From: Halobacteriales archaeon
GTDB lineage: Archaea > Halobacteriota > Halobacteria > Halobacteriales > SKSH01
Assembly: GCA_007118145.1 (NCBI GenBank)
Contig: SKSD01000010.1
Location: 582 to 64,581 of the forward strand
Reading direction: 5' to 3'
Length of the DNA stretch: 64,000 nt
Shown here: positions 1 to 64,000 of the stretch, one piece after another
Layout: each line of letters begins with the position of its first letter
Position numbering within the stretch: position 1 is the stretch's first letter
Notes under the pieces: generated by a model
Database searches by the model: none
Told to the model about the DNA's origin: nothing
What the model saw: only the letters and a program-made list of their open reading frames with translations
Made by a program: the position numbers and the translations under genes

Positions 1-1
1 C

Positions 2-142
2 TGGGTACGTACCGAGCTTGGTGCACCAGAGGCACCCAAGAGCCCGGCTGAGGGTGCTGAGACGCCCATCTGGCTCGCGCGATTCACACCTGGGAGTCCA
101 GGTGGGACGTTCTGGCGTGATCTATCTCCGATCGACTGGTGA
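2..142 (+). CDS. 3' end of a short-chain dehydrogenase/reductase (carbonyl-reductase-like), truncated by the window edge
   Basis: Frame 2 reads WVRTELGAPEAPKSPAEGAETPIWLARFTPGSPGGTFWRDLSPIDW* (TGA 140-142), matching the typical SDR C-terminus PGWVRTxxG..P.EGA.TP.WLA..GxFWRD. Confidence 0.8.
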   Translation, partial: WVRTELGAPEAPKSPAEGAETPIWLARFTPGSPGGTFWRDLSPIDW

Positions 143-233
143 ATACTATGTACGTTACCTTCGGTGTAGATCCTACCCGTTCGGTCGGTGATGTTGCATA
201 GCCACACAGCTCAGCGATTGTGATAAGTGGAGA

Positions 234-502
234 GGCACAGAGACCAGCCGAACCCGGACTGGAGCCGTTTTCCCCACCTCCATTACGACCGTGCCGACGA
301 TAGTCGGGTTCCCACAGGCCGGTTACCCGGCGAGCGGTACTTGGTCTTTTCCTGCCCCCTCCGGAAGGGACAGCTCCGGGGTGGTGCGCTTCTCCTTCGG
401 ACCGTTCACCTTATGGTTTCAGTGAGCGACCCCAGATTGTCGCTTTTCGCAGTTGCGATCTTCGACAACCCGTCCAGTTGATCCGGTTGACCTCTGCGCA
501 CC
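234..502 (-). ncRNA. Putative stand-alone structured non-coding RNA (~270 nt), family not recognised
   Basis: On the minus strand 499-480 pairs with 235-254 (19 of 20 positions, 5 G-U pairs that would be A-C mismatches on +), followed by ACUGGA/UCCAGU. Internal hairpins at 435-470, 352-373, 318-331 (GUAA GNRA loop) and 294-307. TATA-like element ~25-27 nt upstream; no credible ORF. Confidence 0.72.
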
Positions 503-522
503 TTCGATGAGCGAGCGGCCAC

Positions 523-536
523 CTTATACTTATTCG
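523..536 (-). promoter_or_regulatory. BRE/TATA-like promoter of the putative ncRNA
   Basis: Minus strand reads CGAATAAGTATAAG, with TATAAG at 528-523, ~27 nt before the start of the terminal helix (canonical archaeal spacing). Confidence 0.55.
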
Positions 537-686
537 AGGGTTGGCAGACAGGTCACCTCGGTGATAGTGTGGGCATGCCTGACATGGTCAGGGTGGGGTG
601 GCTCGGTTGTACTACCTGAACGTCGCTCTACACCACCTCGAAGGCCACCGTTGTGAGCAACCCAATCCGAGTATATTACGTCGAAC

Positions 687-1913
687 TCACTCTCGACCGA
701 GGGCGATCACCGGGTCGACACTGGCAGCTCGCCAAGCTGGATAGACACCGGCGAGCGCACCGACGATGAGACCCATCCCGGTGGCGATGACGACCCACTC
801 AAGGGGATACACCATCGGCCATTCGAGTGCCATGACGCCGAGGGCTCCAATACCGAAACCGAGGAGGACACCCAGCAGTGCGCCGATCACCCCGAGGATG
901 ATCGACTCGACGAGGAACAACTGGATGATGTGGCGTCGGGTCGCTCCAACCGACTTCATGATACCGATCTCACGTGTCCGCTCGACCACACTCACGATCA
1001 TGATGTTCGCGATACCGATGGCACCGACGACCAGTGCGATACCGGCAATCCCGGCGATGAAGACGGTGATCTGATCGAGCAGGTCGGTGATCTGCTGGAC
1101 GAGATCATCGATCGTCTGGACGAGGATCGTGTCTCGGTCGGATTTGAGTGCGTTCGCATCCGAGTCTCCATGGAGATAGGCTCGCGCCATATCCTGTGCT
1201 GAGCGGAGTGTCTCCAGGCTGTCCGCACCGATCACGAGCATCGGGTAGGCTCGTTCGTTCGTCCCACGAGGTGTCTCGACGATCTGCTGGTAGTGTGGGT
1301 CAACCGGGACGTAGATCGTCGGTGGCTGATTCGGGATATCCTCGTCGATGATCCCTCGTACAGTCACCGTCGTGACGACGCCACCCTCCCTGGTGAACGA
1401 GATGGTATCACCCACCTCGACACCGTCGAAGCGATCGCTCACCTGCCGGTTGATCACCGCCTCGTTCGTCCCCATGTCGAACGCCTCACCGTCGAGGAAG
1501 GTGTCGAACGTGAATCCTGCTGGCGTCGTGGCCGATACACTCACCCCACCGGTCACCTGTTGGCCACCAACTCGTGTCTGCGTCACAGCTATCTGGCCGA
1601 GAGGTGCCACAAACGAGACATCCTCCATCGCCTCGATGGTCGCGATATCATGCTCGGTATAGATCGGCGTCATCGAGAAGATCAACCCGAAACCATCATC
1701 GAGTGGTGTCTGCGTCTGCACGAGTAACAGTGGTTGGTCCCCGTAGAGTTCATCGAAGTTGCCGAGGACGTTCTCCGAGAAGGCACCGCCGAGTACCATG
1801 AATGTGATGATCGCACCCACACCGATGATGACACCGAGTGTCGTCAATGTCGAGCGTAACTTATGCCCACGGATGGCTCGCCAGCTGAATGAGAACGTGT
1901 CGCGTGCTCTCAT
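687..1913 (-). CDS. ABC transporter permease, MacB/FtsX family
   Basis: [16 protein letters not shown]-terminal TM, extracellular domain, [25 protein letters not shown], and [13 protein letters not shown]-terminus. Confidence 0.93.
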
Positions 1914-2611
1914 CGTCCAACCTCGCCGAGTGGCTCTATCTCGGTGATCCGTCCATCGACCATGTGGACGACCTGCTCTGCATATTCAGCGATATACCGC
2001 TCGTGCGTGACCAGCACGACAGACGTCCCCTCAACATGCAACTCGGTGAACAGCTCCATGATTGACGCACCGGTCTTGGTATCGAGGTTACCCGTGGGCT
2101 CGTCGGCGAGTAACAACCGTGGCTCGTTCACGAGTGCCCGTGCGATGGCGACACGCTGGCGCTGGCCACCTGAGAGTTCGTTCGGTAGGTGGTCGATCCG
2201 ATCACCAACACCGACGCGATCGAGCATCCGCTCAGCCCGTGCCCGTCGCCCGTCGGTCGGTGCCTCACCAAACAGGAGCGGGAGACTGACGTTCTCCCAG
2301 GCACGTAACCGTGGCATCAGATAAAACGCCTGGAAGACGAATCCGAGTTCGGTCGAGCGAAACATGGCACGCTCCCGCTCGGACATGTCACCGACGTCCC
2401 GACCGTGTATCGTCAACGTTCCCTCATCGATGGTATCGAGACAGCCGAGCATGTTCAACAGTGTACTCTTTCCCGAACCACTCGGTCCCATGACGGCCGT
2501 GAACGAACCTGCCGGGAGCTCGAGTGTGACACCGTCGAGCGCATGGACAGGTTCACCGACATAGTAGGTGCGACTGATCGAGTCTGCGATGACTGAATGT
2601 TCCGTACTCAT
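1910..2611 (-). CDS. ABC transporter ATP-binding protein (LolD/MacB-like)
   Basis: Walker [10 protein letters not shown], signature [15 protein letters not shown], Walker [13 protein letters not shown]; 4-nt overlap with the permease. Confidence 0.95.
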
Positions 2612-2831
2612 CAGTCCGACCCTTCCTGCAGCGGGCGGCGATGGTAGCCGACCACCGAGACGGTGACGGCTGTCATCCCGAGTGTCTCATACTGTCTGTT
2701 GTATCGAGATGTAAGCAACATATACACAGTAATTTGTCACATATCGCCATATACTGCTCAGTGATTCCCAACCCCGAATAATCCAGCAGAGATCGAGAGG
2801 GTAGGCACACACGGAGCTTCCAGTATCGGAC

Positions 2832-4361
2832 CTAGATGTCGAACGACGATCGTTCGTCTGCATCGAGGCGCTCGCCATGATCTCTCACCGCCTCGAACGA
2901 GATATCGATATCCTCGGGTGTCGTCCTGTGACTACAGATCGAGAACCGGATGACGGTCTTCCCATCGACGATCGTCGTGGTGATGTAGGCGAGACCGGTA
3001 AATCGCAGGTCATCAGCGATACGCTGGTTCAACCAGTCGGCATACGCATCGATCGCCTCGTGACGTTCTGGGTCGTCCAACCCCTGCTGGAGATCGGATG
3101 GGAGGTATCTGAAGGAGTAGATGAACAGGTTCGGGTCTTGTAGGACCTCGAAATCATCCGCCTCAACGACGCGGTCGTGCAGGTGTTCTGCACACAGACA
3201 CCCCTGTGATAGGAGCTTGCGATAGCCCTCAAGACCGCGGTCTTTGATGCTCATCCAGAGCTTCAACCCACGAAACGGCCGTGACATCTCAGGTCCGAGG
3301 AAGCCGAAGTTCGTCCCCTGATACTCCTCGCGCTCTGAGACGTCGAGATACGAGGCATGCATCGAGAAGGCTCGTGCCTGCACTGCTGGCTCTTTGAACA
3401 GCACACACCCACACCCATACGGTGTCGAGAGCCACTTGTGTGGGTCGAGCGTGACCGAATCCGCCCGGTCTATCCCCTCATACAGGTGTGCCTTGTCGGG
3501 TAAGATCGCCCCGACAGCGCCACAGGCACCGTCGGCATGCATCCAGAGGTCGAAGTCCTCGCAGATATCGGCAATCTCCTCGAGCGGGTCGATCGCAGAC
3601 ACGTTGATCGAGCCAACCTGAGCGACCACCGCGAACGGTGTATACCCAGCCTCGATATCCGATTCGATCATCGAGACGAGTGCGTCAGGATCCATACGAT
3701 AGTGCTCATCATCGGGGACCGAGCGGATGGCCGACGACCCGATACCGATCATCTCGGCGACACGCTCGACCGATGAGTGACCCTCGTGTGCAGACTCATA
3801 CAGCGTGAACCCCTCGGTATCGCCCAAACCGACCAGCCCCGCAGCCTGTGTCTCGAAGTCATTAGTCGCCTGTAAGGCGGCGAAGAGTGCCGAGTGATTC
3901 GCCATGGTACCACCACTGGTGAGGACACCACCGCAGTCAGTGGGATAACCGATCATCTCCGCCAGCCAGGTGATGCATTGGCGCTCGATCTCGGTGGCTG
4001 AGGGGCCACCGACCCAACCACCGGCGTTCATGTTGACCGATGCGGCGAGTGCACTTGCCAGTGCGCCGACAGGCGTCCCAGAGCCCATGACATAGCCATA
4101 CCACCGTGGTGAGCCCTCGTGGGCTGCATAGGGGTAGACACGTTCGTCCCATTCGTCGATCACCTGCATGAGGTCACTGCCGGTCTCGGGGAGTGGTTCC
4201 TCGAAGACTTTCTCAACAGCGGCGGGCGTTGCATCAGGGAGGACCGGTACCTCATCGATCTGCGCGAAATGCTCGGCCATCATATCGACCGCTCGATAGC
4301 CCGCCTCGCGAAACTCCTCTGGGGTGGGGTCGAGGGAGTCGAATATTCGCTCCTGTGTCAT
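2832..4361 (-). CDS. PLP-dependent group II amino-acid decarboxylase (aromatic/DDC-like)
   Basis: GGVLTSGGTMAN, WMHADGACG, DSVTLDPHKWL (PLP lysine), SRPFRGLKLW. Confidence 0.9.
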   Translation of the reverse strand: MTQERIFDSLDPTPEEFREAGYRAVDMMAEHFAQIDEVPVLPDATPAAVEKVFEEPLPETGSDLMQVIDEWDERVYPYAAHEGSPRWYGYVMGSGTPVGALASALAASVNMNAGGWVGGPSATEIERQCITWLAEMIGYPTDCGGVLTSGGTMANHSALFAALQATNDFETQAAGLVGLGDTEGFTLYESAHEGHSSVERVAEMIGIGSSAIRSVPDDEHYRMDPDALVSMIESDIEAGYTPFAVVAQVGSINVSAIDPLEEIADICEDFDLWMHADGACGAVGAILPDKAHLYEGIDRADSVTLDPHKWLSTPYGCGCVLFKEPAVQARAFSMHASYLDVSEREEYQGTNFGFLGPEMSRPFRGLKLWMSIKDRGLEGYRKLLSQGCLCAEHLHDRVVEADDFEVLQDPNLFIYSFRYLPSDLQQGLDDPERHEAIDAYADWLNQRIADDLRFTGLAYITTTIVDGKTVIRFSICSHRTTPEDIDISFEAVRDHGERLDADERSSFDI

Positions 4362-4707
4362 ACACCCACTGCGACCACGAGAGTGATATACTTACGTATC
4401 AAATAACCAATATATACGTTGCCCGATGCCCGTGGTGCGCACACCGGATTGCATAGCCAGATGAACTCTCCACTTGGCGATACCTGCCGTTTTGCTTATC
4501 TCAGCTATTCCCGCAGTAGATGGCTTGTATGCGGTTGTTGGCTATATCGATATGGTAAGCGATATGTTATCGCTGTATCACCTCAATCGTTACCGGCGAA
4601 CGTGGAACGTGAATCATATACCATATCCTATCAGTTTAGCAACACTCATACGGTGTGACCTTCACATCCACCCAGGGCAGAAGTCGTGGGCTTTCGCTCG
4701 TAGAATA

Positions 4708-6951
4708 TCAGTCACCAGAGCCCGATATGGTGAGCTCATCGACACGTTCGAGCGCCATCCGGGCCTGTGTCTCACTGAGATTCGACGGTGCAAAGGCAGC
4801 TGTCTCGAAGGCATCAGTCACCTCGGTGAGTTGACTGGATACCCCGTTGTCGCCCTGTCCCTCATAGAAGGCGAGGAATTCAGTATGTGTGAGCGATCGC
4901 GTCGATGCCTCTGCGGTCAAGGCATCTCGGGCGACTGCATACCCGAGCATCACACCCTCATCGGTCATCCCGTCCTCGATCAACTCCTCGGCATACGCAC
5001 GCAATGAGCGTGGATCTCGGTCAATACTGTGCGCGTCGATGACCTCCTCGACCGCCTCGAGGGAGCCATCGTCAGGGGTGGCTGGTGCAGGCTCCGAAAC
5101 ATCATGCCGACCCCCAGGGGCAACCATCGAGGCGAGGTAAGCCCGCCAGCCAAGCTGAGGTACCGCAGGCAGTCCAACAGCCACGTCCCCATCTCGATAC
5201 CACTGCAGCGCCAGCCAGCCGATGGCGAGCACGACCAAGACTATCAGCCCGAGGGCGACCCAGATGACCGCAGACTCGGTGCCGAACGTCTCTGCGAGAG
5301 AATCGATCCACTCCGAGATTGTCAACGGTATCGACCCGATGGTGGCGAGCACGCCCTCATCCTCACCGGTCAGCGTGGCCGGGATGTACAACCGTGTCTC
5401 GGCGAGAGCCGTGGCGAGGTTGGTCCCCTCACCATCGAAATATGCAGCGATGGTCTCCTCACCTGCGCTGACCTGGTCGGGGACGGCCACCGTCTCCTGG
5501 TAGTAACCGTCACCATCGGTCGTCGTCGAACCCGCACGGTGTCCAGCGACGAAGATATCTATCTCCTGTGCTGCGATCCCCGCTCCATCGTCAGTGGTGA
5601 GACGCCCTGAGACCGTGACGCCATCATCGTCCGCCTCTGCATCGATGCTCAACTCGGTATGCGTCATGCCCACCTCGAGGTGAGCGGTCTCGGTTACCCC
5701 CGCAAGCGCCTGCCCTGAAAACGGCAAGATCACCTCAATTTCGTGTAGCCCGGTCGGGACCTCCACACCGATAGACTGTGTTCCACTGAACGACCCATCA
5801 GCCGCAGACACCAGCTCCATCTCGAGTGGTGAGGCAGCTACCTCGAGGGGGACATCCCCGACGGGGATATCGTCGACGAGCAACTCTCCGGTAACCGTTA
5901 CTGACTCCCCGAAGTAGGCCGTCGTCGGCTCGATATCGATATTGGCCAACGTCGGCTCGACCTGCCCGATCTCGACACGTACGCTATCGTCACTCGGGAG
6001 GTGGTCCGTCTCAGGTGCGGGTCGATAGGTGGCCACCATGTCGGTCTGTCCGATCGGGTCGACCACCGGTCGGTAGGTGAACGAGAAGTTACCTGCCGCA
6101 TCTGTGGCTGTGGTGATGGTTCCCGAGGCGAGCTCGAGTTGAATCGTCTGAGAGGCAACCGGTTCACCGTCGGCCGTCTGGAGGTGACCGGTCGCCTCCA
6201 GAGGGTCGGTGAAGCTGATCACGGTATCGTCTGTCTCGATCGTGAGTACAGTCTCGGTCAGTTGAACCTCGGCGATCGTCGACGACCGCTCGATCACCTG
6301 GAGGATGAGCGCCTCGATCGTCTCGATACCCTCGCTTAAATCGGCATACCCGGCCTCGTCGATCAGCGCATACAGGTCGATCAGTGTCAGACCGGTTGCC
6401 TCGATGGCATCGGCGAGTTCGACCATCTCACGGGCTGCCTCGTTGGCCGCAGTCGCATCATCAGCTGCGAGGGCGTCCTCATAGCGCTGTTCGGCATCGT
6501 CAAATGCCTCGGATAGATCGGCCAGTCGCTCCTGTTCGTCGCGTGCGTCCTCGAACGCATCATCCGGTCCGTCACGGTCAGTATCGCGATTTACCTCGAC
6601 GTACTGACTGAAGCGCTGGAGGTACTCCTCTCCGAGCAGTGACCGTGCGAGTTCGTACTCCTCCTCAGAGATGGCGAACACACTCCCCTCGAGCTCGGCC
6701 GCAAGGAAGCCGCCCAACCATCCCTGTAACCCGTGGAGGTCGCCATCCTCGAGGTACTCATCGGGATGGCGATGTGGTGGTGTCTCGTTCTCATCGTTCG
6801 ATACCTCGAAGACGGCCTGCTCAGTCGTTCGTTCACCGGTGTCAGCACCTGCGATGGTGACCGTCGCCGCGGCTACACCGAGGGTGATGAGCACGATGGC
6901 GATGATGACGACCGAGCGGTGCACGCTCGTAAGATTGCCAAACAGTACCAA
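4708..6951 (-). CDS. Large membrane-anchored protein: signal peptide, acidic helical region, Ig-like beta repeats, TM helix, DUF4129-like C-terminus
   Basis: Hydrophobic N-terminus; repeated 'V.G.L.T.DG..I..Q.I' and 'TTD..G.F/Y' beta motifs; TM IWVALGLIVLVVLAIGWL; C-terminal 'SLTHTEF...FETAAFAP'. Confidence 0.75.
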   Translation of the reverse strand: MVLFGNLTSVHRSVVIIAIVLITLGVAAATVTIAGADTGERTTEQAVFEVSNDENETPPHRHPDEYLEDGDLHGLQGWLGGFLAAELEGSVFAISEEEYELARSLLGEEYLQRFSQYVEVNRDTDRDGPDDAFEDARDEQERLADLSEAFDDAEQRYEDALAADDATAANEAAREMVELADAIEATGLTLIDLYALIDEAGYADLSEGIETIEALILQVIERSSTIAEVQLTETVLTIETDDTVISFTDPLEATGHLQTADGEPVASQTIQLELASGTITTATDAAGNFSFTYRPVVDPIGQTDMVATYRPAPETDHLPSDDSVRVEIGQVEPTLANIDIEPTTAYFGESVTVTGELLVDDIPVGDVPLEVAASPLEMELVSAADGSFSGTQSIGVEVPTGLHEIEVILPFSGQALAGVTETAHLEVGMTHTELSIDAEADDDGVTVSGRLTTDDGAGIAAQEIDIFVAGHRAGSTTTDGDGYYQETVAVPDQVSAGEETIAAYFDGEGTNLATALAETRLYIPATLTGEDEGVLATIGSIPLTISEWIDSLAETFGTESAVIWVALGLIVLVVLAIGWLALQWYRDGDVAVGLPAVPQLGWRAYLASMVAPGGRHDVSEPAPATPDDGSLEAVEEVIDAHSIDRDPRSLRAYAEELIEDGMTDEGVMLGYAVARDALTAEASTRSLTHTEFLAFYEGQGDNGVSSQLTEVTDAFETAAFAPSNLSETQARMALERVDELTISGSGD

Positions 6952-7087
6952 AAACGTGTCCGTTACCTGCGAATTTGTGTGCGAGGTGCCTCACATATTT
7001 CGAGATATACGAAATGGTCACCAAGCTGTGCAACGATAGACCGCCTGGCACCAATGGAACAAGATTGTGAGTACCGAGAGGCGAACC

Positions 7088-7588
7088 TCACCGCTCAGCC
7101 GTGGCGACCGTGCCGTCGTCGTACATGTCCTTATGGATCACCTCGACCGTCGCGGGCAGTCCACCCTCGAAGGTGGCAATCACCTGATAGCCGTTATCGG
7201 TGATCACGTCCGTGCACATCTCATCTGGCTCTGAGGGATCCTCACTCTTGACCGTCACCGTGAAGGCGTCACCATCGAGGCTTGCCTCCTCGAGCTTCGG
7301 TCGGTGACAACCGTTGTTACCCGTCACACACCCGACCACCTCGACGGTATCGTCACCGAAGCTCACCTCGACATCGACGCAATCGTACTCGTTGAGTTCC
7401 GTATCGAGTAACGTTGGATCACCCTCAGGTGTCCCTTCATTGTCCGAGTCGTTGTCGTCGACACCTCCATCGCCACTGGCGAAGGGGTCGTCCTCAGGTT
7501 GAGCCTCATCCTCGATACAGCCTGCAAGGGCGATGACCCCGAGTGACCCAGTGGCACCGAGGGATCGAAGCACGTCTCGTCGTCTCAT
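7088..7588 (-). CDS. Tat-exported lipoprotein
   Basis: MRRRDVL twin-arginine motif, lipobox LAGC, acidic Cys-containing mature domain. Confidence 0.85.
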   Translation of the reverse strand: MRRRDVLRSLGATGSLGVIALAGCIEDEAQPEDDPFASGDGGVDDNDSDNEGTPEGDPTLLDTELNEYDCVDVEVSFGDDTVEVVGCVTGNNGCHRPKLEEASLDGDAFTVTVKSEDPSEPDEMCTDVITDNGYQVIATFEGGLPATVEVIHKDMYDDGTVATAER

Positions 7589-7906
7589 ATTGAGGTAGTA
7601 ATGGTCGCCCCCCTTTAGATACTCAGGATACTCACCTCGCTTTTCCGCGAGTTACACCGGATTCATCGTGATTCGACACTGCTTAATCAAAGCAGGCGGG
7701 ACGGTCACCCCTGGATACGCCGACCGGTAGCAGACGCTCAATCACGAATCGCGAGGTGCGCACCACAGGCGAACCGTGTCAACGCTGGCTAGGCAGGCCA
7801 CCAACTCATCTACGTTCATGGGTTGCTGCCTCGCGAAACAGGAGATGCACACTCTCGACTGTTGGTACGTGTGTAACAATACCAAGCGGAATCCTGGCCG
7901 GACGAC

Positions 7907-8008
7907 TCAGACCGTAACGGAGATCCCCCACGCCAGTGCGAGGAGGACGATGATCCCCATGCCAAGTACGATGTGGTTGGGGATGGGTGGTTCGTCAATC
8001 TGGTGCAT
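7907..8008 (-). CDS. Possible 33-aa single-TM small protein
   Basis: MHQIDEPPIPNHIVLGMGIIVLLALAWGISVTV*; below the ORF-track cut-off, one clean hydrophobic helix. Confidence 0.4.
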   Translation of the reverse strand: MHQIDEPPIPNHIVLGMGIIVLLALAWGISVTV

Positions 8009-8290
8009 CTTCAGTCACCGGACTGGTTCTCTCCGGGCTTCAACGTGGAGGTGATCCACGTGAATCTATTCTCATTCAACTCGTTCGGATCGATTGTATC
8101 AACCGGTGATTCTTCACGGTCACTCATGCCAATTGCACCATCACCAAGGTAGAGTATATAAATGGGCGATGATATCGCCCGATTTTCCCCGATTTTACGC
8201 GATTTTCAGGTAATCTTTCTTACTTATCGGCATTCTCAAGTCGTGCATACCGACCGGACCGGTTTTCAGCCAGAGGGTGACACTGAGGGT

Positions 8291-9121
8291 ATGAGCGACG
8301 ACAGGCACACCACCGGACAGGTCGAGGTGATGCTACTTGGGACGTATCACATGGCCAACCCAGGTCATGACCTTATCAATGTCGACGCCGACTCACCACT
8401 CGATCCAACCCGACAGACTCAGCTCGAAACCTGCACAGACCGACTAGCCGACTGGGAGCCTGACCGCATCGCAGTCGAATATCCACACGACAAACAGATA
8501 CCGCTTAACGACCTCTACGATCGATTCAACGCGGGTTCACTCAAACTGGATGGTTCGACGCCACTCCCCGACCCATTCGCTGACGGGTTCATCGAGAACG
8601 AGATCATCCAACTCGGATTCCGCCTGGCGATCCGTTGTGGACATACACACGTACTCGCCATCGATCACGAGGCACATACACCAGCATGGACTGATGATGG
8701 TGCCATCGCAACGATGCTGACCAGGTTACCAGCTCCAGACGATGTGCCGTATCATCTACCTGATCCGACCGAGATACAAGAGACACAACAGACGAATCTC
8801 GAGGAACACTCCATCGGCACCTTCATCGCATGGTGCAACACGACCGATCAGCTTCGGATCAATCATGACCTCATGTTCGCCAGCTGCTTCGAATCCGACG
8901 ACATCGACCCGGCCGTGGGTATGCTCACGAGATGGTACGAGCGCAACCTCCGCATGCTGTATACGACGCTCACAGAATCGAAGGAGGACGACCACCGCAT
9001 CCTGGTGATTGTCGGATCCGGACACGTGAGGGTCCTTGCACATCTCATCGAGGAGGCACCGAACGCCAGACTCGTCACGCCAGAGCCGTACCTCCCCGAC
9101 GTGTCGTCACGATCGCACTGA
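8291..9121 (+). CDS. DUF5694-like protein (TraB/Tiki-related fold suspected)
   Basis: VMLLGTYHMANPG.D..N, ENEIIQLGFRLA, WYERNLRM, ILVIVGSGH motifs; start moved to ATG 8291. Confidence 0.7.
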   Translation: MSDDRHTTGQVEVMLLGTYHMANPGHDLINVDADSPLDPTRQTQLETCTDRLADWEPDRIAVEYPHDKQIPLNDLYDRFNAGSLKLDGSTPLPDPFADGFIENEIIQLGFRLAIRCGHTHVLAIDHEAHTPAWTDDGAIATMLTRLPAPDDVPYHLPDPTEIQETQQTNLEEHSIGTFIAWCNTTDQLRINHDLMFASCFESDDIDPAVGMLTRWYERNLRMLYTTLTESKEDDHRILVIVGSGHVRVLAHLIEEAPNARLVTPEPYLPDVSSRSH

Positions 9122-9646
9122 TTATGCCGAAGGCTGCGCCATCTCTCCGTGCATCGCGGTGAGGATGAGGAACGCGATCGCAGCAGGCCCGAGCGAGATG
9201 AACAAGAGGGTGGCCATCCCAACCGGATGAGCGATCAGGAGGAAGAAGGTGTAGGTTCCGAGTGCACCGATGAGGATCGACCACATGGCGAATGATCCGA
9301 TGACACCGATGACTGCTATCATGAGGTGGCCGATGGTCACGAGTCGGTGATGCAAGAATCGAACCGGGTCGATGAAGCCCCATCGCCATCTGACGAGCAA
9401 CACCCCGGCGATGAATCCTAATAGGCCGGTGATGAACCCGGTACCGGCATCGATCAAGGTCGACAGCGTGATAAACACGACCACACCGAGGACGATCCCG
9501 ATGACGCCAGCGCGGAATGAGTAACGAAACGCGAGCAACACGGCCGAGAGAGCGAAGAAGACGAGTGTGGCGAAGATCGCCAGGAGGAACAGCCAGGTGG
9601 TGGCGACCACCTCACCGAGTGTAATGACTGTCTGTGTCACTATCAT
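9122..9646 (-). CDS. Hypothetical polytopic membrane protein
   Basis: 174 aa, about 5 hydrophobic segments. Confidence 0.7.
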   Translation of the reverse strand: MIVTQTVITLGEVVATTWLFLLAIFATLVFFALSAVLLAFRYSFRAGVIGIVLGVVVFITLSTLIDAGTGFITGLLGFIAGVLLVRWRWGFIDPVRFLHHRLVTIGHLMIAVIGVIGSFAMWSILIGALGTYTFFLLIAHPVGMATLLFISLGPAAIAFLILTAMHGEMAQPSA

Positions 9647-9768
9647 ACACTCAGCAGGTTGAGCGATGTATTGGCTGTATCGCCGATTCGATGCCGGTGT
9701 TCTCTATCCCTGAGAATTGTTGCGGTGATATTCCACACTCCCTGGCGAACGTGTTGACGAGGTAGCCC

Positions 9769-10356
9769 ATGGCAAGATCCGCCAATCGAACACAAGCCGC
9801 TCCATCAGATGGGGTCCGACTGTGGTTCCCCGGCTACGGCCCAATCGCAGGTATCATCGGATATGTCGTGTTCTTCCTCGTCATCGACGCGATCAAGCCG
9901 GCCATCGTGACCACCGTCACCGATCTCTTCACCTCGGTCTCACCGAGTCAGGTCGGTACGATCCTTGCGGTGTTCCTCTGGTTCATCTTTGGCCTGACCG
10001 TGTTCGGTATCACGCACGATCAACTGCGAAAGAACCCCTACGAGTTCACCAATCGCTATGAGTTGCAGGTCTTCATCGAGGAACACCGGCTCCCTCCGCT
10101 CGGCTACGTGTTGTATACGACACTGGCCGTCCTTGGTGGGATCATCTCCCTCGCGTTATGGCCTTCATTCATCGAGGTATTCAGTGAGTTCGTACTCATA
10201 CTGAGCGGTGAGGCATCTGGCCTTGCGGACACTGTGACCGCTCGGAAAACATTGACATTCGTGGGATTCTTCCTCGCCTTCGGTGCGTGTTCACACGGGC
10301 TCGACCGACTCCTCATCGGCGGTATCCGCGAACTCATCGTGCGACGCTCCATGTAG
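9769..10356 (+). CDS. Hypothetical membrane protein (4 TM)
   Basis: 195 aa with four hydrophobic segments, C-terminal GLDRLLIGGIRE. Confidence 0.75.
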   Translation: MARSANRTQAAPSDGVRLWFPGYGPIAGIIGYVVFFLVIDAIKPAIVTTVTDLFTSVSPSQVGTILAVFLWFIFGLTVFGITHDQLRKNPYEFTNRYELQVFIEEHRLPPLGYVLYTTLAVLGGIISLALWPSFIEVFSEFVLILSGEASGLADTVTARKTLTFVGFFLAFGACSHGLDRLLIGGIRELIVRRSM

Positions 10357-10870
10357 AAAGCGCGTTCAGCGAGAGACGGTCATCGCAGCGAGCGTTTCAG
10401 AGGGTCTCTCCAGAGATCAGACTCACCCAGACTTACCAGACACTTGACAAGACACGCAATCTGACACCGGCGTGATTGCCATTCCACCCGTTCCAGATAG
10501 AGTTACAGCGGATGAACGTCGTCCCGAATGGGCTGGCATCAGTATCGACTCGGAAACCATTTCCACCACATGACCACGCCTCACAATCATACCATCGACT
10601 CCCGTAACTCCCTCGATCATCGGTGGCCGTTGTCGTGATGTGTACGCAGTGAGTGTTCGTCTTGAACAGCTTCAGATGACTGAACGATGCGTTCGGTGCT
10701 CCAATGACCTGAAGGCCGACGTTCTTCAGGTTCTTCACGAGTGATGTGTTTCGAAAGTCCCTGATTCACAGATATTTACAAAACACCCACGCACCAAACA
10801 GGTGTGAAAATAATTAATAGACTGTCATAACCCCGTGAGGTGAGCGAGACGAATCGGTCGGTCTAGGTAG

Positions 10871-12367
10871 CTAGTAGACAGCGTCGAGAATTGCTGGCGC
10901 AAGACCGTCGAACTGACGAAGATATGCCCGTCGATCATCACGCTGATACCTCACCTTGTCCTCCAGGTCATCGACATGTGCGGCGACATCGAACAGAGTG
11001 CTGTCCACACCAGGGACGGCGCGAGGTACCTCGAGACTGAGGGTCTCATCATACCGCCATTCGACCTGATCCTGGGCGATCGCCTTGAGGATATTGGCTG
11101 AATCCTCGACGCTGATATCTCGTGCCTGCTGGCCGAGGTGGCCTGTGTTCAACAGGTAACTGTCGATGTCGAGATGGTCGACGAGGCCACGCAGCAGATT
11201 CCCCTCCTCAGCACGTGAACCGATGGTGAACGGGTTCGTGCCGACGACCCGAATCGACTCGCCAGCGCGGTCTGGGTCGCCTGCACTCGTCTCGACCGAT
11301 TCACCGAGCATGAACGCAACGGCTGCCTGATCGGGTGTCAACCTGGCAACCGGTGGGCAGATGGGGTTGCGCGTGATGAAAAAGAGCTGGTCGACGCCGT
11401 CGAGATCGATCGTACCCGGAGCGATCGAGACATGTTCACGCAGGACGACCGCCCGACCATTGGCGGTATAGGTATCATCGTCGAAGTCGACCCTGCCATC
11501 CTCGTCGATATACACATTCTCAAAGACGGCCGACTCGTGGGTCACTCCGTTGTACAGTTCAGCCTGCTCATCGGGATCGAGACCGGCCGTCTTGACGTAC
11601 ATCCCATATCCCTCTGATCCAACCGCACTACCATCAGGTAACAGCCCACAGACATCGTCTTGCATGACACGGACGCTGCCATCTTGCAGCCCGTAGCCAT
11701 GGGTGGTCAGTGTTGTCTTCCCTGTCGCAGACAACCCCATGAACAGCTGGCCCACCTCGTCACCACCGACTGTTACCTGCTTCGACCCGGCATGTAGGCC
11801 GATGCCACCGTCGCGTTTTACCTCATACATAAACTGTCTGAGGAAGGATTTCTTCGCCTCACCGGTATAATCGCTGCCGATGACAGCGGTGAACCGCTCA
11901 TCAGGAAAGACCCTGATGGCAGTGATATCGTGATCGGGTACCTGTAATGTCCGGAAATCTGGAGGGGCACCCTCCTCAGTAGGTTCGAGCAACTTCGCCC
12001 ATGCATGTGCGATACGAGCGTACCCGGTCGGGACGTAGTATCGGCACACATAGGTGTGGTCTGGGTGGCTCCCCAGTTTCCGGTCCAGACAGAGCATATC
12101 TGCATCGTGAGCGAGCTCGATCGCCTGTGCGACCAGGTCGATATCTTCCTCAGTGAACTCGTGATCGATGGTATTGGCGGTTTGATCGGCGCTTCGCGAG
12201 GTGAACTCACTGTAGTATCCTGCCGACCCATACTCGGTGGTCCGTTCCTCTGCGCGTGCCAACTCGCGCAGTCGCGAAATCGACGGATTATACGTCACAT
12301 TGGACGCTGTGTGCGGATCTGGGAGGTCAATCACATCCGCAGGTGACCAACTTCGGGGCAGTGACAT
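10871..12367 (-). CDS. pckA: Phosphoenolpyruvate carboxykinase (ATP)
   Basis: DYTGEAKKSFLR, LHAGSK, P-loop GLSATGKTTLT, QDDV, FENV, T.NGRA; start set at ATG 12367. Confidence 0.9.
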   Translation of the reverse strand: MSLPRSWSPADVIDLPDPHTASNVTYNPSISRLRELARAEERTTEYGSAGYYSEFTSRSADQTANTIDHEFTEEDIDLVAQAIELAHDADMLCLDRKLGSHPDHTYVCRYYVPTGYARIAHAWAKLLEPTEEGAPPDFRTLQVPDHDITAIRVFPDERFTAVIGSDYTGEAKKSFLRQFMYEVKRDGGIGLHAGSKQVTVGGDEVGQLFMGLSATGKTTLTTHGYGLQDGSVRVMQDDVCGLLPDGSAVGSEGYGMYVKTAGLDPDEQAELYNGVTHESAVFENVYIDEDGRVDFDDDTYTANGRAVVLREHVSIAPGTIDLDGVDQLFFITRNPICPPVARLTPDQAAVAFMLGESVETSAGDPDRAGESIRVVGTNPFTIGSRAEEGNLLRGLVDHLDIDSYLLNTGHLGQQARDISVEDSANILKAIAQDQVEWRYDETLSLEVPRAVPGVDSTLFDVAAHVDDLEDKVRYQRDDRRAYLRQFDGLAPAILDAVY

Positions 12368-12447
12368 TATGTGAAACTTCAACTCCAATTACCATAAAAC
12401 CGGTTCGATTGCGACGTAGTTATGGTGTGATGAAAATCACGCCTGGC

Positions 12448-15400
12448 TCAGTCGAGTATCCTGACACCGGTGATCGCGAACCGCGTCCCTCCACCCTCAG
12501 CCTCTGATACCTCGATACTCCAGTCGTGTGCATTGACGATCTCTCTGACGATCGACAGCCCAAAGCCCGTACCCTCCGGGCGTGTACTGTAGCCGAGGTC
12601 GAACAGCCGTTCGGTATCGATACCGTTCAGACCGACACCGTCATCCTCCACAAAATAGCCATCATCGAGCTGACCGATCCGGACTGTCACGGACCGACCA
12701 CCATGATCGACGGCGTTGTGGAACAGGTTCTCAAGGATATGTCGCAAGGGGTCGGGGTCAGCCTCGATCGTCACGTCATCGATCACCTCCAACGTCGCCT
12801 CACCACTTGAGACAGTCGCCCATGATTGATGTGCGACCTGGCTGAGTGAGACAGGTTCCATCCTCGTGAGCATCTCACCCCTCCGTGCCAGTGAGAGCGT
12901 CCCATCGATGATATCATCCATCCGATTCAATGCATTGGCGATCATCTCGACGGCATCATCATCACGGTCGCCACGCAACAGTTCGAGATGGCCTGCGGCG
13001 ACGTTGAGTGGGTTCCTGAGGTCATGTGAGAGTACGTTCGAGAACTGCTCCAGCCGTTCGTTCTGACGGCGAAGCTCACGTTCTCGCTGCAGACGTGATA
13101 TCGCGTTCTCGGTATGACGGATGAGCAACTCACTCAGAGCCAAATCTCGTTCGTCGAACGCCTCAGGCTGTTCAGATATCACCTGAAAGACACCGATATC
13201 GCCGATCGGTATGCTGATCGCAGAGCCGATCTCCATCTGCGGTACCGCCATCTCGAACTCGGTGATATCACTGACGAGATACGACTCCCCATGCTGGTAG
13301 GTTAGCCCAGCGACCCCCTCGTCCACCTCCATGGTCGGCGGTGCGTCGAAATCGAGCTGCTCGGACATGGCGGTGACGAGGAGTTTGCCTTGCTCCTCGA
13401 TGGCGATACCAGAGCGGTCGAAGTCCAACAACGAAGAAGCTACCTCGATGGTGAGTTCGAACACGTCATTTTCTGTCTCGCAGTGTGCGAGTTCCGTCGC
13501 GACATGGTGCAACTCGGTGATGACCTGCTCGCGATGGATACGGTCATAGATATGCGATATCCACCGACACACAAGTTCGACGAAGACCTTGTGCTCAGGT
13601 GAGAACCCCTCTGGTCTCGCTGCCTCATCGACGAAACACACGGTCCCGAACTGGTCATCATCGACGATGAGTCGACCACCGATATAACATCCAAAGCCGT
13701 GTTTGGTGTAAGCCGGGTGGTCTTCAAGCCCCTCTTCTTCAGCAGAGGCGATCGCCACGATGGTATCATCATCGAGTGTATATTGGCAGTAGGTATCGGC
13801 GAGGTCAGTCTGTAGTCCCTCCTCAACACCGTGACCGGCCACCCTGAGCACCTCATACGTCGACTGTGATGGGTCGATACGGGTGACGTACCCACACGAG
13901 AGATTCAAACTCGTACAGCCGAGTTCGAGGAGTCTACCGATCGTCTCGTGTGGATCGATACTGGGATCAGACGTGATCTGATAGAGTTGCTGTCGATAGT
14001 GTTCATTTTGGTCTCGCTGTTCCTCCCGTCGTTTTCGATCTGAGATATCTCGTCCATTGATGACGTATGAGGCATCATCCTGCTCAGAGACGCTCGCCTC
14101 GATCCAGAGCCAGTCATCATCCGCGGTTGAGACACGGAACTCACCTCGGGTATGTCCCGCCTCCCCATGTTCGAACAGGTAGTGTATGACCTCTCGATCG
14201 TCGGGGTGAACGACCGAATCCAGGTGTCTGTCGGTCAACTCATCTGGGTCCCATCCAGTCATTCGCTCAACCGCCGGGCTGATGTATGAGATCGTTCGGT
14301 TTTCGTCGATGACGGCGATGACATCACTGGCGTGTTCGATATATGCCTGATAGCGTTGCTTGAGCTCGGTAAGGTCTTCCTCACGACGCTTTTGCTCGGA
14401 GATATCGATGTAGATGACAAAGCAATCGAGGTGCCCATCGTTGTTGGTCCCGACCGGCACCGACCTGAGCAGGAAGTCACGGATACCATCGACAGTCTGT
14501 CGGCGCACCTCCCTGACAACACTCTCACCCTCAAGGATGCGTTGGTCGATCAGTCGAGCCTCCTCGAGTAATCCCTCCGGGACGACGAACTCGTTATTCG
14601 AGTGACCGATCGCATCCCGCTCATCTACCCCGAAGGTCGTCTCGTAGGCATGATTCACTGCCTGGATGATCGGCTCACCATCACGCATCTCCAGTTGAGC
14701 GACCGGCTCAGGGATCGTACCGATCAGACCAGAGAGACGGTCTCGCTCGTCCTCGATCACCTGCTCACGTGCTTTTTGCTCGGGGATATCCCGAGCCACA
14801 CCGATCATCAGCTGCCGCCCATCCGAGCGCTCAAGCGGTTCGCCGTAATCCTCGACCCACCTGGTCGAACCACCCACCTCGGTTCGGAACTCGACCTCGA
14901 ACGGTTCACTGGCATCAATCGCCCGTTCGAATGCCCGTGCTACCCGGTCACGATCTTCAGGATGTATCCGTTCGAAGTAGTCGGACGACTCCTCGATTCG
15001 TGTCTGGAATACCGGGTGGAACTCGGGATGGTAGGTCACCGTGTCAGCTTCAATATCATACTCCCAGATGGCCGCTGTCGTGACATCGAGGGCCATCTCC
15101 ATCCGCTTTGATGCCTGCTCATGTTCATGCTCGTTGAGCTTGCGTTCGGTGATATCTCGGATGGCAGCCATCACACGCTCATCCCCATCGATCGTGGTCT
15201 TGGTGAGGTGTACCTCGACCGGGACGAACGACCCATCGCTCTTCCTGATCAGCCATTCGAATGTCAACGGTTCGTCATCGGCCGCCTGTCTGATCAGCAT
15301 CTGTGCCCGTTCGGTGGTGAAGGGAGCCACCTCAGCATGGAGCTCATCAAAGCCACACTCGAGCATATCATCACGTGAATAGCCAAAGAGTGAGCAACAT

Positions 15401-15897
15401 TGCTGATTGGCATCGAGGATGGTCCCCTCAGGTACCTTGTGTAGGATGATACCATCGGGTATCTTGTCAAACATCTCCTGGTAGTTCAACCGGGCACGGT
15501 GTCGATCGACGGCGTTGGTGATGCGGTTGGCGAGGATTTCGAACTGCTCGCTCCCAGACCGCTTTTGCAGGTAATCGGTCACGCCAGCCGATATCGCGCG
15601 GCTGGCGATCTCCTCGCTGCCCTTGCCGGTGAAGAGGATGAACGGGAGATCTGCATATCGCTCGCGAATCTGTTCGAGTAACTTGATGCCCGACCCACCA
15701 GGCATCTCGAAGTCGGAGACGATACAATCGACCCCGTCATCGAGGTGCTCAAGAGCGGCCTGCATCGAGTGTGTTGAGTCGACGGCAATATCCGCAGATA
15801 CCGATTGCAGGTACTCAGCCGATATCGCAGCGAATTCGGGGTCATCATCGACATGTAACACCCGAATGGATCTCCCCATTATGAGCGGTGAAGCCAT
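12448..15897 (-). CDS. Hybrid sensor histidine kinase: REC + 4 PAS + 2 GAF + HisKA + HATPase
   Basis: LHVDDD..DCIVSDFEMPG..LFTGKG receiver; HPEDR/HPDDR PAS motifs; H-box SHDLRNPL; NLFHNA, EDDGVG, GTGFGL. Confidence 0.93.
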   Translation of the reverse strand: MASPLIMGRSIRVLHVDDDPEFAAISAEYLQSVSADIAVDSTHSMQAALEHLDDGVDCIVSDFEMPGGSGIKLLEQIRERYADLPFILFTGKGSEEIASRAISAGVTDYLQKRSGSEQFEILANRITNAVDRHRARLNYQEMFDKIPDGIILHKVPEGTILDANQQCCSLFGYSRDDMLECGFDELHAEVAPFTTERAQMLIRQAADDEPLTFEWLIRKSDGSFVPVEVHLTKTTIDGDERVMAAIRDITERKLNEHEHEQASKRMEMALDVTTAAIWEYDIEADTVTYHPEFHPVFQTRIEESSDYFERIHPEDRDRVARAFERAIDASEPFEVEFRTEVGGSTRWVEDYGEPLERSDGRQLMIGVARDIPEQKAREQVIEDERDRLSGLIGTIPEPVAQLEMRDGEPIIQAVNHAYETTFGVDERDAIGHSNNEFVVPEGLLEEARLIDQRILEGESVVREVRRQTVDGIRDFLLRSVPVGTNNDGHLDCFVIYIDISEQKRREEDLTELKQRYQAYIEHASDVIAVIDENRTISYISPAVERMTGWDPDELTDRHLDSVVHPDDREVIHYLFEHGEAGHTRGEFRVSTADDDWLWIEASVSEQDDASYVINGRDISDRKRREEQRDQNEHYRQQLYQITSDPSIDPHETIGRLLELGCTSLNLSCGYVTRIDPSQSTYEVLRVAGHGVEEGLQTDLADTYCQYTLDDDTIVAIASAEEEGLEDHPAYTKHGFGCYIGGRLIVDDDQFGTVCFVDEAARPEGFSPEHKVFVELVCRWISHIYDRIHREQVITELHHVATELAHCETENDVFELTIEVASSLLDFDRSGIAIEEQGKLLVTAMSEQLDFDAPPTMEVDEGVAGLTYQHGESYLVSDITEFEMAVPQMEIGSAISIPIGDIGVFQVISEQPEAFDERDLALSELLIRHTENAISRLQRERELRRQNERLEQFSNVLSHDLRNPLNVAAGHLELLRGDRDDDAVEMIANALNRMDDIIDGTLSLARRGEMLTRMEPVSLSQVAHQSWATVSSGEATLEVIDDVTIEADPDPLRHILENLFHNAVDHGGRSVTVRIGQLDDGYFVEDDGVGLNGIDTERLFDLGYSTRPEGTGFGLSIVREIVNAHDWSIEVSEAEGGGTRFAITGVRILD

Positions 15898-16089
15898 CCC
15901 CCTTCTTACGATTTCCGGAGTGATTATCAGAAAAGATGAATACTAAACCTGTCTGTCGGAGTTGTAGTCGCCAAATGACGATCCATTCGACACAGTTTCT
16001 CTCACCAGTGATAACCGAAATCCAGTGTTCTCCCTGGCAGGGAAACCTTTGATAACCCTTCACGTGTTGAGACTGGTGAATCAGTCCGT

Positions 16090-16548
16090 ATGTTCAAGAC
16101 GATACTGCTCCCAACCGATGGTAGCCCGAATGCTCGGGCAGCGACTGAGATGGCGTTCGATCTCGCCAAGGCGACAGATGCATCGGTGTTCGTGAGTTAT
16201 ATTGTCGAGTTTCTACCAGCATACGGGCGTGCAGGCGCACCGTGGATACTCGGTCAGGGGGTCAAACGCGAGGAGATGATCGCTCGTGGTGAGAGCGTGG
16301 TCGAGGCGGTGACCAGACTCGCCGATGAACGAGGGATCGAGTGCAAGACAAAGGTGACCAGCGGTGTACCGCAGCAACTCATCGTCGAACAGGCAAAGCG
16401 GGTCGATGCCGACGTGATCGTGATGGGGAAGACCGATCGCCGAGGTGTCAGTGAACGTCTCTGGGGGAGTACCGCCGACCGAGTCGTCATGCGAGCGACC
16501 GTGCCAGTACTGCTTGTGAGTGAGGCAGATCTCGCGTCTACAGGGTGA
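16090..16548 (+). CDS. Universal stress protein (UspA family)
   Basis: ILLPTDGS..A..A, DVIVMG, GSTADRVVMRATVPVLLV. Confidence 0.92.
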   Translation: MFKTILLPTDGSPNARAATEMAFDLAKATDASVFVSYIVEFLPAYGRAGAPWILGQGVKREEMIARGESVVEAVTRLADERGIECKTKVTSGVPQQLIVEQAKRVDADVIVMGKTDRRGVSERLWGSTADRVVMRATVPVLLVSEADLASTG

Positions 16549-16748
16549 TGGCCGGCGATGGCCAGGCTACTCGGAAGCGCATCATCCAGATCATCGTGCT
16601 GGGAGGGGTCCCACTGCTCACGCTGATCGGGATGGTGTGGTTAATCACAGAAGATGTGGCCTATCCGACGAACGTGGCGATCGGTGTTGGTCTGTTCGGG
16701 CTGTTATGGTTCTGGTTCCGTTCACTCGGTCGGCTCACCGGTGATTGA
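16545..16748 (+). CDS. Small 2-TM membrane protein coupled to UspA
   Basis: 67 aa, two hydrophobic helices, GTGA overlap with the uspA stop. Confidence 0.65.
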   Translation: MMAGDGQATRKRIIQIIVLGGVPLLTLIGMVWLITEDVAYPTNVAIGVGLFGLLWFWFRSLGRLTGD

Positions 16749-16971
16749 CATTCGTTCCCTCCTGATGAACGTGCAGATAGCCTTGATACATTAATAGGAG
16801 GTCATCTGTCACCGACTGAGCATCCAGCACGACTCGCTTAATCGCCCGACGCGAGCGTCATGTGTGGTGTTATCAATGTTTATTCTCAAGACCATCACCC
16901 TTTAATAGCAGACTGCAAACTCACCGTATCGTGCAGACGCACGCGGTAACGCGACATGGAGATGATCGCTG

Positions 16972-18090
16972 ATGTGCTCGGCCATCCCCAAGTCGGAAGC
17001 CTCGCTTGTCGGCCTGGTGAGTGGCGACCTTCTCGGCATCGATATCGTGGTGACGATCGCCATCATCGTCTTCGCCCTTCTCGTGAGCACGTTCACACTC
17101 ACGATGGGACTCTCGGTGGTAGGGCATCGTCGTGATACTGAGCAAGCTGCAGTGGTCGCCGAGGTCCGTGATGGCCTACTCGAACGACTCAGCCGTGACC
17201 GGCCAGGGTGGGAAGAGTGGGTCGACACCCTCGACGAACCGAGGGAGGAGGTACTCCTCGATCACCTGGAGACCTATCTTGATATGTTGGTTGGTCGAGA
17301 TCACGAGCGATTGCTCGAGTTGGCAGAGACTCTCGATCTGTACGAACGTGCTCGGCTATCGATCGAGACCGGTGATACCTTCGACCGGTGCCGTGCGCTT
17401 CGCTGGCTCGATATCATGGACATGTCGATCGACCCGGGCTGGTTGCTCCCTCGGATATCCACTGCGAGGATCGAGCGCGAGGCAGCAGCACCGGTACTGC
17501 GTCGACATCCCGATGGACACCAACTCGCTCTCTCGTTACTCCTTGAAGGCGAGTATCTGACGGGTCATGGCATGGAGACACTCTATCAGCTCATCGCCGA
17601 TGACCCGACGCCGACTGTCGAACATCTCCACGAGATCGAGTCCACCGAACTCCTCTCACAGGTGTTACTCGTACTCGCCGCCCGTCCGTCGTCCGATGAG
17701 GAACCACCGATCGAGCCACTGACCGAGCTTTACGGACATGCTGATGAACGTATTCGAGCCCGTACCTGCCTCGTACTAGGCACCTTCGCCTGGCACGAAG
17801 ACCTCAAGGAGTCGATCGATATCGATGCGTTACTCGATGATAGCCCAGAGGTACGTATCGCCACGTATCGAATGCTTGCCAGGTGGCGTGACGAGATCGC
17901 CAGACACCATCTCCGGACAGCACTCGATGAGGAGACGGATCGTCGGGCAAAGATTGTACTCGTACGGTCGCTCTTGCAACATGGCCGACGCGGTGATCGC
18001 TTCGCCCTCGCCGGCCTTGTCGATGAGAACCTCCTCACATGGGCAAGGCTCGAAGGCGTTGCCAGTGAGCGGAGGGACCCACTGCTATGA
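16972..18090 (+). CDS. Membrane-anchored HEAT-repeat protein
   Basis: N-terminal TM helix, then helical repeats (DERIRARTCLVLG, SPEVRIATYRML); ATGA overlap with the GT2; exact start uncertain. Confidence 0.75.
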   Translation: MCSAIPKSEASLVGLVSGDLLGIDIVVTIAIIVFALLVSTFTLTMGLSVVGHRRDTEQAAVVAEVRDGLLERLSRDRPGWEEWVDTLDEPREEVLLDHLETYLDMLVGRDHERLLELAETLDLYERARLSIETGDTFDRCRALRWLDIMDMSIDPGWLLPRISTARIEREAAAPVLRRHPDGHQLALSLLLEGEYLTGHGMETLYQLIADDPTPTVEHLHEIESTELLSQVLLVLAARPSSDEEPPIEPLTELYGHADERIRARTCLVLGTFAWHEDLKESIDIDALLDDSPEVRIATYRMLARWRDEIARHHLRTALDEETDRRAKIVLVRSLLQHGRRGDRFALAGLVDENLLTWARLEGVASERRDPLL

Positions 18091-19529
18091 TTCGAGAGCT
18101 GCTCATGTGGGTGATCGTCACATCAGCCATCATCGTGCTGATTCTGTATGCGGTCATCAACGCGTTCTACCTGTTCATCCATATCATCGGGCTTGTCGAA
18201 CTTCGTGACCAGATGCGAGATCAGGAGGTCGACCCAGCGTACTCCTCCTTCGATAGCAACTTCCTCCCCGGTGTGGCGATGATCGTCCCTGCATACAACG
18301 AGGCGAACACGATCGTCGATTGCGTCCGCTCACTCGTCGAGATCGAGTACCCCGAGGTGACGGTCATCGCCGTGAACGATGGCTCGACGGATGACACACT
18401 CGAGCGGCTCACGGAGACGTTTGGCCTCGAGCTTGTCAATGATACACCACCGTGGCAGCTCTCCGATACCGAGGTGCACGGGATATACCGATCGACGACG
18501 GCAGAGCGGTTGTACGTGATCGACAAGGAAAACGGTGGTAAGAGTGATGCACTGAACGCAGGGATCAACTTCACCGAACAACCGCTGTTCTGTTCGATCG
18601 ATGCTGACTCTATCATCGACCGATCTGGCCTCAGACGGGTGGTCGCCCCGTTTATCGCTAATCCAAAGGAGGTGGTCGCATCGGGTGGGACGGTCCGACT
18701 TGCCAATGGCTGCGTGATCGAGGATGGGCATCTGGTCGATGCGAACATGTCTGACTCGCTGCTCGTGCAGATGCAAGAGGCGGAGTATCTCAGATCGTTC
18801 TACTCCGGCCGTCTCGGCCTGAGTCGTCTGCGAAACCTGCTGGTCATCTCGGGGACGTTCGGCATGTTCAGGACCGATGTGATACGTGAGATCGGTGGGT
18901 ACAATCCCGAGACGGTGACTGAAGACCTTGACCTCGTGGTCAGATTACACCGTCACTTTCACGAGCACGACCTTCCGTATCGCGTAGAGTTCGTCTCCGA
19001 ACCGATCGTCTGGACCCAGGCACCAGAACGCCTGGGCGACCTGGGCAGACAGCGACGTCGATGGTATCGAGGGCTCCTTGAGGTCATCTCCACCAACCGC
19101 GACATGATCGCCAACCCACGATACGGCACCATCGGAATGTTCGCCATCCCGATCCATATCATCGCTGAGGTGTTCGGACCGCTGCTTGAGGCGTATGGCT
19201 ATCTCGTCGTGATCACGGCGATTATCCTCGGTATCTTGCACGTCGAGTTCTTCGTGTTGTTCTTGTTGGTGATCATCGGGATCGGGATCTTCCTGTCCAC
19301 CTTCGGTGTCTTCAGTGAGGTATGGGGCTACCGTCGGTACGACGACCCTGGAGAGATAGCCGTCCTCCTCGGAGCATCGATCGTCGAGAACATCGGCTAC
19401 CGCCAGCTCCGTGCGGTCTGGGCCGTCCACGGTCTCGTCGAGTTCCTCAGAAGGGACACGAGCTGGGGCCGCATCCGCCGGCAGACCTTCAACGATACCG
19501 CTGTCGGTGAAATGTCGTCGAATGAGTGA
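18087..19529 (+). CDS. Processive GT2 glycosyltransferase (CesA/IcaA/PgaC-like)
   Basis: VPAYNE, VNDGSTD, KENGGKSDALNAG, IDADS, TVTEDLDL, QRRRWYRG (QxxRW), C-terminal TMs. Confidence 0.92.
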   Translation: MIRELLMWVIVTSAIIVLILYAVINAFYLFIHIIGLVELRDQMRDQEVDPAYSSFDSNFLPGVAMIVPAYNEANTIVDCVRSLVEIEYPEVTVIAVNDGSTDDTLERLTETFGLELVNDTPPWQLSDTEVHGIYRSTTAERLYVIDKENGGKSDALNAGINFTEQPLFCSIDADSIIDRSGLRRVVAPFIANPKEVVASGGTVRLANGCVIEDGHLVDANMSDSLLVQMQEAEYLRSFYSGRLGLSRLRNLLVISGTFGMFRTDVIREIGGYNPETVTEDLDLVVRLHRHFHEHDLPYRVEFVSEPIVWTQAPERLGDLGRQRRRWYRGLLEVISTNRDMIANPRYGTIGMFAIPIHIIAEVFGPLLEAYGYLVVITAIILGILHVEFFVLFLLVIIGIGIFLSTFGVFSEVWGYRRYDDPGEIAVLLGASIVENIGYRQLRAVWAVHGLVEFLRRDTSWGRIRRQTFNDTAVGEMSSNE

Positions 19530-19621
19530 GAAGCAAGGTGGTCACAAATCGCAACACGATATCAGTGGTAATGATTAGTGTTGAACAATGTTAATATATC
19601 CTGATAACAAATGAGAGTGTC

Positions 19622-19945
19622 ATGAACGGGGTACTCCAGGTCGACCTCAGCCTCCTGCAACCGCAGGAAGTGGTCGTCCTCATCGTCGCCGTCGGTGGAC
19701 TTCTCCCGATCATCCTCTACTATCGGTGGGCGACGAGGTGGGTGCTCATCGCGTATGCATTCTTACTGATCGGTGCGCTCGCCACCAATATCGAAAACCT
19801 CTTTTGGCACGATCAGATCAACCGTATCGAGCACTTCGTTGGCAACCTTGGGGCCGGTATCGCCTTTGCGGTCGCCGCGTACGCCTATCGCGCCTCGTTG
19901 ACCGACGAGTTTGGTCCCGATGGAGGTCAAGGCGATGACGATTGA
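19622..19945 (+). CDS. Small 3-TM membrane protein upstream of a sensor kinase
   Basis: 107 aa, three hydrophobic segments, overlaps the kinase start. Confidence 0.75.
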   Translation: MNGVLQVDLSLLQPQEVVVLIVAVGGLLPIILYYRWATRWVLIAYAFLLIGALATNIENLFWHDQINRIEHFVGNLGAGIAFAVAAYAYRASLTDEFGPDGGQGDDD

Positions 19946-21317
19946 CAGTCTCATCCCAGCCGCAGATATCATTGGGGCTGGTGGCTTTCTGACCGCTGCC
20001 TACCTCGGGTTGCTCAACTACCGAGATACCCACGCAGAAAGGGTCTTCTGGCTCGTCTTCGTCTTTACCTCGCTTCTTGGGGCACTCTGGCTCTCACTGG
20101 TAGCGCTGGAATGGCTGAACGTCACACCAGAACTGCTTGATGCACTGAGTACGTCATTACAGGCCGTGGTCATCGGTTTGTTCGCCGTCGGGACGATCGG
20201 TGCGAGGAGCCTCGTCGAGGATCTCAAGGCATCCAATCGGCGAGCAGCGAAGCAGCGCATGGAGGCGATCGATGCACGTGAGCAGGCTGAACAACGCAAG
20301 CAAGAGCTCGAACGGATGCGAGATCTGATGCGAAACACCGAGCGACTGGCTGATGTTGGTTCGTGGGAACTCGATACCACGAACGATATCATCGAGTGGA
20401 CGAATGGGACACGCGAGATATTCGAGGTGGACGCTGGCTTCTCAGCAGATGCTCATATCGCACTTCGTTTCTATCACGATGATGATCGAAAGAAACTCGA
20501 TCGACTACTCGATGAGTGTCTGGCATCAGGGACCTCATTTCAAGAGACGCTCCGGATACGGACTGCCAAGGGGAGCGAGCGATGGGTCGAGATGTTCGGT
20601 GAACGGACGACCGACACAGACGGTACACATCATATCCGAGGGTGTGTACAGGACATCACCGAGTTACAAGAGCGAGAGGAGCAAATCGCCATCCTCGACC
20701 GTGTTCTCAGACACAACATCAGAAACGATGTGAACAAGATCATCGGCAATGCCCAGCTCATAAAGGAACGGACCGAGGTCGAGCTCACCGAATTCATCGA
20801 GAGTATCGTCGAAAACGCGAACGGACTCGTCGAGATGGCGAACAAACAGCGAACCGTCACCGCATTGCTCAAGCGGGCACGGGGTCGTGAGGAGATCGCC
20901 ATCGAATCGCTGATCAATCCACCGGTGAGGCGACTTCGCGAGCGGTACCCACAGGCAGATATTGTGATCACGCAAGTAGACGAATTGACATTCCTGACGA
21001 TTCCCGAACTTGAGGTGGTCATCGAGGAAATCATGGAGAATGCCATCGTGCACTCAGATAGAGAGACACCATCTGTCGAGATAGCCACCAATACGACCCG
21101 CTCGAGCCTGCAGATCACCATCGCTGATGACGGGCCTGGGATACCTCAGCACGAACGGCGTGTCATCAACGAGGAGGTCGAAGTCGATCCCCTGAAACAC
21201 GGGAGTGGGATGGGTCTGTGGATGGTCAAGCGCATCATCCACCGCACCGGTGGTACCCTCGAGTTCGAACCGAGACACCCTCGAGGGAGTCTCGTACACC
21301 TGCAATTCACGATCTGA
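19935..21317 (+). CDS. Membrane sensor histidine kinase with PAS domain
   Basis: 3 TM, coiled coil, PAS (VGSWE..YHDDDR..GCVQDIT), H-box RVLRHNIRND, ENAIVH, DDGPGIP, HGSGMGLW; start ATG 19935. Confidence 0.9.
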   Translation: MTIDSLIPAADIIGAGGFLTAAYLGLLNYRDTHAERVFWLVFVFTSLLGALWLSLVALEWLNVTPELLDALSTSLQAVVIGLFAVGTIGARSLVEDLKASNRRAAKQRMEAIDAREQAEQRKQELERMRDLMRNTERLADVGSWELDTTNDIIEWTNGTREIFEVDAGFSADAHIALRFYHDDDRKKLDRLLDECLASGTSFQETLRIRTAKGSERWVEMFGERTTDTDGTHHIRGCVQDITELQEREEQIAILDRVLRHNIRNDVNKIIGNAQLIKERTEVELTEFIESIVENANGLVEMANKQRTVTALLKRARGREEIAIESLINPPVRRLRERYPQADIVITQVDELTFLTIPELEVVIEEIMENAIVHSDRETPSVEIATNTTRSSLQITIADDGPGIPQHERRVINEEVEVDPLKHGSGMGLWMVKRIIHRTGGTLEFEPRHPRGSLVHLQFTI

Positions 21318-21379
21318 CCTTGTGTGGGCGCCCAATTGCCAACGGAATCACTTTACCCAGGTACCAAGATGGCTCCTTA

Positions 21380-21414
21380 TTGACATCCTCCCACGGCTGA
21401 AGCCGTGGGTTTCC
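21380..21414 (-). mobile_element. Orphan right end of an IS200/IS605 (IS1341/tnpB-type) element
   Basis: Minus strand GGAAACCCACGGCTTCAGCCGTGGGAGGATGTCAA: subterminal hairpin CCCACGGCT-TC-AGCCGTGGG ending in TCAA, the typical haloarchaeal tnpB-element end; no tnpA/tnpB nearby. Confidence 0.75.
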
Positions 21415-21471
21415 GCTCGTAGTATGTCATGCACATACCGCGATGTCCAACGAGTTCCCGATTGGTCTCAC

Positions 21472-21687
21472 TCACCGCTCGAGTTCGATGGCGTCCTCTA
21501 CTTGATGGACTAGATCGAGTGCGGGTGCACGCAAGGTAGCAGACACCTCGACTGAGGCATCGGGATCGAGGTCCCCAGCATCGACCGCGTCGTGGATGGC
21601 CATCTCAAGCTCGCGCTGTGAGGTCACACCGAACTGTTTCAGGAAGCTCCGAATCTCGAGGTTGACGGTATCCTCATCCATACTCAT
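21472..21687 (-). CDS. Small protein resembling the DUF6494 family
   Basis: MSMDEDTVNLEIRSFLKQFGVTSQRELEMAI...IELER matches the remembered 'N..IR.FLK..GVTSQREIE.A' pattern. Confidence 0.7.
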   Translation of the reverse strand: MSMDEDTVNLEIRSFLKQFGVTSQRELEMAIHDAVDAGDLDPDASVEVSATLRAPALDLVHQVEDAIELER

Positions 21688-21748
21688 GATTCTCATCACA
21701 AATCGATAAATCCCGAGGTCGGTCCAAACTCGAACAGAGCGAGCACGC

Positions 21749-22279
21749 TCAATAGTACTCAAGCACCAGCGCAAGCACCGTATTCGGATGGGTTGGTTCG
21801 TCGAGTGTACTCGCTATACTGTATCGTTCGGTCGCTGTCTCGATACCGCGAAGTGTCGCGGCTGAGATGTAAAACTCCTCACAGACACCAGCATGCTCGC
21901 GAGCCCACGTAGCCGCCTCGAGACTTGGTAGATTGAATGCCGGTGTCTCACTCAGATACAGGGCTGCCATGAACTCATCGTGTAACTCCGAGAACGTCTC
22001 CGCGAGTGATTGAGCCCATTGTTCGGTCGCAAACGCCTCCGACCCGGAGATATCACCGGGTGCATCGGTGACGATCGGTTCGAGCTGCTCGGTGAAATCG
22101 TCAATCGCCTGCTGGGCGGCGTCGTATGCCTGTTCGTATCGGCTCATCCCATCCTCGTCATACGTTGAGAGGTCGTCTCGAGTGGGCTCGTCGTCTGCGT
22201 CATCGTCATCGCCAAGACAGCCTGCGACGGTGACGGGTGGGAGACACGCGACACCGATGAGGAACCGTCTACGATACAT
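21749..22279 (-). CDS. Tat-exported lipoprotein
   Basis: MYRRRFL twin-arginine motif, VAGC lipobox, acidic helical mature region. Confidence 0.8.
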   Translation of the reverse strand: MYRRRFLIGVACLPPVTVAGCLGDDDDADDEPTRDDLSTYDEDGMSRYEQAYDAAQQAIDDFTEQLEPIVTDAPGDISGSEAFATEQWAQSLAETFSELHDEFMAALYLSETPAFNLPSLEAATWAREHAGVCEEFYISAATLRGIETATERYSIASTLDEPTHPNTVLALVLEYY

Positions 22280-22469
22280 GCCTCAGGAACACCGAGTGGC
22301 CACTGATAAGGGTTTCAGCCTGAGAATCACAGATGAAAATTGTGCATCACATCAGCCAGCCAAGGGTACCTGTTCACCTGCGAATCATCCTCTAGCTGAA
22401 ACAATCCAATCAAATAGCACGACATCCTATACGAACCAGATCAACACACCCCGAGGGGTCGAACCCAAC

Positions 22470-24638
22470 ATGACTCATGAGCGCCGACACATCGCATCAA
22501 GCCGATCGAGTGCCGACGTACGCGCTCAGCCCCGTATGCGTGAGGCCTGCGTCGTGCTCGTCACTTGTTGTGTGATTTTCTTCCTGAGCGTCACCCTCGT
22601 GGGCCTACCATCGATCGTCACCGCTGAGAACCCTGAGGCGAACGGGGCCGACCGCATCCTATCGAATGATGTGGTCGCTCCTGGTGGTGAGATCACGGTT
22701 GAGACGACCGTCGCGTTCGAAGATCCTACCTCAGGGGTTCTGACCGAATCGGTCGATCCAGCGGTTGATGGTATCGTGATCGACGATGATGATGGTGCAG
22801 ATGAGGTGACTGTCGATGATGACCACGTATCGTTCACCTTCACCGATCGTACATCTGTCACCGTCACCTATACCCTCGAGTTCGACCAATCGGTCGATGA
22901 TGGTGATACCTTCGAGATCGAAGGTGTGTGGGACAACGGTGACACTGTCGAACTCCCAGAGTCAACCGTGACCGTCTCCGACGGTCCAATATTCGAGGTC
23001 GAACAACTAGAGATCCCTGAACGCGTCCCACCTGGGCAGGGGTTCGATGTTGCGTTGGTCATCAACAACACCGGATCGGAGACCGATACGCAGACGGTCG
23101 AACTATCCCTCGACAGTTCCACACTTCGTGAGAGCGACCCCATCACACTCGGTCCCGGGGAACAGCAATCGCTCGTCTTCGAGGATGTGACGATCGACGA
23201 TCCGGGGGTGTACGCACTTGCGATCGAGACCGAACAGCACCTACGGTCGCACAATATCACCGTTGAGTCATTCGCACGCTTCGACGTGGAGATGATCGAT
23301 GCTCCACAGACGGTCGCCGATGTCGACGAGTTCGTCGTCACGGCGGTGGTGTCGAACACGGGCGACCTCTCGGCCACCCAAGACATTCGATTGCAGGTCA
23401 ACGATGATACCATCACCGTTCGAGAGGACGTGACGATCGAACCGGGGCAATCACAGCTCATCTCGTTCGACCCGATCCGGATCGACGAGACTGGTATCCA
23501 CACACTCAGGGTTATGACAGACGATAGCGACCTGACACGGACTATCTCCGTAGTTGAGGCCGAGGTATCTGCACGATTTGAAGATCAGCTCATCGGCACC
23601 GATACCGGTGGGAACACCGCCGTCTATATCGAGGAGGTCACTGCAGACCAAGGCTGGTCGATCGTCCTCACCTACGAGAACGAGACCGGTGTATCGATCG
23701 TTGCCGGGATGTATACCTTCGATGAACCGGTCGAAGACGGTTTTGTGTCCGTCCCGATCGAAGACAGTCACGCCTATCCAGGTACCATGGAGGCTCACGT
23801 CGCCATCGATACTGATGACGTGACGATCGGAGAGCCACTACCGGAGACGGTCGAACGCTTACTCACAGATAGTGCCTCCGTCTTTGAGATATCGATCGAC
23901 CTCTATGACCAGTCGTTCGATGATGCGACCTCGACGATCACCGTCTCAGCCGCAGCGTTGTTTGATGCACCAGATTCTGGGGCTACACCGTACATCATCG
24001 CCCTGTATCGAGACGCTGGTGATGGTCTCGAAATCGTCGGTCAGAGCAACCCGATCTGGGGTGCTGAGCAGGATATCGAGATCGCGTTAGACCGATCTCT
24101 CGATATCGAGGGAGACCACGAGATGATCGCCCGAGTGCACTACGCTGTGGTTGGCCAACGTGGTGAGCCAATCCATATGCTCGATGGTTCATCACCATCG
24201 ACGGTCGATGAACCGGTGACCGTCCGAATCGTCAACACGCCGTCGTTTACGATACAAGGGGTAAATCGAGATGCATCTGTGACGGCGGGTGAGACGCTCA
24301 ACATAGAGATCACGGTGATGAACGAGGGCGTCGCAGCTGGCTCGAAATCGCTGTGGGTGTCAGCAGGAGCTTGGGTCGAACTGGTCGATATCACGCTCGA
24401 TCCAGGTGAGACGAAGACGGTCTCCGTCTCCTGGCCGACGACATCTGACGATATCGGTGAGGTGACACTGCTGGTTGACTCCGGTGATGACCAGGAGTTA
24501 TCCACCCTCTCTATCGAGACACCAAGTGAGACAGAGACACCAAGTGACGGTGATCCCATACCTGGCTTCGGCCTGGCCATCGGTGTGTTATCACTCGTGA
24601 TTCTCTCGTATGCCCTCAGCCGCCGATATCGACCATAG
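22470..24638 (+). CDS. PGF-CTERM cell-surface glycoprotein with CARDB-like repeats
   Basis: Signal peptide; three 'NTG/NEG...TL.PGE' CARDB-like units; NxT/S sequons; C-terminal PIPGF + TM + RRYRP; start 22470 or 22537 rather than 22068. Confidence 0.85.
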   Translation: MTHERRHIASSRSSADVRAQPRMREACVVLVTCCVIFFLSVTLVGLPSIVTAENPEANGADRILSNDVVAPGGEITVETTVAFEDPTSGVLTESVDPAVDGIVIDDDDGADEVTVDDDHVSFTFTDRTSVTVTYTLEFDQSVDDGDTFEIEGVWDNGDTVELPESTVTVSDGPIFEVEQLEIPERVPPGQGFDVALVINNTGSETDTQTVELSLDSSTLRESDPITLGPGEQQSLVFEDVTIDDPGVYALAIETEQHLRSHNITVESFARFDVEMIDAPQTVADVDEFVVTAVVSNTGDLSATQDIRLQVNDDTITVREDVTIEPGQSQLISFDPIRIDETGIHTLRVMTDDSDLTRTISVVEAEVSARFEDQLIGTDTGGNTAVYIEEVTADQGWSIVLTYENETGVSIVAGMYTFDEPVEDGFVSVPIEDSHAYPGTMEAHVAIDTDDVTIGEPLPETVERLLTDSASVFEISIDLYDQSFDDATSTITVSAAALFDAPDSGATPYIIALYRDAGDGLEIVGQSNPIWGAEQDIEIALDRSLDIEGDHEMIARVHYAVVGQRGEPIHMLDGSSPSTVDEPVTVRIVNTPSFTIQGVNRDASVTAGETLNIEITVMNEGVAAGSKSLWVSAGAWVELVDITLDPGETKTVSVSWPTTSDDIGEVTLLVDSGDDQELSTLSIETPSETETPSDGDPIPGFGLAIGVLSLVILSYALSRRYRP

Positions 24639-24787
24639 AGGCGCCTCGGTATCGATATTCTGGGATTGCTCCACTGTCACGAACAGTTATCAGGAGTAAG
24701 GATGTATATCAATCGATGAACACATGATGGAACCGATCTGTTCGTCGGGTGGAATACACATTTGTTCCCTCAAGTGGGTGATTCACC

Positions 24788-24970
24788 GTGGCCATTAGTT
24801 TCTGGTTCTTGACATCAGCTGCGTTCTTCATCGCCGGGATGGTCTTGGTTCTCTCGTCGATCATCGCTGCACAGAGTGTATTTGTTGGCTACTTCGGCAT
24901 CGGGTTGCTCATGATCGGGTACGTGATGGTCTTATTCGGCAACTATTTTCGTTATATCGACTGGACGTGA
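24788..24970 (+). CDS. Small 2-TM membrane protein
   Basis: 60 aa, two hydrophobic helices, GTG start. Confidence 0.55.
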   Translation: MAISFWFLTSAAFFIAGMVLVLSSIIAAQSVFVGYFGIGLLMIGYVMVLFGNYFRYIDWT

Positions 24971-25049
24971 CCGGCAATATGATTCATCCATAGCAATTGT
25001 ACACACCAATCTTCAGTACGTGGTCAACTGCGACTTGCGGTATATCGTT

Positions 25050-25955
25050 TCAGCTACGCCGACCCAGGACTGGTAAGGTGATACTGATCACGGTCCCCCG
25101 AGGAGAGTTATCGGTAATGAGGAAGTGGCCACCATTGTGTGAGACGATCGTTCGACTGATCCACAATCCGAGACCTTGTGAATGGAACATAGGCGTCTCA
25201 TACCCTGCCTGGAGCACACTGCGTTCAATATCGGGCATCCCCGGGCCGTTATCGGCGATGATGATCTCGATATTGCCTAACTCAGCAGGTTTGATACTGA
25301 TCGATACAGAGGGCTCGAGCCGGTCGTTATGCTCGATAGCATTGACAAGGAGCTCTCGAATCGCCCGTTCTAATCGTCGGTCGAAATCTACCCAGATCGC
25401 ATCAGGGAGATTCAATGTGATCTCCGCCCAGGGATAGGATTCACGCACATGCGCAGCCTCTGCCTCGAGCAAGGCAACGAGATCGAATCGCTCTGATCGG
25501 TCGAAATCATCCATCACCACACTCCTGAGATATCGGGTTTTGTCCGAGAGATCGATCAGGTGGTCTGCCTGCTCATCGATGCTGTGGAGGTGTTGTTCCC
25601 CGGCTTCGGTACCGTCCTCCATGAGGATCTCAACGTTGCCCTTGATGACGTTACAGATATTGCGAAGGTTGTGGCGAAGGATGCGATGCAAAATACTAGT
25701 TTGTTGGATCGAGCGATCGAGACGGCGAGCCGTCTCCTCGTGTGAGCGGTAGCCATACCATACGAGCGTGTAGATGAGAGAGGTAGAGAGAACCACAAAG
25801 ACACCACCCTTGAGGATTTGTAATTGTGTTAGTACAATTTCTTCACCGATGGTGACATGAAGCAGGTAATCAGTGATCGCAATCCACAACAGTCCGAAAA
25901 TGAGATAGACACCTGCGATGACTGCTGGTGATTCAAGATAAGTTCGCTTACTCAT
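25050..25955 (-). CDS. Membrane-bound histidine kinase (2 TM)
   Basis: YLIFGLLWI..D..LQILKG TM pair; H-box RILRHNLRN; ELLVNAIEH; DNGPG; HSQGLGLW. Confidence 0.9.
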   Translation of the reverse strand: MSKRTYLESPAVIAGVYLIFGLLWIAITDYLLHVTIGEEIVLTQLQILKGGVFVVLSTSLIYTLVWYGYRSHEETARRLDRSIQQTSILHRILRHNLRNICNVIKGNVEILMEDGTEAGEQHLHSIDEQADHLIDLSDKTRYLRSVVMDDFDRSERFDLVALLEAEAAHVRESYPWAEITLNLPDAIWVDFDRRLERAIRELLVNAIEHNDRLEPSVSISIKPAELGNIEIIIADNGPGMPDIERSVLQAGYETPMFHSQGLGLWISRTIVSHNGGHFLITDNSPRGTVISITLPVLGRRS

Positions 25956-26246
25956 CGCTATCGCCCCTCAGCTGATGGCTGATCTCGCGAATCAACCGTA
26001 CTGGCATCGACACATCGATAGTACGCGACGCAACCATACTCGACGATATGCAATCGTTGTAAACACAACCAATAAGCCATGTGGTTTTAATTGTCAATAT
26101 TTGATAATGGTTAACTTCACAGCATCGTGTAAAGAATCTGTAATAGTGGTGGTGTCATGCTACGATTATCTAGGCATACAAGCAGGAACGTAACATATAT
26201 AGGCAAACCTAGATGAAAGGAAATTAACGCTTAATATCCCAAAAAC

Positions 26247-26942
26247 ATGAAACGAACGAACCGAAAACTCGCGTTGATCGGCATGATCGCCGTGCTCGTA
26301 CTGACCGCAGGATGTATGGATGTTACCATGGAGGTGACTGTCGATGAGGAGGGAGCTCTCGACCTCGAGGCAGAGATGATTCTCGACTCGTTCCTCGCGT
26401 CGATGATGGAGGAGGAGGCTGAGGGTGAAGGTATCGATGCGATCGCCGAAGATTTCGCACAGGATCTTGAGGACGATGGATGGAACGTGGTCGATTACGA
26501 TGCAGAGGAGCTCGACGATGGTGATGTCCGCATCTGGGTACTGGCGGAGGACACCGATGCTGATGACATCGAGACGATCTCAGTCTCCGTCGAGGACGAC
26601 CAGGTGACGTACCTCGAGACCGATGGATTCGAGAATGGATTCGGTGACGATTTCGGTGACGACGAATTCATCGACGACGATGAACTCGATGAGTTCTTTG
26701 ACTCGATACAGTTCGTCTATATCCTCAATATGCCCGGTGAGATAACCGATACGAACGGTGAACAGATCGATGACTCAACCGTGCAGTGGTCGATGCAAGA
26801 CCACATGGGGGTCGGCGAGTTCGAGGCAACGAGCGACATCGATGATGATGCCGCATCACCGATCCCTGGCTTCTCGCTGGCGATTGGGATCCTCGCCCTG
26901 CTCTCGGTGACCTTCGCCTATCTACGCCTCAGAGATCACTGA
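26247..26942 (+). CDS. Lipoprotein (LppM-like) with a C-terminal PGF-CTERM
   Basis: Sec-type signal ending LTAGC; 'LNMPGEITDTNG...TVQW' motif; C-terminal PIPGF + TM + basic tail. Confidence 0.8.
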   Translation: MKRTNRKLALIGMIAVLVLTAGCMDVTMEVTVDEEGALDLEAEMILDSFLASMMEEEAEGEGIDAIAEDFAQDLEDDGWNVVDYDAEELDDGDVRIWVLAEDTDADDIETISVSVEDDQVTYLETDGFENGFGDDFGDDEFIDDDELDEFFDSIQFVYILNMPGEITDTNGEQIDDSTVQWSMQDHMGVGEFEATSDIDDDAASPIPGFSLAIGILALLSVTFAYLRLRDH

Positions 26943-27067
26943 ATCAACTGCTAACTGATGTATTCTCACCATTGGCAACAGCATACGGCGATTAGTATAC
27001 CTCAATTATCATACAGTAATAGCCGACAACAAAGATATTAATACTCGATCAGGTTCCTGTCGGTACG

Positions 27068-28192
27068 ATGCGTGGTACGCTGTTGGGTCGGATTGATGGT
27101 GCAGAAATGGTTGCGTTACTGGGTCTTGTGTTCGTCACCTCGGGAGTGATCCTCTGGTGGCAGGAGATTGTATCGACGACCGATGCCATCTACGATGCAC
27201 TGTATCAACTCACCGTTCACGTCCTCTTCGGCGGGGTCATCCTGGCAGTCGGTATCCATCTCGAGCGTAGTGAGTTGCCTACGAGTGCCCGTCGCGAGGT
27301 CATGGTCTGGTGTTTCGCGGGCTTTCTCTTCCTTATCGGCCTCGTGATCTGGGGTTGGATCGAGCTGCTCGCACAACTCGAACTTACCCTCGGCTTTGCC
27401 AGTGATGTGATCACCTTCGGAAGTCTCGGAGGTGCGTTCGGTGCGATTGCCGGTGTCAACGCAGGAAGGGCGAGTCGGAACGCTCGACTCGCAGCTGAGA
27501 ACGAAAAACAACGAGAGACGCTTGTCTTGTTGACGCGCTTGCTCAGGCATGATATCCGCAATGATATCGCTATCATCAATGGGCATGCAGAGATCCTCGA
27601 AGAACACATCGAGGAAGACGGCCTGAACTCGTTGCATGTGATCCAGGAACGCAGTCACACCATCGGAAGACTCCTGAACGATACCGAGACACTCGTCAAG
27701 ACCCTCGGAAACGAACGCGAGTACAAAGAGCTCGATATTTCGGATGTTATCCTCCAGGAGGTGGCCAAGATCCGATCGAATCACCCAACGGTCGAGGTGC
27801 AGACGAGGGTACCGCATGAGCTGATCACCGTCGCTGATGGGTTGATCCATCAGCTATTCTCAAACCTCCTTCAAAATGCCGTCTTTCACAATGACGAGTC
27901 GAACCTCCGTATCAGTGTGACTGCAGAACAAGCTGACAATGGTGACATCAGTATCCTTGTGAGTGACAACGGTCGGGGCATCCCAGAGGAGGTACGAGAC
28001 ACTTGCTTCGAACTCGGTGAGCGAAGTATAGACAGCGACGGTGATGGGATCGGGCTGTATCTCGTCTCACGACTCGCAGGGGTCTACGGTGGCTCGGTCG
28101 AGGTCGGTGAATCACGCGAAGGTGGCGCAGAGTTCGATATCAGGCTGCCTGCTGTGAGTAAGCACACGGAAGATATCTCGACCGCTGCATAA
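27068..28192 (+). CDS. Membrane-bound histidine kinase (4 TM)
   Basis: H-box RLLRHDIRND; NLLQNAVFH; DNGRGIP; GDGIGLYL. Confidence 0.9.
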   Translation: MRGTLLGRIDGAEMVALLGLVFVTSGVILWWQEIVSTTDAIYDALYQLTVHVLFGGVILAVGIHLERSELPTSARREVMVWCFAGFLFLIGLVIWGWIELLAQLELTLGFASDVITFGSLGGAFGAIAGVNAGRASRNARLAAENEKQRETLVLLTRLLRHDIRNDIAIINGHAEILEEHIEEDGLNSLHVIQERSHTIGRLLNDTETLVKTLGNEREYKELDISDVILQEVAKIRSNHPTVEVQTRVPHELITVADGLIHQLFSNLLQNAVFHNDESNLRISVTAEQADNGDISILVSDNGRGIPEEVRDTCFELGERSIDSDGDGIGLYLVSRLAGVYGGSVEVGESREGGAEFDIRLPAVSKHTEDISTAA

Positions 28193-28273
28193 GACGGATA
28201 CATACTTCTGATGGGGCCAAGGTGTCCGGGATACGCCGATCCTCACTAGACCGGATACAACGATATGCGGTCG

Positions 28274-29758
28274 TCAGGTGTACACGTGGGGTTCGAATTC
28301 TATCCCGGAAATGACGAAGCGGGCACCCCCATCACGTCCCTCACCGACATCGATATCCCAGCCATGGCCGAGGGCGATCTGTTTGACGATCACCAGCCCA
28401 TAGCCCAGACCATTACCGGTGCTATAACCTGGCTCGAACACCGCATCATAGGCATCCGGATCGATACCAGGACCGTCATCCTCGAAGATGATAGCATCGT
28501 TATCGATAGAGACCGAGATGGTGGTGTCCTGGCCAGCATGCTCGATCGCGTTTTGGATCAGGTGCTCAAAGAGCTGTTGCGTCCACCCTGGATCGGCATC
28601 GAACACCTTCGAGTCGATGACCTGTAACTGTGCATTTCCCGTCTCGGTCATATCCCACGCAGCTTTGACGAGCTCCTCGAGCTTTATCTTGGTTGTATCT
28701 GAGATAGACTCATCAAATTCGGATAGCTCGGCCATCTGATCGATGATCTGATTGATGCGAGCGAGTGACTGCTTGATCTTTTCGATATGTTCCTCATCAC
28801 CCGTCTCTCGATACAGGGTTAGCGTACTGAAGGCGATGGTGAGCGGCGTCTTCAGATCCTGGGTAAGACTCTTGCGTAGGTTCTCGAGTTGGTTGCGCTG
28901 ATGTCTGAGTGCTGCCTCTCGTTCGACCGTTGAGGTGACATCGCGTGTGTTGATGACGAACCCGTTGACGATATCATCCTCCAAGAGGTTCTTTGCCCGG
29001 GCCTCGAGTACCGGCCACTCGCCAGCAGGATCTTTGAACCGATACTCGATCTTCGCCTGCTCTTCGGGATGCTCGAGCAGGTGATAGAACGTCAACATGG
29101 CATGTTCGCGATCATCTGGGTGGATGTACTCGAACGCGTCCTCACCGAGGAGCTCCTTCGGTTCATATCCGAGGACGTGCTTGGATGATGGTGAGAGGAA
29201 CGAGCCGGTACCGGTCTCATCGACAACACAGATGACGTCAGAAGAGTTCTCTACGAGCTTGGCGTATCGTTTCCCAGACATCGCGAGAGCGGTCTGTACA
29301 CGGTATCGTTGGATGGCATTGTGTAACCGGTTGGCGAGGACTGAGAACTGCGAAGGGTCGGTCTCCTTTCTGAGGTAGTCCGTGACACCTTCCTTGATCG
29401 CACGACTCGCCAACTGTTCGCTCCCCTCGCCCGTGAATAACAGGAAAGGCAAGTTCGGATCGTTGGCGCGAACGTGCTTGAGGAACTCGAGGCCGTTCGT
29501 CCCGGGGAGCAGGTAATCGCTGACGACGGCGTCGACATCGGCGTTATCCTCGAGGAACTCGATAGCCGTCGAGACACTCGTGAATGGGTGAGTGGTAAAC
29601 TCGGGGCGTTCCCTGGTGAGATACATCTCGGTGATATCGAGGAAATCTGGATCATCATCGACGAGTACCACGTCGATGGGGTCGTCATCGACATGCTCGT
29701 CGACCACCCTGTCGATATCCTCCAATTGAGTCCGTCGAGATGTGAGTGTCGAGCTCAT
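28274..29758 (-). CDS. REC-PAS-kinase-fold protein with a degenerate H-box (candidate pseudokinase)
   Basis: Receiver VDDD..VVSDY..FTGEG; PAS YIHPDDR; H-box position reads SLTQDLKTPL; QNAIEH, EDDGPGI, GNGLGYGL. Confidence 0.88.
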   Translation of the reverse strand: MSSTLTSRRTQLEDIDRVVDEHVDDDPIDVVLVDDDPDFLDITEMYLTRERPEFTTHPFTSVSTAIEFLEDNADVDAVVSDYLLPGTNGLEFLKHVRANDPNLPFLLFTGEGSEQLASRAIKEGVTDYLRKETDPSQFSVLANRLHNAIQRYRVQTALAMSGKRYAKLVENSSDVICVVDETGTGSFLSPSSKHVLGYEPKELLGEDAFEYIHPDDREHAMLTFYHLLEHPEEQAKIEYRFKDPAGEWPVLEARAKNLLEDDIVNGFVINTRDVTSTVEREAALRHQRNQLENLRKSLTQDLKTPLTIAFSTLTLYRETGDEEHIEKIKQSLARINQIIDQMAELSEFDESISDTTKIKLEELVKAAWDMTETGNAQLQVIDSKVFDADPGWTQQLFEHLIQNAIEHAGQDTTISVSIDNDAIIFEDDGPGIDPDAYDAVFEPGYSTGNGLGYGLVIVKQIALGHGWDIDVGEGRDGGARFVISGIEFEPHVYT

Positions 29759-30092
29759 GTCAGGGCGTCAATGGCCGCTCACCACCACGTGCACCGTTGG
29801 AGGTACCCCTCTGGATGGTCGCTTGCGCTACAGCCAGGTCTCCTGCCGGTTACCATTAATCATTCGGAATATTTTGCAAATGATAATAATGTGGCCACGG
29901 AGCACACCCATGATACGGGTTCTAACCGCTGATTTGTAGGTATATTGTTCATCAATGTGAATAGTTTGCAATTATTGCAACGTATCATGATCCGAAGGTA
30001 TCCCCAGTGTGATGAGCCACCTGTTGTCTTGCATATGTCTGACTGAATATTATATACAATTGGTAGAAACTCTTCACGGGGTATCCACCACT

Positions 30093-30158
30093 ATGATCAT
30101 CGAGCTGCTTGCCATATACACGCTGGTCGTGATATCAGCGGTACTCATCCTGGCATAG
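30093..30158 (+). CDS. Possible 21-aa single-TM micropeptide
   Basis: MIIELLAIYTLVVISAVLILA*; TTATATA at ~30050-30056 upstream. Confidence 0.4.
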   Translation: MIIELLAIYTLVVISAVLILA

Positions 30159-30235
30159 CCACCAGTAGCTGTACGTGAGCCACACCGCCTAGTGAAACCA
30201 GTAGCTTCAATTCCATCCCGGCAATTACCGGAGGT

Positions 30236-31681
30236 ATGTGGCCATCGCACCGTGCAGTGGTGCTCGTCGCTCTTTGCACCATCCTTGTCGGCTACGGTGC
30301 GCTGGTCGACTCACCAATCATCGCCATCGGGGGTGGTCTGGTTGGGCTCTGGTTGGTCACCCGAGGCATCGCGTTCAGTAACGACCTCTCGACGATTTAC
30401 CGTGAGATCGATGTTTCACAAGCCATCGAGCGGTCCACGCTGCGACCTGGTGAATCGACAACCGTCTCACTCACGACTCGACTCCGATCGGGCCAACAGG
30501 CAGAGGTACACGTCGATGGCGGCCTCCCGGCAGTGACCACGACATCCCAGCCACTTACGTTGCATATGGACACGAACGAGACGATCGCCCAGATAGACAT
30601 CTCGACACGGTGGCCGATAGCTGGGAGATATCAGCTGTCACCGGCAACAGTCACGGTGTCAAACGGGTTGTTCCAGACGAGTTTCGATGCCGGAAGTACC
30701 CCAGACATCATGGTCGAACCAGCTTCGACACATAACCTGCATATTGGTATGGGTGGTCAGCGGCTGTCATTGGCGTTTGGCGAGCATAAATCCGATCGGG
30801 CTGGCGCAGGTATCGAACCGGCCTCGATCAGGCCGTATCAAACGACCGACCCAGCCAGCCGGATCGACTGGAAGGTGACTGCTCGCCTCGCCGAGGTGTA
30901 CGTCCGCGAGTTCGATGTCGAGACCGATCGAAAGACCGTCTTCTTGTTCGACAGGCGACACACGTTACAGGCTGGCGATTCCGGCAACACAAAACTCGAT
31001 CTGTTGAGGGCCGTCGGGTTGACTGTCCTCGAGGTGGCACGCCGCCAACATGACCCGATTGGCCTGGCAACCGTCGATGAATCCGGTCTATCTGAGCATA
31101 TCCAGGCGAATACCACACTTGAGACATATCGGACGGTCCGCTCGATACTCCTTGATGATGCAGGAACCCGAGCGAATCACCAGCTGACACATACTCACAT
31201 GCGCCAACCGATCACGGGCGAGCAGGCACGAGAGCGGTTGTCTCATCTCTTCGGTGAGACTGATACCTTCGCAAAACAGCTCACACCCTTTTATGAGAAC
31301 TCAGCGGCCTACTACGGCCGTCTTGCTGAGAGGCCGTTATTTGATGCGATCAGAAGCGTCACCACAAGTGAACGTGGTGTCGTCATGTGTGTCATCCTCA
31401 CCGATGATCACCACCGGGCTGAGTTACGAGCGGCTGTCCAATATGCGTCTCGTGGGAGTAACACGGCGATGGTCTTTCTCGCTCCATCGGTCCTCTACCG
31501 TGAGCCATCAATCTCGTCGTTGGATGACGCCTTCGACGAGTACGTCACGTTCGAGACACTCCGTCGATCGCTCGCTCACATCGAGGGTGTCACCGCGTTC
31601 GAGGTCGGACCTCGGGATCGGCTCGGTACAGTGCTCGATTCTGGACAGACAAGGCGGCACGCCGAGGGTATCAACACATGA
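30236..31681 (+). CDS. DUF58 domain protein (MoxR-associated)
   Basis: N-terminal TMs; IRPYQTTDPASRIDWKVTAR..YVREF motif. Confidence 0.88.
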   Translation: MWPSHRAVVLVALCTILVGYGALVDSPIIAIGGGLVGLWLVTRGIAFSNDLSTIYREIDVSQAIERSTLRPGESTTVSLTTRLRSGQQAEVHVDGGLPAVTTTSQPLTLHMDTNETIAQIDISTRWPIAGRYQLSPATVTVSNGLFQTSFDAGSTPDIMVEPASTHNLHIGMGGQRLSLAFGEHKSDRAGAGIEPASIRPYQTTDPASRIDWKVTARLAEVYVREFDVETDRKTVFLFDRRHTLQAGDSGNTKLDLLRAVGLTVLEVARRQHDPIGLATVDESGLSEHIQANTTLETYRTVRSILLDDAGTRANHQLTHTHMRQPITGEQARERLSHLFGETDTFAKQLTPFYENSAAYYGRLAERPLFDAIRSVTTSERGVVMCVILTDDHHRAELRAAVQYASRGSNTAMVFLAPSVLYREPSISSLDDAFDEYVTFETLRRSLAHIEGVTAFEVGPRDRLGTVLDSGQTRRHAEGINT

Positions 31682-32196
31682 GTACCAGGTTCGAACACAG
31701 AATGCATGATCTTCGAGTGAATCAACCACTCCTAGATCAGCCTAGAACGCAGACCGTCATCGAACTCGGAGGTAACGCCATCATCATCGCCTGTCTGACC
31801 TACCTCGAGTCCGTGCTGGGATTGCTCATCGGTGTCCTCGTTGCGGTGAGTTGGTTCGCCCTTGGCGTGCCGTATGCGATCGCAATCGGTCACGTGCTCT
31901 TCGCCGGTTTCGTCACAGGTCCGATCTCCATCGAACGACTCCTCGTCATCGAGGTAGGATTTCTCGTCCTCATCATGGCAGCACTCATCGAATCGTCACG
32001 AACGTACTCCTCGGTGGGCATAGCCATCCTCATCGGGGGTATGAGTGCAGGCCTCGGGTGGTATGGTTGGGCAATCCACCACCCTGTCGTGGGGATATCT
32101 CTTGTCTTGCTCACCCTCACCTGTGCAGGCTATCTCGTCCATCGACTGTCCTTGCTCACGACTGGCCAACTACGTGAGGTGCGCAACGATGAATGA
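31678..32196 (+). CDS. Hypothetical membrane protein, coupled to DUF58
   Basis: About 5 TM segments, ATGA overlap. Confidence 0.75.
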   Translation: MSTRFEHRMHDLRVNQPLLDQPRTQTVIELGGNAIIIACLTYLESVLGLLIGVLVAVSWFALGVPYAIAIGHVLFAGFVTGPISIERLLVIEVGFLVLIMAALIESSRTYSSVGIAILIGGMSAGLGWYGWAIHHPVVGISLVLLTLTCAGYLVHRLSLLTTGQLREVRNDE

Positions 32197-33022
32197 GGTG
32201 ATACCCGATGAGGAGACAGTCTCTGCGACCGACGAAACCCTCAAAGCCCAGGTAGCACTGCTCAATGAAGAAAACAGACAGCTTCGGCTGGAGTTTGCCC
32301 ATGCCCATCAAGCCCGTTATCGCTCGGTGGCGATCGGCTTGGTGGCTCTCGGCGTGGTCGCGACGTTCGGAGGTATCCTCTTTCCCGACGTTCGAGCGGT
32401 TCTGTTCACACTCGGGGCGATCGGTGCGTTCAGCGGGTTGCTGGTCTACTTTCTGACACCAGAGCATGTGATCCCGGCCAGCGTTGGCGAACGTGTGTAT
32501 CGGGCGATGGCGCGAAATGAGGCATCGATCGCCGATCATCTCGGGCTGCGTGATGAGTACATCTATCGATCCGTCGATGGCACCCATCAGCTCTACATCC
32601 CACAGATACCCAACTGGTCACTCCCCGATACAGAGTTCGGTCCGATCGTCACACAACATCGATATCGGGGATTACTCCTCAAGGCCACTGGTGGCCCGCT
32701 GTTCGATGCATTTGTGCAGTCGACGACCACACCACTTGGCACCTCACCCACCATTCTCGCTGAGCAACTCTGCGATGGTGTCGTCGAGCAGTTCGAGCTC
32801 GCTGACTCGATAGCATACGACGTAGATGAAGAGCTGTCTCACGTGACGTTCAAGGTGCAAGGGTCAGGTTTCGGTGAGCTCGACCGGTTCGATCACCCCG
32901 TCGTGTCATTCCTTGCGATCGGGCTATCGTCAGGTACCGGTCGACCCATCAAGATCGATATCATCCAGCCAGAACGAGATATCTGGCAGCTACAGTGCGA
33001 GCTGCTCGATGAGGGACCATAG
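32189..33022 (+). CDS. Hypothetical membrane protein (coiled coil + 2 TM + soluble domain)
   Basis: LKAQVALLNEENRQLR coiled coil, two TMs, FDHPVVSFLA motif; start ATG 32189 overlapping the upstream stop. Confidence 0.8.
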   Translation: MNEVIPDEETVSATDETLKAQVALLNEENRQLRLEFAHAHQARYRSVAIGLVALGVVATFGGILFPDVRAVLFTLGAIGAFSGLLVYFLTPEHVIPASVGERVYRAMARNEASIADHLGLRDEYIYRSVDGTHQLYIPQIPNWSLPDTEFGPIVTQHRYRGLLLKATGGPLFDAFVQSTTTPLGTSPTILAEQLCDGVVEQFELADSIAYDVDEELSHVTFKVQGSGFGELDRFDHPVVSFLAIGLSSGTGRPIKIDIIQPERDIWQLQCELLDEGP

Positions 33023-33061
33023 TCCGTTCGCTGTGACGAAGCCACAAAGACCCGTCCTGGC

Positions 33062-34843
33062 TCACGTATCGGCGAGTCGCATCCCGGTTATCTCGAACCG
33101 TGCACCACCTGCTTCACCCGCTGTCACCGCGATATCCCACCCATGAGCATCGATAATCTCCTTGACGATGGCGAGACCGAATCCAGTTCCCGAGCCACTC
33201 GTTGAGTATCCGGGTTCGAACACCTCCTCACGTTTGTCTGGATCGATACCAGGCCCATCATCCTCGATGAATATTCCGTGGCTGCCGATCGAACCGACGG
33301 TGACAGTCACCTCATCGTCACCATGTTGAATCGCATTGCGAAAGAGGTTCTCAAAGACGTGTGCAAGTGCGTCTGGATCACCCTCGAATGCGACGTCATC
33401 GACACAGTCGATCGTTGCATCACCCGTGTTCACCATCGACCAACAACGGCCGGCAAGCGTCGACAGACGCACCGGTTCGAACTCGACGATGCGCTGACCC
33501 TGCCTGGCGAGGGCGAGGGTATCCTCGATCAGGTCATCCATCCGCTCGTGTGCCTCACCGACCATCTCGAGTGCCTCATCTGGATCCTCTGCCTCGCGGG
33601 CGATCTCGAGGTACCCCTTTGCGACGGTCAGCGGATTCCTGAGATCGTGTGAGATGACACGAGAGACACGCTCGAGGCGCTCGTTCTGTCGCTCGAGTTC
33701 ACGCTCGCGTTTCTTCCGGTCCGTGATATCGATATAGATCGCGTGTGCACGTGCCTCATCATCAACCCGGAATGGGACGGTTCGAAGGAGGAAGGTGCGA
33801 CGTCCATCATCTGTCATACGTTCGACCTCACGCTCTGAGACGTTGCCTGAACCGACGTCTTCGTTGATGAGCATCGCCGATTCGATGCTCTCTTCGGGAA
33901 CGATATGCGCATCAAGCGCCTCACCAACGGCTGACTCGTCGAGACCGAAGGTGTCCTTGAAGGTATCGTTCATCCGTTTGATATACGGTGATGCCTCCTC
34001 GAACACCACCTCGACGACCGGCTCACCCAGCCTTGAGAACAGGGCATTCGCTCGGTCGCGTTCGTTTTTCAGGGCACGTTCGTGTTCCTTACGCTGGCTG
34101 ATATCACGGACATCGACCATGATGCCGTCGATGTACGGGTCGTCGAGGTAGTTCCTCCCACGTACCTCGACCCATACCCAACCACCGTCTGCATGGCTCG
34201 AGCGATACTCGACGGTGATGACCTCATCGGGGTGTGTGACCGTCCGACTCAGTGCATCGACAGCCTCCTCGAGATCGTCTGGATGGATGTAATCGAACGA
34301 GTTCGTCCCGATCACCTCGCCCTGGCTGTACCCGAGCATCGGCTCGACCGCCGGAGAGATGTACTCCACCTTGAGGTTGCCATCGACGATGATCGTCATA
34401 TCCGATGAGTGACTCAGGATGGTCTCATATCGGCGAAGCTCACGGAGACGTTGCTTACGTTCGGTGATATCACGCGAGGTGATGACGAACCCCTCGATAT
34501 CTGTCGCGATTTGCGTCCTCCCAATCGCCTCAAGCCAGAGATACGATCCATCAGCTGCCTTGAATCGAAACTCCGCTGACTCGACCGTCTCTCCCTCTTG
34601 ATCGATAGCCTCCAAGAACCGTTCGAACGTACCATCCAGGTCATCTGGATGGATGAACTCGAAGACGTTCTCACCGATGTGTTCGTCCTGAGCATATCCA
34701 AGGACAGACTCGATAGATGGACTGACATAGAGGACCTTACCGGTCATGTCGATGACACTCACGATATCAGATACGTGCTCGATATACGTCTGAAACCGCG
34801 TTCCGATGAGTGGTGGGTCAGGTCTGGCGTTTTGATCAGTCAC
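33062..34843 (-). CDS. Cytoplasmic multi-PAS histidine kinase
   Basis: Two YVSPS/YISPA..IHPDD PAS repeats plus a third PAS; H-box ISHDLRNPL; NLFRNA; EDDGPGI; GTGFGL. Confidence 0.92.
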   Translation of the reverse strand: MTDQNARPDPPLIGTRFQTYIEHVSDIVSVIDMTGKVLYVSPSIESVLGYAQDEHIGENVFEFIHPDDLDGTFERFLEAIDQEGETVESAEFRFKAADGSYLWLEAIGRTQIATDIEGFVITSRDITERKQRLRELRRYETILSHSSDMTIIVDGNLKVEYISPAVEPMLGYSQGEVIGTNSFDYIHPDDLEEAVDALSRTVTHPDEVITVEYRSSHADGGWVWVEVRGRNYLDDPYIDGIMVDVRDISQRKEHERALKNERDRANALFSRLGEPVVEVVFEEASPYIKRMNDTFKDTFGLDESAVGEALDAHIVPEESIESAMLINEDVGSGNVSEREVERMTDDGRRTFLLRTVPFRVDDEARAHAIYIDITDRKKRERELERQNERLERVSRVISHDLRNPLTVAKGYLEIAREAEDPDEALEMVGEAHERMDDLIEDTLALARQGQRIVEFEPVRLSTLAGRCWSMVNTGDATIDCVDDVAFEGDPDALAHVFENLFRNAIQHGDDEVTVTVGSIGSHGIFIEDDGPGIDPDKREEVFEPGYSTSGSGTGFGLAIVKEIIDAHGWDIAVTAGEAGGARFEITGMRLADT

Positions 34844-34950
34844 AACAGTAGTCTACGGTGAAACAAGGGTGGTGATAAACATATACATTCGCTGGAACTA
34901 TCACACTTGATAACACTTGAGCCGGTGATGATCCGGTGGTGGGGAGATAC

Positions 34951-35940
34951 TCACCGCTCAGCCCCTGCCAGTTGCTCGGGATCTGCACCGGGTGTCTCCA
35001 CCGCTGAGAGGATATCGTCGATGATCTCATCAGGCGCCACACCGCTGAGCTCTGCATCTGTCGTCAACACCAGCCGGTGACGGAGTGCGACATTGGCGAG
35101 TGCCTTCAGATCATCTGGGATGACGTACTCTCGGCCGATGATCGCGGCACGAGCCTTCGAGACGTTCTGGAACGCGATAGTAGCCCGTGGTGATGCGCCA
35201 TGTTCGACATCAGGATGTGTGCGAGTGGCCTCGACCAGGTCCAACAGGTACTCCGATATCGGTTCGGCGACGTGGACAGCAGTGACAATCTCACGTGCAT
35301 CGTGGATGTCAGCCGGTGAGACCATCTGTTCGACATCAGACGGGCTGAGTGTCGGATTCTCATCGAACCGGGCGAGCAGCTCTCGCTCGAACCGACGCTC
35401 TGGGATGCCCATACTCAACTTGAGCTGAAACCGATCGCGCTGTGCCTCGGGTAGCTCGAACACACCCTCGAACTCGAGTGGGTTCTGTGTGGCGATCACC
35501 ATGAACGGTTTGGGGAGATCGAGTGTCTCACCCTCGATCGTCACCTGCTGCTCTTGCATGGCCTCAAGCAGTGCAGACTGCGTCTTCGGTGTGGCACGAT
35601 TGATCTCATCTGCGACCACCACGTTCGCAAAGATTGGCCCTCGGCGAAGGTTGAAATCGCCCGTCGGTTCGTGATAAACGGTCGAACCGGTGATGTCTGC
35701 CGGGAGGATGTCTGGTGTCATCTGAATCCGACTGTACTCAAGGCCGATCACTCCAGCGAAGAGGTTGGCTAGCGTGGTCTTCGCCACCCCAGGGACCCCC
35801 TCGAGCAACACATGTCCACGCGTCAACATGGCGATGGTCAGATGCGTGACCACCGTCTCATCACCGACGAAGACTCGCCTCACCTCGTCGAGTATCGACG
35901 CATGTATCGCGGATGGATCGGCCGATGATCCGTCACTCAT
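34951..35940 (-). CDS. MoxR family AAA+ ATPase
   Basis: GHVLLEGVPGVAKT, RIQMTPDILPADITG, ADEINRATPKTQSALLEAMQE, ATQNP, LPEAQRDRF, GASPRA. Confidence 0.95.
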   Translation of the reverse strand: MSDGSSADPSAIHASILDEVRRVFVGDETVVTHLTIAMLTRGHVLLEGVPGVAKTTLANLFAGVIGLEYSRIQMTPDILPADITGSTVYHEPTGDFNLRRGPIFANVVVADEINRATPKTQSALLEAMQEQQVTIEGETLDLPKPFMVIATQNPLEFEGVFELPEAQRDRFQLKLSMGIPERRFERELLARFDENPTLSPSDVEQMVSPADIHDAREIVTAVHVAEPISEYLLDLVEATRTHPDVEHGASPRATIAFQNVSKARAAIIGREYVIPDDLKALANVALRHRLVLTTDAELSGVAPDEIIDDILSAVETPGADPEQLAGAER

Positions 35941-37042
35941 CGTTGTCTACCTCAGGTTCATCCCAGCCTGGGTTAATACCTGCTACTATCCGCTGCAGAC
36001 GTGATACATCCCACTCGGGATGGTGCCTCGATAGGTGAGCCACACGGGCAGCATCGATATCTCGAGCTTCCGACGATGGCATCGGGATGTCGGTCGAATC
36101 ATCGTCTGTGAATCGTCTCCCGAGATGGCCAGCGAGCCAGCCACTCAGCACCACGATGGCAAGCACGGCTGTGAGACCGACCCCAATCTGAGCGATGGTA
36201 TTCGATCGCAGCCAAAGGACGAGCGATCGCAGCGGTGGGATCTGTGAACTGTGTGAGACATCGATCACCACCGTGTCCATATCGGCTGTCAGTGTCTCGA
36301 TGAAGATGCGGTTGTCAGGCTGGTCGAGCATCTCATTGATCGTGATGCTCGGGTCGCCGACGGCGACCAACTCACCTGCACCGATAGACTCCACGGTCAC
36401 GACGGGATAGGCCGCAAGCTCATCGCCATCACCGATATCGTCATCCTCAGCCCCGAGGTACGCATACTCGCTACTTCGAACCAATACCGTCGCATCGTGT
36501 GGCTCGATAGCTGTGGCGTAATTGAGTGTGAGTTGTGAGACACCGTGCGTCAAGCGGTGTCCTTCGACACCGCTCGCGATCGGCATGGTCGGCCCGCGGA
36601 AGTGCTCGCGCTCGTCACGGATCACCTGACCATCGAAGGTCGCACTGCCACCGACCGACGCCATCAGTTCGTTGGCATATGGTCCGAAATTATCGAGCAC
36701 GACGACCCGTCCACCAGCCTCGATGAATGACTGGATGGACGCACTTGCCTCAGCTGAATATGTCTCCTCAGGTGCGATGATGAACACCGTGGTGTTCGTT
36801 ACATCGAGGGTCTCATACGCCGACGTAGACTGCACGATACGCAGCTCTTGTTGTGGGTGAGCATCCACCGACGACCTGAACTCGGAGGTGCCCTCCCATG
36901 TCGGATTGTACGGGTTGAACACCGCCAACGAGATCGCGGCTCCGACAATCAGGGAAATGGCGATGACCACACCGAGCGATACGAGTAACACCCGAGGCCA
37001 GTCAATCTTTTGACCGGACCGGAACCACCCCAGACGACTCAT
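35933..37042 (-). CDS. DUF4350 domain membrane protein
   Basis: TM, FNPYNPTWEGTS, FIEAGG.VV, GDPSITINEM, second TM; directly upstream of MoxR. Confidence 0.85.
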   Translation of the reverse strand: MSRLGWFRSGQKIDWPRVLLVSLGVVIAISLIVGAAISLAVFNPYNPTWEGTSEFRSSVDAHPQQELRIVQSTSAYETLDVTNTTVFIIAPEETYSAEASASIQSFIEAGGRVVVLDNFGPYANELMASVGGSATFDGQVIRDEREHFRGPTMPIASGVEGHRLTHGVSQLTLNYATAIEPHDATVLVRSSEYAYLGAEDDDIGDGDELAAYPVVTVESIGAGELVAVGDPSITINEMLDQPDNRIFIETLTADMDTVVIDVSHSSQIPPLRSLVLWLRSNTIAQIGVGLTAVLAIVVLSGWLAGHLGRRFTDDDSTDIPMPSSEARDIDAARVAHLSRHHPEWDVSRLQRIVAGINPGWDEPEVDNDE

Positions 37043-37320
37043 GGGAGCACCTCAGGTGGTAGTATCTCCAGGATGCGACGGATCACGATGTACCCAAAGA
37101 CGAGGAGTCCCGCTGCGAGCACCCAGCGCAGTCGTCGACGCCAAGCTGGAGTGACGTTCATCGGTGCGGTCAACTCCGTGACGATGAGCACACCGATGAG
37201 CGAGATGACGAAGAAGAGTTCATAGGAGACCGCATCGACCAGCGTCAACACGAGCAATGACCCGAGGAGCCAGGCGACCACCCCGTGGATGAACCGCATC
37301 CTTCGTCGAGTCCCCATCAT
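37039..37320 (-). CDS. Small 3-TM membrane protein of the MoxR operon
   Basis: YELFFVISLIG..ELTAP..W.RRL; 4-nt overlap with DUF4350. Confidence 0.8.
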   Translation of the reverse strand: MMGTRRRMRFIHGVVAWLLGSLLVLTLVDAVSYELFFVISLIGVLIVTELTAPMNVTPAWRRRLRWVLAAGLLVFGYIVIRRILEILPPEVLP

Positions 37321-37538
37321 CTCTATCGTTCGTGTTCAGTGACCTAAATGCAGTGGCCTGGATGTGCATATGACGGGCGGTCGTTGCCAATGGGTGTGAG
37401 TTGAGCCTCACGGATGGTGCTAGCTTGATTTGGCTATCACCGAGGTAGTATACACTGGATACACGGCAGCCACTCACCATCCACTGCGGGCAATCTCGAT
37501 GACTGGATTGTCATATCGATACACGTGTGCAACATCCA

Positions 37539-38027
37539 CTAGGTGAGCAGATCATCGATGACGGGATAGCTCCCGCCGAGGAGTGCGCCAAAGACCAAGA
37601 GTGCGAGGAGTGCAGGGAGGTTAAGATACGGGAGGTCCATATCGGCCCCGAGATAAAAGCCAGCCCACACGGGTACGGCTATCACCAGGAAGATCCACAG
37701 CACCAGACCGAAGAGTGCCCCGATGAGGCCTGCTGTCGGTATCGGTCCAATCAGCTCCTCACTCTGAGCCACGATATCCCGATAGGTGCCAACGATGGGG
37801 AGGACGATCCCGACGAATACCACACCGGCGAACATACCATGGACGAGTACTAACACCCATCCCATCACCTCCCCACTCAGATTGTAAAGGGTGGCAACCG
37901 CCCCAATCCAGCCCGTCAGGTGCAACACGATCCCCGCGAGGATCGATGCAGCAAGGGCCGCGATGAGCCCGGTGATATACATCCGAGGCTCGATTGACCC
38001 GGTCGATTGAGGTTCGTTTACTGACAT
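37539..38027 (-). CDS. Hypothetical 4-TM membrane protein
   Basis: Hydrophobic, GWVLVLVHG and GALFGLVLW motifs. Confidence 0.75.
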   Translation of the reverse strand: MSVNEPQSTGSIEPRMYITGLIAALAASILAGIVLHLTGWIGAVATLYNLSGEVMGWVLVLVHGMFAGVVFVGIVLPIVGTYRDIVAQSEELIGPIPTAGLIGALFGLVLWIFLVIAVPVWAGFYLGADMDLPYLNLPALLALLVFGALLGGSYPVIDDLLT

Positions 38028-38149
38028 ATGTGGAACTTGACCAACTGTCTAATAAAGATATCCACCATCGAGCTACCGCTTCGTTGGAAACTATCAACTA
38101 CCGCATATCGACCCCACTATTGTTATGTCTCTCAAATATAATACCAGAT

Positions 38150-39982
38150 ATGCTCGAACAGCGGTCTCATCGCATTGGCGTCGCCATCGTGGCGGGGATG
38201 TTGCTCATCCTCGCGCTGGTGGGTGTCATTTTGGTCGTGACGTTCGATGACCCGCAGGTGCAGTCGTTCGAGAGCGGATTCGGCGAGATCGATGAGGATG
38301 CCATCATGGTCGATACAACCGTGGTGGTCGAGAATCCAAACTCGTGGTCGATCCCGATCGGCCTTGGGATCTCATATGAGGTGACATTGAACGACGTCAA
38401 GGTTATCGCAGGCTCTGAATCCGGGATACGCATCAGTGCAGGTGAGAACACCATCCATACCTCAGCTGCATTTAACAACTCACAGGTACCAGCCTGGTGG
38501 GTGACTCATATCAACAATGATGAGTCTACAGTCATGCACACGTCGTCGAGTGTGTCATTGGGGTGGATTCCGTTCAGCATGTCGATGCCCGATCAGACCG
38601 AAGAGTTCGAGACAGACCTACTCGGTGAGCTTGCGGATGATGAAGATATGACCATCGTGGTCGGTGAGCATGCACTGTTGACGGTGGGCGAGCAGGATGC
38701 GAGGTGGGGAACTGCCGATGAGGAGATCACCCCGCTCACTATCACGTCCGAACTTGAGAACATCCACGAACGTCCGATCGATATCACCGGGACTGAATAC
38801 ACGATCACGATGAACAACCTCACCGTGGGCGAAGGGGTCACTGATGACAGTATCCACCTTGAACCTGGCGAGACATCGACCTTCACGATGGAGGCCACAC
38901 TCGACTCGCAGACCATGGAGGCGTGGTGGGTGAGTCATATCCAACGTGGTGAGTCGACCGAGTTGGCCGTCGAGATCTACGGGCTTGCAGATCGCGGTGG
39001 TGAGCAACTCCGCATCCCGATCGCCATGTACCAACAGCGCTCACGCTTTACTACCGATATCCTCGGTACAGGTGCATCTGATGTCGAACTCATCGAGACA
39101 GACCCCGATGCGGAGTTCGTCGAACCAGAGATCAAAGAGGGTGTGAGTGAGTGGGGTGAGGTGAGCGATACGACAACCGAGATCGTGACCGATGTCGCCA
39201 TACGCAACGAGAATCCACCAGCGTTCAACGAACTACTACTGCTCGATGTTCAGCAACGTACCACCTTCAGCGATGTCGTCGTGATCGAGGAAACAACGCA
39301 AATCGATGAGTTACCAGTCGGCGAGGGGAGCCTCACGGTATCGACCTTCAAGGAACATTCGATCGTCCCTACCTGGTGGGCAGCACACCTCAACAACGAC
39401 GAACGATCATCAGCCAGGACCGAGTTGACAGCCGAGGCCGATCTCGCGGTGACGTCCATCCCGGTAGAGATCGAAGATCAAGCTGTCCCCATCGAGACCG
39501 ACCTCCTCGAAGACCTCAACAGTGACGAGACCCAGTTCATCCAGCATGAGGCAACAGGTGCCACGCTGTTGGTCATCCACGAAACGACCGGTGAGTGGGG
39601 TGAGGCAACCCCCGAGGAGGGACCCATCCAGGTGTCGGTCGATATCGAGAATAACCATATTAATCCGGTGACCATCAAGGACATCGATTACCTCATCGAG
39701 ATCAACGAGGTCGTGCTCGCCGATACACGGATCGATGATGAATTCGAACTACAACCAGGTGAGCGACGTACGATCGAACTTGAGCTACTCCTTGATAACA
39801 GTAAGATGGAGGACTGGTGGCCCACACATATCCGGAACGGTGAGGTGTCAGAGATGTCACGTCATGTCGAGGCGACCATCGAGGCAAACGGGCAAAGCGA
39901 CAGGGTCGAGCTCGACTTTCTCAGTGAAAACGTCACCATCGAGACCGACCTCCTCGGTGCTGAATTTGGTGCTTCTGCGTGA
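38150..39982 (+). CDS. Membrane-anchored LEA type 2 / WHy-domain protein with four repeats
   Basis: TM anchor; VENPN..IP..ISYEVTLN; four WWxxHxxxxE motifs; start ATG 38150. Confidence 0.85.
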   Translation: MLEQRSHRIGVAIVAGMLLILALVGVILVVTFDDPQVQSFESGFGEIDEDAIMVDTTVVVENPNSWSIPIGLGISYEVTLNDVKVIAGSESGIRISAGENTIHTSAAFNNSQVPAWWVTHINNDESTVMHTSSSVSLGWIPFSMSMPDQTEEFETDLLGELADDEDMTIVVGEHALLTVGEQDARWGTADEEITPLTITSELENIHERPIDITGTEYTITMNNLTVGEGVTDDSIHLEPGETSTFTMEATLDSQTMEAWWVSHIQRGESTELAVEIYGLADRGGEQLRIPIAMYQQRSRFTTDILGTGASDVELIETDPDAEFVEPEIKEGVSEWGEVSDTTTEIVTDVAIRNENPPAFNELLLLDVQQRTTFSDVVVIEETTQIDELPVGEGSLTVSTFKEHSIVPTWWAAHLNNDERSSARTELTAEADLAVTSIPVEIEDQAVPIETDLLEDLNSDETQFIQHEATGATLLVIHETTGEWGEATPEEGPIQVSVDIENNHINPVTIKDIDYLIEINEVVLADTRIDDEFELQPGERRTIELELLLDNSKMEDWWPTHIRNGEVSEMSRHVEATIEANGQSDRVELDFLSENVTIETDLLGAEFGASA

Positions 39983-40056
39983 ACGACCCGAGGTAGTGTC
40001 TCGAAAACCCGTGGTAGTCCATCGATTACTTAATCACTCCACCTGAGAACTTGACC

Positions 40057-41268
40057 ATGGATGGGGTCATCCTGGCAGCCGGTGCAGGTACCCGGATGGG
40101 GCCGCTGACCGATCACCGACCGAAGCCACTGCTGCCCGTCGCTGGCCGGCCACTCATCGAGCACGTACTCGATACTGCGGTCGCGTATGTCGATCGCTTC
40201 GTCATCGTGGTTGGCTTTCACGGAGCACAGGTGGAAGCTGCGATCGGTGACAGTTATCGAGATACCCCGGTCACCTACGTTGTACAGTCCACTCAGGTCG
40301 GTACCGCAGATGCGTTGGTATCGGCTACCGGGCAGGTAGATCCACCATGTCTCGTGCTCAATGGCGACATCATCATCGAGGCCTCGGTGATCGGCGAACT
40401 CGTCTCGAGTGAGCCACCAGGCCTGGTCGGGACGCGTGTCGGTAACCCCGAGGAGTACGGTGTGCTCTCTGTCGATGGGACACGTCTGACGGGTATCATC
40501 GAGAAGCCGACGGAGCCGCCCTCAGATCTGATCAATGCCGGTGCCTATCTCGTCGATGAAGCCCTCCTAGAGAGGATGCGTGAGGTCGACGAGAGTGAAC
40601 GAGGTGAATACGAGCTGACCGATGCGATCGAACGTGGTGTCTCAGAGGGTGTTACGGTGACCGTCGTCGCCTATGATGGCTTCTGGCTCGATGTCGGCTA
40701 TCCTTGGGATCTCCTCACCGCGACCGAACACCACCTCGAGCAGCTCGGACACTCAATCTCGGGGTCGGTCGCCGAATCAGTCTCCATCGATGGACCTGTC
40801 GTCATCGAAGAGGGGGCATCGGTCCTCCCAGAGACCGTTCTCAGCGGTCCAGTCCTCATCAAATCGGGTGCGACGGTCGGACCACACGCCTACGTCCGCG
40901 ATGGCGCTGTCATCGGAACCGATGCCCGCGTCGGTCATGCCGTGGAGGTGAAACACAGCCTCCTGATGGAGGGTGCCACCGCATCACACCTGAGCTATCT
41001 CGGTGATTCGATCATCGGTATGGATGTGAACCTCGGGGCTGGGACGACGACGGCCAACCTCCGCCACGATGGTGAACACGTCCGTGTACCGATCAAGGGT
41101 GCACTTCGCGATACCGGCCGGCGAAAGTTCGGTGTCATCCTCGGAGACGGGGTGAAGACCGGTATCAACACGAGTCTCAATGCCGGCGTCATCCTCGCCA
41201 GTGAGTCGATGACGAAACCCGGTGCCGTTGTCCTCAAAGGTGATGACACCGGCGGTGCGTTCAAGTAG
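40057..41268 (+). CDS. glmU: Bifunctional sugar-1-phosphate nucleotidylyltransferase/acetyltransferase (archaeal GlmU-like)
   Basis: VILAAGAGTRMGPLT..PKPLL, EKP, INAG, hexapeptide repeats, HLSYLGDS, ANLRHD, TGRRKFG. Confidence 0.85.
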   Translation: MDGVILAAGAGTRMGPLTDHRPKPLLPVAGRPLIEHVLDTAVAYVDRFVIVVGFHGAQVEAAIGDSYRDTPVTYVVQSTQVGTADALVSATGQVDPPCLVLNGDIIIEASVIGELVSSEPPGLVGTRVGNPEEYGVLSVDGTRLTGIIEKPTEPPSDLINAGAYLVDEALLERMREVDESERGEYELTDAIERGVSEGVTVTVVAYDGFWLDVGYPWDLLTATEHHLEQLGHSISGSVAESVSIDGPVVIEEGASVLPETVLSGPVLIKSGATVGPHAYVRDGAVIGTDARVGHAVEVKHSLLMEGATASHLSYLGDSIIGMDVNLGAGTTTANLRHDGEHVRVPIKGALRDTGRRKFGVILGDGVKTGINTSLNAGVILASESMTKPGAVVLKGDDTGGAFK

Positions 41269-41274
41269 TCACCA

Positions 41275-42459
41275 ATGGAAATGATGTCAATGACGAGCGG
41301 TGTGACGGCAGTGATTCTCGCCGCAGGGGAGGGTCGGCGGTTGGCGCCATTGACGAATACGCGACCCAAACCGATGCTGCCGGTCGCGAACCGACCGATC
41401 CTCGAATACGTCATCGATGGGGTGGTCGAAGCGGGTATCGAACACGTCGTCCTCGTCGTCGGGTACAAGCAAGAGCGCATTCGTAACCACTTCCAGGATG
41501 GCGATACGTGGGGTATCGATATCGACTACGTCGAGCAACGTACACAGCTCGGGACAGGCCATGCCGTATTACAGACACAGGACGTCATCGAGGGGCCATT
41601 CATCGTACTGAATGGTGACCGTATCGTCGACGCGAGTATCGTCCAGGCTGTGGTCGATGCGATGCAATCAGAGGATGGGCCAGTCGTGTCCATCACCTCG
41701 GTGGAGCACCCAAGCACGTTCGGCGTCGTCGAGTTACGCGGGAATCGAATCATGTCGATCGAGGAGAAACCCCTCGATCCGGCACCGACCGCACTCATCA
41801 ACGCTGGTGTGTACGGGTTCGACCCGACGATATTCGAACATATCCAGACGACAGAGACCGTCGACGGCGAGCTCTCACTCCCAGAGACACTCGATGACAT
41901 CGCACAGGACCACCCACTCCGGTCGGTCCATTACGATGGTACCTGGCTCGACGTGACCAACCTCTGGGACCTCCCCATCGTCAACGCCATCCAACTCCAC
42001 CGTGAACGCCCGCGGGTCGATTCTGAAGACGATGACCCCACAGGCCGTGATGACGATACGGTACTCGGCCGGAACGTGCATATCGACCCCTCTGCCTCGA
42101 TCCGAGGTGGTGTCTCCGTGGGAGACAACGCTGTGATCGGTGCGAACGTCGTCCTCGAAGATACCGTCATCCTCCCAGATGCACAGGTCGATGCAGGGTC
42201 GGTCATCCGTCATGCGGTCATCGGTGCCAATGCATCGGTCGGAGCAAACACAACCATCCAGGGTGGTGCCGCGACGGTCATCGTCGAGGGGAACGTCTAC
42301 AACGAGGTCAAACTCGGTGGGGTCATCGGCGATAACTCACACATCGGTGGGGCGACGGTCTTCAACCCGGGGGCGATCGTCGGGGATGATGCGAGTGTCG
42401 AGCCCGGTGTCGTGCTCAATGGGTGGTTCGAGTCTGGGGCGATCGTCCGGAGAGGATAG
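41275..42459 (+). CDS. Second sugar-phosphate nucleotidylyltransferase with left-handed beta-helix
   Basis: VILAAGEGRRLAPLT..PKPML, QLGTGHA, EEKP, hexapeptide repeats; lacks HLSY/NLRHD. Confidence 0.88.
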   Translation: MEMMSMTSGVTAVILAAGEGRRLAPLTNTRPKPMLPVANRPILEYVIDGVVEAGIEHVVLVVGYKQERIRNHFQDGDTWGIDIDYVEQRTQLGTGHAVLQTQDVIEGPFIVLNGDRIVDASIVQAVVDAMQSEDGPVVSITSVEHPSTFGVVELRGNRIMSIEEKPLDPAPTALINAGVYGFDPTIFEHIQTTETVDGELSLPETLDDIAQDHPLRSVHYDGTWLDVTNLWDLPIVNAIQLHRERPRVDSEDDDPTGRDDDTVLGRNVHIDPSASIRGGVSVGDNAVIGANVVLEDTVILPDAQVDAGSVIRHAVIGANASVGANTTIQGGAATVIVEGNVYNEVKLGGVIGDNSHIGGATVFNPGAIVGDDASVEPGVVLNGWFESGAIVRRG

Positions 42460-42461
42460 CC

Positions 42462-44261
42462 ATGTGTGGTATCATCGGCTACGTCGGAGCGCGATCTGCC
42501 GGCGAGATCATCTATCGTGGCCTTGAGAACCTCGAGTACCGTGGGTACGATTCCGCTGGTGTCGCACTCGTCGGGGAACAACTCGCGATCCATAAGCGAG
42601 CCGGTGAGGTCGCCGATTTGACCGTCCCTGCGGATGAGACAGCCACCTGTGGTATCGGCCATACGCGGTGGAGCACGCACGGGCCACCGACGGATATCAA
42701 TGCACATCCACATGTCGACTGTGCCGGAGAGGTCGCCGTGGTGCACAACGGTATCATCGAAAATCACGAGGCCTTACGAGATGCTCTCGATGGCTGTGAG
42801 TTCGTCAGTGAGACCGATACCGAGGTGATCCCACACCTGCTCGAACAGGAAGTACATGATGGTGCCTCACTGACCGATGCCGTCGCGAGTGTCGCACAGG
42901 CCATCGAAGGCAGCTATGCGTTCGCGGTCGTCCATGCAGGTGAGAACGCCATCGTCGCCACCAGAGAGCAAAGCCCACTCGTTCTCGGCAGAGGTGAAGA
43001 CGGGATGTTCCTCGCGAGCGATATCCCGGCTTTCCTCGAACACACGAGGGAGGTGGCCTACCTCGAGGATGGCCAGGTGGCCACGATCACGGCGGACGAT
43101 ATCAGACTCGGTGGGAACGCTTCGAGCACGAGCCCGACGTACGAGACCGTCGAGTGGGATGCCGATTCGGCTGAGAAGGGTGGGTACGAACACTACATGC
43201 GAAAGGAGATCCACGAGCAACCCCAGGCGTTACGCCAGACGCTATCAGAACGGATCGATCTCAACCGCGGTACCGTCGCGGTCGATCTCGACTTTCCCAC
43301 GGGCTATCTGGATTCCGTCGAGGAGGTACAGTTCGTGGCAGCGGGGACCTCATACTACGCCTCGCGTTACGGGGCACGCTTGCTCGAGGAGTTGGCCGAT
43401 GTGCGAACATCGGTCACCATCGCAAGCGAGTACGAGTTCGGTGGCGGTCGCGATCCGTGGCGGACACTCACCGTGGCAGTCACACAAAGTGGTGAGACGA
43501 CCGATACCCTCGAGGCGATCAACTCGGCAGGCCAGGCAGGTGCGAGGACGCTCGCCGTGACGAATGTGATCGGAAGTTCTGTCACCAGATCGGTCGATGA
43601 TACGTTGTTCATCAAGGCAGGACCTGAGATCGGCGTTGCCGCGAGCAAGACCTTCTCATCGCAGGTGACCACCCTCGGGTTGCTCGCCGTGGCCATCGCG
43701 CATGAACGAGACACACTGCCACGGTCACAAATTCGACGTCTCCTCGGCGATCTCAATGGCCTCCCCGGTGCGATCCAACAGGTTCTCGACGAGGAGGATG
43801 CCGTCCGTGCGGTGGCAAGTGAGTACCTCGATATGGACGCGTTCTTCTTCATCGGTCGAGAGCTGGGCTACCCGGTCGCGCTTGAGGGTGCACTCAAGCT
43901 CAAGGAGATAGCGTACGTCCACGCCGAGGGATTCGCCGCTGGTGAGTTGAAGCATGGGCCACTCGCACTTGTCACCGGACGGACACCGGTCATCGCCCTG
44001 TTGACCAACGGTGCACAGCCCGCTGCCACCACACATAACGTCGCCGAGGCACAGACCCGCGGTGCACCGGCGATCGGGATCGTCGCTGAGGGGAGGGATG
44101 TCGAGCACCTCGATGTGGAGTTCACCGTCCCGTCATCCGGGCTGTTCGAGCCGCTCGTTGGGAACGTCTACCTGCAACTGCTCGCATATCACATCGCCAA
44201 TCAGCTCGGCCGTTCGATCGACAAACCAAGAAATCTCGCCAAGAGCGTCACCGTCCGGTAG
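42462..44261 (+). CDS. glmS: Glutamine--fructose-6-phosphate transaminase (isomerizing)
   Basis: MCGIIG, LEYRGYDSAG, GHTRWSTHG, HNGIIEN, QSGET, ELKHG, KPRNLAKSVTV. Confidence 0.97.
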   Translation: MCGIIGYVGARSAGEIIYRGLENLEYRGYDSAGVALVGEQLAIHKRAGEVADLTVPADETATCGIGHTRWSTHGPPTDINAHPHVDCAGEVAVVHNGIIENHEALRDALDGCEFVSETDTEVIPHLLEQEVHDGASLTDAVASVAQAIEGSYAFAVVHAGENAIVATREQSPLVLGRGEDGMFLASDIPAFLEHTREVAYLEDGQVATITADDIRLGGNASSTSPTYETVEWDADSAEKGGYEHYMRKEIHEQPQALRQTLSERIDLNRGTVAVDLDFPTGYLDSVEEVQFVAAGTSYYASRYGARLLEELADVRTSVTIASEYEFGGGRDPWRTLTVAVTQSGETTDTLEAINSAGQAGARTLAVTNVIGSSVTRSVDDTLFIKAGPEIGVAASKTFSSQVTTLGLLAVAIAHERDTLPRSQIRRLLGDLNGLPGAIQQVLDEEDAVRAVASEYLDMDAFFFIGRELGYPVALEGALKLKEIAYVHAEGFAAGELKHGPLALVTGRTPVIALLTNGAQPAATTHNVAEAQTRGAPAIGIVAEGRDVEHLDVEFTVPSSGLFEPLVGNVYLQLLAYHIANQLGRSIDKPRNLAKSVTVR

Positions 44262-44296
44262 GCATCACTGGAGAGAGTGCCTCGGACAGACCGGCA

Positions 44297-44506
44297 CTAA
44301 GCGTCGCTGCCGCGGTCTTTCACGTCGTCGATATAAGAGCTCACAACGAGGCGCTTCTCACCAACCGAGGCACCGACCAGGGCGCCGAGTGCGGCACCTG
44401 AGCTGGCGAATTTTCGGTTGATGAGGCCACCGAGGAAGGCACCGATGGCTGCACCGATCGCGGCATGCTTGGCCCGGTTCAGGGCGGTTTCAAGTCGCTT
44501 TGGCAT
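44297..44506 (-). CDS. Small glycine-zipper protein
   Basis: AAIGAAIGAFLGG..GAALGALVG. Confidence 0.7.
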   Translation of the reverse strand: MPKRLETALNRAKHAAIGAAIGAFLGGLINRKFASSGAALGALVGASVGEKRLVVSSYIDDVKDRGSDA

Positions 44507-44703
44507 ATTCGTATATTGGTACGCTGGGCGTTTAAACGTACGTAGTGGGAATCTCTCTCGAGCTGATCGCTTTGGTCAGCATCGTCAATCGAAGCATACC
44601 GAACGGTGCGAGATAGACAGAACGTTCCAATCAGTCACGGCCACCACCCACACCATGGTAAACGACCAAGCTATGTGTCTCCGGTTACCATGAACCGCTA
44701 CCG

Positions 44704-46050
44704 ATGGGATTACTCGATCGGCTTCGACGTGATGACCCTCGGGTGGTCGTCCTTGGCATCGATGGCGTACCGTACACCCTCATCGATGACCATCCCGAGG
44801 TGTTCCCGAATCTACACCGTATCCGGGACAGGGGCACCGGATCGGCCATCTCGAGCATCGTCCCACCCGAATCGAGTGCGTGCTGGCCGGTGTTGACGAC
44901 CGGTGTCAATCCCGGTAAGACCGGTGTGTATGGCTTTCAAGACCGACGACAGGGCTCGTACGAAACGTACATCCCGATGGGCGATCACGTCCAGGCACGA
45001 CGCGTCTGGTCTTACGTGACCGAGTCAGGCAGACACGCGAGTGTCTTCAACGTCCCGGTGACCTTCCCACCCGATGAGCAGCTCCAACGGATGGTCACCG
45101 GCTTTCTGTCACCCGATGTCGACGCAGCCACACATCCGGCGAGCTTGCGCGACTCACTCAAGGAGCACGGGTATCGGATCGATGTGGATGCCAAACTCGG
45201 CCATGATGAGGATAAGACGGCATTCATCGACGATGCGATGGAGGTGCTCAAGCGGCGGTTCGAGGTATTCGAGACGTACTTGAGGCGAGACGATTGGGAC
45301 CTCTTCTTCGGCGTGTTCATGACCACCGATCGCGTCAATCACTTCCTCTTCGATGCGTACGAACGCGACGGGCACTATCGAGATACCTTCCTCGAGTTCT
45401 ATGCCACACTCGATGACTACCTCGGCAGGTTGTCCGATACCCTCGGCGAAGACACCACGTTGCTCGTCGTGTCTGATCACGGGTTTACCACACTCGATTA
45501 CGAGGTACACGTTAACCGATGGCTTGAGGATCATGGCTGGCTCTCCTTCGCAGATGGCGACCCGGAGGGGCTCGAAGATATCAGTGATGAGACGACCGCC
45601 TACAGTCTCATCCCCGGACGGTTTTACATCAACCTTGAGGGGCGTGAACCCAGAGGTGGCGTACCCGCTGCGGAGCTGAATTCGGTTAAGTCCACACTCA
45701 GAGAGCAGCTCACAGAGCTCGAGGGTCCAGACGGGAGACCGGTCTGTCGAGACATCGTCGATGGTGCCGATGTGTTCACCAGTGCGTTCACCGAGATCGC
45801 CCCCGATCTCGTTGTCTTACCCAATGACGGCTATGACCTCAAGGCGGGGTTCTCTGATGGTGGACCCGTGTTCGATACTGGGCCACGCACCGGCATGCAT
45901 ACCTTCGATAACGCCACCCTCATCAGCGATGCGCCGTCGATCGATGCATCCAGAGCCGACCTCCTCGATATCACACCCACGATCCTCGATCTCATGTCGA
46001 TCGAGTACGACCCATCCGACTTCGACGGTCGGACCTTAAACGTGGGATAA
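44704..46050 (+). CDS. Alkaline-phosphatase-superfamily enzyme (type I phosphodiesterase/nucleotide pyrophosphatase-like)
   Basis: VLGIDG, PPESSACW...TGVNPGKTGVYGF, TDRVNH, VVSDHGF, APDL, TGMH. Confidence 0.88.
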   Translation: MGLLDRLRRDDPRVVVLGIDGVPYTLIDDHPEVFPNLHRIRDRGTGSAISSIVPPESSACWPVLTTGVNPGKTGVYGFQDRRQGSYETYIPMGDHVQARRVWSYVTESGRHASVFNVPVTFPPDEQLQRMVTGFLSPDVDAATHPASLRDSLKEHGYRIDVDAKLGHDEDKTAFIDDAMEVLKRRFEVFETYLRRDDWDLFFGVFMTTDRVNHFLFDAYERDGHYRDTFLEFYATLDDYLGRLSDTLGEDTTLLVVSDHGFTTLDYEVHVNRWLEDHGWLSFADGDPEGLEDISDETTAYSLIPGRFYINLEGREPRGGVPAAELNSVKSTLREQLTELEGPDGRPVCRDIVDGADVFTSAFTEIAPDLVVLPNDGYDLKAGFSDGGPVFDTGPRTGMHTFDNATLISDAPSIDASRADLLDITPTILDLMSIEYDPSDFDGRTLNVG

Positions 46051-46105
46051 GGTAGGTTAAGGGGATAATGCTCTTTGAACCCCCGTGCCTACGGAGAGGG
46101 TGACG

Positions 46106-47074
46106 ATGACAGAACCGCCGATCTACGCCGGTGTCGATTACGACCTTGGTGCCGAGGAAACACCTGAGACGTATCCGACCATCCAGGCGAAGTTGAGACA
46201 GGGTCTTGAGGTACTCGCAACGGCGCTTGATGCCTATCGACACCCGGCAATCATGTGGACCGGTGGGAAGGATTCAACGCTCGCGCTGTATCTCGTCAAG
46301 GAGTTATGTGACGACCTGGGCATGACACCACCTCCAGCCATCTTCATCGACCATTACCAGCACTTCGATGTCGTGCATGAGTTCGTCGAGCGGTGGAGTG
46401 ACCGGTGGGCTGTTGAGCTCATCTATGCTCGAAATGAGGATATCGGCCGGTACGTCGAGACGCACGGACTCGAACCGGGCGATGACATCCAGGTCGATGC
46501 TCTCGGCGATGTCAACCGACATCATATCGAGCATCTCCTGGAGTACGAGGAGGACACCTTCCGGTTCTTGTTGGACACCTATGTCGGCAACCACCTGCTC
46601 AAGACCGTCGCTCTTAACGAGACTCTTGAGTCGCACGGATTCGATGCAATCATCTCCGGTGTCCGGTGGGACGAGCAGGAGGCGAGAGCTGAGGAGACAT
46701 TTTTCTCACCGAGACACGACCCGGAGATCTACCCACCACACGACCGTGTGCATCCCATCTTGCAGTTCACCGAACGCGATGTCTGGGATGCAACCTGGGA
46801 CTTCATGGTACCTGACGTGGTCGAGGGCTATCCAGAGGGGCACCATCGCCCGACCGCGGCCGATGATCTGCCCGAGGGCATCACGCCTGATGCACTGCCG
46901 ATCTCGCCGAAGTACTTCGATGGCTTTCGCTCGCTTGGGAGTGAGGTGTCGACAAAGCGAACCTCAGACGAGCCAGCGTGGCTTCAAGATCTTGAGGGTT
47001 CGACCGAACGAGCAGGTCGGGCACAGGACAAGGAGAATCTCATGAAGCGATTGCGCGAACTCGGGTACATGTGA
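46106..47074 (+). CDS. PAPS-reductase-family protein, most like sulfate adenylyltransferase subunit CysD
   Basis: MWTGGKDS PP-loop, LKTVAL, GVRWDEQEAR..E, RVHPIL, FRSLG, ERAGRAQDKE..M..LRELGYM. Confidence 0.8.
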   Translation: MTEPPIYAGVDYDLGAEETPETYPTIQAKLRQGLEVLATALDAYRHPAIMWTGGKDSTLALYLVKELCDDLGMTPPPAIFIDHYQHFDVVHEFVERWSDRWAVELIYARNEDIGRYVETHGLEPGDDIQVDALGDVNRHHIEHLLEYEEDTFRFLLDTYVGNHLLKTVALNETLESHGFDAIISGVRWDEQEARAEETFFSPRHDPEIYPPHDRVHPILQFTERDVWDATWDFMVPDVVEGYPEGHHRPTAADDLPEGITPDALPISPKYFDGFRSLGSEVSTKRTSDEPAWLQDLEGSTERAGRAQDKENLMKRLRELGYM

Positions 47075-47087
47075 TGGTCGACAGGCG

Positions 47088-48527
47088 CTAGTGTAACCCT
47101 GGGATGGGGTCAGGCAGATTATCCGCAATCGTCCGCCGGAACGTGGTCGAGATGAATAACAAGACAGCGAAGTAGACCGCTGCACCGATCCCCACGAGGG
47201 TGACGAGGATGATCGCATTGTGTCGAACCAGCTCACTCATGATGATTGCCTCATGGACTGCAATCACCACACCGGCCATGATGATCGCTGCGAACACCTG
47301 TCGTGAGATCTCGTCGACAGGGACGGTGAAACGAACAAGTTGGCGGAGCATGTGAAATCCCAGTATCAGGACGAGGAGTGCGGAGACCACACTCGCGATG
47401 GCAGCACCGACCCAGCCCATGTAGTAGATCAAGACGACGTTCAACCCGGCGTTCGTGACGATGAATATCAGATTGATCCGAAAGGCGATATCTGGCCGGT
47501 CGATGCCGTTGAGTGCGATCGCGAACTGTTTTTGATAGCTGTAAAACAGCGCGGCAAGGATGAGCAATCCGAGTACGGCCGTCCCCTGGACGAACTCATC
47601 ACCATAGATACGCAACAATCGATCGCCGAGGATGATACCCCCGAGCAGACCGGGGATGACGAGCAGGCCACTGTACGTCAGCGAATCGTTGACGAGCGTG
47701 GCGACGTACTCCTTTCGATCCTGTGCATCCGCCATGCTCATCTCGGGGAACATCGTCTGACCGATGGCATCACCGAACAGCTTGAGAAACTGGGCGATAC
47801 TCCAGGCGACGGCATAGATACCGACCAGTGCCGGTGCGACGAGTGCACCGAGGATGACGATATCGACATCGTTGAACGTCCGCGATTTCAACGTCCCCAG
47901 CCAGCTGTATTTCGCAAAGTCGAACAGACTGCGAAAGTGTGACCGCTGTGGTCGTGCGATACCCACGGAGACGAACACCAGCCCCGATAACCCGGCCACG
48001 ATCGCACCGATACCAGCTCCGAGCACCAACCCCCCGAGGCCGAACCCGAGGAACACGACCGTGATCTGGATGATGCTACGCACACCGGTACGCCCCGCTG
48101 AGAGCAAGCCGGTGATATAGACGAGACGCTGTCCCTTGAGGACAGCCGTGACGAGTGCATAGAACAGGCCGACGAACAACAGGAAGATGACGAACATGGT
48201 CGCCTCGACACCGACATACGCATCGACCCAGTCGCTGAGGAGATAGACCATTCCGGCGATGACGAGGGCGAATGAGAAGATGGCGAGTGCGGCTGCACCG
48301 ATGTGCTCAGCCGGTGCTGTCTGCTCGCTGATGCGTTTGATCAGTGCCGAGGAGATTCCCAGTTTTCCACCCATCTCGAGCCACGCGACGAGGGCGATGA
48401 TGACGGCGTAAAAACCGAGGATCTCCGCACCGAGTTCACGGGCGATATACAGCGTGGCGACAAATCCCAGCAGTGACTTGAGGATGTTGGATGAGAAAAC
48501 AACAAACGACTGTTGACCGACACGCAT
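47088..48527 (-). CDS. Oligosaccharide flippase (Wzx/AglR-like, MOP superfamily)
   Basis: About 12-14 TM, ARELGA..LGFY, DIVILG...VGIYAVA, N..LN..LI...G..GAAIAS. Confidence 0.88.
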   Translation of the reverse strand: MRVGQQSFVVFSSNILKSLLGFVATLYIARELGAEILGFYAVIIALVAWLEMGGKLGISSALIKRISEQTAPAEHIGAAALAIFSFALVIAGMVYLLSDWVDAYVGVEATMFVIFLLFVGLFYALVTAVLKGQRLVYITGLLSAGRTGVRSIIQITVVFLGFGLGGLVLGAGIGAIVAGLSGLVFVSVGIARPQRSHFRSLFDFAKYSWLGTLKSRTFNDVDIVILGALVAPALVGIYAVAWSIAQFLKLFGDAIGQTMFPEMSMADAQDRKEYVATLVNDSLTYSGLLVIPGLLGGIILGDRLLRIYGDEFVQGTAVLGLLILAALFYSYQKQFAIALNGIDRPDIAFRINLIFIVTNAGLNVVLIYYMGWVGAAIASVVSALLVLILGFHMLRQLVRFTVPVDEISRQVFAAIIMAGVVIAVHEAIIMSELVRHNAIILVTLVGIGAAVYFAVLLFISTTFRRTIADNLPDPIPGLH

Positions 48528-48661
48528 GCTCCTACATCACCGTATCAACCTGTTGGGGTATTAATGAGGCAGGTTTGTGAGGTGCAGACGGTACGACGCC
48601 GGTCGATTCAACCAGAGACAGGCCGGTGTGGATACCCGAATGCCATCACAGTGCTCACACG

Positions 48662-49681
48662 TCACCTCTCCTCGGTGGTGGCGATCGTCTCAAAGATGTG
48701 ATGGTATGAACTCGCGATATCTGCCCAGGTCCGTTGATCGAGCGATTCCGTGAGTGCATCCACATAGGCCTGCCGGGTCGAGTCATCACGCAACGTCTCA
48801 AGTGTCTCGCAGATTGCCTCTGGTGTGGGCGGGGTGAAGACGAGCTCGTTGTCTGCATACCATCGCGAGAGTTCACCTGGTTGGGCGATGACGGGGATAC
48901 CTGCAGCAGCGTACTCCTTGAGCTTGAGCGGTTGCTCAGCATCCTTGAAGCAAAAACCCACGTCTGCATGTGCGAGGAAGCCCGGCATGAGTTCGTACGC
49001 GAATGCACCAGGATAGTACACATTATCGAGCGATGCAGCACCCTCGCGAACCTCCGCGACGAGCTTTCCCTCACCGACGAAGACGAACTGCCAGTCTGTC
49101 GCCTCCCTCGCAGACTCGATGATATCCACGATATGGTAGCTGTGAGAAAAGCCGCCGAGGTAGATAGCGACCGGCCTATCAAGTGAGACACCAGCTGCGT
49201 TGAGGATGTCGGCGGCCTCATCGATCACGTCCTGCTCAGGCCGTGCGAACGCTTCATGATCGACGACGTTCGGCAGTCTGACACCGTCGATACCCCTCTT
49301 TTTCGCCTCATCGAATGAGGATTCATAGACGAAGACCGCTGCATCAGCCCTGGTGAGGAATCGCCACTCCAGCCACTCGAAGATGGGTCGAAGCGGCCAC
49401 GGAATGTAGTCGATATCCGAGATAGGGTCGCTCACATCGCCGAGGATGGGTAGCCCACGAAGTCTTGCGATCGGGTAACCGATGAACAACCCCATCCTGA
49501 CGTTGCCAGCGATGATATCGTACTCGCCGGTGAGTGCCTCCCATATCGCCCCAGGTGCGTCGAACAAGCTGGCATCACGGATGGTCACCTCATAGCCCTC
49601 AGCAATGAGGTATGATGCGATTCGCTCGCGACGCACACTGATATGGTCACCTTTCGACGGTCGTAACCAGAGGATCCTCAT
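48662..49681 (-). CDS. GT-B glycosyltransferase (GT4-like)
   Basis: LPNVVD, YLGG, FVGEG, PLKLKEYAAAGIPVI. Confidence 0.85.
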   Translation of the reverse strand: MRILWLRPSKGDHISVRRERIASYLIAEGYEVTIRDASLFDAPGAIWEALTGEYDIIAGNVRMGLFIGYPIARLRGLPILGDVSDPISDIDYIPWPLRPIFEWLEWRFLTRADAAVFVYESSFDEAKKRGIDGVRLPNVVDHEAFARPEQDVIDEAADILNAAGVSLDRPVAIYLGGFSHSYHIVDIIESAREATDWQFVFVGEGKLVAEVREGAASLDNVYYPGAFAYELMPGFLAHADVGFCFKDAEQPLKLKEYAAAGIPVIAQPGELSRWYADNELVFTPPTPEAICETLETLRDDSTRQAYVDALTESLDQRTWADIASSYHHIFETIATTEER

Positions 49682-49724
49682 CGCTCACCTCCCTGTTTAG
49701 AAAGTAGCTTCCAGCGTGTAGGCA

Positions 49725-50867
49725 TCAGTCGAACGCCTCGCGAAGCTCAGCCTCGGGTTCCCACATGCCATCCGCATCGTACACGACCAATTTCACTCCT
49801 GCGACGATGAGCGATACCTGTGTATCGATGAATGAGTACAGAAATTGTAACGGACCGAGCAGGTCACGTTGACCCACGAGTACGAACACACCGAGTGCAA
49901 TCGGTACGGCCATGCCAAGGGCACCGAACTCCAGGAGGCTCACCACCACGGTGGTGAACACAGCCAGCGCGAGTAACCATGGCGAGATCACCATGAACCA
50001 CCAGTTCAACGGGAGCACCACCTTGCCGTACCTCCCATGGTGGCCGATGGCATCGCGGTTGGCACCCAACAACCTGAGCAACCCCATCGCACGGCGGTCC
50101 TTCTGTCGTCGCCTGGCGAGGATTCCTGATCTCGATGCCTCCTCAAACTGCATCGACGGGTCGAATATCACGCGCTTTCCCTGCCTACGGATGTTCACCG
50201 CGAACTCGGTATCATCAGCGAGTGATCGGGGGTCGAGCGGCTCGAGATACGTTGTCCGATACGCCGAGAATGGTCCGTGGAAGATGAATGTCGAGTCGAG
50301 GTGTGACTCAAGTGCCTGCACCCGGTCGAGCATACCACGATAGCCAGATTCGACGGCACTCCCCCCGATGACCTCGGCGTGACGGCCGGTCACCCCGCCG
50401 ATATCGTCATCGGCGAAGTTCGACACCGCCTCGGCGATCCCATCTCTGGCGATCGACGAATCACAGTCGGTACGCACGACGATCTCATGTTCGATGTGTT
50501 CGAGGGCAGTGTTGATGGCACTCGCCACACCACGGCGTTCGTCCTCACGGATGAGCGTCAGCGTTGGCGAGGAACGCCCTTCGAAAAATGCTTCGACAAG
50601 ATCCGGTGTGGCGTCATCACTCGAGTCAACAATCACCACCTGTAGCTTCTCAGCTGGATACGCAAGATCGACCAGTTCCTGAAGTTTTCGCTCGATGATA
50701 CGCTCCTCATTGTATGTTGGGAGGAGGATGCTCACCGATGGCTCGATCGGTGACTTATCAGCCGGTGATCCCTCGGGTCTGATGAGTGCGAGGCCGATGA
50801 GAACGAAAAGATATGGGATCGAAATGATGGCAAACAACACACCCACCACGACCCAGAGATCGACCAT
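49725..50867 (-). CDS. Membrane GT2 glycosyltransferase
   Basis: LPTYNEE, VIVDSSDD, RTDCDS, LADD, QKDRR; start set at ATG 50867. Confidence 0.87.
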   Translation of the reverse strand: MVDLWVVVGVLFAIISIPYLFVLIGLALIRPEGSPADKSPIEPSVSILLPTYNEERIIERKLQELVDLAYPAEKLQVVIVDSSDDATPDLVEAFFEGRSSPTLTLIREDERRGVASAINTALEHIEHEIVVRTDCDSSIARDGIAEAVSNFADDDIGGVTGRHAEVIGGSAVESGYRGMLDRVQALESHLDSTFIFHGPFSAYRTTYLEPLDPRSLADDTEFAVNIRRQGKRVIFDPSMQFEEASRSGILARRRQKDRRAMGLLRLLGANRDAIGHHGRYGKVVLPLNWWFMVISPWLLALAVFTTVVVSLLEFGALGMAVPIALGVFVLVGQRDLLGPLQFLYSFIDTQVSLIVAGVKLVVYDADGMWEPEAELREAFD

Positions 50868-50970
50868 ATGCGCAAAGAATAGGTGATTGATGAAAAGCCT
50901 CTCTACCTCAGTTACCTCTGGTCTGAGTGAGACCATCGGCAGTTTTTAAGTCACGGGGTGGCATCGCATA

Positions 50971-51711
50971 GTGATGAGCGAGATGGATACGTGGGACACC
51001 GTCTTTCACGAACACGTGTCCGCTGAGGATATCGAGCGGAGTGCTACACTCCAATCACTCGATGCGATCTACCCTCAGGTTCACAGGCTGGCAGCAGATA
51101 CAGACAGTATCAATTCGATACTCGATATCGGCTGTCGAAACGGGGCGTTCGCCAGCGCCATCGGAGCTTACCTCGAGGTAGATCAGCTCTATGGGGTCGA
51201 TATCGATCCATCGATGGTCGACTTGGCGACTTCAAACGGTATCGAGGCATACGCCCTCGATGTCGAGGACGAGCAGTTCCCACTGGACGATGACTCGATC
51301 GACGCCGTCATCTCGTTCGGGCTACTCGAACACCTGCGCTACTATGATCACCTGTTCGATGAGATCACGCGAGTCTCTCCAGATGGCTGGTTCTGGCTCT
51401 CGTCGCCGAATCTCGGGGGATGGAACAACCGACTCGCCCTGTTGCTCGGCTACCAACCACGTAACGTCGAGGTGAGCCAACGACGTGCGGTCGGGACGCT
51501 ATCGATGTATGACCCCGACGAGGCACTCGACCACGTCCATGCACCGACATATCGTGCATTGAGAGAGCTCCTCGACCTCTACGGCTACCGTATCGAGCAT
51601 ACAGCAACACTCACGCCATATCGACGGACACGGTTGGTCACCATACTCGATCTGACACTTGGATGGCGGGCATCGTGGGCCAGACGGCTGGCTGTGCTCG
51701 CCAAGCGCTAG
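50971..51711 (+). CDS. Class I SAM-dependent methyltransferase
   Basis: ILDIGCRNG, YGVDI, DAVISFGLLEHL, SPN. Confidence 0.88.
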   Translation: MMSEMDTWDTVFHEHVSAEDIERSATLQSLDAIYPQVHRLAADTDSINSILDIGCRNGAFASAIGAYLEVDQLYGVDIDPSMVDLATSNGIEAYALDVEDEQFPLDDDSIDAVISFGLLEHLRYYDHLFDEITRVSPDGWFWLSSPNLGGWNNRLALLLGYQPRNVEVSQRRAVGTLSMYDPDEALDHVHAPTYRALRELLDLYGYRIEHTATLTPYRRTRLVTILDLTLGWRASWARRLAVLAKR

Positions 51712-51834
51712 GCAAGGCACAGCTTTGAGAACACGCACAGAGGGATGCCCCCGGTACAGTGACTGTCACGGTTCAGGCGGGATCGCCGACTGTATCCAGA
51801 AGTCTTAATGACATCTTCCCCCTTCGGACGGCCA

Positions 51835-54800
51835 ATGAGCGCTGATGCTGACCGCTCCCAGGGTGTCAAGGCGGAGGATGTCGTTGATTCCCTCCGGGAA
51901 CGGTATCACTACCTGGTCCTCGCCGCGCTGATGGGGTTCATGCTCGGTGTGCGACTCATGCCTTTCGATCGCTTCTCTGTCGACGGTGGACTGCGCCTCC
52001 AGGCAGTCGACTCGTACTATCACTGGCGGACGACCGAGTGGACGGTCAACAACTTCCCCTTCACGATGCCGTATGACGTGTTCACCGGCTACCCCACCGG
52101 GCGATACGTCGGCCAGTTCGGGACGCTGTTCGACCAGTTCATCGCCACCCTCGCCATGATCATCGGCCTGGGTTCACCCAGCGAATCCAATATCCTGCTC
52201 GCTGTTCTCATCGGTGTACCCATTATCGCGACGCTGGTGGCCATCCCGGTCTACCTGATCGGTGCGCGTCTCAGTGGCCGGCTGGGTGGTCTCGTTGGTG
52301 TGGCCATCTTGGCATTCGTCCCCGGACAGTTCCTCACCAGGTCGACGGCCGGTCAGTTCCAACACCACGCGGCTGAGGTGTTGTTCATGGCCATCTCGAT
52401 ATTCGTCATGATGCTCGCGTTGCGTGTCGCCGAGCGTGAGAAACCGGTATTCGAGTTGGTCGTCGACCGTGACTGGGACGCACTGCGGCGACCGGCTGCA
52501 TTCAGCGCTGTGGCAGGTATTGCCCTTGGCATGTACATGTGGATATGGCCTCCCGGTGTCGTCCTCGTGGGCATCCTGGGCTTTTTCTTCATCGTGGCGA
52601 TAGCCGTCGATCACGTCAGGGGTGTCTCACCGGAGCCCATCGCGTTCGTCGGTGCGGTCAGTCTGGCCGTCACCGGTGTGATGACGCTTGTCTTGCTCGA
52701 GGTATGGACGGTGACGAGTGTGACGAGTATGGGTCTGCTCCAACCACTCCTCGCACTGCTCGTCGCCGGGGGGTGTGTCGTCATGGCCGGGCTGTCGAGG
52801 GTATGGTATCGCCGAAGGCTCAACCCACTCGGCTACCCGGCCGCTGTCGCGGGGGCTGCAGTGGTCGGCCTCGCGCTCGTCTATCTGGTGTTACCCGATC
52901 TGTACTCCATTTTGATGAACAACCTGACCGGGCGACTCCTCCCGTTCGATCCCAGCATCAGGGCAGGGACGATCTCCGAGGCACGCCCGCCTGATGACCC
53001 ATCGCAGTTCCTCTTCGACGAGTTCGGGCTCGCGTTTTTCACCATGCTCGTCGGGCTCGGTGCCCTCCTTGCCCGACCATTCGGTGGCAAGTCGTATCGA
53101 GCTGAACACACGCTCATCATCATCTGGTCAGTCTTCCTGATCAGTATGACGCTCACTCAGGTGCGATTCGCCTACTATCTCGTCCTCGCGGTGGCCGTCG
53201 TCAACGCCTACCTCTTCGGTGCCGCACTGGACTGGTTCGACCTCAGTTCGTTCGATCACATCCGCGATATCAAGGGCTATCAGGTACTCTCCTTGCTCAT
53301 CATCTTCATGGTACTTTTCGTCCCATTGTTGCCGCCTATCGCCTCGACATCGGCAGTCGATGTCGGCCAGGCAGCCGGGCCATCGGACGATGGTATCGTC
53401 TGGAACGAGGCGAACGACTTCCTGCGATCGAGCTCGCCGACTCCGGGTGACTGGGGTGAGCACTCGAACGCTGGAGATCTCGAGTACCTCGGTTGGTACG
53501 ACCATCCTGGTGGTGATGGGTACGACTATCCACCGGGAAGTTACGGTGTGATGTCATGGTGGGACTATGGCCACCTGATCACGACACAGGCGAACCGGAT
53601 CCCACACGCCAACCCGTTCCAGCAAAACGCAGCCTCAGCAGCATCCTATCTCCTCGCTAACGATGAAGAGCGTGCAGAGTTAATCCTTGATGCGATTGAG
53701 GCGAGTGGGGATGGTGTCGGCCATCTCAACGATGCAGAGTTACAGGCGATCGTCGATGAGCACGACGGTGAGTTGACCACCGACATGCGGTACGTCATGA
53801 TCGACGACCAGATGGTCGGTGGCAAGTTCGCCGCGAAAACACAGTGGACGGGTGATGGCTTTGCGCCATACCTCGATGAGGACCAATTCGAATTCCGTGG
53901 ACAGAACGAGACGCTACTCACCGCCGGTCAGGCATACTGGGAGACCATCATGGTGCAGCTGTATCGCAATGATGGCCAGGGCCTCGAGCACTACCGCCTC
54001 GTCCATGAGGTCGACCAGTTCTCGATCGTCGGCGGTATCCTCGCCGGTGGGCAGGTGAACACCCTCGCCTCACTCCGCATCGAGGGTGGCTGGGAACAGG
54101 TACAACAGGCCGATTTCGCCCTTCAACAGAGCAATCAACAGGGGATCATCAACGAGGACCTCATTCCAGGTTTTGGCTTCTATGATGCTGGCGTGTACTC
54201 GTCTGTCAAGACGTTCGAGCGTGTCGAGGGGGCGACCCTCAGTGGGACGGTCAGTGACGTGAACAACTCTGTGCTCGTCCAGGTCGAACTCGAGACGAAC
54301 ACCAACCGTACCTTCACGTACGTGAACTTCGCCGAGCCCGATGATGACGGTCACTGGAACCTCACCGTCCCGTATGCGACATCGAACGAGCTCGGTCCGG
54401 AAGATGGCTACACCGACACGGCCGTAGAGGCACTTGGCTCGTACACCATCTATGAGGCGGAGCACCCACACCTGGTCGACCAGTTCGGCTTCCCACTTGA
54501 CGGTATCGCCCACGTCAACGTCTCCGAGCAGGCTATCTACGATGGTGAAGAGATCGATGTTGAGTTCTCCGAGCCGGCGAACTTCGCGATCGATGAGATG
54601 AGTGCACCAATGTCGGTCGATATCAACGAGACGTTTCAGGTGAGTACCACCATCACGAACACCGGTGGTGTGAGCGACGAACAGACGGTCTGGTTACAAG
54701 TCGGTGGGGACTTCGTCCAGGACCAATCGATCACCCTTGAGCCGGGTGAGAGTACGACCATCACGTTCGATCACGCGATCGAGGAGGAGGGTCAGTATCA

Positions 54801-54930
54801 ACTCGGAATCGTCACGGATGATGGAAGTCGTAACGTCGGTATCACCGTCGGTGACCCACCGATCGACGACAATGATGACGACGAGAACGCCGATTCGATG
54901 TCTGCCGTCCCGATCGGACGGGTGATCTGA
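51835..54930 (+). CDS. aglB: Oligosaccharyltransferase (STT3 homolog) with a C-terminal CARDB-like extension
   Basis: AVDSYYHWR, GQFGTLFD, QHHAAE, TISEA, QVRFAYY, SWWDYGH, ANPFQQ, VKTFERVEGA. Confidence 0.95.
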   Translation: MSADADRSQGVKAEDVVDSLRERYHYLVLAALMGFMLGVRLMPFDRFSVDGGLRLQAVDSYYHWRTTEWTVNNFPFTMPYDVFTGYPTGRYVGQFGTLFDQFIATLAMIIGLGSPSESNILLAVLIGVPIIATLVAIPVYLIGARLSGRLGGLVGVAILAFVPGQFLTRSTAGQFQHHAAEVLFMAISIFVMMLALRVAEREKPVFELVVDRDWDALRRPAAFSAVAGIALGMYMWIWPPGVVLVGILGFFFIVAIAVDHVRGVSPEPIAFVGAVSLAVTGVMTLVLLEVWTVTSVTSMGLLQPLLALLVAGGCVVMAGLSRVWYRRRLNPLGYPAAVAGAAVVGLALVYLVLPDLYSILMNNLTGRLLPFDPSIRAGTISEARPPDDPSQFLFDEFGLAFFTMLVGLGALLARPFGGKSYRAEHTLIIIWSVFLISMTLTQVRFAYYLVLAVAVVNAYLFGAALDWFDLSSFDHIRDIKGYQVLSLLIIFMVLFVPLLPPIASTSAVDVGQAAGPSDDGIVWNEANDFLRSSSPTPGDWGEHSNAGDLEYLGWYDHPGGDGYDYPPGSYGVMSWWDYGHLITTQANRIPHANPFQQNAASAASYLLANDEERAELILDAIEASGDGVGHLNDAELQAIVDEHDGELTTDMRYVMIDDQMVGGKFAAKTQWTGDGFAPYLDEDQFEFRGQNETLLTAGQAYWETIMVQLYRNDGQGLEHYRLVHEVDQFSIVGGILAGGQVNTLASLRIEGGWEQVQQADFALQQSNQQGIINEDLIPGFGFYDAGVYSSVKTFERVEGATLSGTVSDVNNSVLVQVELETNTNRTFTYVNFAEPDDDGHWNLTVPYATSNELGPEDGYTDTAVEALGSYTIYEAEHPHLVDQFGFPLDGIAHVNVSEQAIYDGEEIDVEFSEPANFAIDEMSAPMSVDINETFQVSTTITNTGGVSDEQTVWLQVGGDFVQDQSITLEPGESTTITFDHAIEEEGQYQLGIVTDDGSRNVGITVGDPPIDDNDDDENADSMSAVPIGRVI

Positions 54931-54941
54931 TCAGCGCTGAT

Positions 54942-55868
54942 ATGCGGGCGTTAGCGACCGTCCTGCTCAAGGGTGCGGCCATGGGCGTGGCCGAGATCAT
55001 CCCTGGTATCTCAGGTGGGACGATCGCGTTAATCACCGGCATCTACGACCGTCTGGTCGCCGCTATCGCTGCCTTACACCCCCGACCGCTTGGCCACCTC
55101 CCGTATCTCCATCACCGTGCCCACCGCACAGCCTTCATCGAGGAGCTCCGGTCGATGGATATCGGTTTCCTCATCACCCTCGGCCTCGGGATGGCCGCGA
55201 TGGTCATCATCCTGGCACGGGCCATCGAGCGATTGTTCGAGCTCGCCCCTGGTGCCACATACGCATTCTTCGCCGGGTTGATCGGTGCCTCTGCGATCAT
55301 CCTCTACAAGGAGGTACAAATCGACACACCGTTGCGAATCGCCCTGGCCATCGTGGCAGCTGCCCTAGCGTTTATCTTGAGTGGTCTCGCGGCTGACGGA
55401 CTCGGGCATAGCCTACCAGTCTTGTTCATCGCCGGGGCGATCGCCATCACGGCACTTGTACTCCCCGGTGTCTCAGGCTCGTTCCTCCTGCTGGCGATGG
55501 GGCAGTATGAGTACATGCTCGGCGTGTTGAACGACTTTGTCGACACCGTCCACGGGCTGTTGACCGGTGGGGCATCGCTCGGTACCCTCGGCGACGCTGG
55601 TGTCCCCGTGGGCGTCTTCCTCACCGGTGCCGTCCTCGGGTTGGTGACGATCGCGCATGTCGTCAATTACGCGCTCAGGCGGGCTCGAGAGTTGACACTC
55701 ATCGTACTGATCAGTCTCATGGTCGGCTCGCTTCGCGTGCCGGGAGAGGAGGTCATCGATACGTATCAGCCGGGATTACGCTGGCTTAGCATCATCATGG
55801 TGGCCGGTCTCGTCGGTGTCGGTGCGATCTTACTGCTTGATTACTATACTGACGACCTCGCCTACTGA
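54942..55868 (+). CDS. DUF368 family protein (polyprenyl-phosphate translocase family)
   Basis: KGAAMG.AE.IPGISGGTIALITGIYDRL and second repeat LVLPGVSGS..LL..GQY. Confidence 0.9.
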   Translation: MRALATVLLKGAAMGVAEIIPGISGGTIALITGIYDRLVAAIAALHPRPLGHLPYLHHRAHRTAFIEELRSMDIGFLITLGLGMAAMVIILARAIERLFELAPGATYAFFAGLIGASAIILYKEVQIDTPLRIALAIVAAALAFILSGLAADGLGHSLPVLFIAGAIAITALVLPGVSGSFLLLAMGQYEYMLGVLNDFVDTVHGLLTGGASLGTLGDAGVPVGVFLTGAVLGLVTIAHVVNYALRRARELTLIVLISLMVGSLRVPGEEVIDTYQPGLRWLSIIMVAGLVGVGAILLLDYYTDDLAY

Positions 55869-55886
55869 ACAGGGCTATGGGGGCGA

Positions 55887-57203
55887 TCACCCGGGGACGA
55901 TACGGACGACACGGTCGTCGCCATCGCGTGGGAAGCCATCACCGGCACGACCATCGAGATTCGAGGTACACGCATAGAGCGTACCATCCGGTGCGGCTTC
56001 GAGATGGCGTATACGACCGATCTCGTCATGTAAGACCGTGTGTGCCGTCACTGTGAACGCAGGATCGAGATACGCATCATCGAACGTCTGTCCGCCTGAG
56101 GGGGTGGTGCCCTCAGGTGGGGTCAGTGTCAGGAGATACAGTCGCTGTGAGACGAGGCCTGAAACGAGGAACCGGTGTTGCCATGATGGGATGACATCAC
56201 CGGTGTACCATGTCGCACCGGAGGGTGCCCAGGCGCTATCCTCGGTATGGACAAGCGGGGGGACGACCCATGGGTGGTCCTCGTACCTGCCGTACTGTTC
56301 GTCCTCGTCTGGATCATCATCTGGCCCGCCTCTGACATCGTCCCAGCCGTAGTCACACCCGGCATAGAGCAACGACACCTCGTCACGGAGAAACGGACCG
56401 TGCTCTGAGATGATGGGGAGGTCGTCATCGATCCAGTCGATACCCTGAACGTTCCGGTGACCACCGGTGAAGATACGAGGATCACCGTCGATATCGGGGT
56501 TATCAGGGGCTGGCTCACCCTCCCGGTCGATGCGAAGTACCTTACCGGCGAGGGAATCTGGATCTCGTGCCAACCCCGGTTCGTCGGCATCGCCAGTCGT
56601 CACCCAGAGGTACCCCTCGGGGCCGAAACGGAGTCGTCCACCGTTGTGCACGTTCGCCGCTGGGATACCATCAAGCACGACCTCCGCGCTCTCGCCTGGG
56701 TGTGTCGACTCGAGATCATACCTGACGACACGGTTTTCCAGCTCTCCCACGTTCGCGGTATAGTAGACGAACAGCTCGGAGTCATCAGGTGAGACGGCGA
56801 TGCCGAGGGTGCCACCCTCACCACCTTGTACCCACCAGCCATCCTCGGCCGTCTCCGCGTCGATCGCGTCCGCCGGCGTGACAATTTCATCGATATCCGA
56901 CTCGGCAAAGTGAAGCACCTGACCGGTGCGTTCGGTCAGGAAGAGATCACCATCGTTCGTGAACGCGATATCCCACGGTATCTCGAGATCGGTGAGCACC
57001 GTCTCGACAGAGATGTCTGCCGTCGGTGTCGCAGTAGGGAGATCGATATCCACACTCGGTGGTCCGACCTCCTCGAACGATACCCATGCCTCAGGCCGAG
57101 GACTCGGGTCGAATCCGTTATCATCACCGAGACAACCGGCGATCGCGGCTGACCCGATCGCCGCGAGCAAGCCACGTCGGGCGACATGGAACGGGCGGGA
57201 CAT
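55887..57203 (-). CDS. PQQ-dependent sugar (glucose/sorbosone) dehydrogenase family Tat lipoprotein
   Basis: ARRGLL + IAGC; PWDIAF..TERTG, GEGG.LGIA, HNGGRL.FGP, GKVLRI, GHRNVQG, WAPSG. Confidence 0.9.
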   Translation of the reverse strand: MSRPFHVARRGLLAAIGSAAIAGCLGDDNGFDPSPRPEAWVSFEEVGPPSVDIDLPTATPTADISVETVLTDLEIPWDIAFTNDGDLFLTERTGQVLHFAESDIDEIVTPADAIDAETAEDGWWVQGGEGGTLGIAVSPDDSELFVYYTANVGELENRVVRYDLESTHPGESAEVVLDGIPAANVHNGGRLRFGPEGYLWVTTGDADEPGLARDPDSLAGKVLRIDREGEPAPDNPDIDGDPRIFTGGHRNVQGIDWIDDDLPIISEHGPFLRDEVSLLYAGCDYGWDDVRGGPDDDPDEDEQYGRYEDHPWVVPPLVHTEDSAWAPSGATWYTGDVIPSWQHRFLVSGLVSQRLYLLTLTPPEGTTPSGGQTFDDAYLDPAFTVTAHTVLHDEIGRIRHLEAAPDGTLYACTSNLDGRAGDGFPRDGDDRVVRIVPG

Positions 57204-57242
57204 GATAGAGACTTCGGGGAATATCCGGTAAAAGGCCTTGCG

Positions 57243-57614
57243 TTAACGATCGACCACCGGTCGGAAACGGTACCCGTCCCACGACTGACTGGCCGGGTAG
57301 CGGATACCTGCCTCGGGGTCGCGCAACCGTTCGACATGCACCGCTTCGACACTGTCACCGATGGCTATCTCATCCGTCGTCAGGCCACCGATGACCGACA
57401 CCGGGCCGGCATCGGTCTCGAACCTGACGATGGCGATCGGGTTCGGTGATCGGACACCTGGTGGGGTGGCCGTCGAGACGGTCCAGGTGATGACCTCACC
57501 GATTCGGTCGGTGAGCTCGACCGGTGTGTCCACCGTCGACTGGCATACGCGACACCGAGGGTGTCGGGGGTACATCACGTGGCCCTGTTCACACACCCAG
57601 GCCTGTAGGGTCAT
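57243..57614 (-). CDS. DUF35 Zn-ribbon/OB-fold small subunit of haloarchaeal beta-ketothiolase
   Basis: CEQGH..YP.H..CRVC, GEVITWT..ATPPGV; ATGA overlap with the thiolase stop; start 57614. Confidence 0.88.
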   Translation of the reverse strand: MTLQAWVCEQGHVMYPRHPRCRVCQSTVDTPVELTDRIGEVITWTVSTATPPGVRSPNPIAIVRFETDAGPVSVIGGLTTDEIAIGDSVEAVHVERLRDPEAGIRYPASQSWDGYRFRPVVDR

Positions 57615-58765
57615 GTGACAGCCTCCATGATCGTCGTCGTCACGCAGTTTCCGAACCCCCCGACGTTGCACGCGAGACCGGCAGCGGCATCCACCTGTCG
57701 TGGCCCAGCCCCACCGGTGAGCTGTCGATACAGCTCATCGACCTGAGCCACGCCGGTCGCACCAAGGGGATGACCCTTCGACTTCAGACCACCAGAGGTG
57801 TTGACCGGTAACGAACCAGTCCGGTCGGTGACTCCCTCATCGACCGCCTCCCAGCCCGAACCGGGTTCGAACCAGCCGATCGCCTCGGTCTGCAATACCT
57901 CGAGAATGGTGAACATATCATGTAACTCCGCCACCTCGATCGCATCCCTGTCAAGACCCGCCATATCGAAGGCGCGGTCAGCGCTCGATGCGACCGCACC
58001 GAGGTGCGTTGGCTCAGCCCGTTCATGTACCACATGGGTATCGGTCGCCCCAGCGATACCGGAGATCACACAGTACGCATCAGTATACGAAGCAGCGACC
58101 GATTCAGGGCATAACAACACCGCTGCGGACCCGTCGGTGATCGGGCAAAAGTCATACAGTCGAAGTGGGTCGGCCACGATGGGTGATTCGAGGACCGTCT
58201 CGATGTCGACCTCCTTCCTGAACTGGGCGTGTGGGTTGTCGACACCATGGCGGTGATTCTTCACCGCAACCTTGGCCAGTGCATCACGAGGTGCGTCATA
58301 TCGGTCGAGATAGCGCCGTGCGACCATCCCCGCAAAGCTCGGGAGTGTCACGCCGTGTTTGTACTCCACCGGGTGAGTGAGTGAGGCGATGATATCGGTG
58401 GACTGGGCGGTCGTGCGGTGTGTCATCTTCTCAGCACCGACCAGGAGGGTCATCTCACTCGCCCCACTGGCTACAGACTGCCAGGCAGCGAACAGACCAG
58501 CCCCTCCGCTCGCACTCGTCTGATCGATCCTGGCACCGTAGGCTCCGGTGGCACCGATCTCATCCACCAGTGCGTTGACCACACCGGATTGACCCTCGAA
58601 CTCACCACTCGCCATATTTGCCAGATAGACATGATCGAGTTCTCCAGCCCCGACGGCCACCTCTTCGAGACAGGCGAGGCCCGCCTGGGTCGCAAGCTCG
58701 ATCACCCATTCCTCGCGTTGGCCAAATGCCGTCATCGCCGAGGAGATACAGGCTACCCGTTCCAT
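57611..58765 (-). CDS. Haloarchaeal-type beta-ketothiolase large subunit (PhaA/BktB-alpha-like)
   Basis: DQTSASGG (Ser at the usual Cys position), GAEKM, CPITDG, ELHD, VNTSGGLKSKGHPLGATG. Confidence 0.9.
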   Translation of the reverse strand: MERVACISSAMTAFGQREEWVIELATQAGLACLEEVAVGAGELDHVYLANMASGEFEGQSGVVNALVDEIGATGAYGARIDQTSASGGAGLFAAWQSVASGASEMTLLVGAEKMTHRTTAQSTDIIASLTHPVEYKHGVTLPSFAGMVARRYLDRYDAPRDALAKVAVKNHRHGVDNPHAQFRKEVDIETVLESPIVADPLRLYDFCPITDGSAAVLLCPESVAASYTDAYCVISGIAGATDTHVVHERAEPTHLGAVASSADRAFDMAGLDRDAIEVAELHDMFTILEVLQTEAIGWFEPGSGWEAVDEGVTDRTGSLPVNTSGGLKSKGHPLGATGVAQVDELYRQLTGGAGPRQVDAAAGLACNVGGFGNCVTTTIMEAVT

Positions 58766-58818
58766 GGCGGTGGCCTACTCAGACTGCGAATAAAGGATTG
58801 CGGGAAATCAGATCGCCC

Positions 58819-59574
58819 TCAGATGTTCATCCCGCCGTTGACGCTGATGACCTCACCGGTGATATAAGATGCGTCCGGACCGGCGAGGAACCCGATCACG
58901 CCGGCGATATCCTCCACCTCGGCGAATCGGCCGAGGATGATCTTCCGTTTGATCTTCTCCTGGATCTCCTCATCGACCACCTTGAGCATGTCAGTCATCG
59001 TGAACCCCGGTGCAACGCAGTTGGCCGTCGAGCCGTACCGACCCATCTCGCGTGCGAGCGTACGGGTGAAGCCGATGAGTGCCGACTTGGTGGCTGCATA
59101 GTTCGCCTGACCGTAGTTTCCCTGCTCACCGACGATGCTCGAGATATTGATGAGACGGCCATGGTCAGATCCCACCAGGTCCTCATAGAAGGCACGGGTG
59201 CAGTAAAACGTCCCATGGAGATTCACCTCGATGACGTTATGCCAGTCAGCGTCGGTCATGCGATCGAATCGGGTATCCTTGGTGATCCCGGCGTTGTTGA
59301 TGAGGACATCCAACGTACCGAACGCATCGTGAACCTCAGCTGCCATGGCAGCCACTTCCGCCGGATCAGCGACATTCGCCTTGACGGGGATGGCCGACCC
59401 CCCAGCTTCGTTGATCTCCTCGACGGTCCGCTCTGCACTCTCGAGTGATGATTTGTAATTCACCGCTACCTCAGCACCTGCCTCGCCGAGTTCGATCGCC
59501 GTCGCCTTGCCGATACCACGCGACCCACCGGTCACCAGGCAGGTGCGGTCCTCGAGGGTTGTGTTCGGGCTCAT
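58819..59574 (-). CDS. phaB: Acetoacetyl-CoA reductase (SDR)
   Basis: VTGGSRGIG, NNAGITKD, GQANYAATKS, APGF..TDM, VNGG; directly downstream of phaC; start 59574. Confidence 0.82.
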   Translation of the reverse strand: MSPNTTLEDRTCLVTGGSRGIGKATAIELGEAGAEVAVNYKSSLESAERTVEEINEAGGSAIPVKANVADPAEVAAMAAEVHDAFGTLDVLINNAGITKDTRFDRMTDADWHNVIEVNLHGTFYCTRAFYEDLVGSDHGRLINISSIVGEQGNYGQANYAATKSALIGFTRTLAREMGRYGSTANCVAPGFTMTDMLKVVDEEIQEKIKRKIILGRFAEVEDIAGVIGFLAGPDASYITGEVISVNGGMNI

Positions 59575-59771
59575 GGTCGATATTGTGTTCACACCGCAGC
59601 AACCGTCCACCACGATGTTGTTGACAGGAAAATGATGATGAACGCAGGCATAAGGATTGTCCTCCGAATCGAACACTCAACGCGATGGCACCTCAGTCAC
59701 GACTAATCAGTTGACCCTCGTGCAGGTGCTCAGATACCTGCTGTAGGGGGTCAATCAGCTTGTTCGTGAAA

Positions 59772-61052
59772 TCAGGTCAGCTGTCGTGCCTGCTCGATGA
59801 GTGGAGTGAGTCGACCCTCGGGGATATCTGCCGCATCTGCCAGCGAGGCGGCATCTGCTCGGGCGAGTGCGGCGACCGAGTCGATCCCTGCACCACGCAG
59901 GCGTTCGGCATAGGTCGGTCCGATACCCTCGATCGACTCGAGACTGATGCCATTCGAGCGCTCTTCGTACCACTCCATCACCGATGGCCAGAGCTCAGCA
60001 TGCGACCTGCCTGAGACGGACAGGCCGATATGGCCGGTGGAGAACTCCATGATGGCCGTGTCATCGCTCGGGATCACCTCAGTGAAGGGTTTGCTCGAAT
60101 CTGGTGGGATGAGGTGATCGTACTCTCCGATGATCTGTAACACCGGCATCTCGATGCGCTCAATATCGACCGCCTCTCCATCGAGTTCGAGCTCATTATG
60201 GTAGAGCAGGTTACCCTGATAGAGCCACCTGAGAAACTGGACGTAGGCACGTCCTGCCACGTCGATCCCGTCGGAGAGCCAGCGCTCCATCCTCGCGAAG
60301 TTCTCAACTAGATCCTCGTTATCGAGATTATCTGCGAGATGGACGTACTTGGTGACGAAGTTATCGATGGGATCCATGAGGGCGAACCCATAATCCAGGA
60401 AATCAGAGGGTACGTTGCCGAAGGTATCGGTGACGGCCTCGGGGTCGTAGTACGACTCGTCACCCCACAACTCGAGGACCCCACCGGTATCGTCAAAGCA
60501 CAACCCGGCTGCCATCAGGCCGAGTGCGTTGACCTTCTCCGGCCGTAATGCGGCGTACATGGCACTCATCGTCCCACCCATACAGTACCCGAGTATGTTC
60601 ACCGTGTCCACAGAGGCGTCGTCTTTGACCTGGTCGACGCAGTTATCGATGTAACGCAACACGTAGTCATCGAGGCCAAGGGTGGTATCGAGTCGCGATG
60701 GTTCACCCCAGTCGATGAGGTAGGTGGTAAAACCAGCACGTTGGAGTTGTCTGATGACGCTTCGGTCTGGTTGGAGATCGAGGATATACGGCCGGTTGAT
60801 CAACGCATAGACGACCAGGATGGGGACGTCCTGCTCCGTGTCACCCTCGGGTTCGTACTTATGGAGTGTCAGCTTGTTCTCGCGGTAGATGACCTCACTC
60901 GGTGTCTCTCCGACATCGACATCCGCCATGACCGAGGCAACCTGTGTTCCCTCACCGACCTGCTCCATCGCCTGTGCGGCTGCTGACCAGATGTCTGCAC
61001 TCAGCTCGAATGGTGTCTTGTAACCGGTTGTCGGGATACGATCACTACTCAT
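59772..61052 (-). CDS. phaC: Class III PHA synthase catalytic subunit with C-terminal HhH domain
   Basis: [18 protein letters not shown], lipase box [30 protein letters not shown]; start ATG 61052. Confidence 0.96.
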
Positions 61053-61578
61053 CGCTCTCGAGTTGAGCCAGGATCTCATCGAGGCGTCGTTCAACGCCAT
61101 GTTGTCTACGTTCGAGCTCGACCAATCGCTCACCTACCTCCTCGACGTGGCCGACCGTGGCCATGCCCATCGCCTCGAGCATGTCCTGCATCGCCTCATC
61201 AGTCTGGCGCTGGATATCCAACATCGAACCGACCCCCTCACCGGTCGCCCGTGCGAAAGCCGTGGTCTGCATGATCTCCTGGAGTGAGTCATTCGTCGCG
61301 CGGAGCCAGATATCTCTGAACTCAGCTGGTTCGAACGACTCCCCCTCAGCCACCTGTGTCGCACGCTGTGCCATGCGAAGTGAGGCGTCCAACCAGACCT
61401 CATATGCACGTGCAATCCCGGTGGCACCAGACTCGAGGAACTCATCATCGGTGGACTGTTCAATGGCATCTCGCCAGGCCTCGATGAACTGTACCTGTGC
61501 CTGGACGTTCTGCTCGACACCCTCCATCATCCGCTCGTTCACCTGTTCGACGAAATCCATGGGATCCGATTGACTCAT
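61045..61578 (-). CDS. phaE: PHA synthase subunit PhaE
   Basis: [32 protein letters not shown]; overlaps phaC. Confidence 0.92.
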
Positions 61579-61631
61579 TGTATAAGATTACGGCCGTCGA
61601 GACCTAATAAGGTGGGTATTCGACGAGCGAC

Positions 61632-62108
61632 CTAGCTCTCGTCGATGTCGATGGTCTCGGCGACAGTCTCGGTCGTCGTCTGGAGTTCACCCGTCGCCTC
61701 GAGGTATGCCTCGATACCGGCATCGTACGCCTCGAGGAACGCATCGACGAACTCCTCATACGTCGTCTCTGCCTCGTCGAACGCCGACTCGGTAAACTCG
61801 AAGGACTCGTCGGTCGCCTCCTCGACGAGGTCGAGTTGCTCTTCGAAGGCACGCTGTGCCTCATTGAAACCCTCGAACTCCTCGGGGAGCATGCCCTCGA
61901 CGTTCGCGATGGAAGCCCGGGTGAGGGTCCGTGCGAACTCATTGTTCTGTGCCATCAACTTCCTCCAGGCATCAAAGCCCTGCTCGGACGCCTTCATCAT
62001 GGTCCGCTGTGCCTCAATCGCATCGTGCATCATCGACTGCTGCTGGTGCACGAGCGTGCGGTGGAAGTCAAACATCGATTCGATCGGTGTGGTGAGTTGT
62101 GTGCTCAT
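61632..62108 (-). CDS. phaP: Haloarchaeal phasin (PHA granule protein)
   Basis: Acidic amphipathic helical protein between phaR and phaE, matching the phaR-phaP-phaE-phaC order. Confidence 0.75.
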   Translation of the reverse strand: MSTQLTTPIESMFDFHRTLVHQQQSMMHDAIEAQRTMMKASEQGFDAWRKLMAQNNEFARTLTRASIANVEGMLPEEFEGFNEAQRAFEEQLDLVEEATDESFEFTESAFDEAETTYEEFVDAFLEAYDAGIEAYLEATGELQTTTETVAETIDIDES

Positions 62109-62113
62109 TGGTA

Positions 62114-62416
62114 TCACTCTCTGTTTCGTTTGATAGGGATGACGACCGCCTGCACGATGTCACCGTCCTCGATGTTGAGCGCCTCACGCTCCGCATCTGG
62201 GATGGAGATTCTACCGTTCGACTGTACGCGCGTCTTGAACGTCGCTGTGGCCAACTGCATCGGGCTTGGCCCGAGATTGTCACTTCCCATCCCGGTGAAC
62301 TCAGCGAACTGTTCGAACCACGCACGCTGAGCGGACGCGGCGTCCTTGCTGAACTCTTGCATCTGCTTGGCGAAGAGTGCAGGTGGGAATGCGACGGAGT
62401 CGTCTTCGGTCATCAC
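62114..62416 (-). CDS. phaR: AbrB-like PHA regulator
   Basis: ATFKTRVQSNGRISIPDAEREALNIEDGDIVQ. Confidence 0.88.
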   Translation of the reverse strand: MMTEDDSVAFPPALFAKQMQEFSKDAASAQRAWFEQFAEFTGMGSDNLGPSPMQLATATFKTRVQSNGRISIPDAEREALNIEDGDIVQAVVIPIKRNRE

Positions 62417-62451
62417 GTGGTGATTCGTCCTGAATGACCATAAAACTTCCT

Positions 62452-62473
62452 TTTGTTACCATTTGTTACCATT
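62452..62473. repeat. Tandem 10-bp direct repeat in the phaR/maoC divergent promoter region
   Basis: TTTGTTACCA TTTGTTACCA TT. Confidence 0.7.
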
Positions 62474-62558
62474 CATTGGTATTTAATGTGTTAAGAGGAC
62501 CATAATCCAACACCGTAGTGTCGGTAGATTAAAATGTAATTCACAACTACCGGAATTT

Positions 62559-63218
62559 ATGGCAAGCAATGGCGTGGATAACGGGACATCCACACCGATG
62601 GCGGTACAAGCCTGGAAAGCGCTCACGGCATCAGCCTTACAGGGTGTCAGGGCGACCAATCAGGCGATGCTTGCGCCGATCAAGGCCGGCGCCGCAGCCG
62701 CTGACACCGTCACCAACGACCCGACGGGCCATGAGGAGGCGACCATCCCGTCGATCGCCTATGAGGACGCCTACTGGAGCTTCGAACGAACCGTCGATGA
62801 GGTCGACGAGCTCAGTGTGGGCGACCTAGTCCGGTTCACCAAGCGCGTCACCGCCGAGGACGTGAGTGGGTTCGCGAATATCAGCGGTGACACGAACCGA
62901 CTGCACCTCGACGAGCGGTTCGCCCAACGAACCAGATTCGCCACGAGGATCGTTCATGGGACGCTCGTCTCGGGGATGATCTCAGCGGCTCTGGCCAGGT
63001 TACCGGGACTCACCATCTATCTCAGTCAGGACCTCGAGTTCCTCGGCCCGGTGGAGATCGGTGAGACGCTCACCGCCACAGTCGAGGTCGTCGAAGACCT
63101 CGGTAACGGGCGGTACCGACTCTCGACGGTCATCGAGAACGACGATGGTGAGCTCGTCATCGACGGTGAGGCGACCGTCCTTGTCGATCCGATCGAAACC
63201 GATCAGGGACAGCACTGA
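62559..63218 (+). CDS. MaoC-family (R)-specific enoyl-CoA hydratase (PhaJ-like)
   Basis: FANISGDTNRLHLD..FA..TRF..RIVHG; divergent from phaR. Confidence 0.9.
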   Translation: MASNGVDNGTSTPMAVQAWKALTASALQGVRATNQAMLAPIKAGAAAADTVTNDPTGHEEATIPSIAYEDAYWSFERTVDEVDELSVGDLVRFTKRVTAEDVSGFANISGDTNRLHLDERFAQRTRFATRIVHGTLVSGMISAALARLPGLTIYLSQDLEFLGPVEIGETLTATVEVVEDLGNGRYRLSTVIENDDGELVIDGEATVLVDPIETDQGQH

Positions 63219-63691
63219 ATCTGAGACGCTCCAGTCGGATTGTTGAGTTCTAACGCACGGACCATATCCTCGAACGAGCAGGTGGTATGACCAGTCGAAC
63301 ACGGTGCCAGTGCACGGGTCTCACCGCCAGAGGCATCGGTGACCTCGATCGCGAACGTGGGGAACACGATGACCTCCTCCTCGCTGTCGAGCAGGTGGTT
63401 CACACGACGATAACGTTCGAAAAACGGTGCGAGCGAGAGACTCATGCGATCGGCTGCTCGGTCGAGTCGTTCGAATAGCCTGAAGGCAGACGAATGGTCT
63501 GAAGAGGTGGTCGTCGCCCGAGCTGGCCACTCCCGTACCGAGAGTTCCTCGATGCACCCATGATCCGCCAGGTGATCGAGTCGATCAATCACGTCATGGA
63601 GTGATGAACCAGGCGGTAATTCGGACCGATGATACAGGGTGACGTGAAGCGACTCCGGGTCACTCAGCGGGACCTGCACGGTATCGATCAT
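63203..63691 (-). CDS. Haloarchaeal hypothetical protein (family often annotated as HTH-domain protein)
   Basis: IDRL..L...G.IE...V.EWP, SLAPFF, IVFP, APC motifs. Confidence 0.65.
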   Translation of the reverse strand: MIDTVQVPLSDPESLHVTLYHRSELPPGSSLHDVIDRLDHLADHGCIEELSVREWPARATTTSSDHSSAFRLFERLDRAADRMSLSLAPFFERYRRVNHLLDSEEEVIVFPTFAIEVTDASGGETRALAPCSTGHTTCSFEDMVRALELNNPTGASQIQCCP

Positions 63692-63867
63692 CGGATGGTC
63701 GCGACCTTGAGCTGTGCCTCAGGTCGCCGGGCGTCGACACTCTCTCGAGAGACGAACTCACCGATAGCCATGCACTCGAGACAGCCGGCAACCGTCTCTG
63801 AGTTATCACCGAAGACGCGGGCGAAGTCGTGGGTCACGAACGAATTACAGTTGGTGCAAACTGGCAT
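63688..63867 (-). CDS. Small CxxC...CxxC zinc-finger protein (59 aa), absent from the ORF track
   Basis: MPVCTNCNSFVTHDFARVFGDNSETVAGCLECM...; its TGA overlaps the ATG of the 63203-63691 gene (ATGA). Confidence 0.8.
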   Translation of the reverse strand: MPVCTNCNSFVTHDFARVFGDNSETVAGCLECMAIGEFVSRESVDARRPEAQLKVATIR

Positions 63868-64000
63868 CCCTTTCTACCTCGCTTGCATATCGTCTGAGAA
63901 TCCAGTTAATAAGCCATGGCTGTTCCTTTCAAACGGTACCGACCGATAGAATTATTACTGACTAATAGGGCGGGCCGATGACGCACGTGATGTGCAGGTT

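Follow-up and report, generated by a model that had tools for sequence, protein, structure and literature searches.

A stand-alone structured RNA gene in Halobacteriales, its bulge-helix-bulge-flanked relatives and their co-occurrence with HARP

A minus-strand RNA gene and its architecture

The window, the whole stretch of 64,000 nucleotides analysed here, carries on its minus strand (499 to 235) a genuine stand-alone structured RNA gene of ~265 nt with its own promoter (Table 1), which is single copy in the genome. The minus-strand sequence and the terminal helix described in the original prediction, with 19 of 20 positions paired, were present as claimed. The minus strand folds at -120.7 kcal/mol, better than all 200 shuffled sequences (z -3.11), compared with -102.6 for the plus strand (z -1.96; matched or beaten by 9 of 200 shuffles). 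Contigs of relatives from two further DNA runs matched the window only within 238-500 and diverged exactly at both edges. Protein coding was rejected: the sole open reading frames there, of 84 and 44 amino acids, start with GTG on the plus strand, and close relatives show single-base insertions or deletions and paired compensatory changes.

The BRE/TATA-like box that had been proposed upstream has the same spacing as in the relatives: of 60 loci, 57 have an A/T-rich 7-mer at 37-60 nt before the central helix, whereas such a box occurs in 5.9% of background windows. The next gene downstream, a short-chain dehydrogenase (adh_short, 1.4e-41), is indeed convergent. A cis-regulatory role, as the riboswitch, leader or 3' UTR of some adjacent gene, could be imagined from the same-strand genes that follow in two of the first six loci examined (a FAD oxidoreductase and an AsnC regulator). 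However, neighbours differ at all six of these loci, a convergent gene comes next in the window and at locus L003, and U/C-rich tracts follow the stem in most loci. Given these changing neighbours and a promoter that belongs to the RNA itself, the cis-regulatory explanation was rejected as scarcely credible.

The RNA is also found in an RNA library. In a metatranscriptome (run X6) from a sample that also holds the window DNA, contigs on 299-403 reached word depths of 9,807 to 25,000, contig depth being a poor measure of expression that sums relatives as well. For comparison, the depth was 4.7 on the neighbouring gene (contig on 1-92) and 50.1 in this sample's DNA run. Within the first 1,000 positions, 103-272 and 409-1000 had no cover in X6 and were not counted as evidence. 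The X6 contigs, only 36-79 nt long, contained no joints on the RNA.

Table 1 Features of the RNA gene in the window; 5' strands are listed and pairing partners are given in the last column.
Feature	Position	Strand	Description
BRE/TATA-like promoter box	523-536	-	ends ~24 nt ahead of the first base of the terminal helix
RNA gene	235-499	-	~265 nt; limits are the outermost bases of the terminal helix; sequence and fold z -3.11
P1, terminal helix, 5' strand	485-499	-	pairs with 235-249
Central 4-bp helix H, 5' strand	481-484	-	pairs with 250-253
3-nt bulge CAA	478-480	-	counterpart of the 5' BHB bulge of relatives; opposite 3' bulge absent in the window
Helix h', 5' strand	471-477	-	pairs with 254-260
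P3 hairpin	435-470	-	size variable in the family; compensatory changes in 7 of 12 pairs (8 close relatives)
P4 domain	399-433	-	outer and inner helices with a purine-rich loop of 10 nt that is conserved
Long-range helix P-alpha, 5' strand	391-395	-	pairs with 261-265
Conserved internal loop between P-alpha and P5, 5' side	385-390	-	from the alignments
Long-range helix P5, 5' strand	378-384	-	pairs with 274-281, one A bulged
P5a hairpin	352-373	-	from the fold and both RNAalifold alignments
P6 three-way junction	287-346	-	P6, 343-346 with 287-290; P6a, 312-337, GNRA loop; P6b, 294-307
Conserved internal loop, 3' side	266-273	-	GGAAAACG; most conserved stretch of the family, columns invariant or nearly so
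Pyrimidine-rich tail 3' of P1	225-234	-	possible termination tract

The architecture is supported by compensatory change across the family. In the core shared by 32 sequences (43 pairs), 91.1% of pairings are kept and both sides have changed in 30 pairs; these values were reached by none of 500 shuffles, and slid controls paired at no more than 47%. RNAalifold recovered the same architecture de novo from eight sequences with a closed terminal stem (88 pairs, 24 compensatory) and from 18 sequences with a bulge-helix-bulge (BHB) stem (77 pairs, 50 compensatory). Among the individual elements, helix H is paired in 100% of cells over the 32 sequences, with both-side changes in three of its four pairs. 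Helix h' is 96% paired with six of seven pairs covarying, its innermost pair being a G-A mismatch in the closed-stem type. The two long-range helices P-alpha (92.5% paired, both-side changes in two pairs, found de novo in both alignments) and P5 (92.4% paired, both-side changes in all seven pairs) flank the conserved internal loop. The P6 junction is 94.3% paired with 12 of 20 pairs covarying, again reached by none of 500 shuffles, and the P4 region of relatives contains an additional hairpin.

The original prediction of the structure thus held in part. Besides the terminal helix, the four hairpins it had named (P3, P5a, P6b and, at 318-331, the GNRA-capped tip of P6a) were all recovered by RNAalifold from the eight close relatives, and the pairs of P6a and P6b were counted on the 32 sequences as well. 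Two helices were wrong, and two long-range helices take their place. ACUGGA and UCCAGU, proposed to extend the terminal helix, do not pair with each other; the stem instead resumes after the 3-nt bulge as h', and the UCC belongs to P-alpha. A multibranch arm closed by UGGGGU and ACCCCG found no support, and the segment 378-384 pairs in P5 instead. For a speculative CCAU/AUGG pseudoknot, covariation was absent from the eight-sequence alignment as judged by eye.

A previously undescribed RNA family

At gathering score, none of the 4227 models of Rfam 15 matched anywhere in the 64 kb, so the novelty that had been suggested stands. In E-value mode only chance-level matches appeared, the best at 17.1 bits (gathering score 40) and 15.9 bits (gathering score 35), and a search of 18 homologous loci returned three tRNAs and nothing else. 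Variants of SRP RNA or RNase P RNA were rejected because both RNAs are present elsewhere in the genome: the window holds no match to Archaea_SRP (RF01857, 96.5 bits needed) or RNaseP_arch (RF00373, 84 bits needed), and the genome's own copies lie at G000:C59:1254-1566 (194.1 bits) and G000:C2:11998-12337 (202.1 bits), respectively. Both RNAs were likewise located at other places in all five genomes tested. Like these two, the RNA described here is abundant, independently transcribed, structured, of about 300 nt and closed by paired 5' and 3' ends. In contrast to them it is patchy rather than universal (42 of 151 genomes).

Large, conserved and highly structured RNAs without an assigned function are rare, and in archaea rarer still. 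The bacterial OLE, ROOL, GOLLD and raiA RNAs are orphan, ornate non-coding RNAs that were discovered before any biochemical role had been assigned to them and are often accessory and highly expressed. The present RNA resembles them in size and in its many conserved helices and junctions, but it is archaeal, shows no sequence or model similarity to them in Rfam, and belongs to a family with BHB flanks and a link to HARP. A search of the literature outside subscription journals returned no earlier description, and on this basis the family is previously undescribed. Rfam, the genomic loci, their neighbours and the homologues therefore bear out the proposal of an undescribed stand-alone large archaeal RNA that is not an SRP RNA, RNase P RNA, tRNA, tmRNA or cis riboswitch. 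The RNA is unannotated in the named records examined, the PLSDB table among these carrying zero RNA genes for any record.

Homologues with compensatory changes, which had been called for as a check, do exist. A first BLAST survey detected only 7 of 60 relatives, and covariance models were therefore needed. Of 151 Halobacteriales genomes, these identified the RNA in 42, and relatives also turned up in two additional families of low GC content. A pattern scan of genome contigs gave mostly chance bacterial matches, and model R2 found nothing in 38 genomes; that search had no internal positive control, but in a separate search the same model recovered five of five carriers. The RNA genes of the family measure 265-450 nt. 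Most genomes carry a single copy and some two or three, and several loci reside on secondary, plasmid-like replicons. Cultivable carriers of a BHB-type copy beside HARP include Halorussus lipolyticus DT80, with an identical stretch at NZ_CP119805.1:118983-119343, and Halogeometricum borinquense DSM 11551, with another copy on pHBOR03. When flanking open reading frames were clustered for 30 loci, the only recurrent neighbour was a PIN_5 protein, invariably on the opposite strand.

The extra copies, together with a TnpB frame directly after one locus and a DUF1424 Rep frame after another, might suggest a mobile-element or viral RNA, for example a TnpB/IscB omega RNA, a retron or DRT RNA or a provirus RNA. 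This is very unlikely, given that most genomes are single copy and that a transposase or reverse transcriptase is never a regular neighbour. Furthermore, a search of 50,697 phage records gave no match, a pattern search of IMG/VR was likewise negative, and the omega-RNA families of Rfam gave no match either.

Two forms of the terminal stem

Two features of the family lay beyond the view of the original prediction, the BHB flanks of most relatives and the link to HARP. A canonical BHB, with at least 16 of 18 positions paired and a 4-bp helix between two 3-nt bulges, encloses the RNA in 53 of 61 full-length loci; the motif also emerged de novo from RNAalifold in the BHB-type set and is present in the low-GC families. 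The other eight loci, which make up the subfamily of the window, have a form without the 3' bulge. The window copy does not present the hBHBh' arrangement with two opposite 3-nt bulges: it has the 5' bulge together with the 4-bp helix, but three additional bases on the 5' strand close the 3' bulge, with nine of ten positions pairing in the form without a bulge and five of ten in the form with one. In all eight closed-stem sequences the CAA bulge is present and the 3' bulge absent, and the ten positions outward of the central helix pair at seven to ten of ten. The result is a continuous stem of ~26 bp.

Pre-16S and pre-23S rRNA stems, tRNA introns and the 5'-UTR intron of HVO_1309 have been described as cut by EndA and circularised (PMC7714728). 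Most members of the present family share with these BHB-flanked RNAs the succession of a helix, a 4-bp helix with two opposite 3-nt bulges and a further helix, and, as in pre-rRNA, this stem encloses the entire RNA body. The BHB stem of the 53 relatives therefore predicts their excision and circularisation. In contrast to the known cases, the family consists of RNAs with their own gene and promoter, neither rRNA nor introns of a host gene, and their processing is predicted from the stem. The window copy differs further in having one of the two bulges. The closed 3' bulge and continuous stem make a linear RNA with its ends buried in the helix the most likely form in the window lineage.

Three ideas about the flanks and strands were rejected. 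Ligated flanks forming a minihelix of 12 bp with a 7-nt loop for HARP do not fit P1, whose length is 11-15 bp and not fixed (four loci, by hand). Pairing of a 5' leader with a downstream GAGCG is disfavoured by a promoter spacing that leaves nearly no leader, and the motif is weak (26 of 60 loci against a background of 22%). A 3' strand mimicking a T-arm would need pairs that are not conserved.

Co-occurrence with HARP and possible roles of the RNA

The PIN_5 neighbour is HARP, a homologue of protein-only RNase P in a VapC-like PIN_5 group, whose knock-outs have no phenotype and for which Rnl3, a ligase, is the only genomic partner known (PMC12153264). In the 151 Halobacteriales genomes, 42 carry the RNA, 51 a full-length HARP gene and 33 both. 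Among those at least 90% complete, 24 have both, one has the RNA without HARP, 13 have HARP without the RNA and 62 lack both (Fisher test, one-sided, 9e-13, related genomes not being independent). HARP thus accompanies the RNA in 24 of 25 high-quality carriers, compared with 37 of the 100 genomes at this completeness overall, and all five carriers outside the order possess HARP too. Moreover, the RNA is present in 16 of the 16 genomes that have HARP and lack Rnl3. Within three genera, RNA and HARP were found in the same genomes (2 of 9 in g20, 1 of 3 in g27 and 1 of 4 in g16). The two genes are less than 2 kb apart in 13 of the 33 genomes with both, and across seven families the adjacent genes are arranged in three ways, namely divergently, convergently, or with Rnl3 beside or between them.

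These observations argue against a structured RNA that has nothing to do with HARP, for example a ribozyme or the scaffold of another protein, whose association would reflect shared accessory or secondary-replicon DNA, habitat or lineage. This explanation, which we hold to be possible but doubtful, draws on several other observations. Full-length HARP is missing from five of six genomes of the window subfamily (70-83% complete), which weakens the HARP link for the window's own RNA, and from genome G043, which is 99% complete and carries the RNA. The genome of the window does encode HARP (G000:C39:2766-3377) and Rnl3, on another contig and unlinked to the RNA. HARP is also widespread without the RNA: none was detected in 18 HARP-containing genomes of the order or in the 26 genomes searched from three other families with HARP, so HARP does not need the RNA. 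HARP shares a contig with only 2 of 44 metagenome loci, many of these contigs being short. Finally, some loci sit on plasmid-like replicons, and the conserved internal loops and junctions resemble a self-contained tertiary fold.

On balance, we give about even chances to the reading that the RNA is a stand-alone, abundant, trans-acting partner of HARP, forming one family in Halobacteriales and two related families of low GC content. Transcription would begin at the foot of the terminal stem, from an archaeal TATA promoter, and the body folds into a compact core in which P-alpha and P5 clamp the conserved internal loop beside the P6 three-way junction and the P4 domain. In most relatives EndA would excise this body at the BHB and RtcB would ligate it into a circle, while in the window lineage the continuous stem would protect the ends of a linear RNA. 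The RNA may then bind HARP to regulate it or serve as its decoy, or may be a substrate dedicated to HARP; we infer any such contact from co-occurrence and adjacency.

A more specific proposal, offered tentatively and with less confidence than the general partnership, is that the RNA is the missing physiological partner of HARP: as a circle, or closed-stem form in the window lineage, it would bind the HARP oligomer, control or direct the nuclease and substitute for Rnl3. If true, the partnership would explain why the RNA is found in every sampled haloarchaeon with HARP and without Rnl3, and HARP would belong to an RNA-protein system instead of being a spare enzyme of tRNA processing. Against a partnership, the co-occurrence might stem from shared horizontal transfer, as the loci on secondary replicons allow, and the seven BHB circles of the H. 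volcanii circRNA set, which covers one species, include none resembling this RNA (PMC7714728).

The idea of a partnership has a sharper form, in which the RNA is a type-III-like antitoxin or decoy that keeps the PIN nuclease HARP inactive, and Rnl3, which reseals 5'-P/3'-OH breaks, would be an alternative safeguard. As with ToxI of type III toxin-antitoxin systems, the RNA follows an endoribonuclease gene in its occurrence and commonly lies beside it. ToxI RNAs, however, consist of short repeats in tandem that the cognate toxin processes, whereas the present RNA is single, large, complex and often unlinked to HARP. Consistent with a safeguard, Rnl3, the RNA or both accompany HARP in 51 of 51 genomes of the order sample, those lacking Rnl3 all carrying the RNA, and in 50 of 51 of the phylum sample, with G154 as the exception. 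The very high depth in the RNA library, the patchy, accessory-like distribution and the VapC-like grouping of HARP with its phenotype-free knock-outs would also suit an antitoxin. However, HARP has no known toxicity, T. kodakarensis grows normally without Rnl3 (PMC12153264), the RNA is larger and more ornate than known RNA antitoxins, and the window-type RNA is maintained without HARP. We regard the antitoxin form as rather improbable.

Most members of the family appear, as predicted from their stems, to use the tRNA and rRNA splicing machinery for excising a free-standing RNA. The RNA also tracks HARP and fills the gap of HARP-containing, ligase-negative genomes that had been left unexplained (PMC12153264). 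Should the HARP link be coincidental, the family would still merit a covariance model for annotation. The role of HARP in archaea that also possess an RNA-based RNase P is now approachable through concrete experiments on cultivable carriers, which include Halorussus lipolyticus and Halogeometricum borinquense.

The RNA gene, its fold and its transcript

The RNA gene occupies positions 499-235 of the minus strand, between two convergent genes that leave a gap of 540 bp, and its first 15 bases pair with its last 15. The minus-strand fold has an energy of -120.7 kcal/mol (z -3.11), which none of 200 dinucleotide-preserving shuffles of that strand equalled (mean -103.95, sd 5.38); the plus-strand fold reached -102.6 (z -1.96) and was matched by nine shuffles. 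The evidence establishes the gene, its fold and the family it belongs to, in agreement with the original prediction of a highly structured RNA on this strand. A single copy is present in the window's genome (1.72 Mb, 79% complete).

Comparison with Rfam 15 (4227 models) gave no match at gathering score across the whole 64-kb window. With permissive filters, window 1-900 yielded two chance-level matches of 17.1 and 15.9 bits (gathering scores 40 and 35), and 18 homologous loci yielded three tRNA genes and nothing else, so the proposed novelty of the RNA held. The SRP RNA (194 bits) and RNase P RNA (202 bits) of the window's genome lie on contigs other than the candidate's, and both likewise lie elsewhere in four relatives carrying the candidate. 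A full-text literature search, covering journals outside subscription, found no description of an RNA of this kind. In three loci a tRNA gene lies ~50-700 nt from the RNA gene (L183:939-1012, L045:323-395, L140:761-835).

Covariation was scored in an alignment of 32 sequences (A2) against seven helices that we chose, comprising 43 pairs. Pairing was found in 91.1% of cells and fell to 29-47% when partners were slid by 1-3 columns; 30 pairs change on both sides, as against 17.1 in shuffles, and none of 500 shuffles reached any observed measure. RNAalifold recovered the same helices from the eight sequences of the minority, closed-stem form alone (88 pairs, 24 compensatory), and 77 pairs, 50 of them compensatory, from 18 sequences of the majority form. 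The terminal stem and four hairpins of the originally predicted fold are retained. Two of its pairings are replaced: the ACUGGA/UCCAGU helix by the bulge, h' and P-alpha, and the UGGGGU/ACCCCG closure by P4 and P5. Larger relatives, up to ~450 nt, have enlarged P3, P4 and P6b. In large members P6b contains repeated small hairpins, each with a T-loop-like loop of 7 nt and, after it, a stretch resembling GAAAGCC (L058:7122-7349, L045:2406-2575, L121:4781-4957, L077:5008-5212), which look like modular tertiary-contact units.

Table. Elements of the RNA and associated genes, in window coordinates except where a genome and contig are named
Feature	Position	Strand or orientation	Remarks
FtsX-like ABC permease ORF, putative	ends 687	convergent with short-chain dehydrogenase	ORF call
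Short-chain dehydrogenase	ends near 142	convergent with permease	adh_short, 1.4e-41
A/T-rich box, putative promoter	523-536		
Outer elements, outside inward			terminal stem P1, 4-bp helix H, 3-nt bulge, helix h'
Junction inside h'			bears P3 hairpin and P4 domain
P-alpha, long-range helix	391-395 with 261-265	minus	
Conserved internal loop	3' side 266-273	minus	inside P-alpha; most conserved stretch of the family
P5, long-range helix	378-384 with 274-281	minus	covariation in all 7 pairs
P5a hairpin			inside P5
P6 three-way junction			innermost; arms P6a and P6b
Rnl3 and HARP pair	G000:C39:1529-3377 (L182), outside the window	divergent	TIGR01209, 347.9 bits; PIN_5, 243.1 bits

The predicted promoter box is borne out by the relatives: 57 of 60 loci carry an A/T-rich 7-mer 37-60 nt upstream of helix H, most commonly at -46 or -47, compared with 5.9% of background windows from the same loci. 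Transcripts were sought in a metatranscriptome (X6) from a sample whose DNA run contains the whole stretch. RNA contigs covering 299-403 had word depths between 9,807 and 25,000; for a contig over the neighbouring gene the figure was 4.7, and the DNA run was flat at 50.1. The RNA is present at very high depth in the RNA library, a statement of presence only, since contig depth is a poor, pooled measure of expression. Relatives' contigs from two other soda-lake DNA runs match window 238-500 and are unlike it beyond both ends; divergence at exactly these two positions marks the borders of a conserved unit. In the soda-lake metagenomes X3 and X5, contig depth over the RNA gene (238-500) is several times that over its flanks, and near-identical copies seem to be shared by several populations there, in different genomic contexts.

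Distribution of relatives

The homology searches recovered a family. BLAST found the RNA in seven of 60 related genomes. With a covariance model built on the 3' three-way junction (R1), 42 of the order's 151 sampled genomes were positive, mostly with one copy each and spread over 14 of 18 families; restricted to genomes with at least 90% completeness, the count was 25 of 100. In a 151-genome sample of the phylum, R1 further picked up three of the four genomes of a low-GC family (f28, loci of 32-39% G+C). A longer model (R2) detected all four, together with one genome of another family (f34), and had no hit among 26 genomes from three further families. Scanning metagenomes contributed 44 more loci positive for the pattern. 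Related or identical stretches also occur in named records (Halorussus lipolyticus, H. caseinilyticus and H. halophilus plasmids, Halogeometricum borinquense pHBOR03 and a Halosimplex carlsbadense contig), with no annotated feature under the match in a table that carries no RNA genes at all. A phage collection of 50,697 records gave no match, and IMG/VR no pattern match.

Some genomes (G024, G039, G066, G113) hold two or three copies; in G066 two copies lie ~500 nt apart on one contig (G066:C40:7810-8495). Directly 3' of the gene lie a TnpB-like ORF (Cas12f1-like_TNB, OrfB_IS605) in one relative and a DUF1424 Rep-like ORF in another (L006:1759-2874 and L007:1752-2936), and mobile DNA may use this flank as an insertion site. 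At L158 a ~17-nt repeat follows immediately 3' in five tandem units. A GAGCG-like motif, mostly 26-31 nt beyond the terminal stem, occurs at 26 of 60 loci versus 22% of equal-size background windows; the window has only GAGC (~195-205), not the full motif.

Two forms of the terminal stem

In most relatives the terminal stem has the geometry of an archaeal splicing-endonuclease (EndA) substrate, the bulge-helix-bulge (BHB). Read inward, P1 leads into the 4-bp helix, the 5' strand then bulges by 3 nt, and a 7-bp helix joins the stem to the RNA body; on the return, the 3' strand runs through the 7-bp and 4-bp helices and bulges by 3 nt before entering P1. Of the loci that retain both ends and score 16 or more of 18 pairs, 61 in all, 53 have this geometry and eight the variant lacking the 3' bulge. 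In the 22 haloarchaeal BHB-type rows of A2, P1 forms 6-10 of 10 pairs if the bulge is allowed and 1-6 if it is not; in the eight closed-stem rows it forms 7-10 without the 3' bulge versus 3-6 with it. Helix H is paired in 100% of A2 cells in several sequence forms, RNAalifold predicted both bulges de novo from the 18 BHB-type sequences, and low-GC families keep the motif in different letters. It is established for rRNA precursors and introns that EndA cuts BHB motifs and that the released segment is then joined into a circle (PMC7714728). BHB-type relatives of the RNA are predicted, and are likely, to be excised and circularised.

The window's RNA is of the minority form: three extra 5'-strand bases pair with the counterpart of the 3' bulge, and the stem continues for ~26 bp. 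The sole remaining bulge is CAA in all eight closed-stem sequences. The window's own copy is expected to be linear, abundant and trans-acting, with its stem closed, and to share the core function of the family.

Co-occurrence with HARP

Clustering the flanking ORFs of 30 loci revealed one recurrent neighbour, at 10 loci: a PIN_5 protein (PF08745, 4e-77), also named 'RNA ligase partner protein' (TIGR03875). PIN_5 places it in the HARP family of protein-only RNase P homologues (PMC12153264, where the accession is printed as PF09745; PMC10941002). The 151 genomes of the order include 51 with full-length HARP, 35 with the RNA ligase Rnl3, all HARP-positive, and 42 with the RNA; RNA and HARP coincide in 33. 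In genomes at least 90% complete, 24 have both, one the RNA only, 13 HARP only and 62 neither, a one-sided Fisher value of 9e-13 that overstates the case, since relatedness makes the genomes non-independent. In 13 genomes the RNA and HARP genes are at most 2 kb apart, divergently or convergently oriented, with Rnl3 also in the cluster in four (G103, G085, G017, G046).

The RNA was found in all 16 HARP-positive, Rnl3-negative genomes of the order sample and in 17 of the 35 with both proteins; the remaining 18 were negative even with laxer filters and R2. The phylum sample held three HARP-positive genomes without Rnl3, two with the RNA and one (G154) without. The published account of HARP gives Rnl3 as its sole named partner and offers no explanation for the ligase-negative genomes (PMC12153264).

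Against a link stand five of six genomes with the window-type RNA (70-83% complete) and one complete genome, all showing the RNA without HARP; same-contig HARP in only two of the 44 metagenome loci; and HARP's frequency in families where the RNA search came up empty. The window genome's own HARP and Rnl3 form a divergent pair, an arrangement described in PMC12153264, on another contig, unlinked to the RNA gene. On balance, the most promising lead is a functional tie between RNA and HARP, at about even chances; the RNA might act as an inhibitor or decoy, as a cofactor, or as a substrate.

Three loci of one genus (g11; L174, L178, L179) represent a divergent subtype whose 5' bulge is 9 nt and whose outer helix is 15 bp long; two genomes of the genus have this subtype with neither HARP nor Rnl3 close by. 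In G103 the 15-bp outer helix starts within the 3'-terminal part of the Rnl3 ORF.
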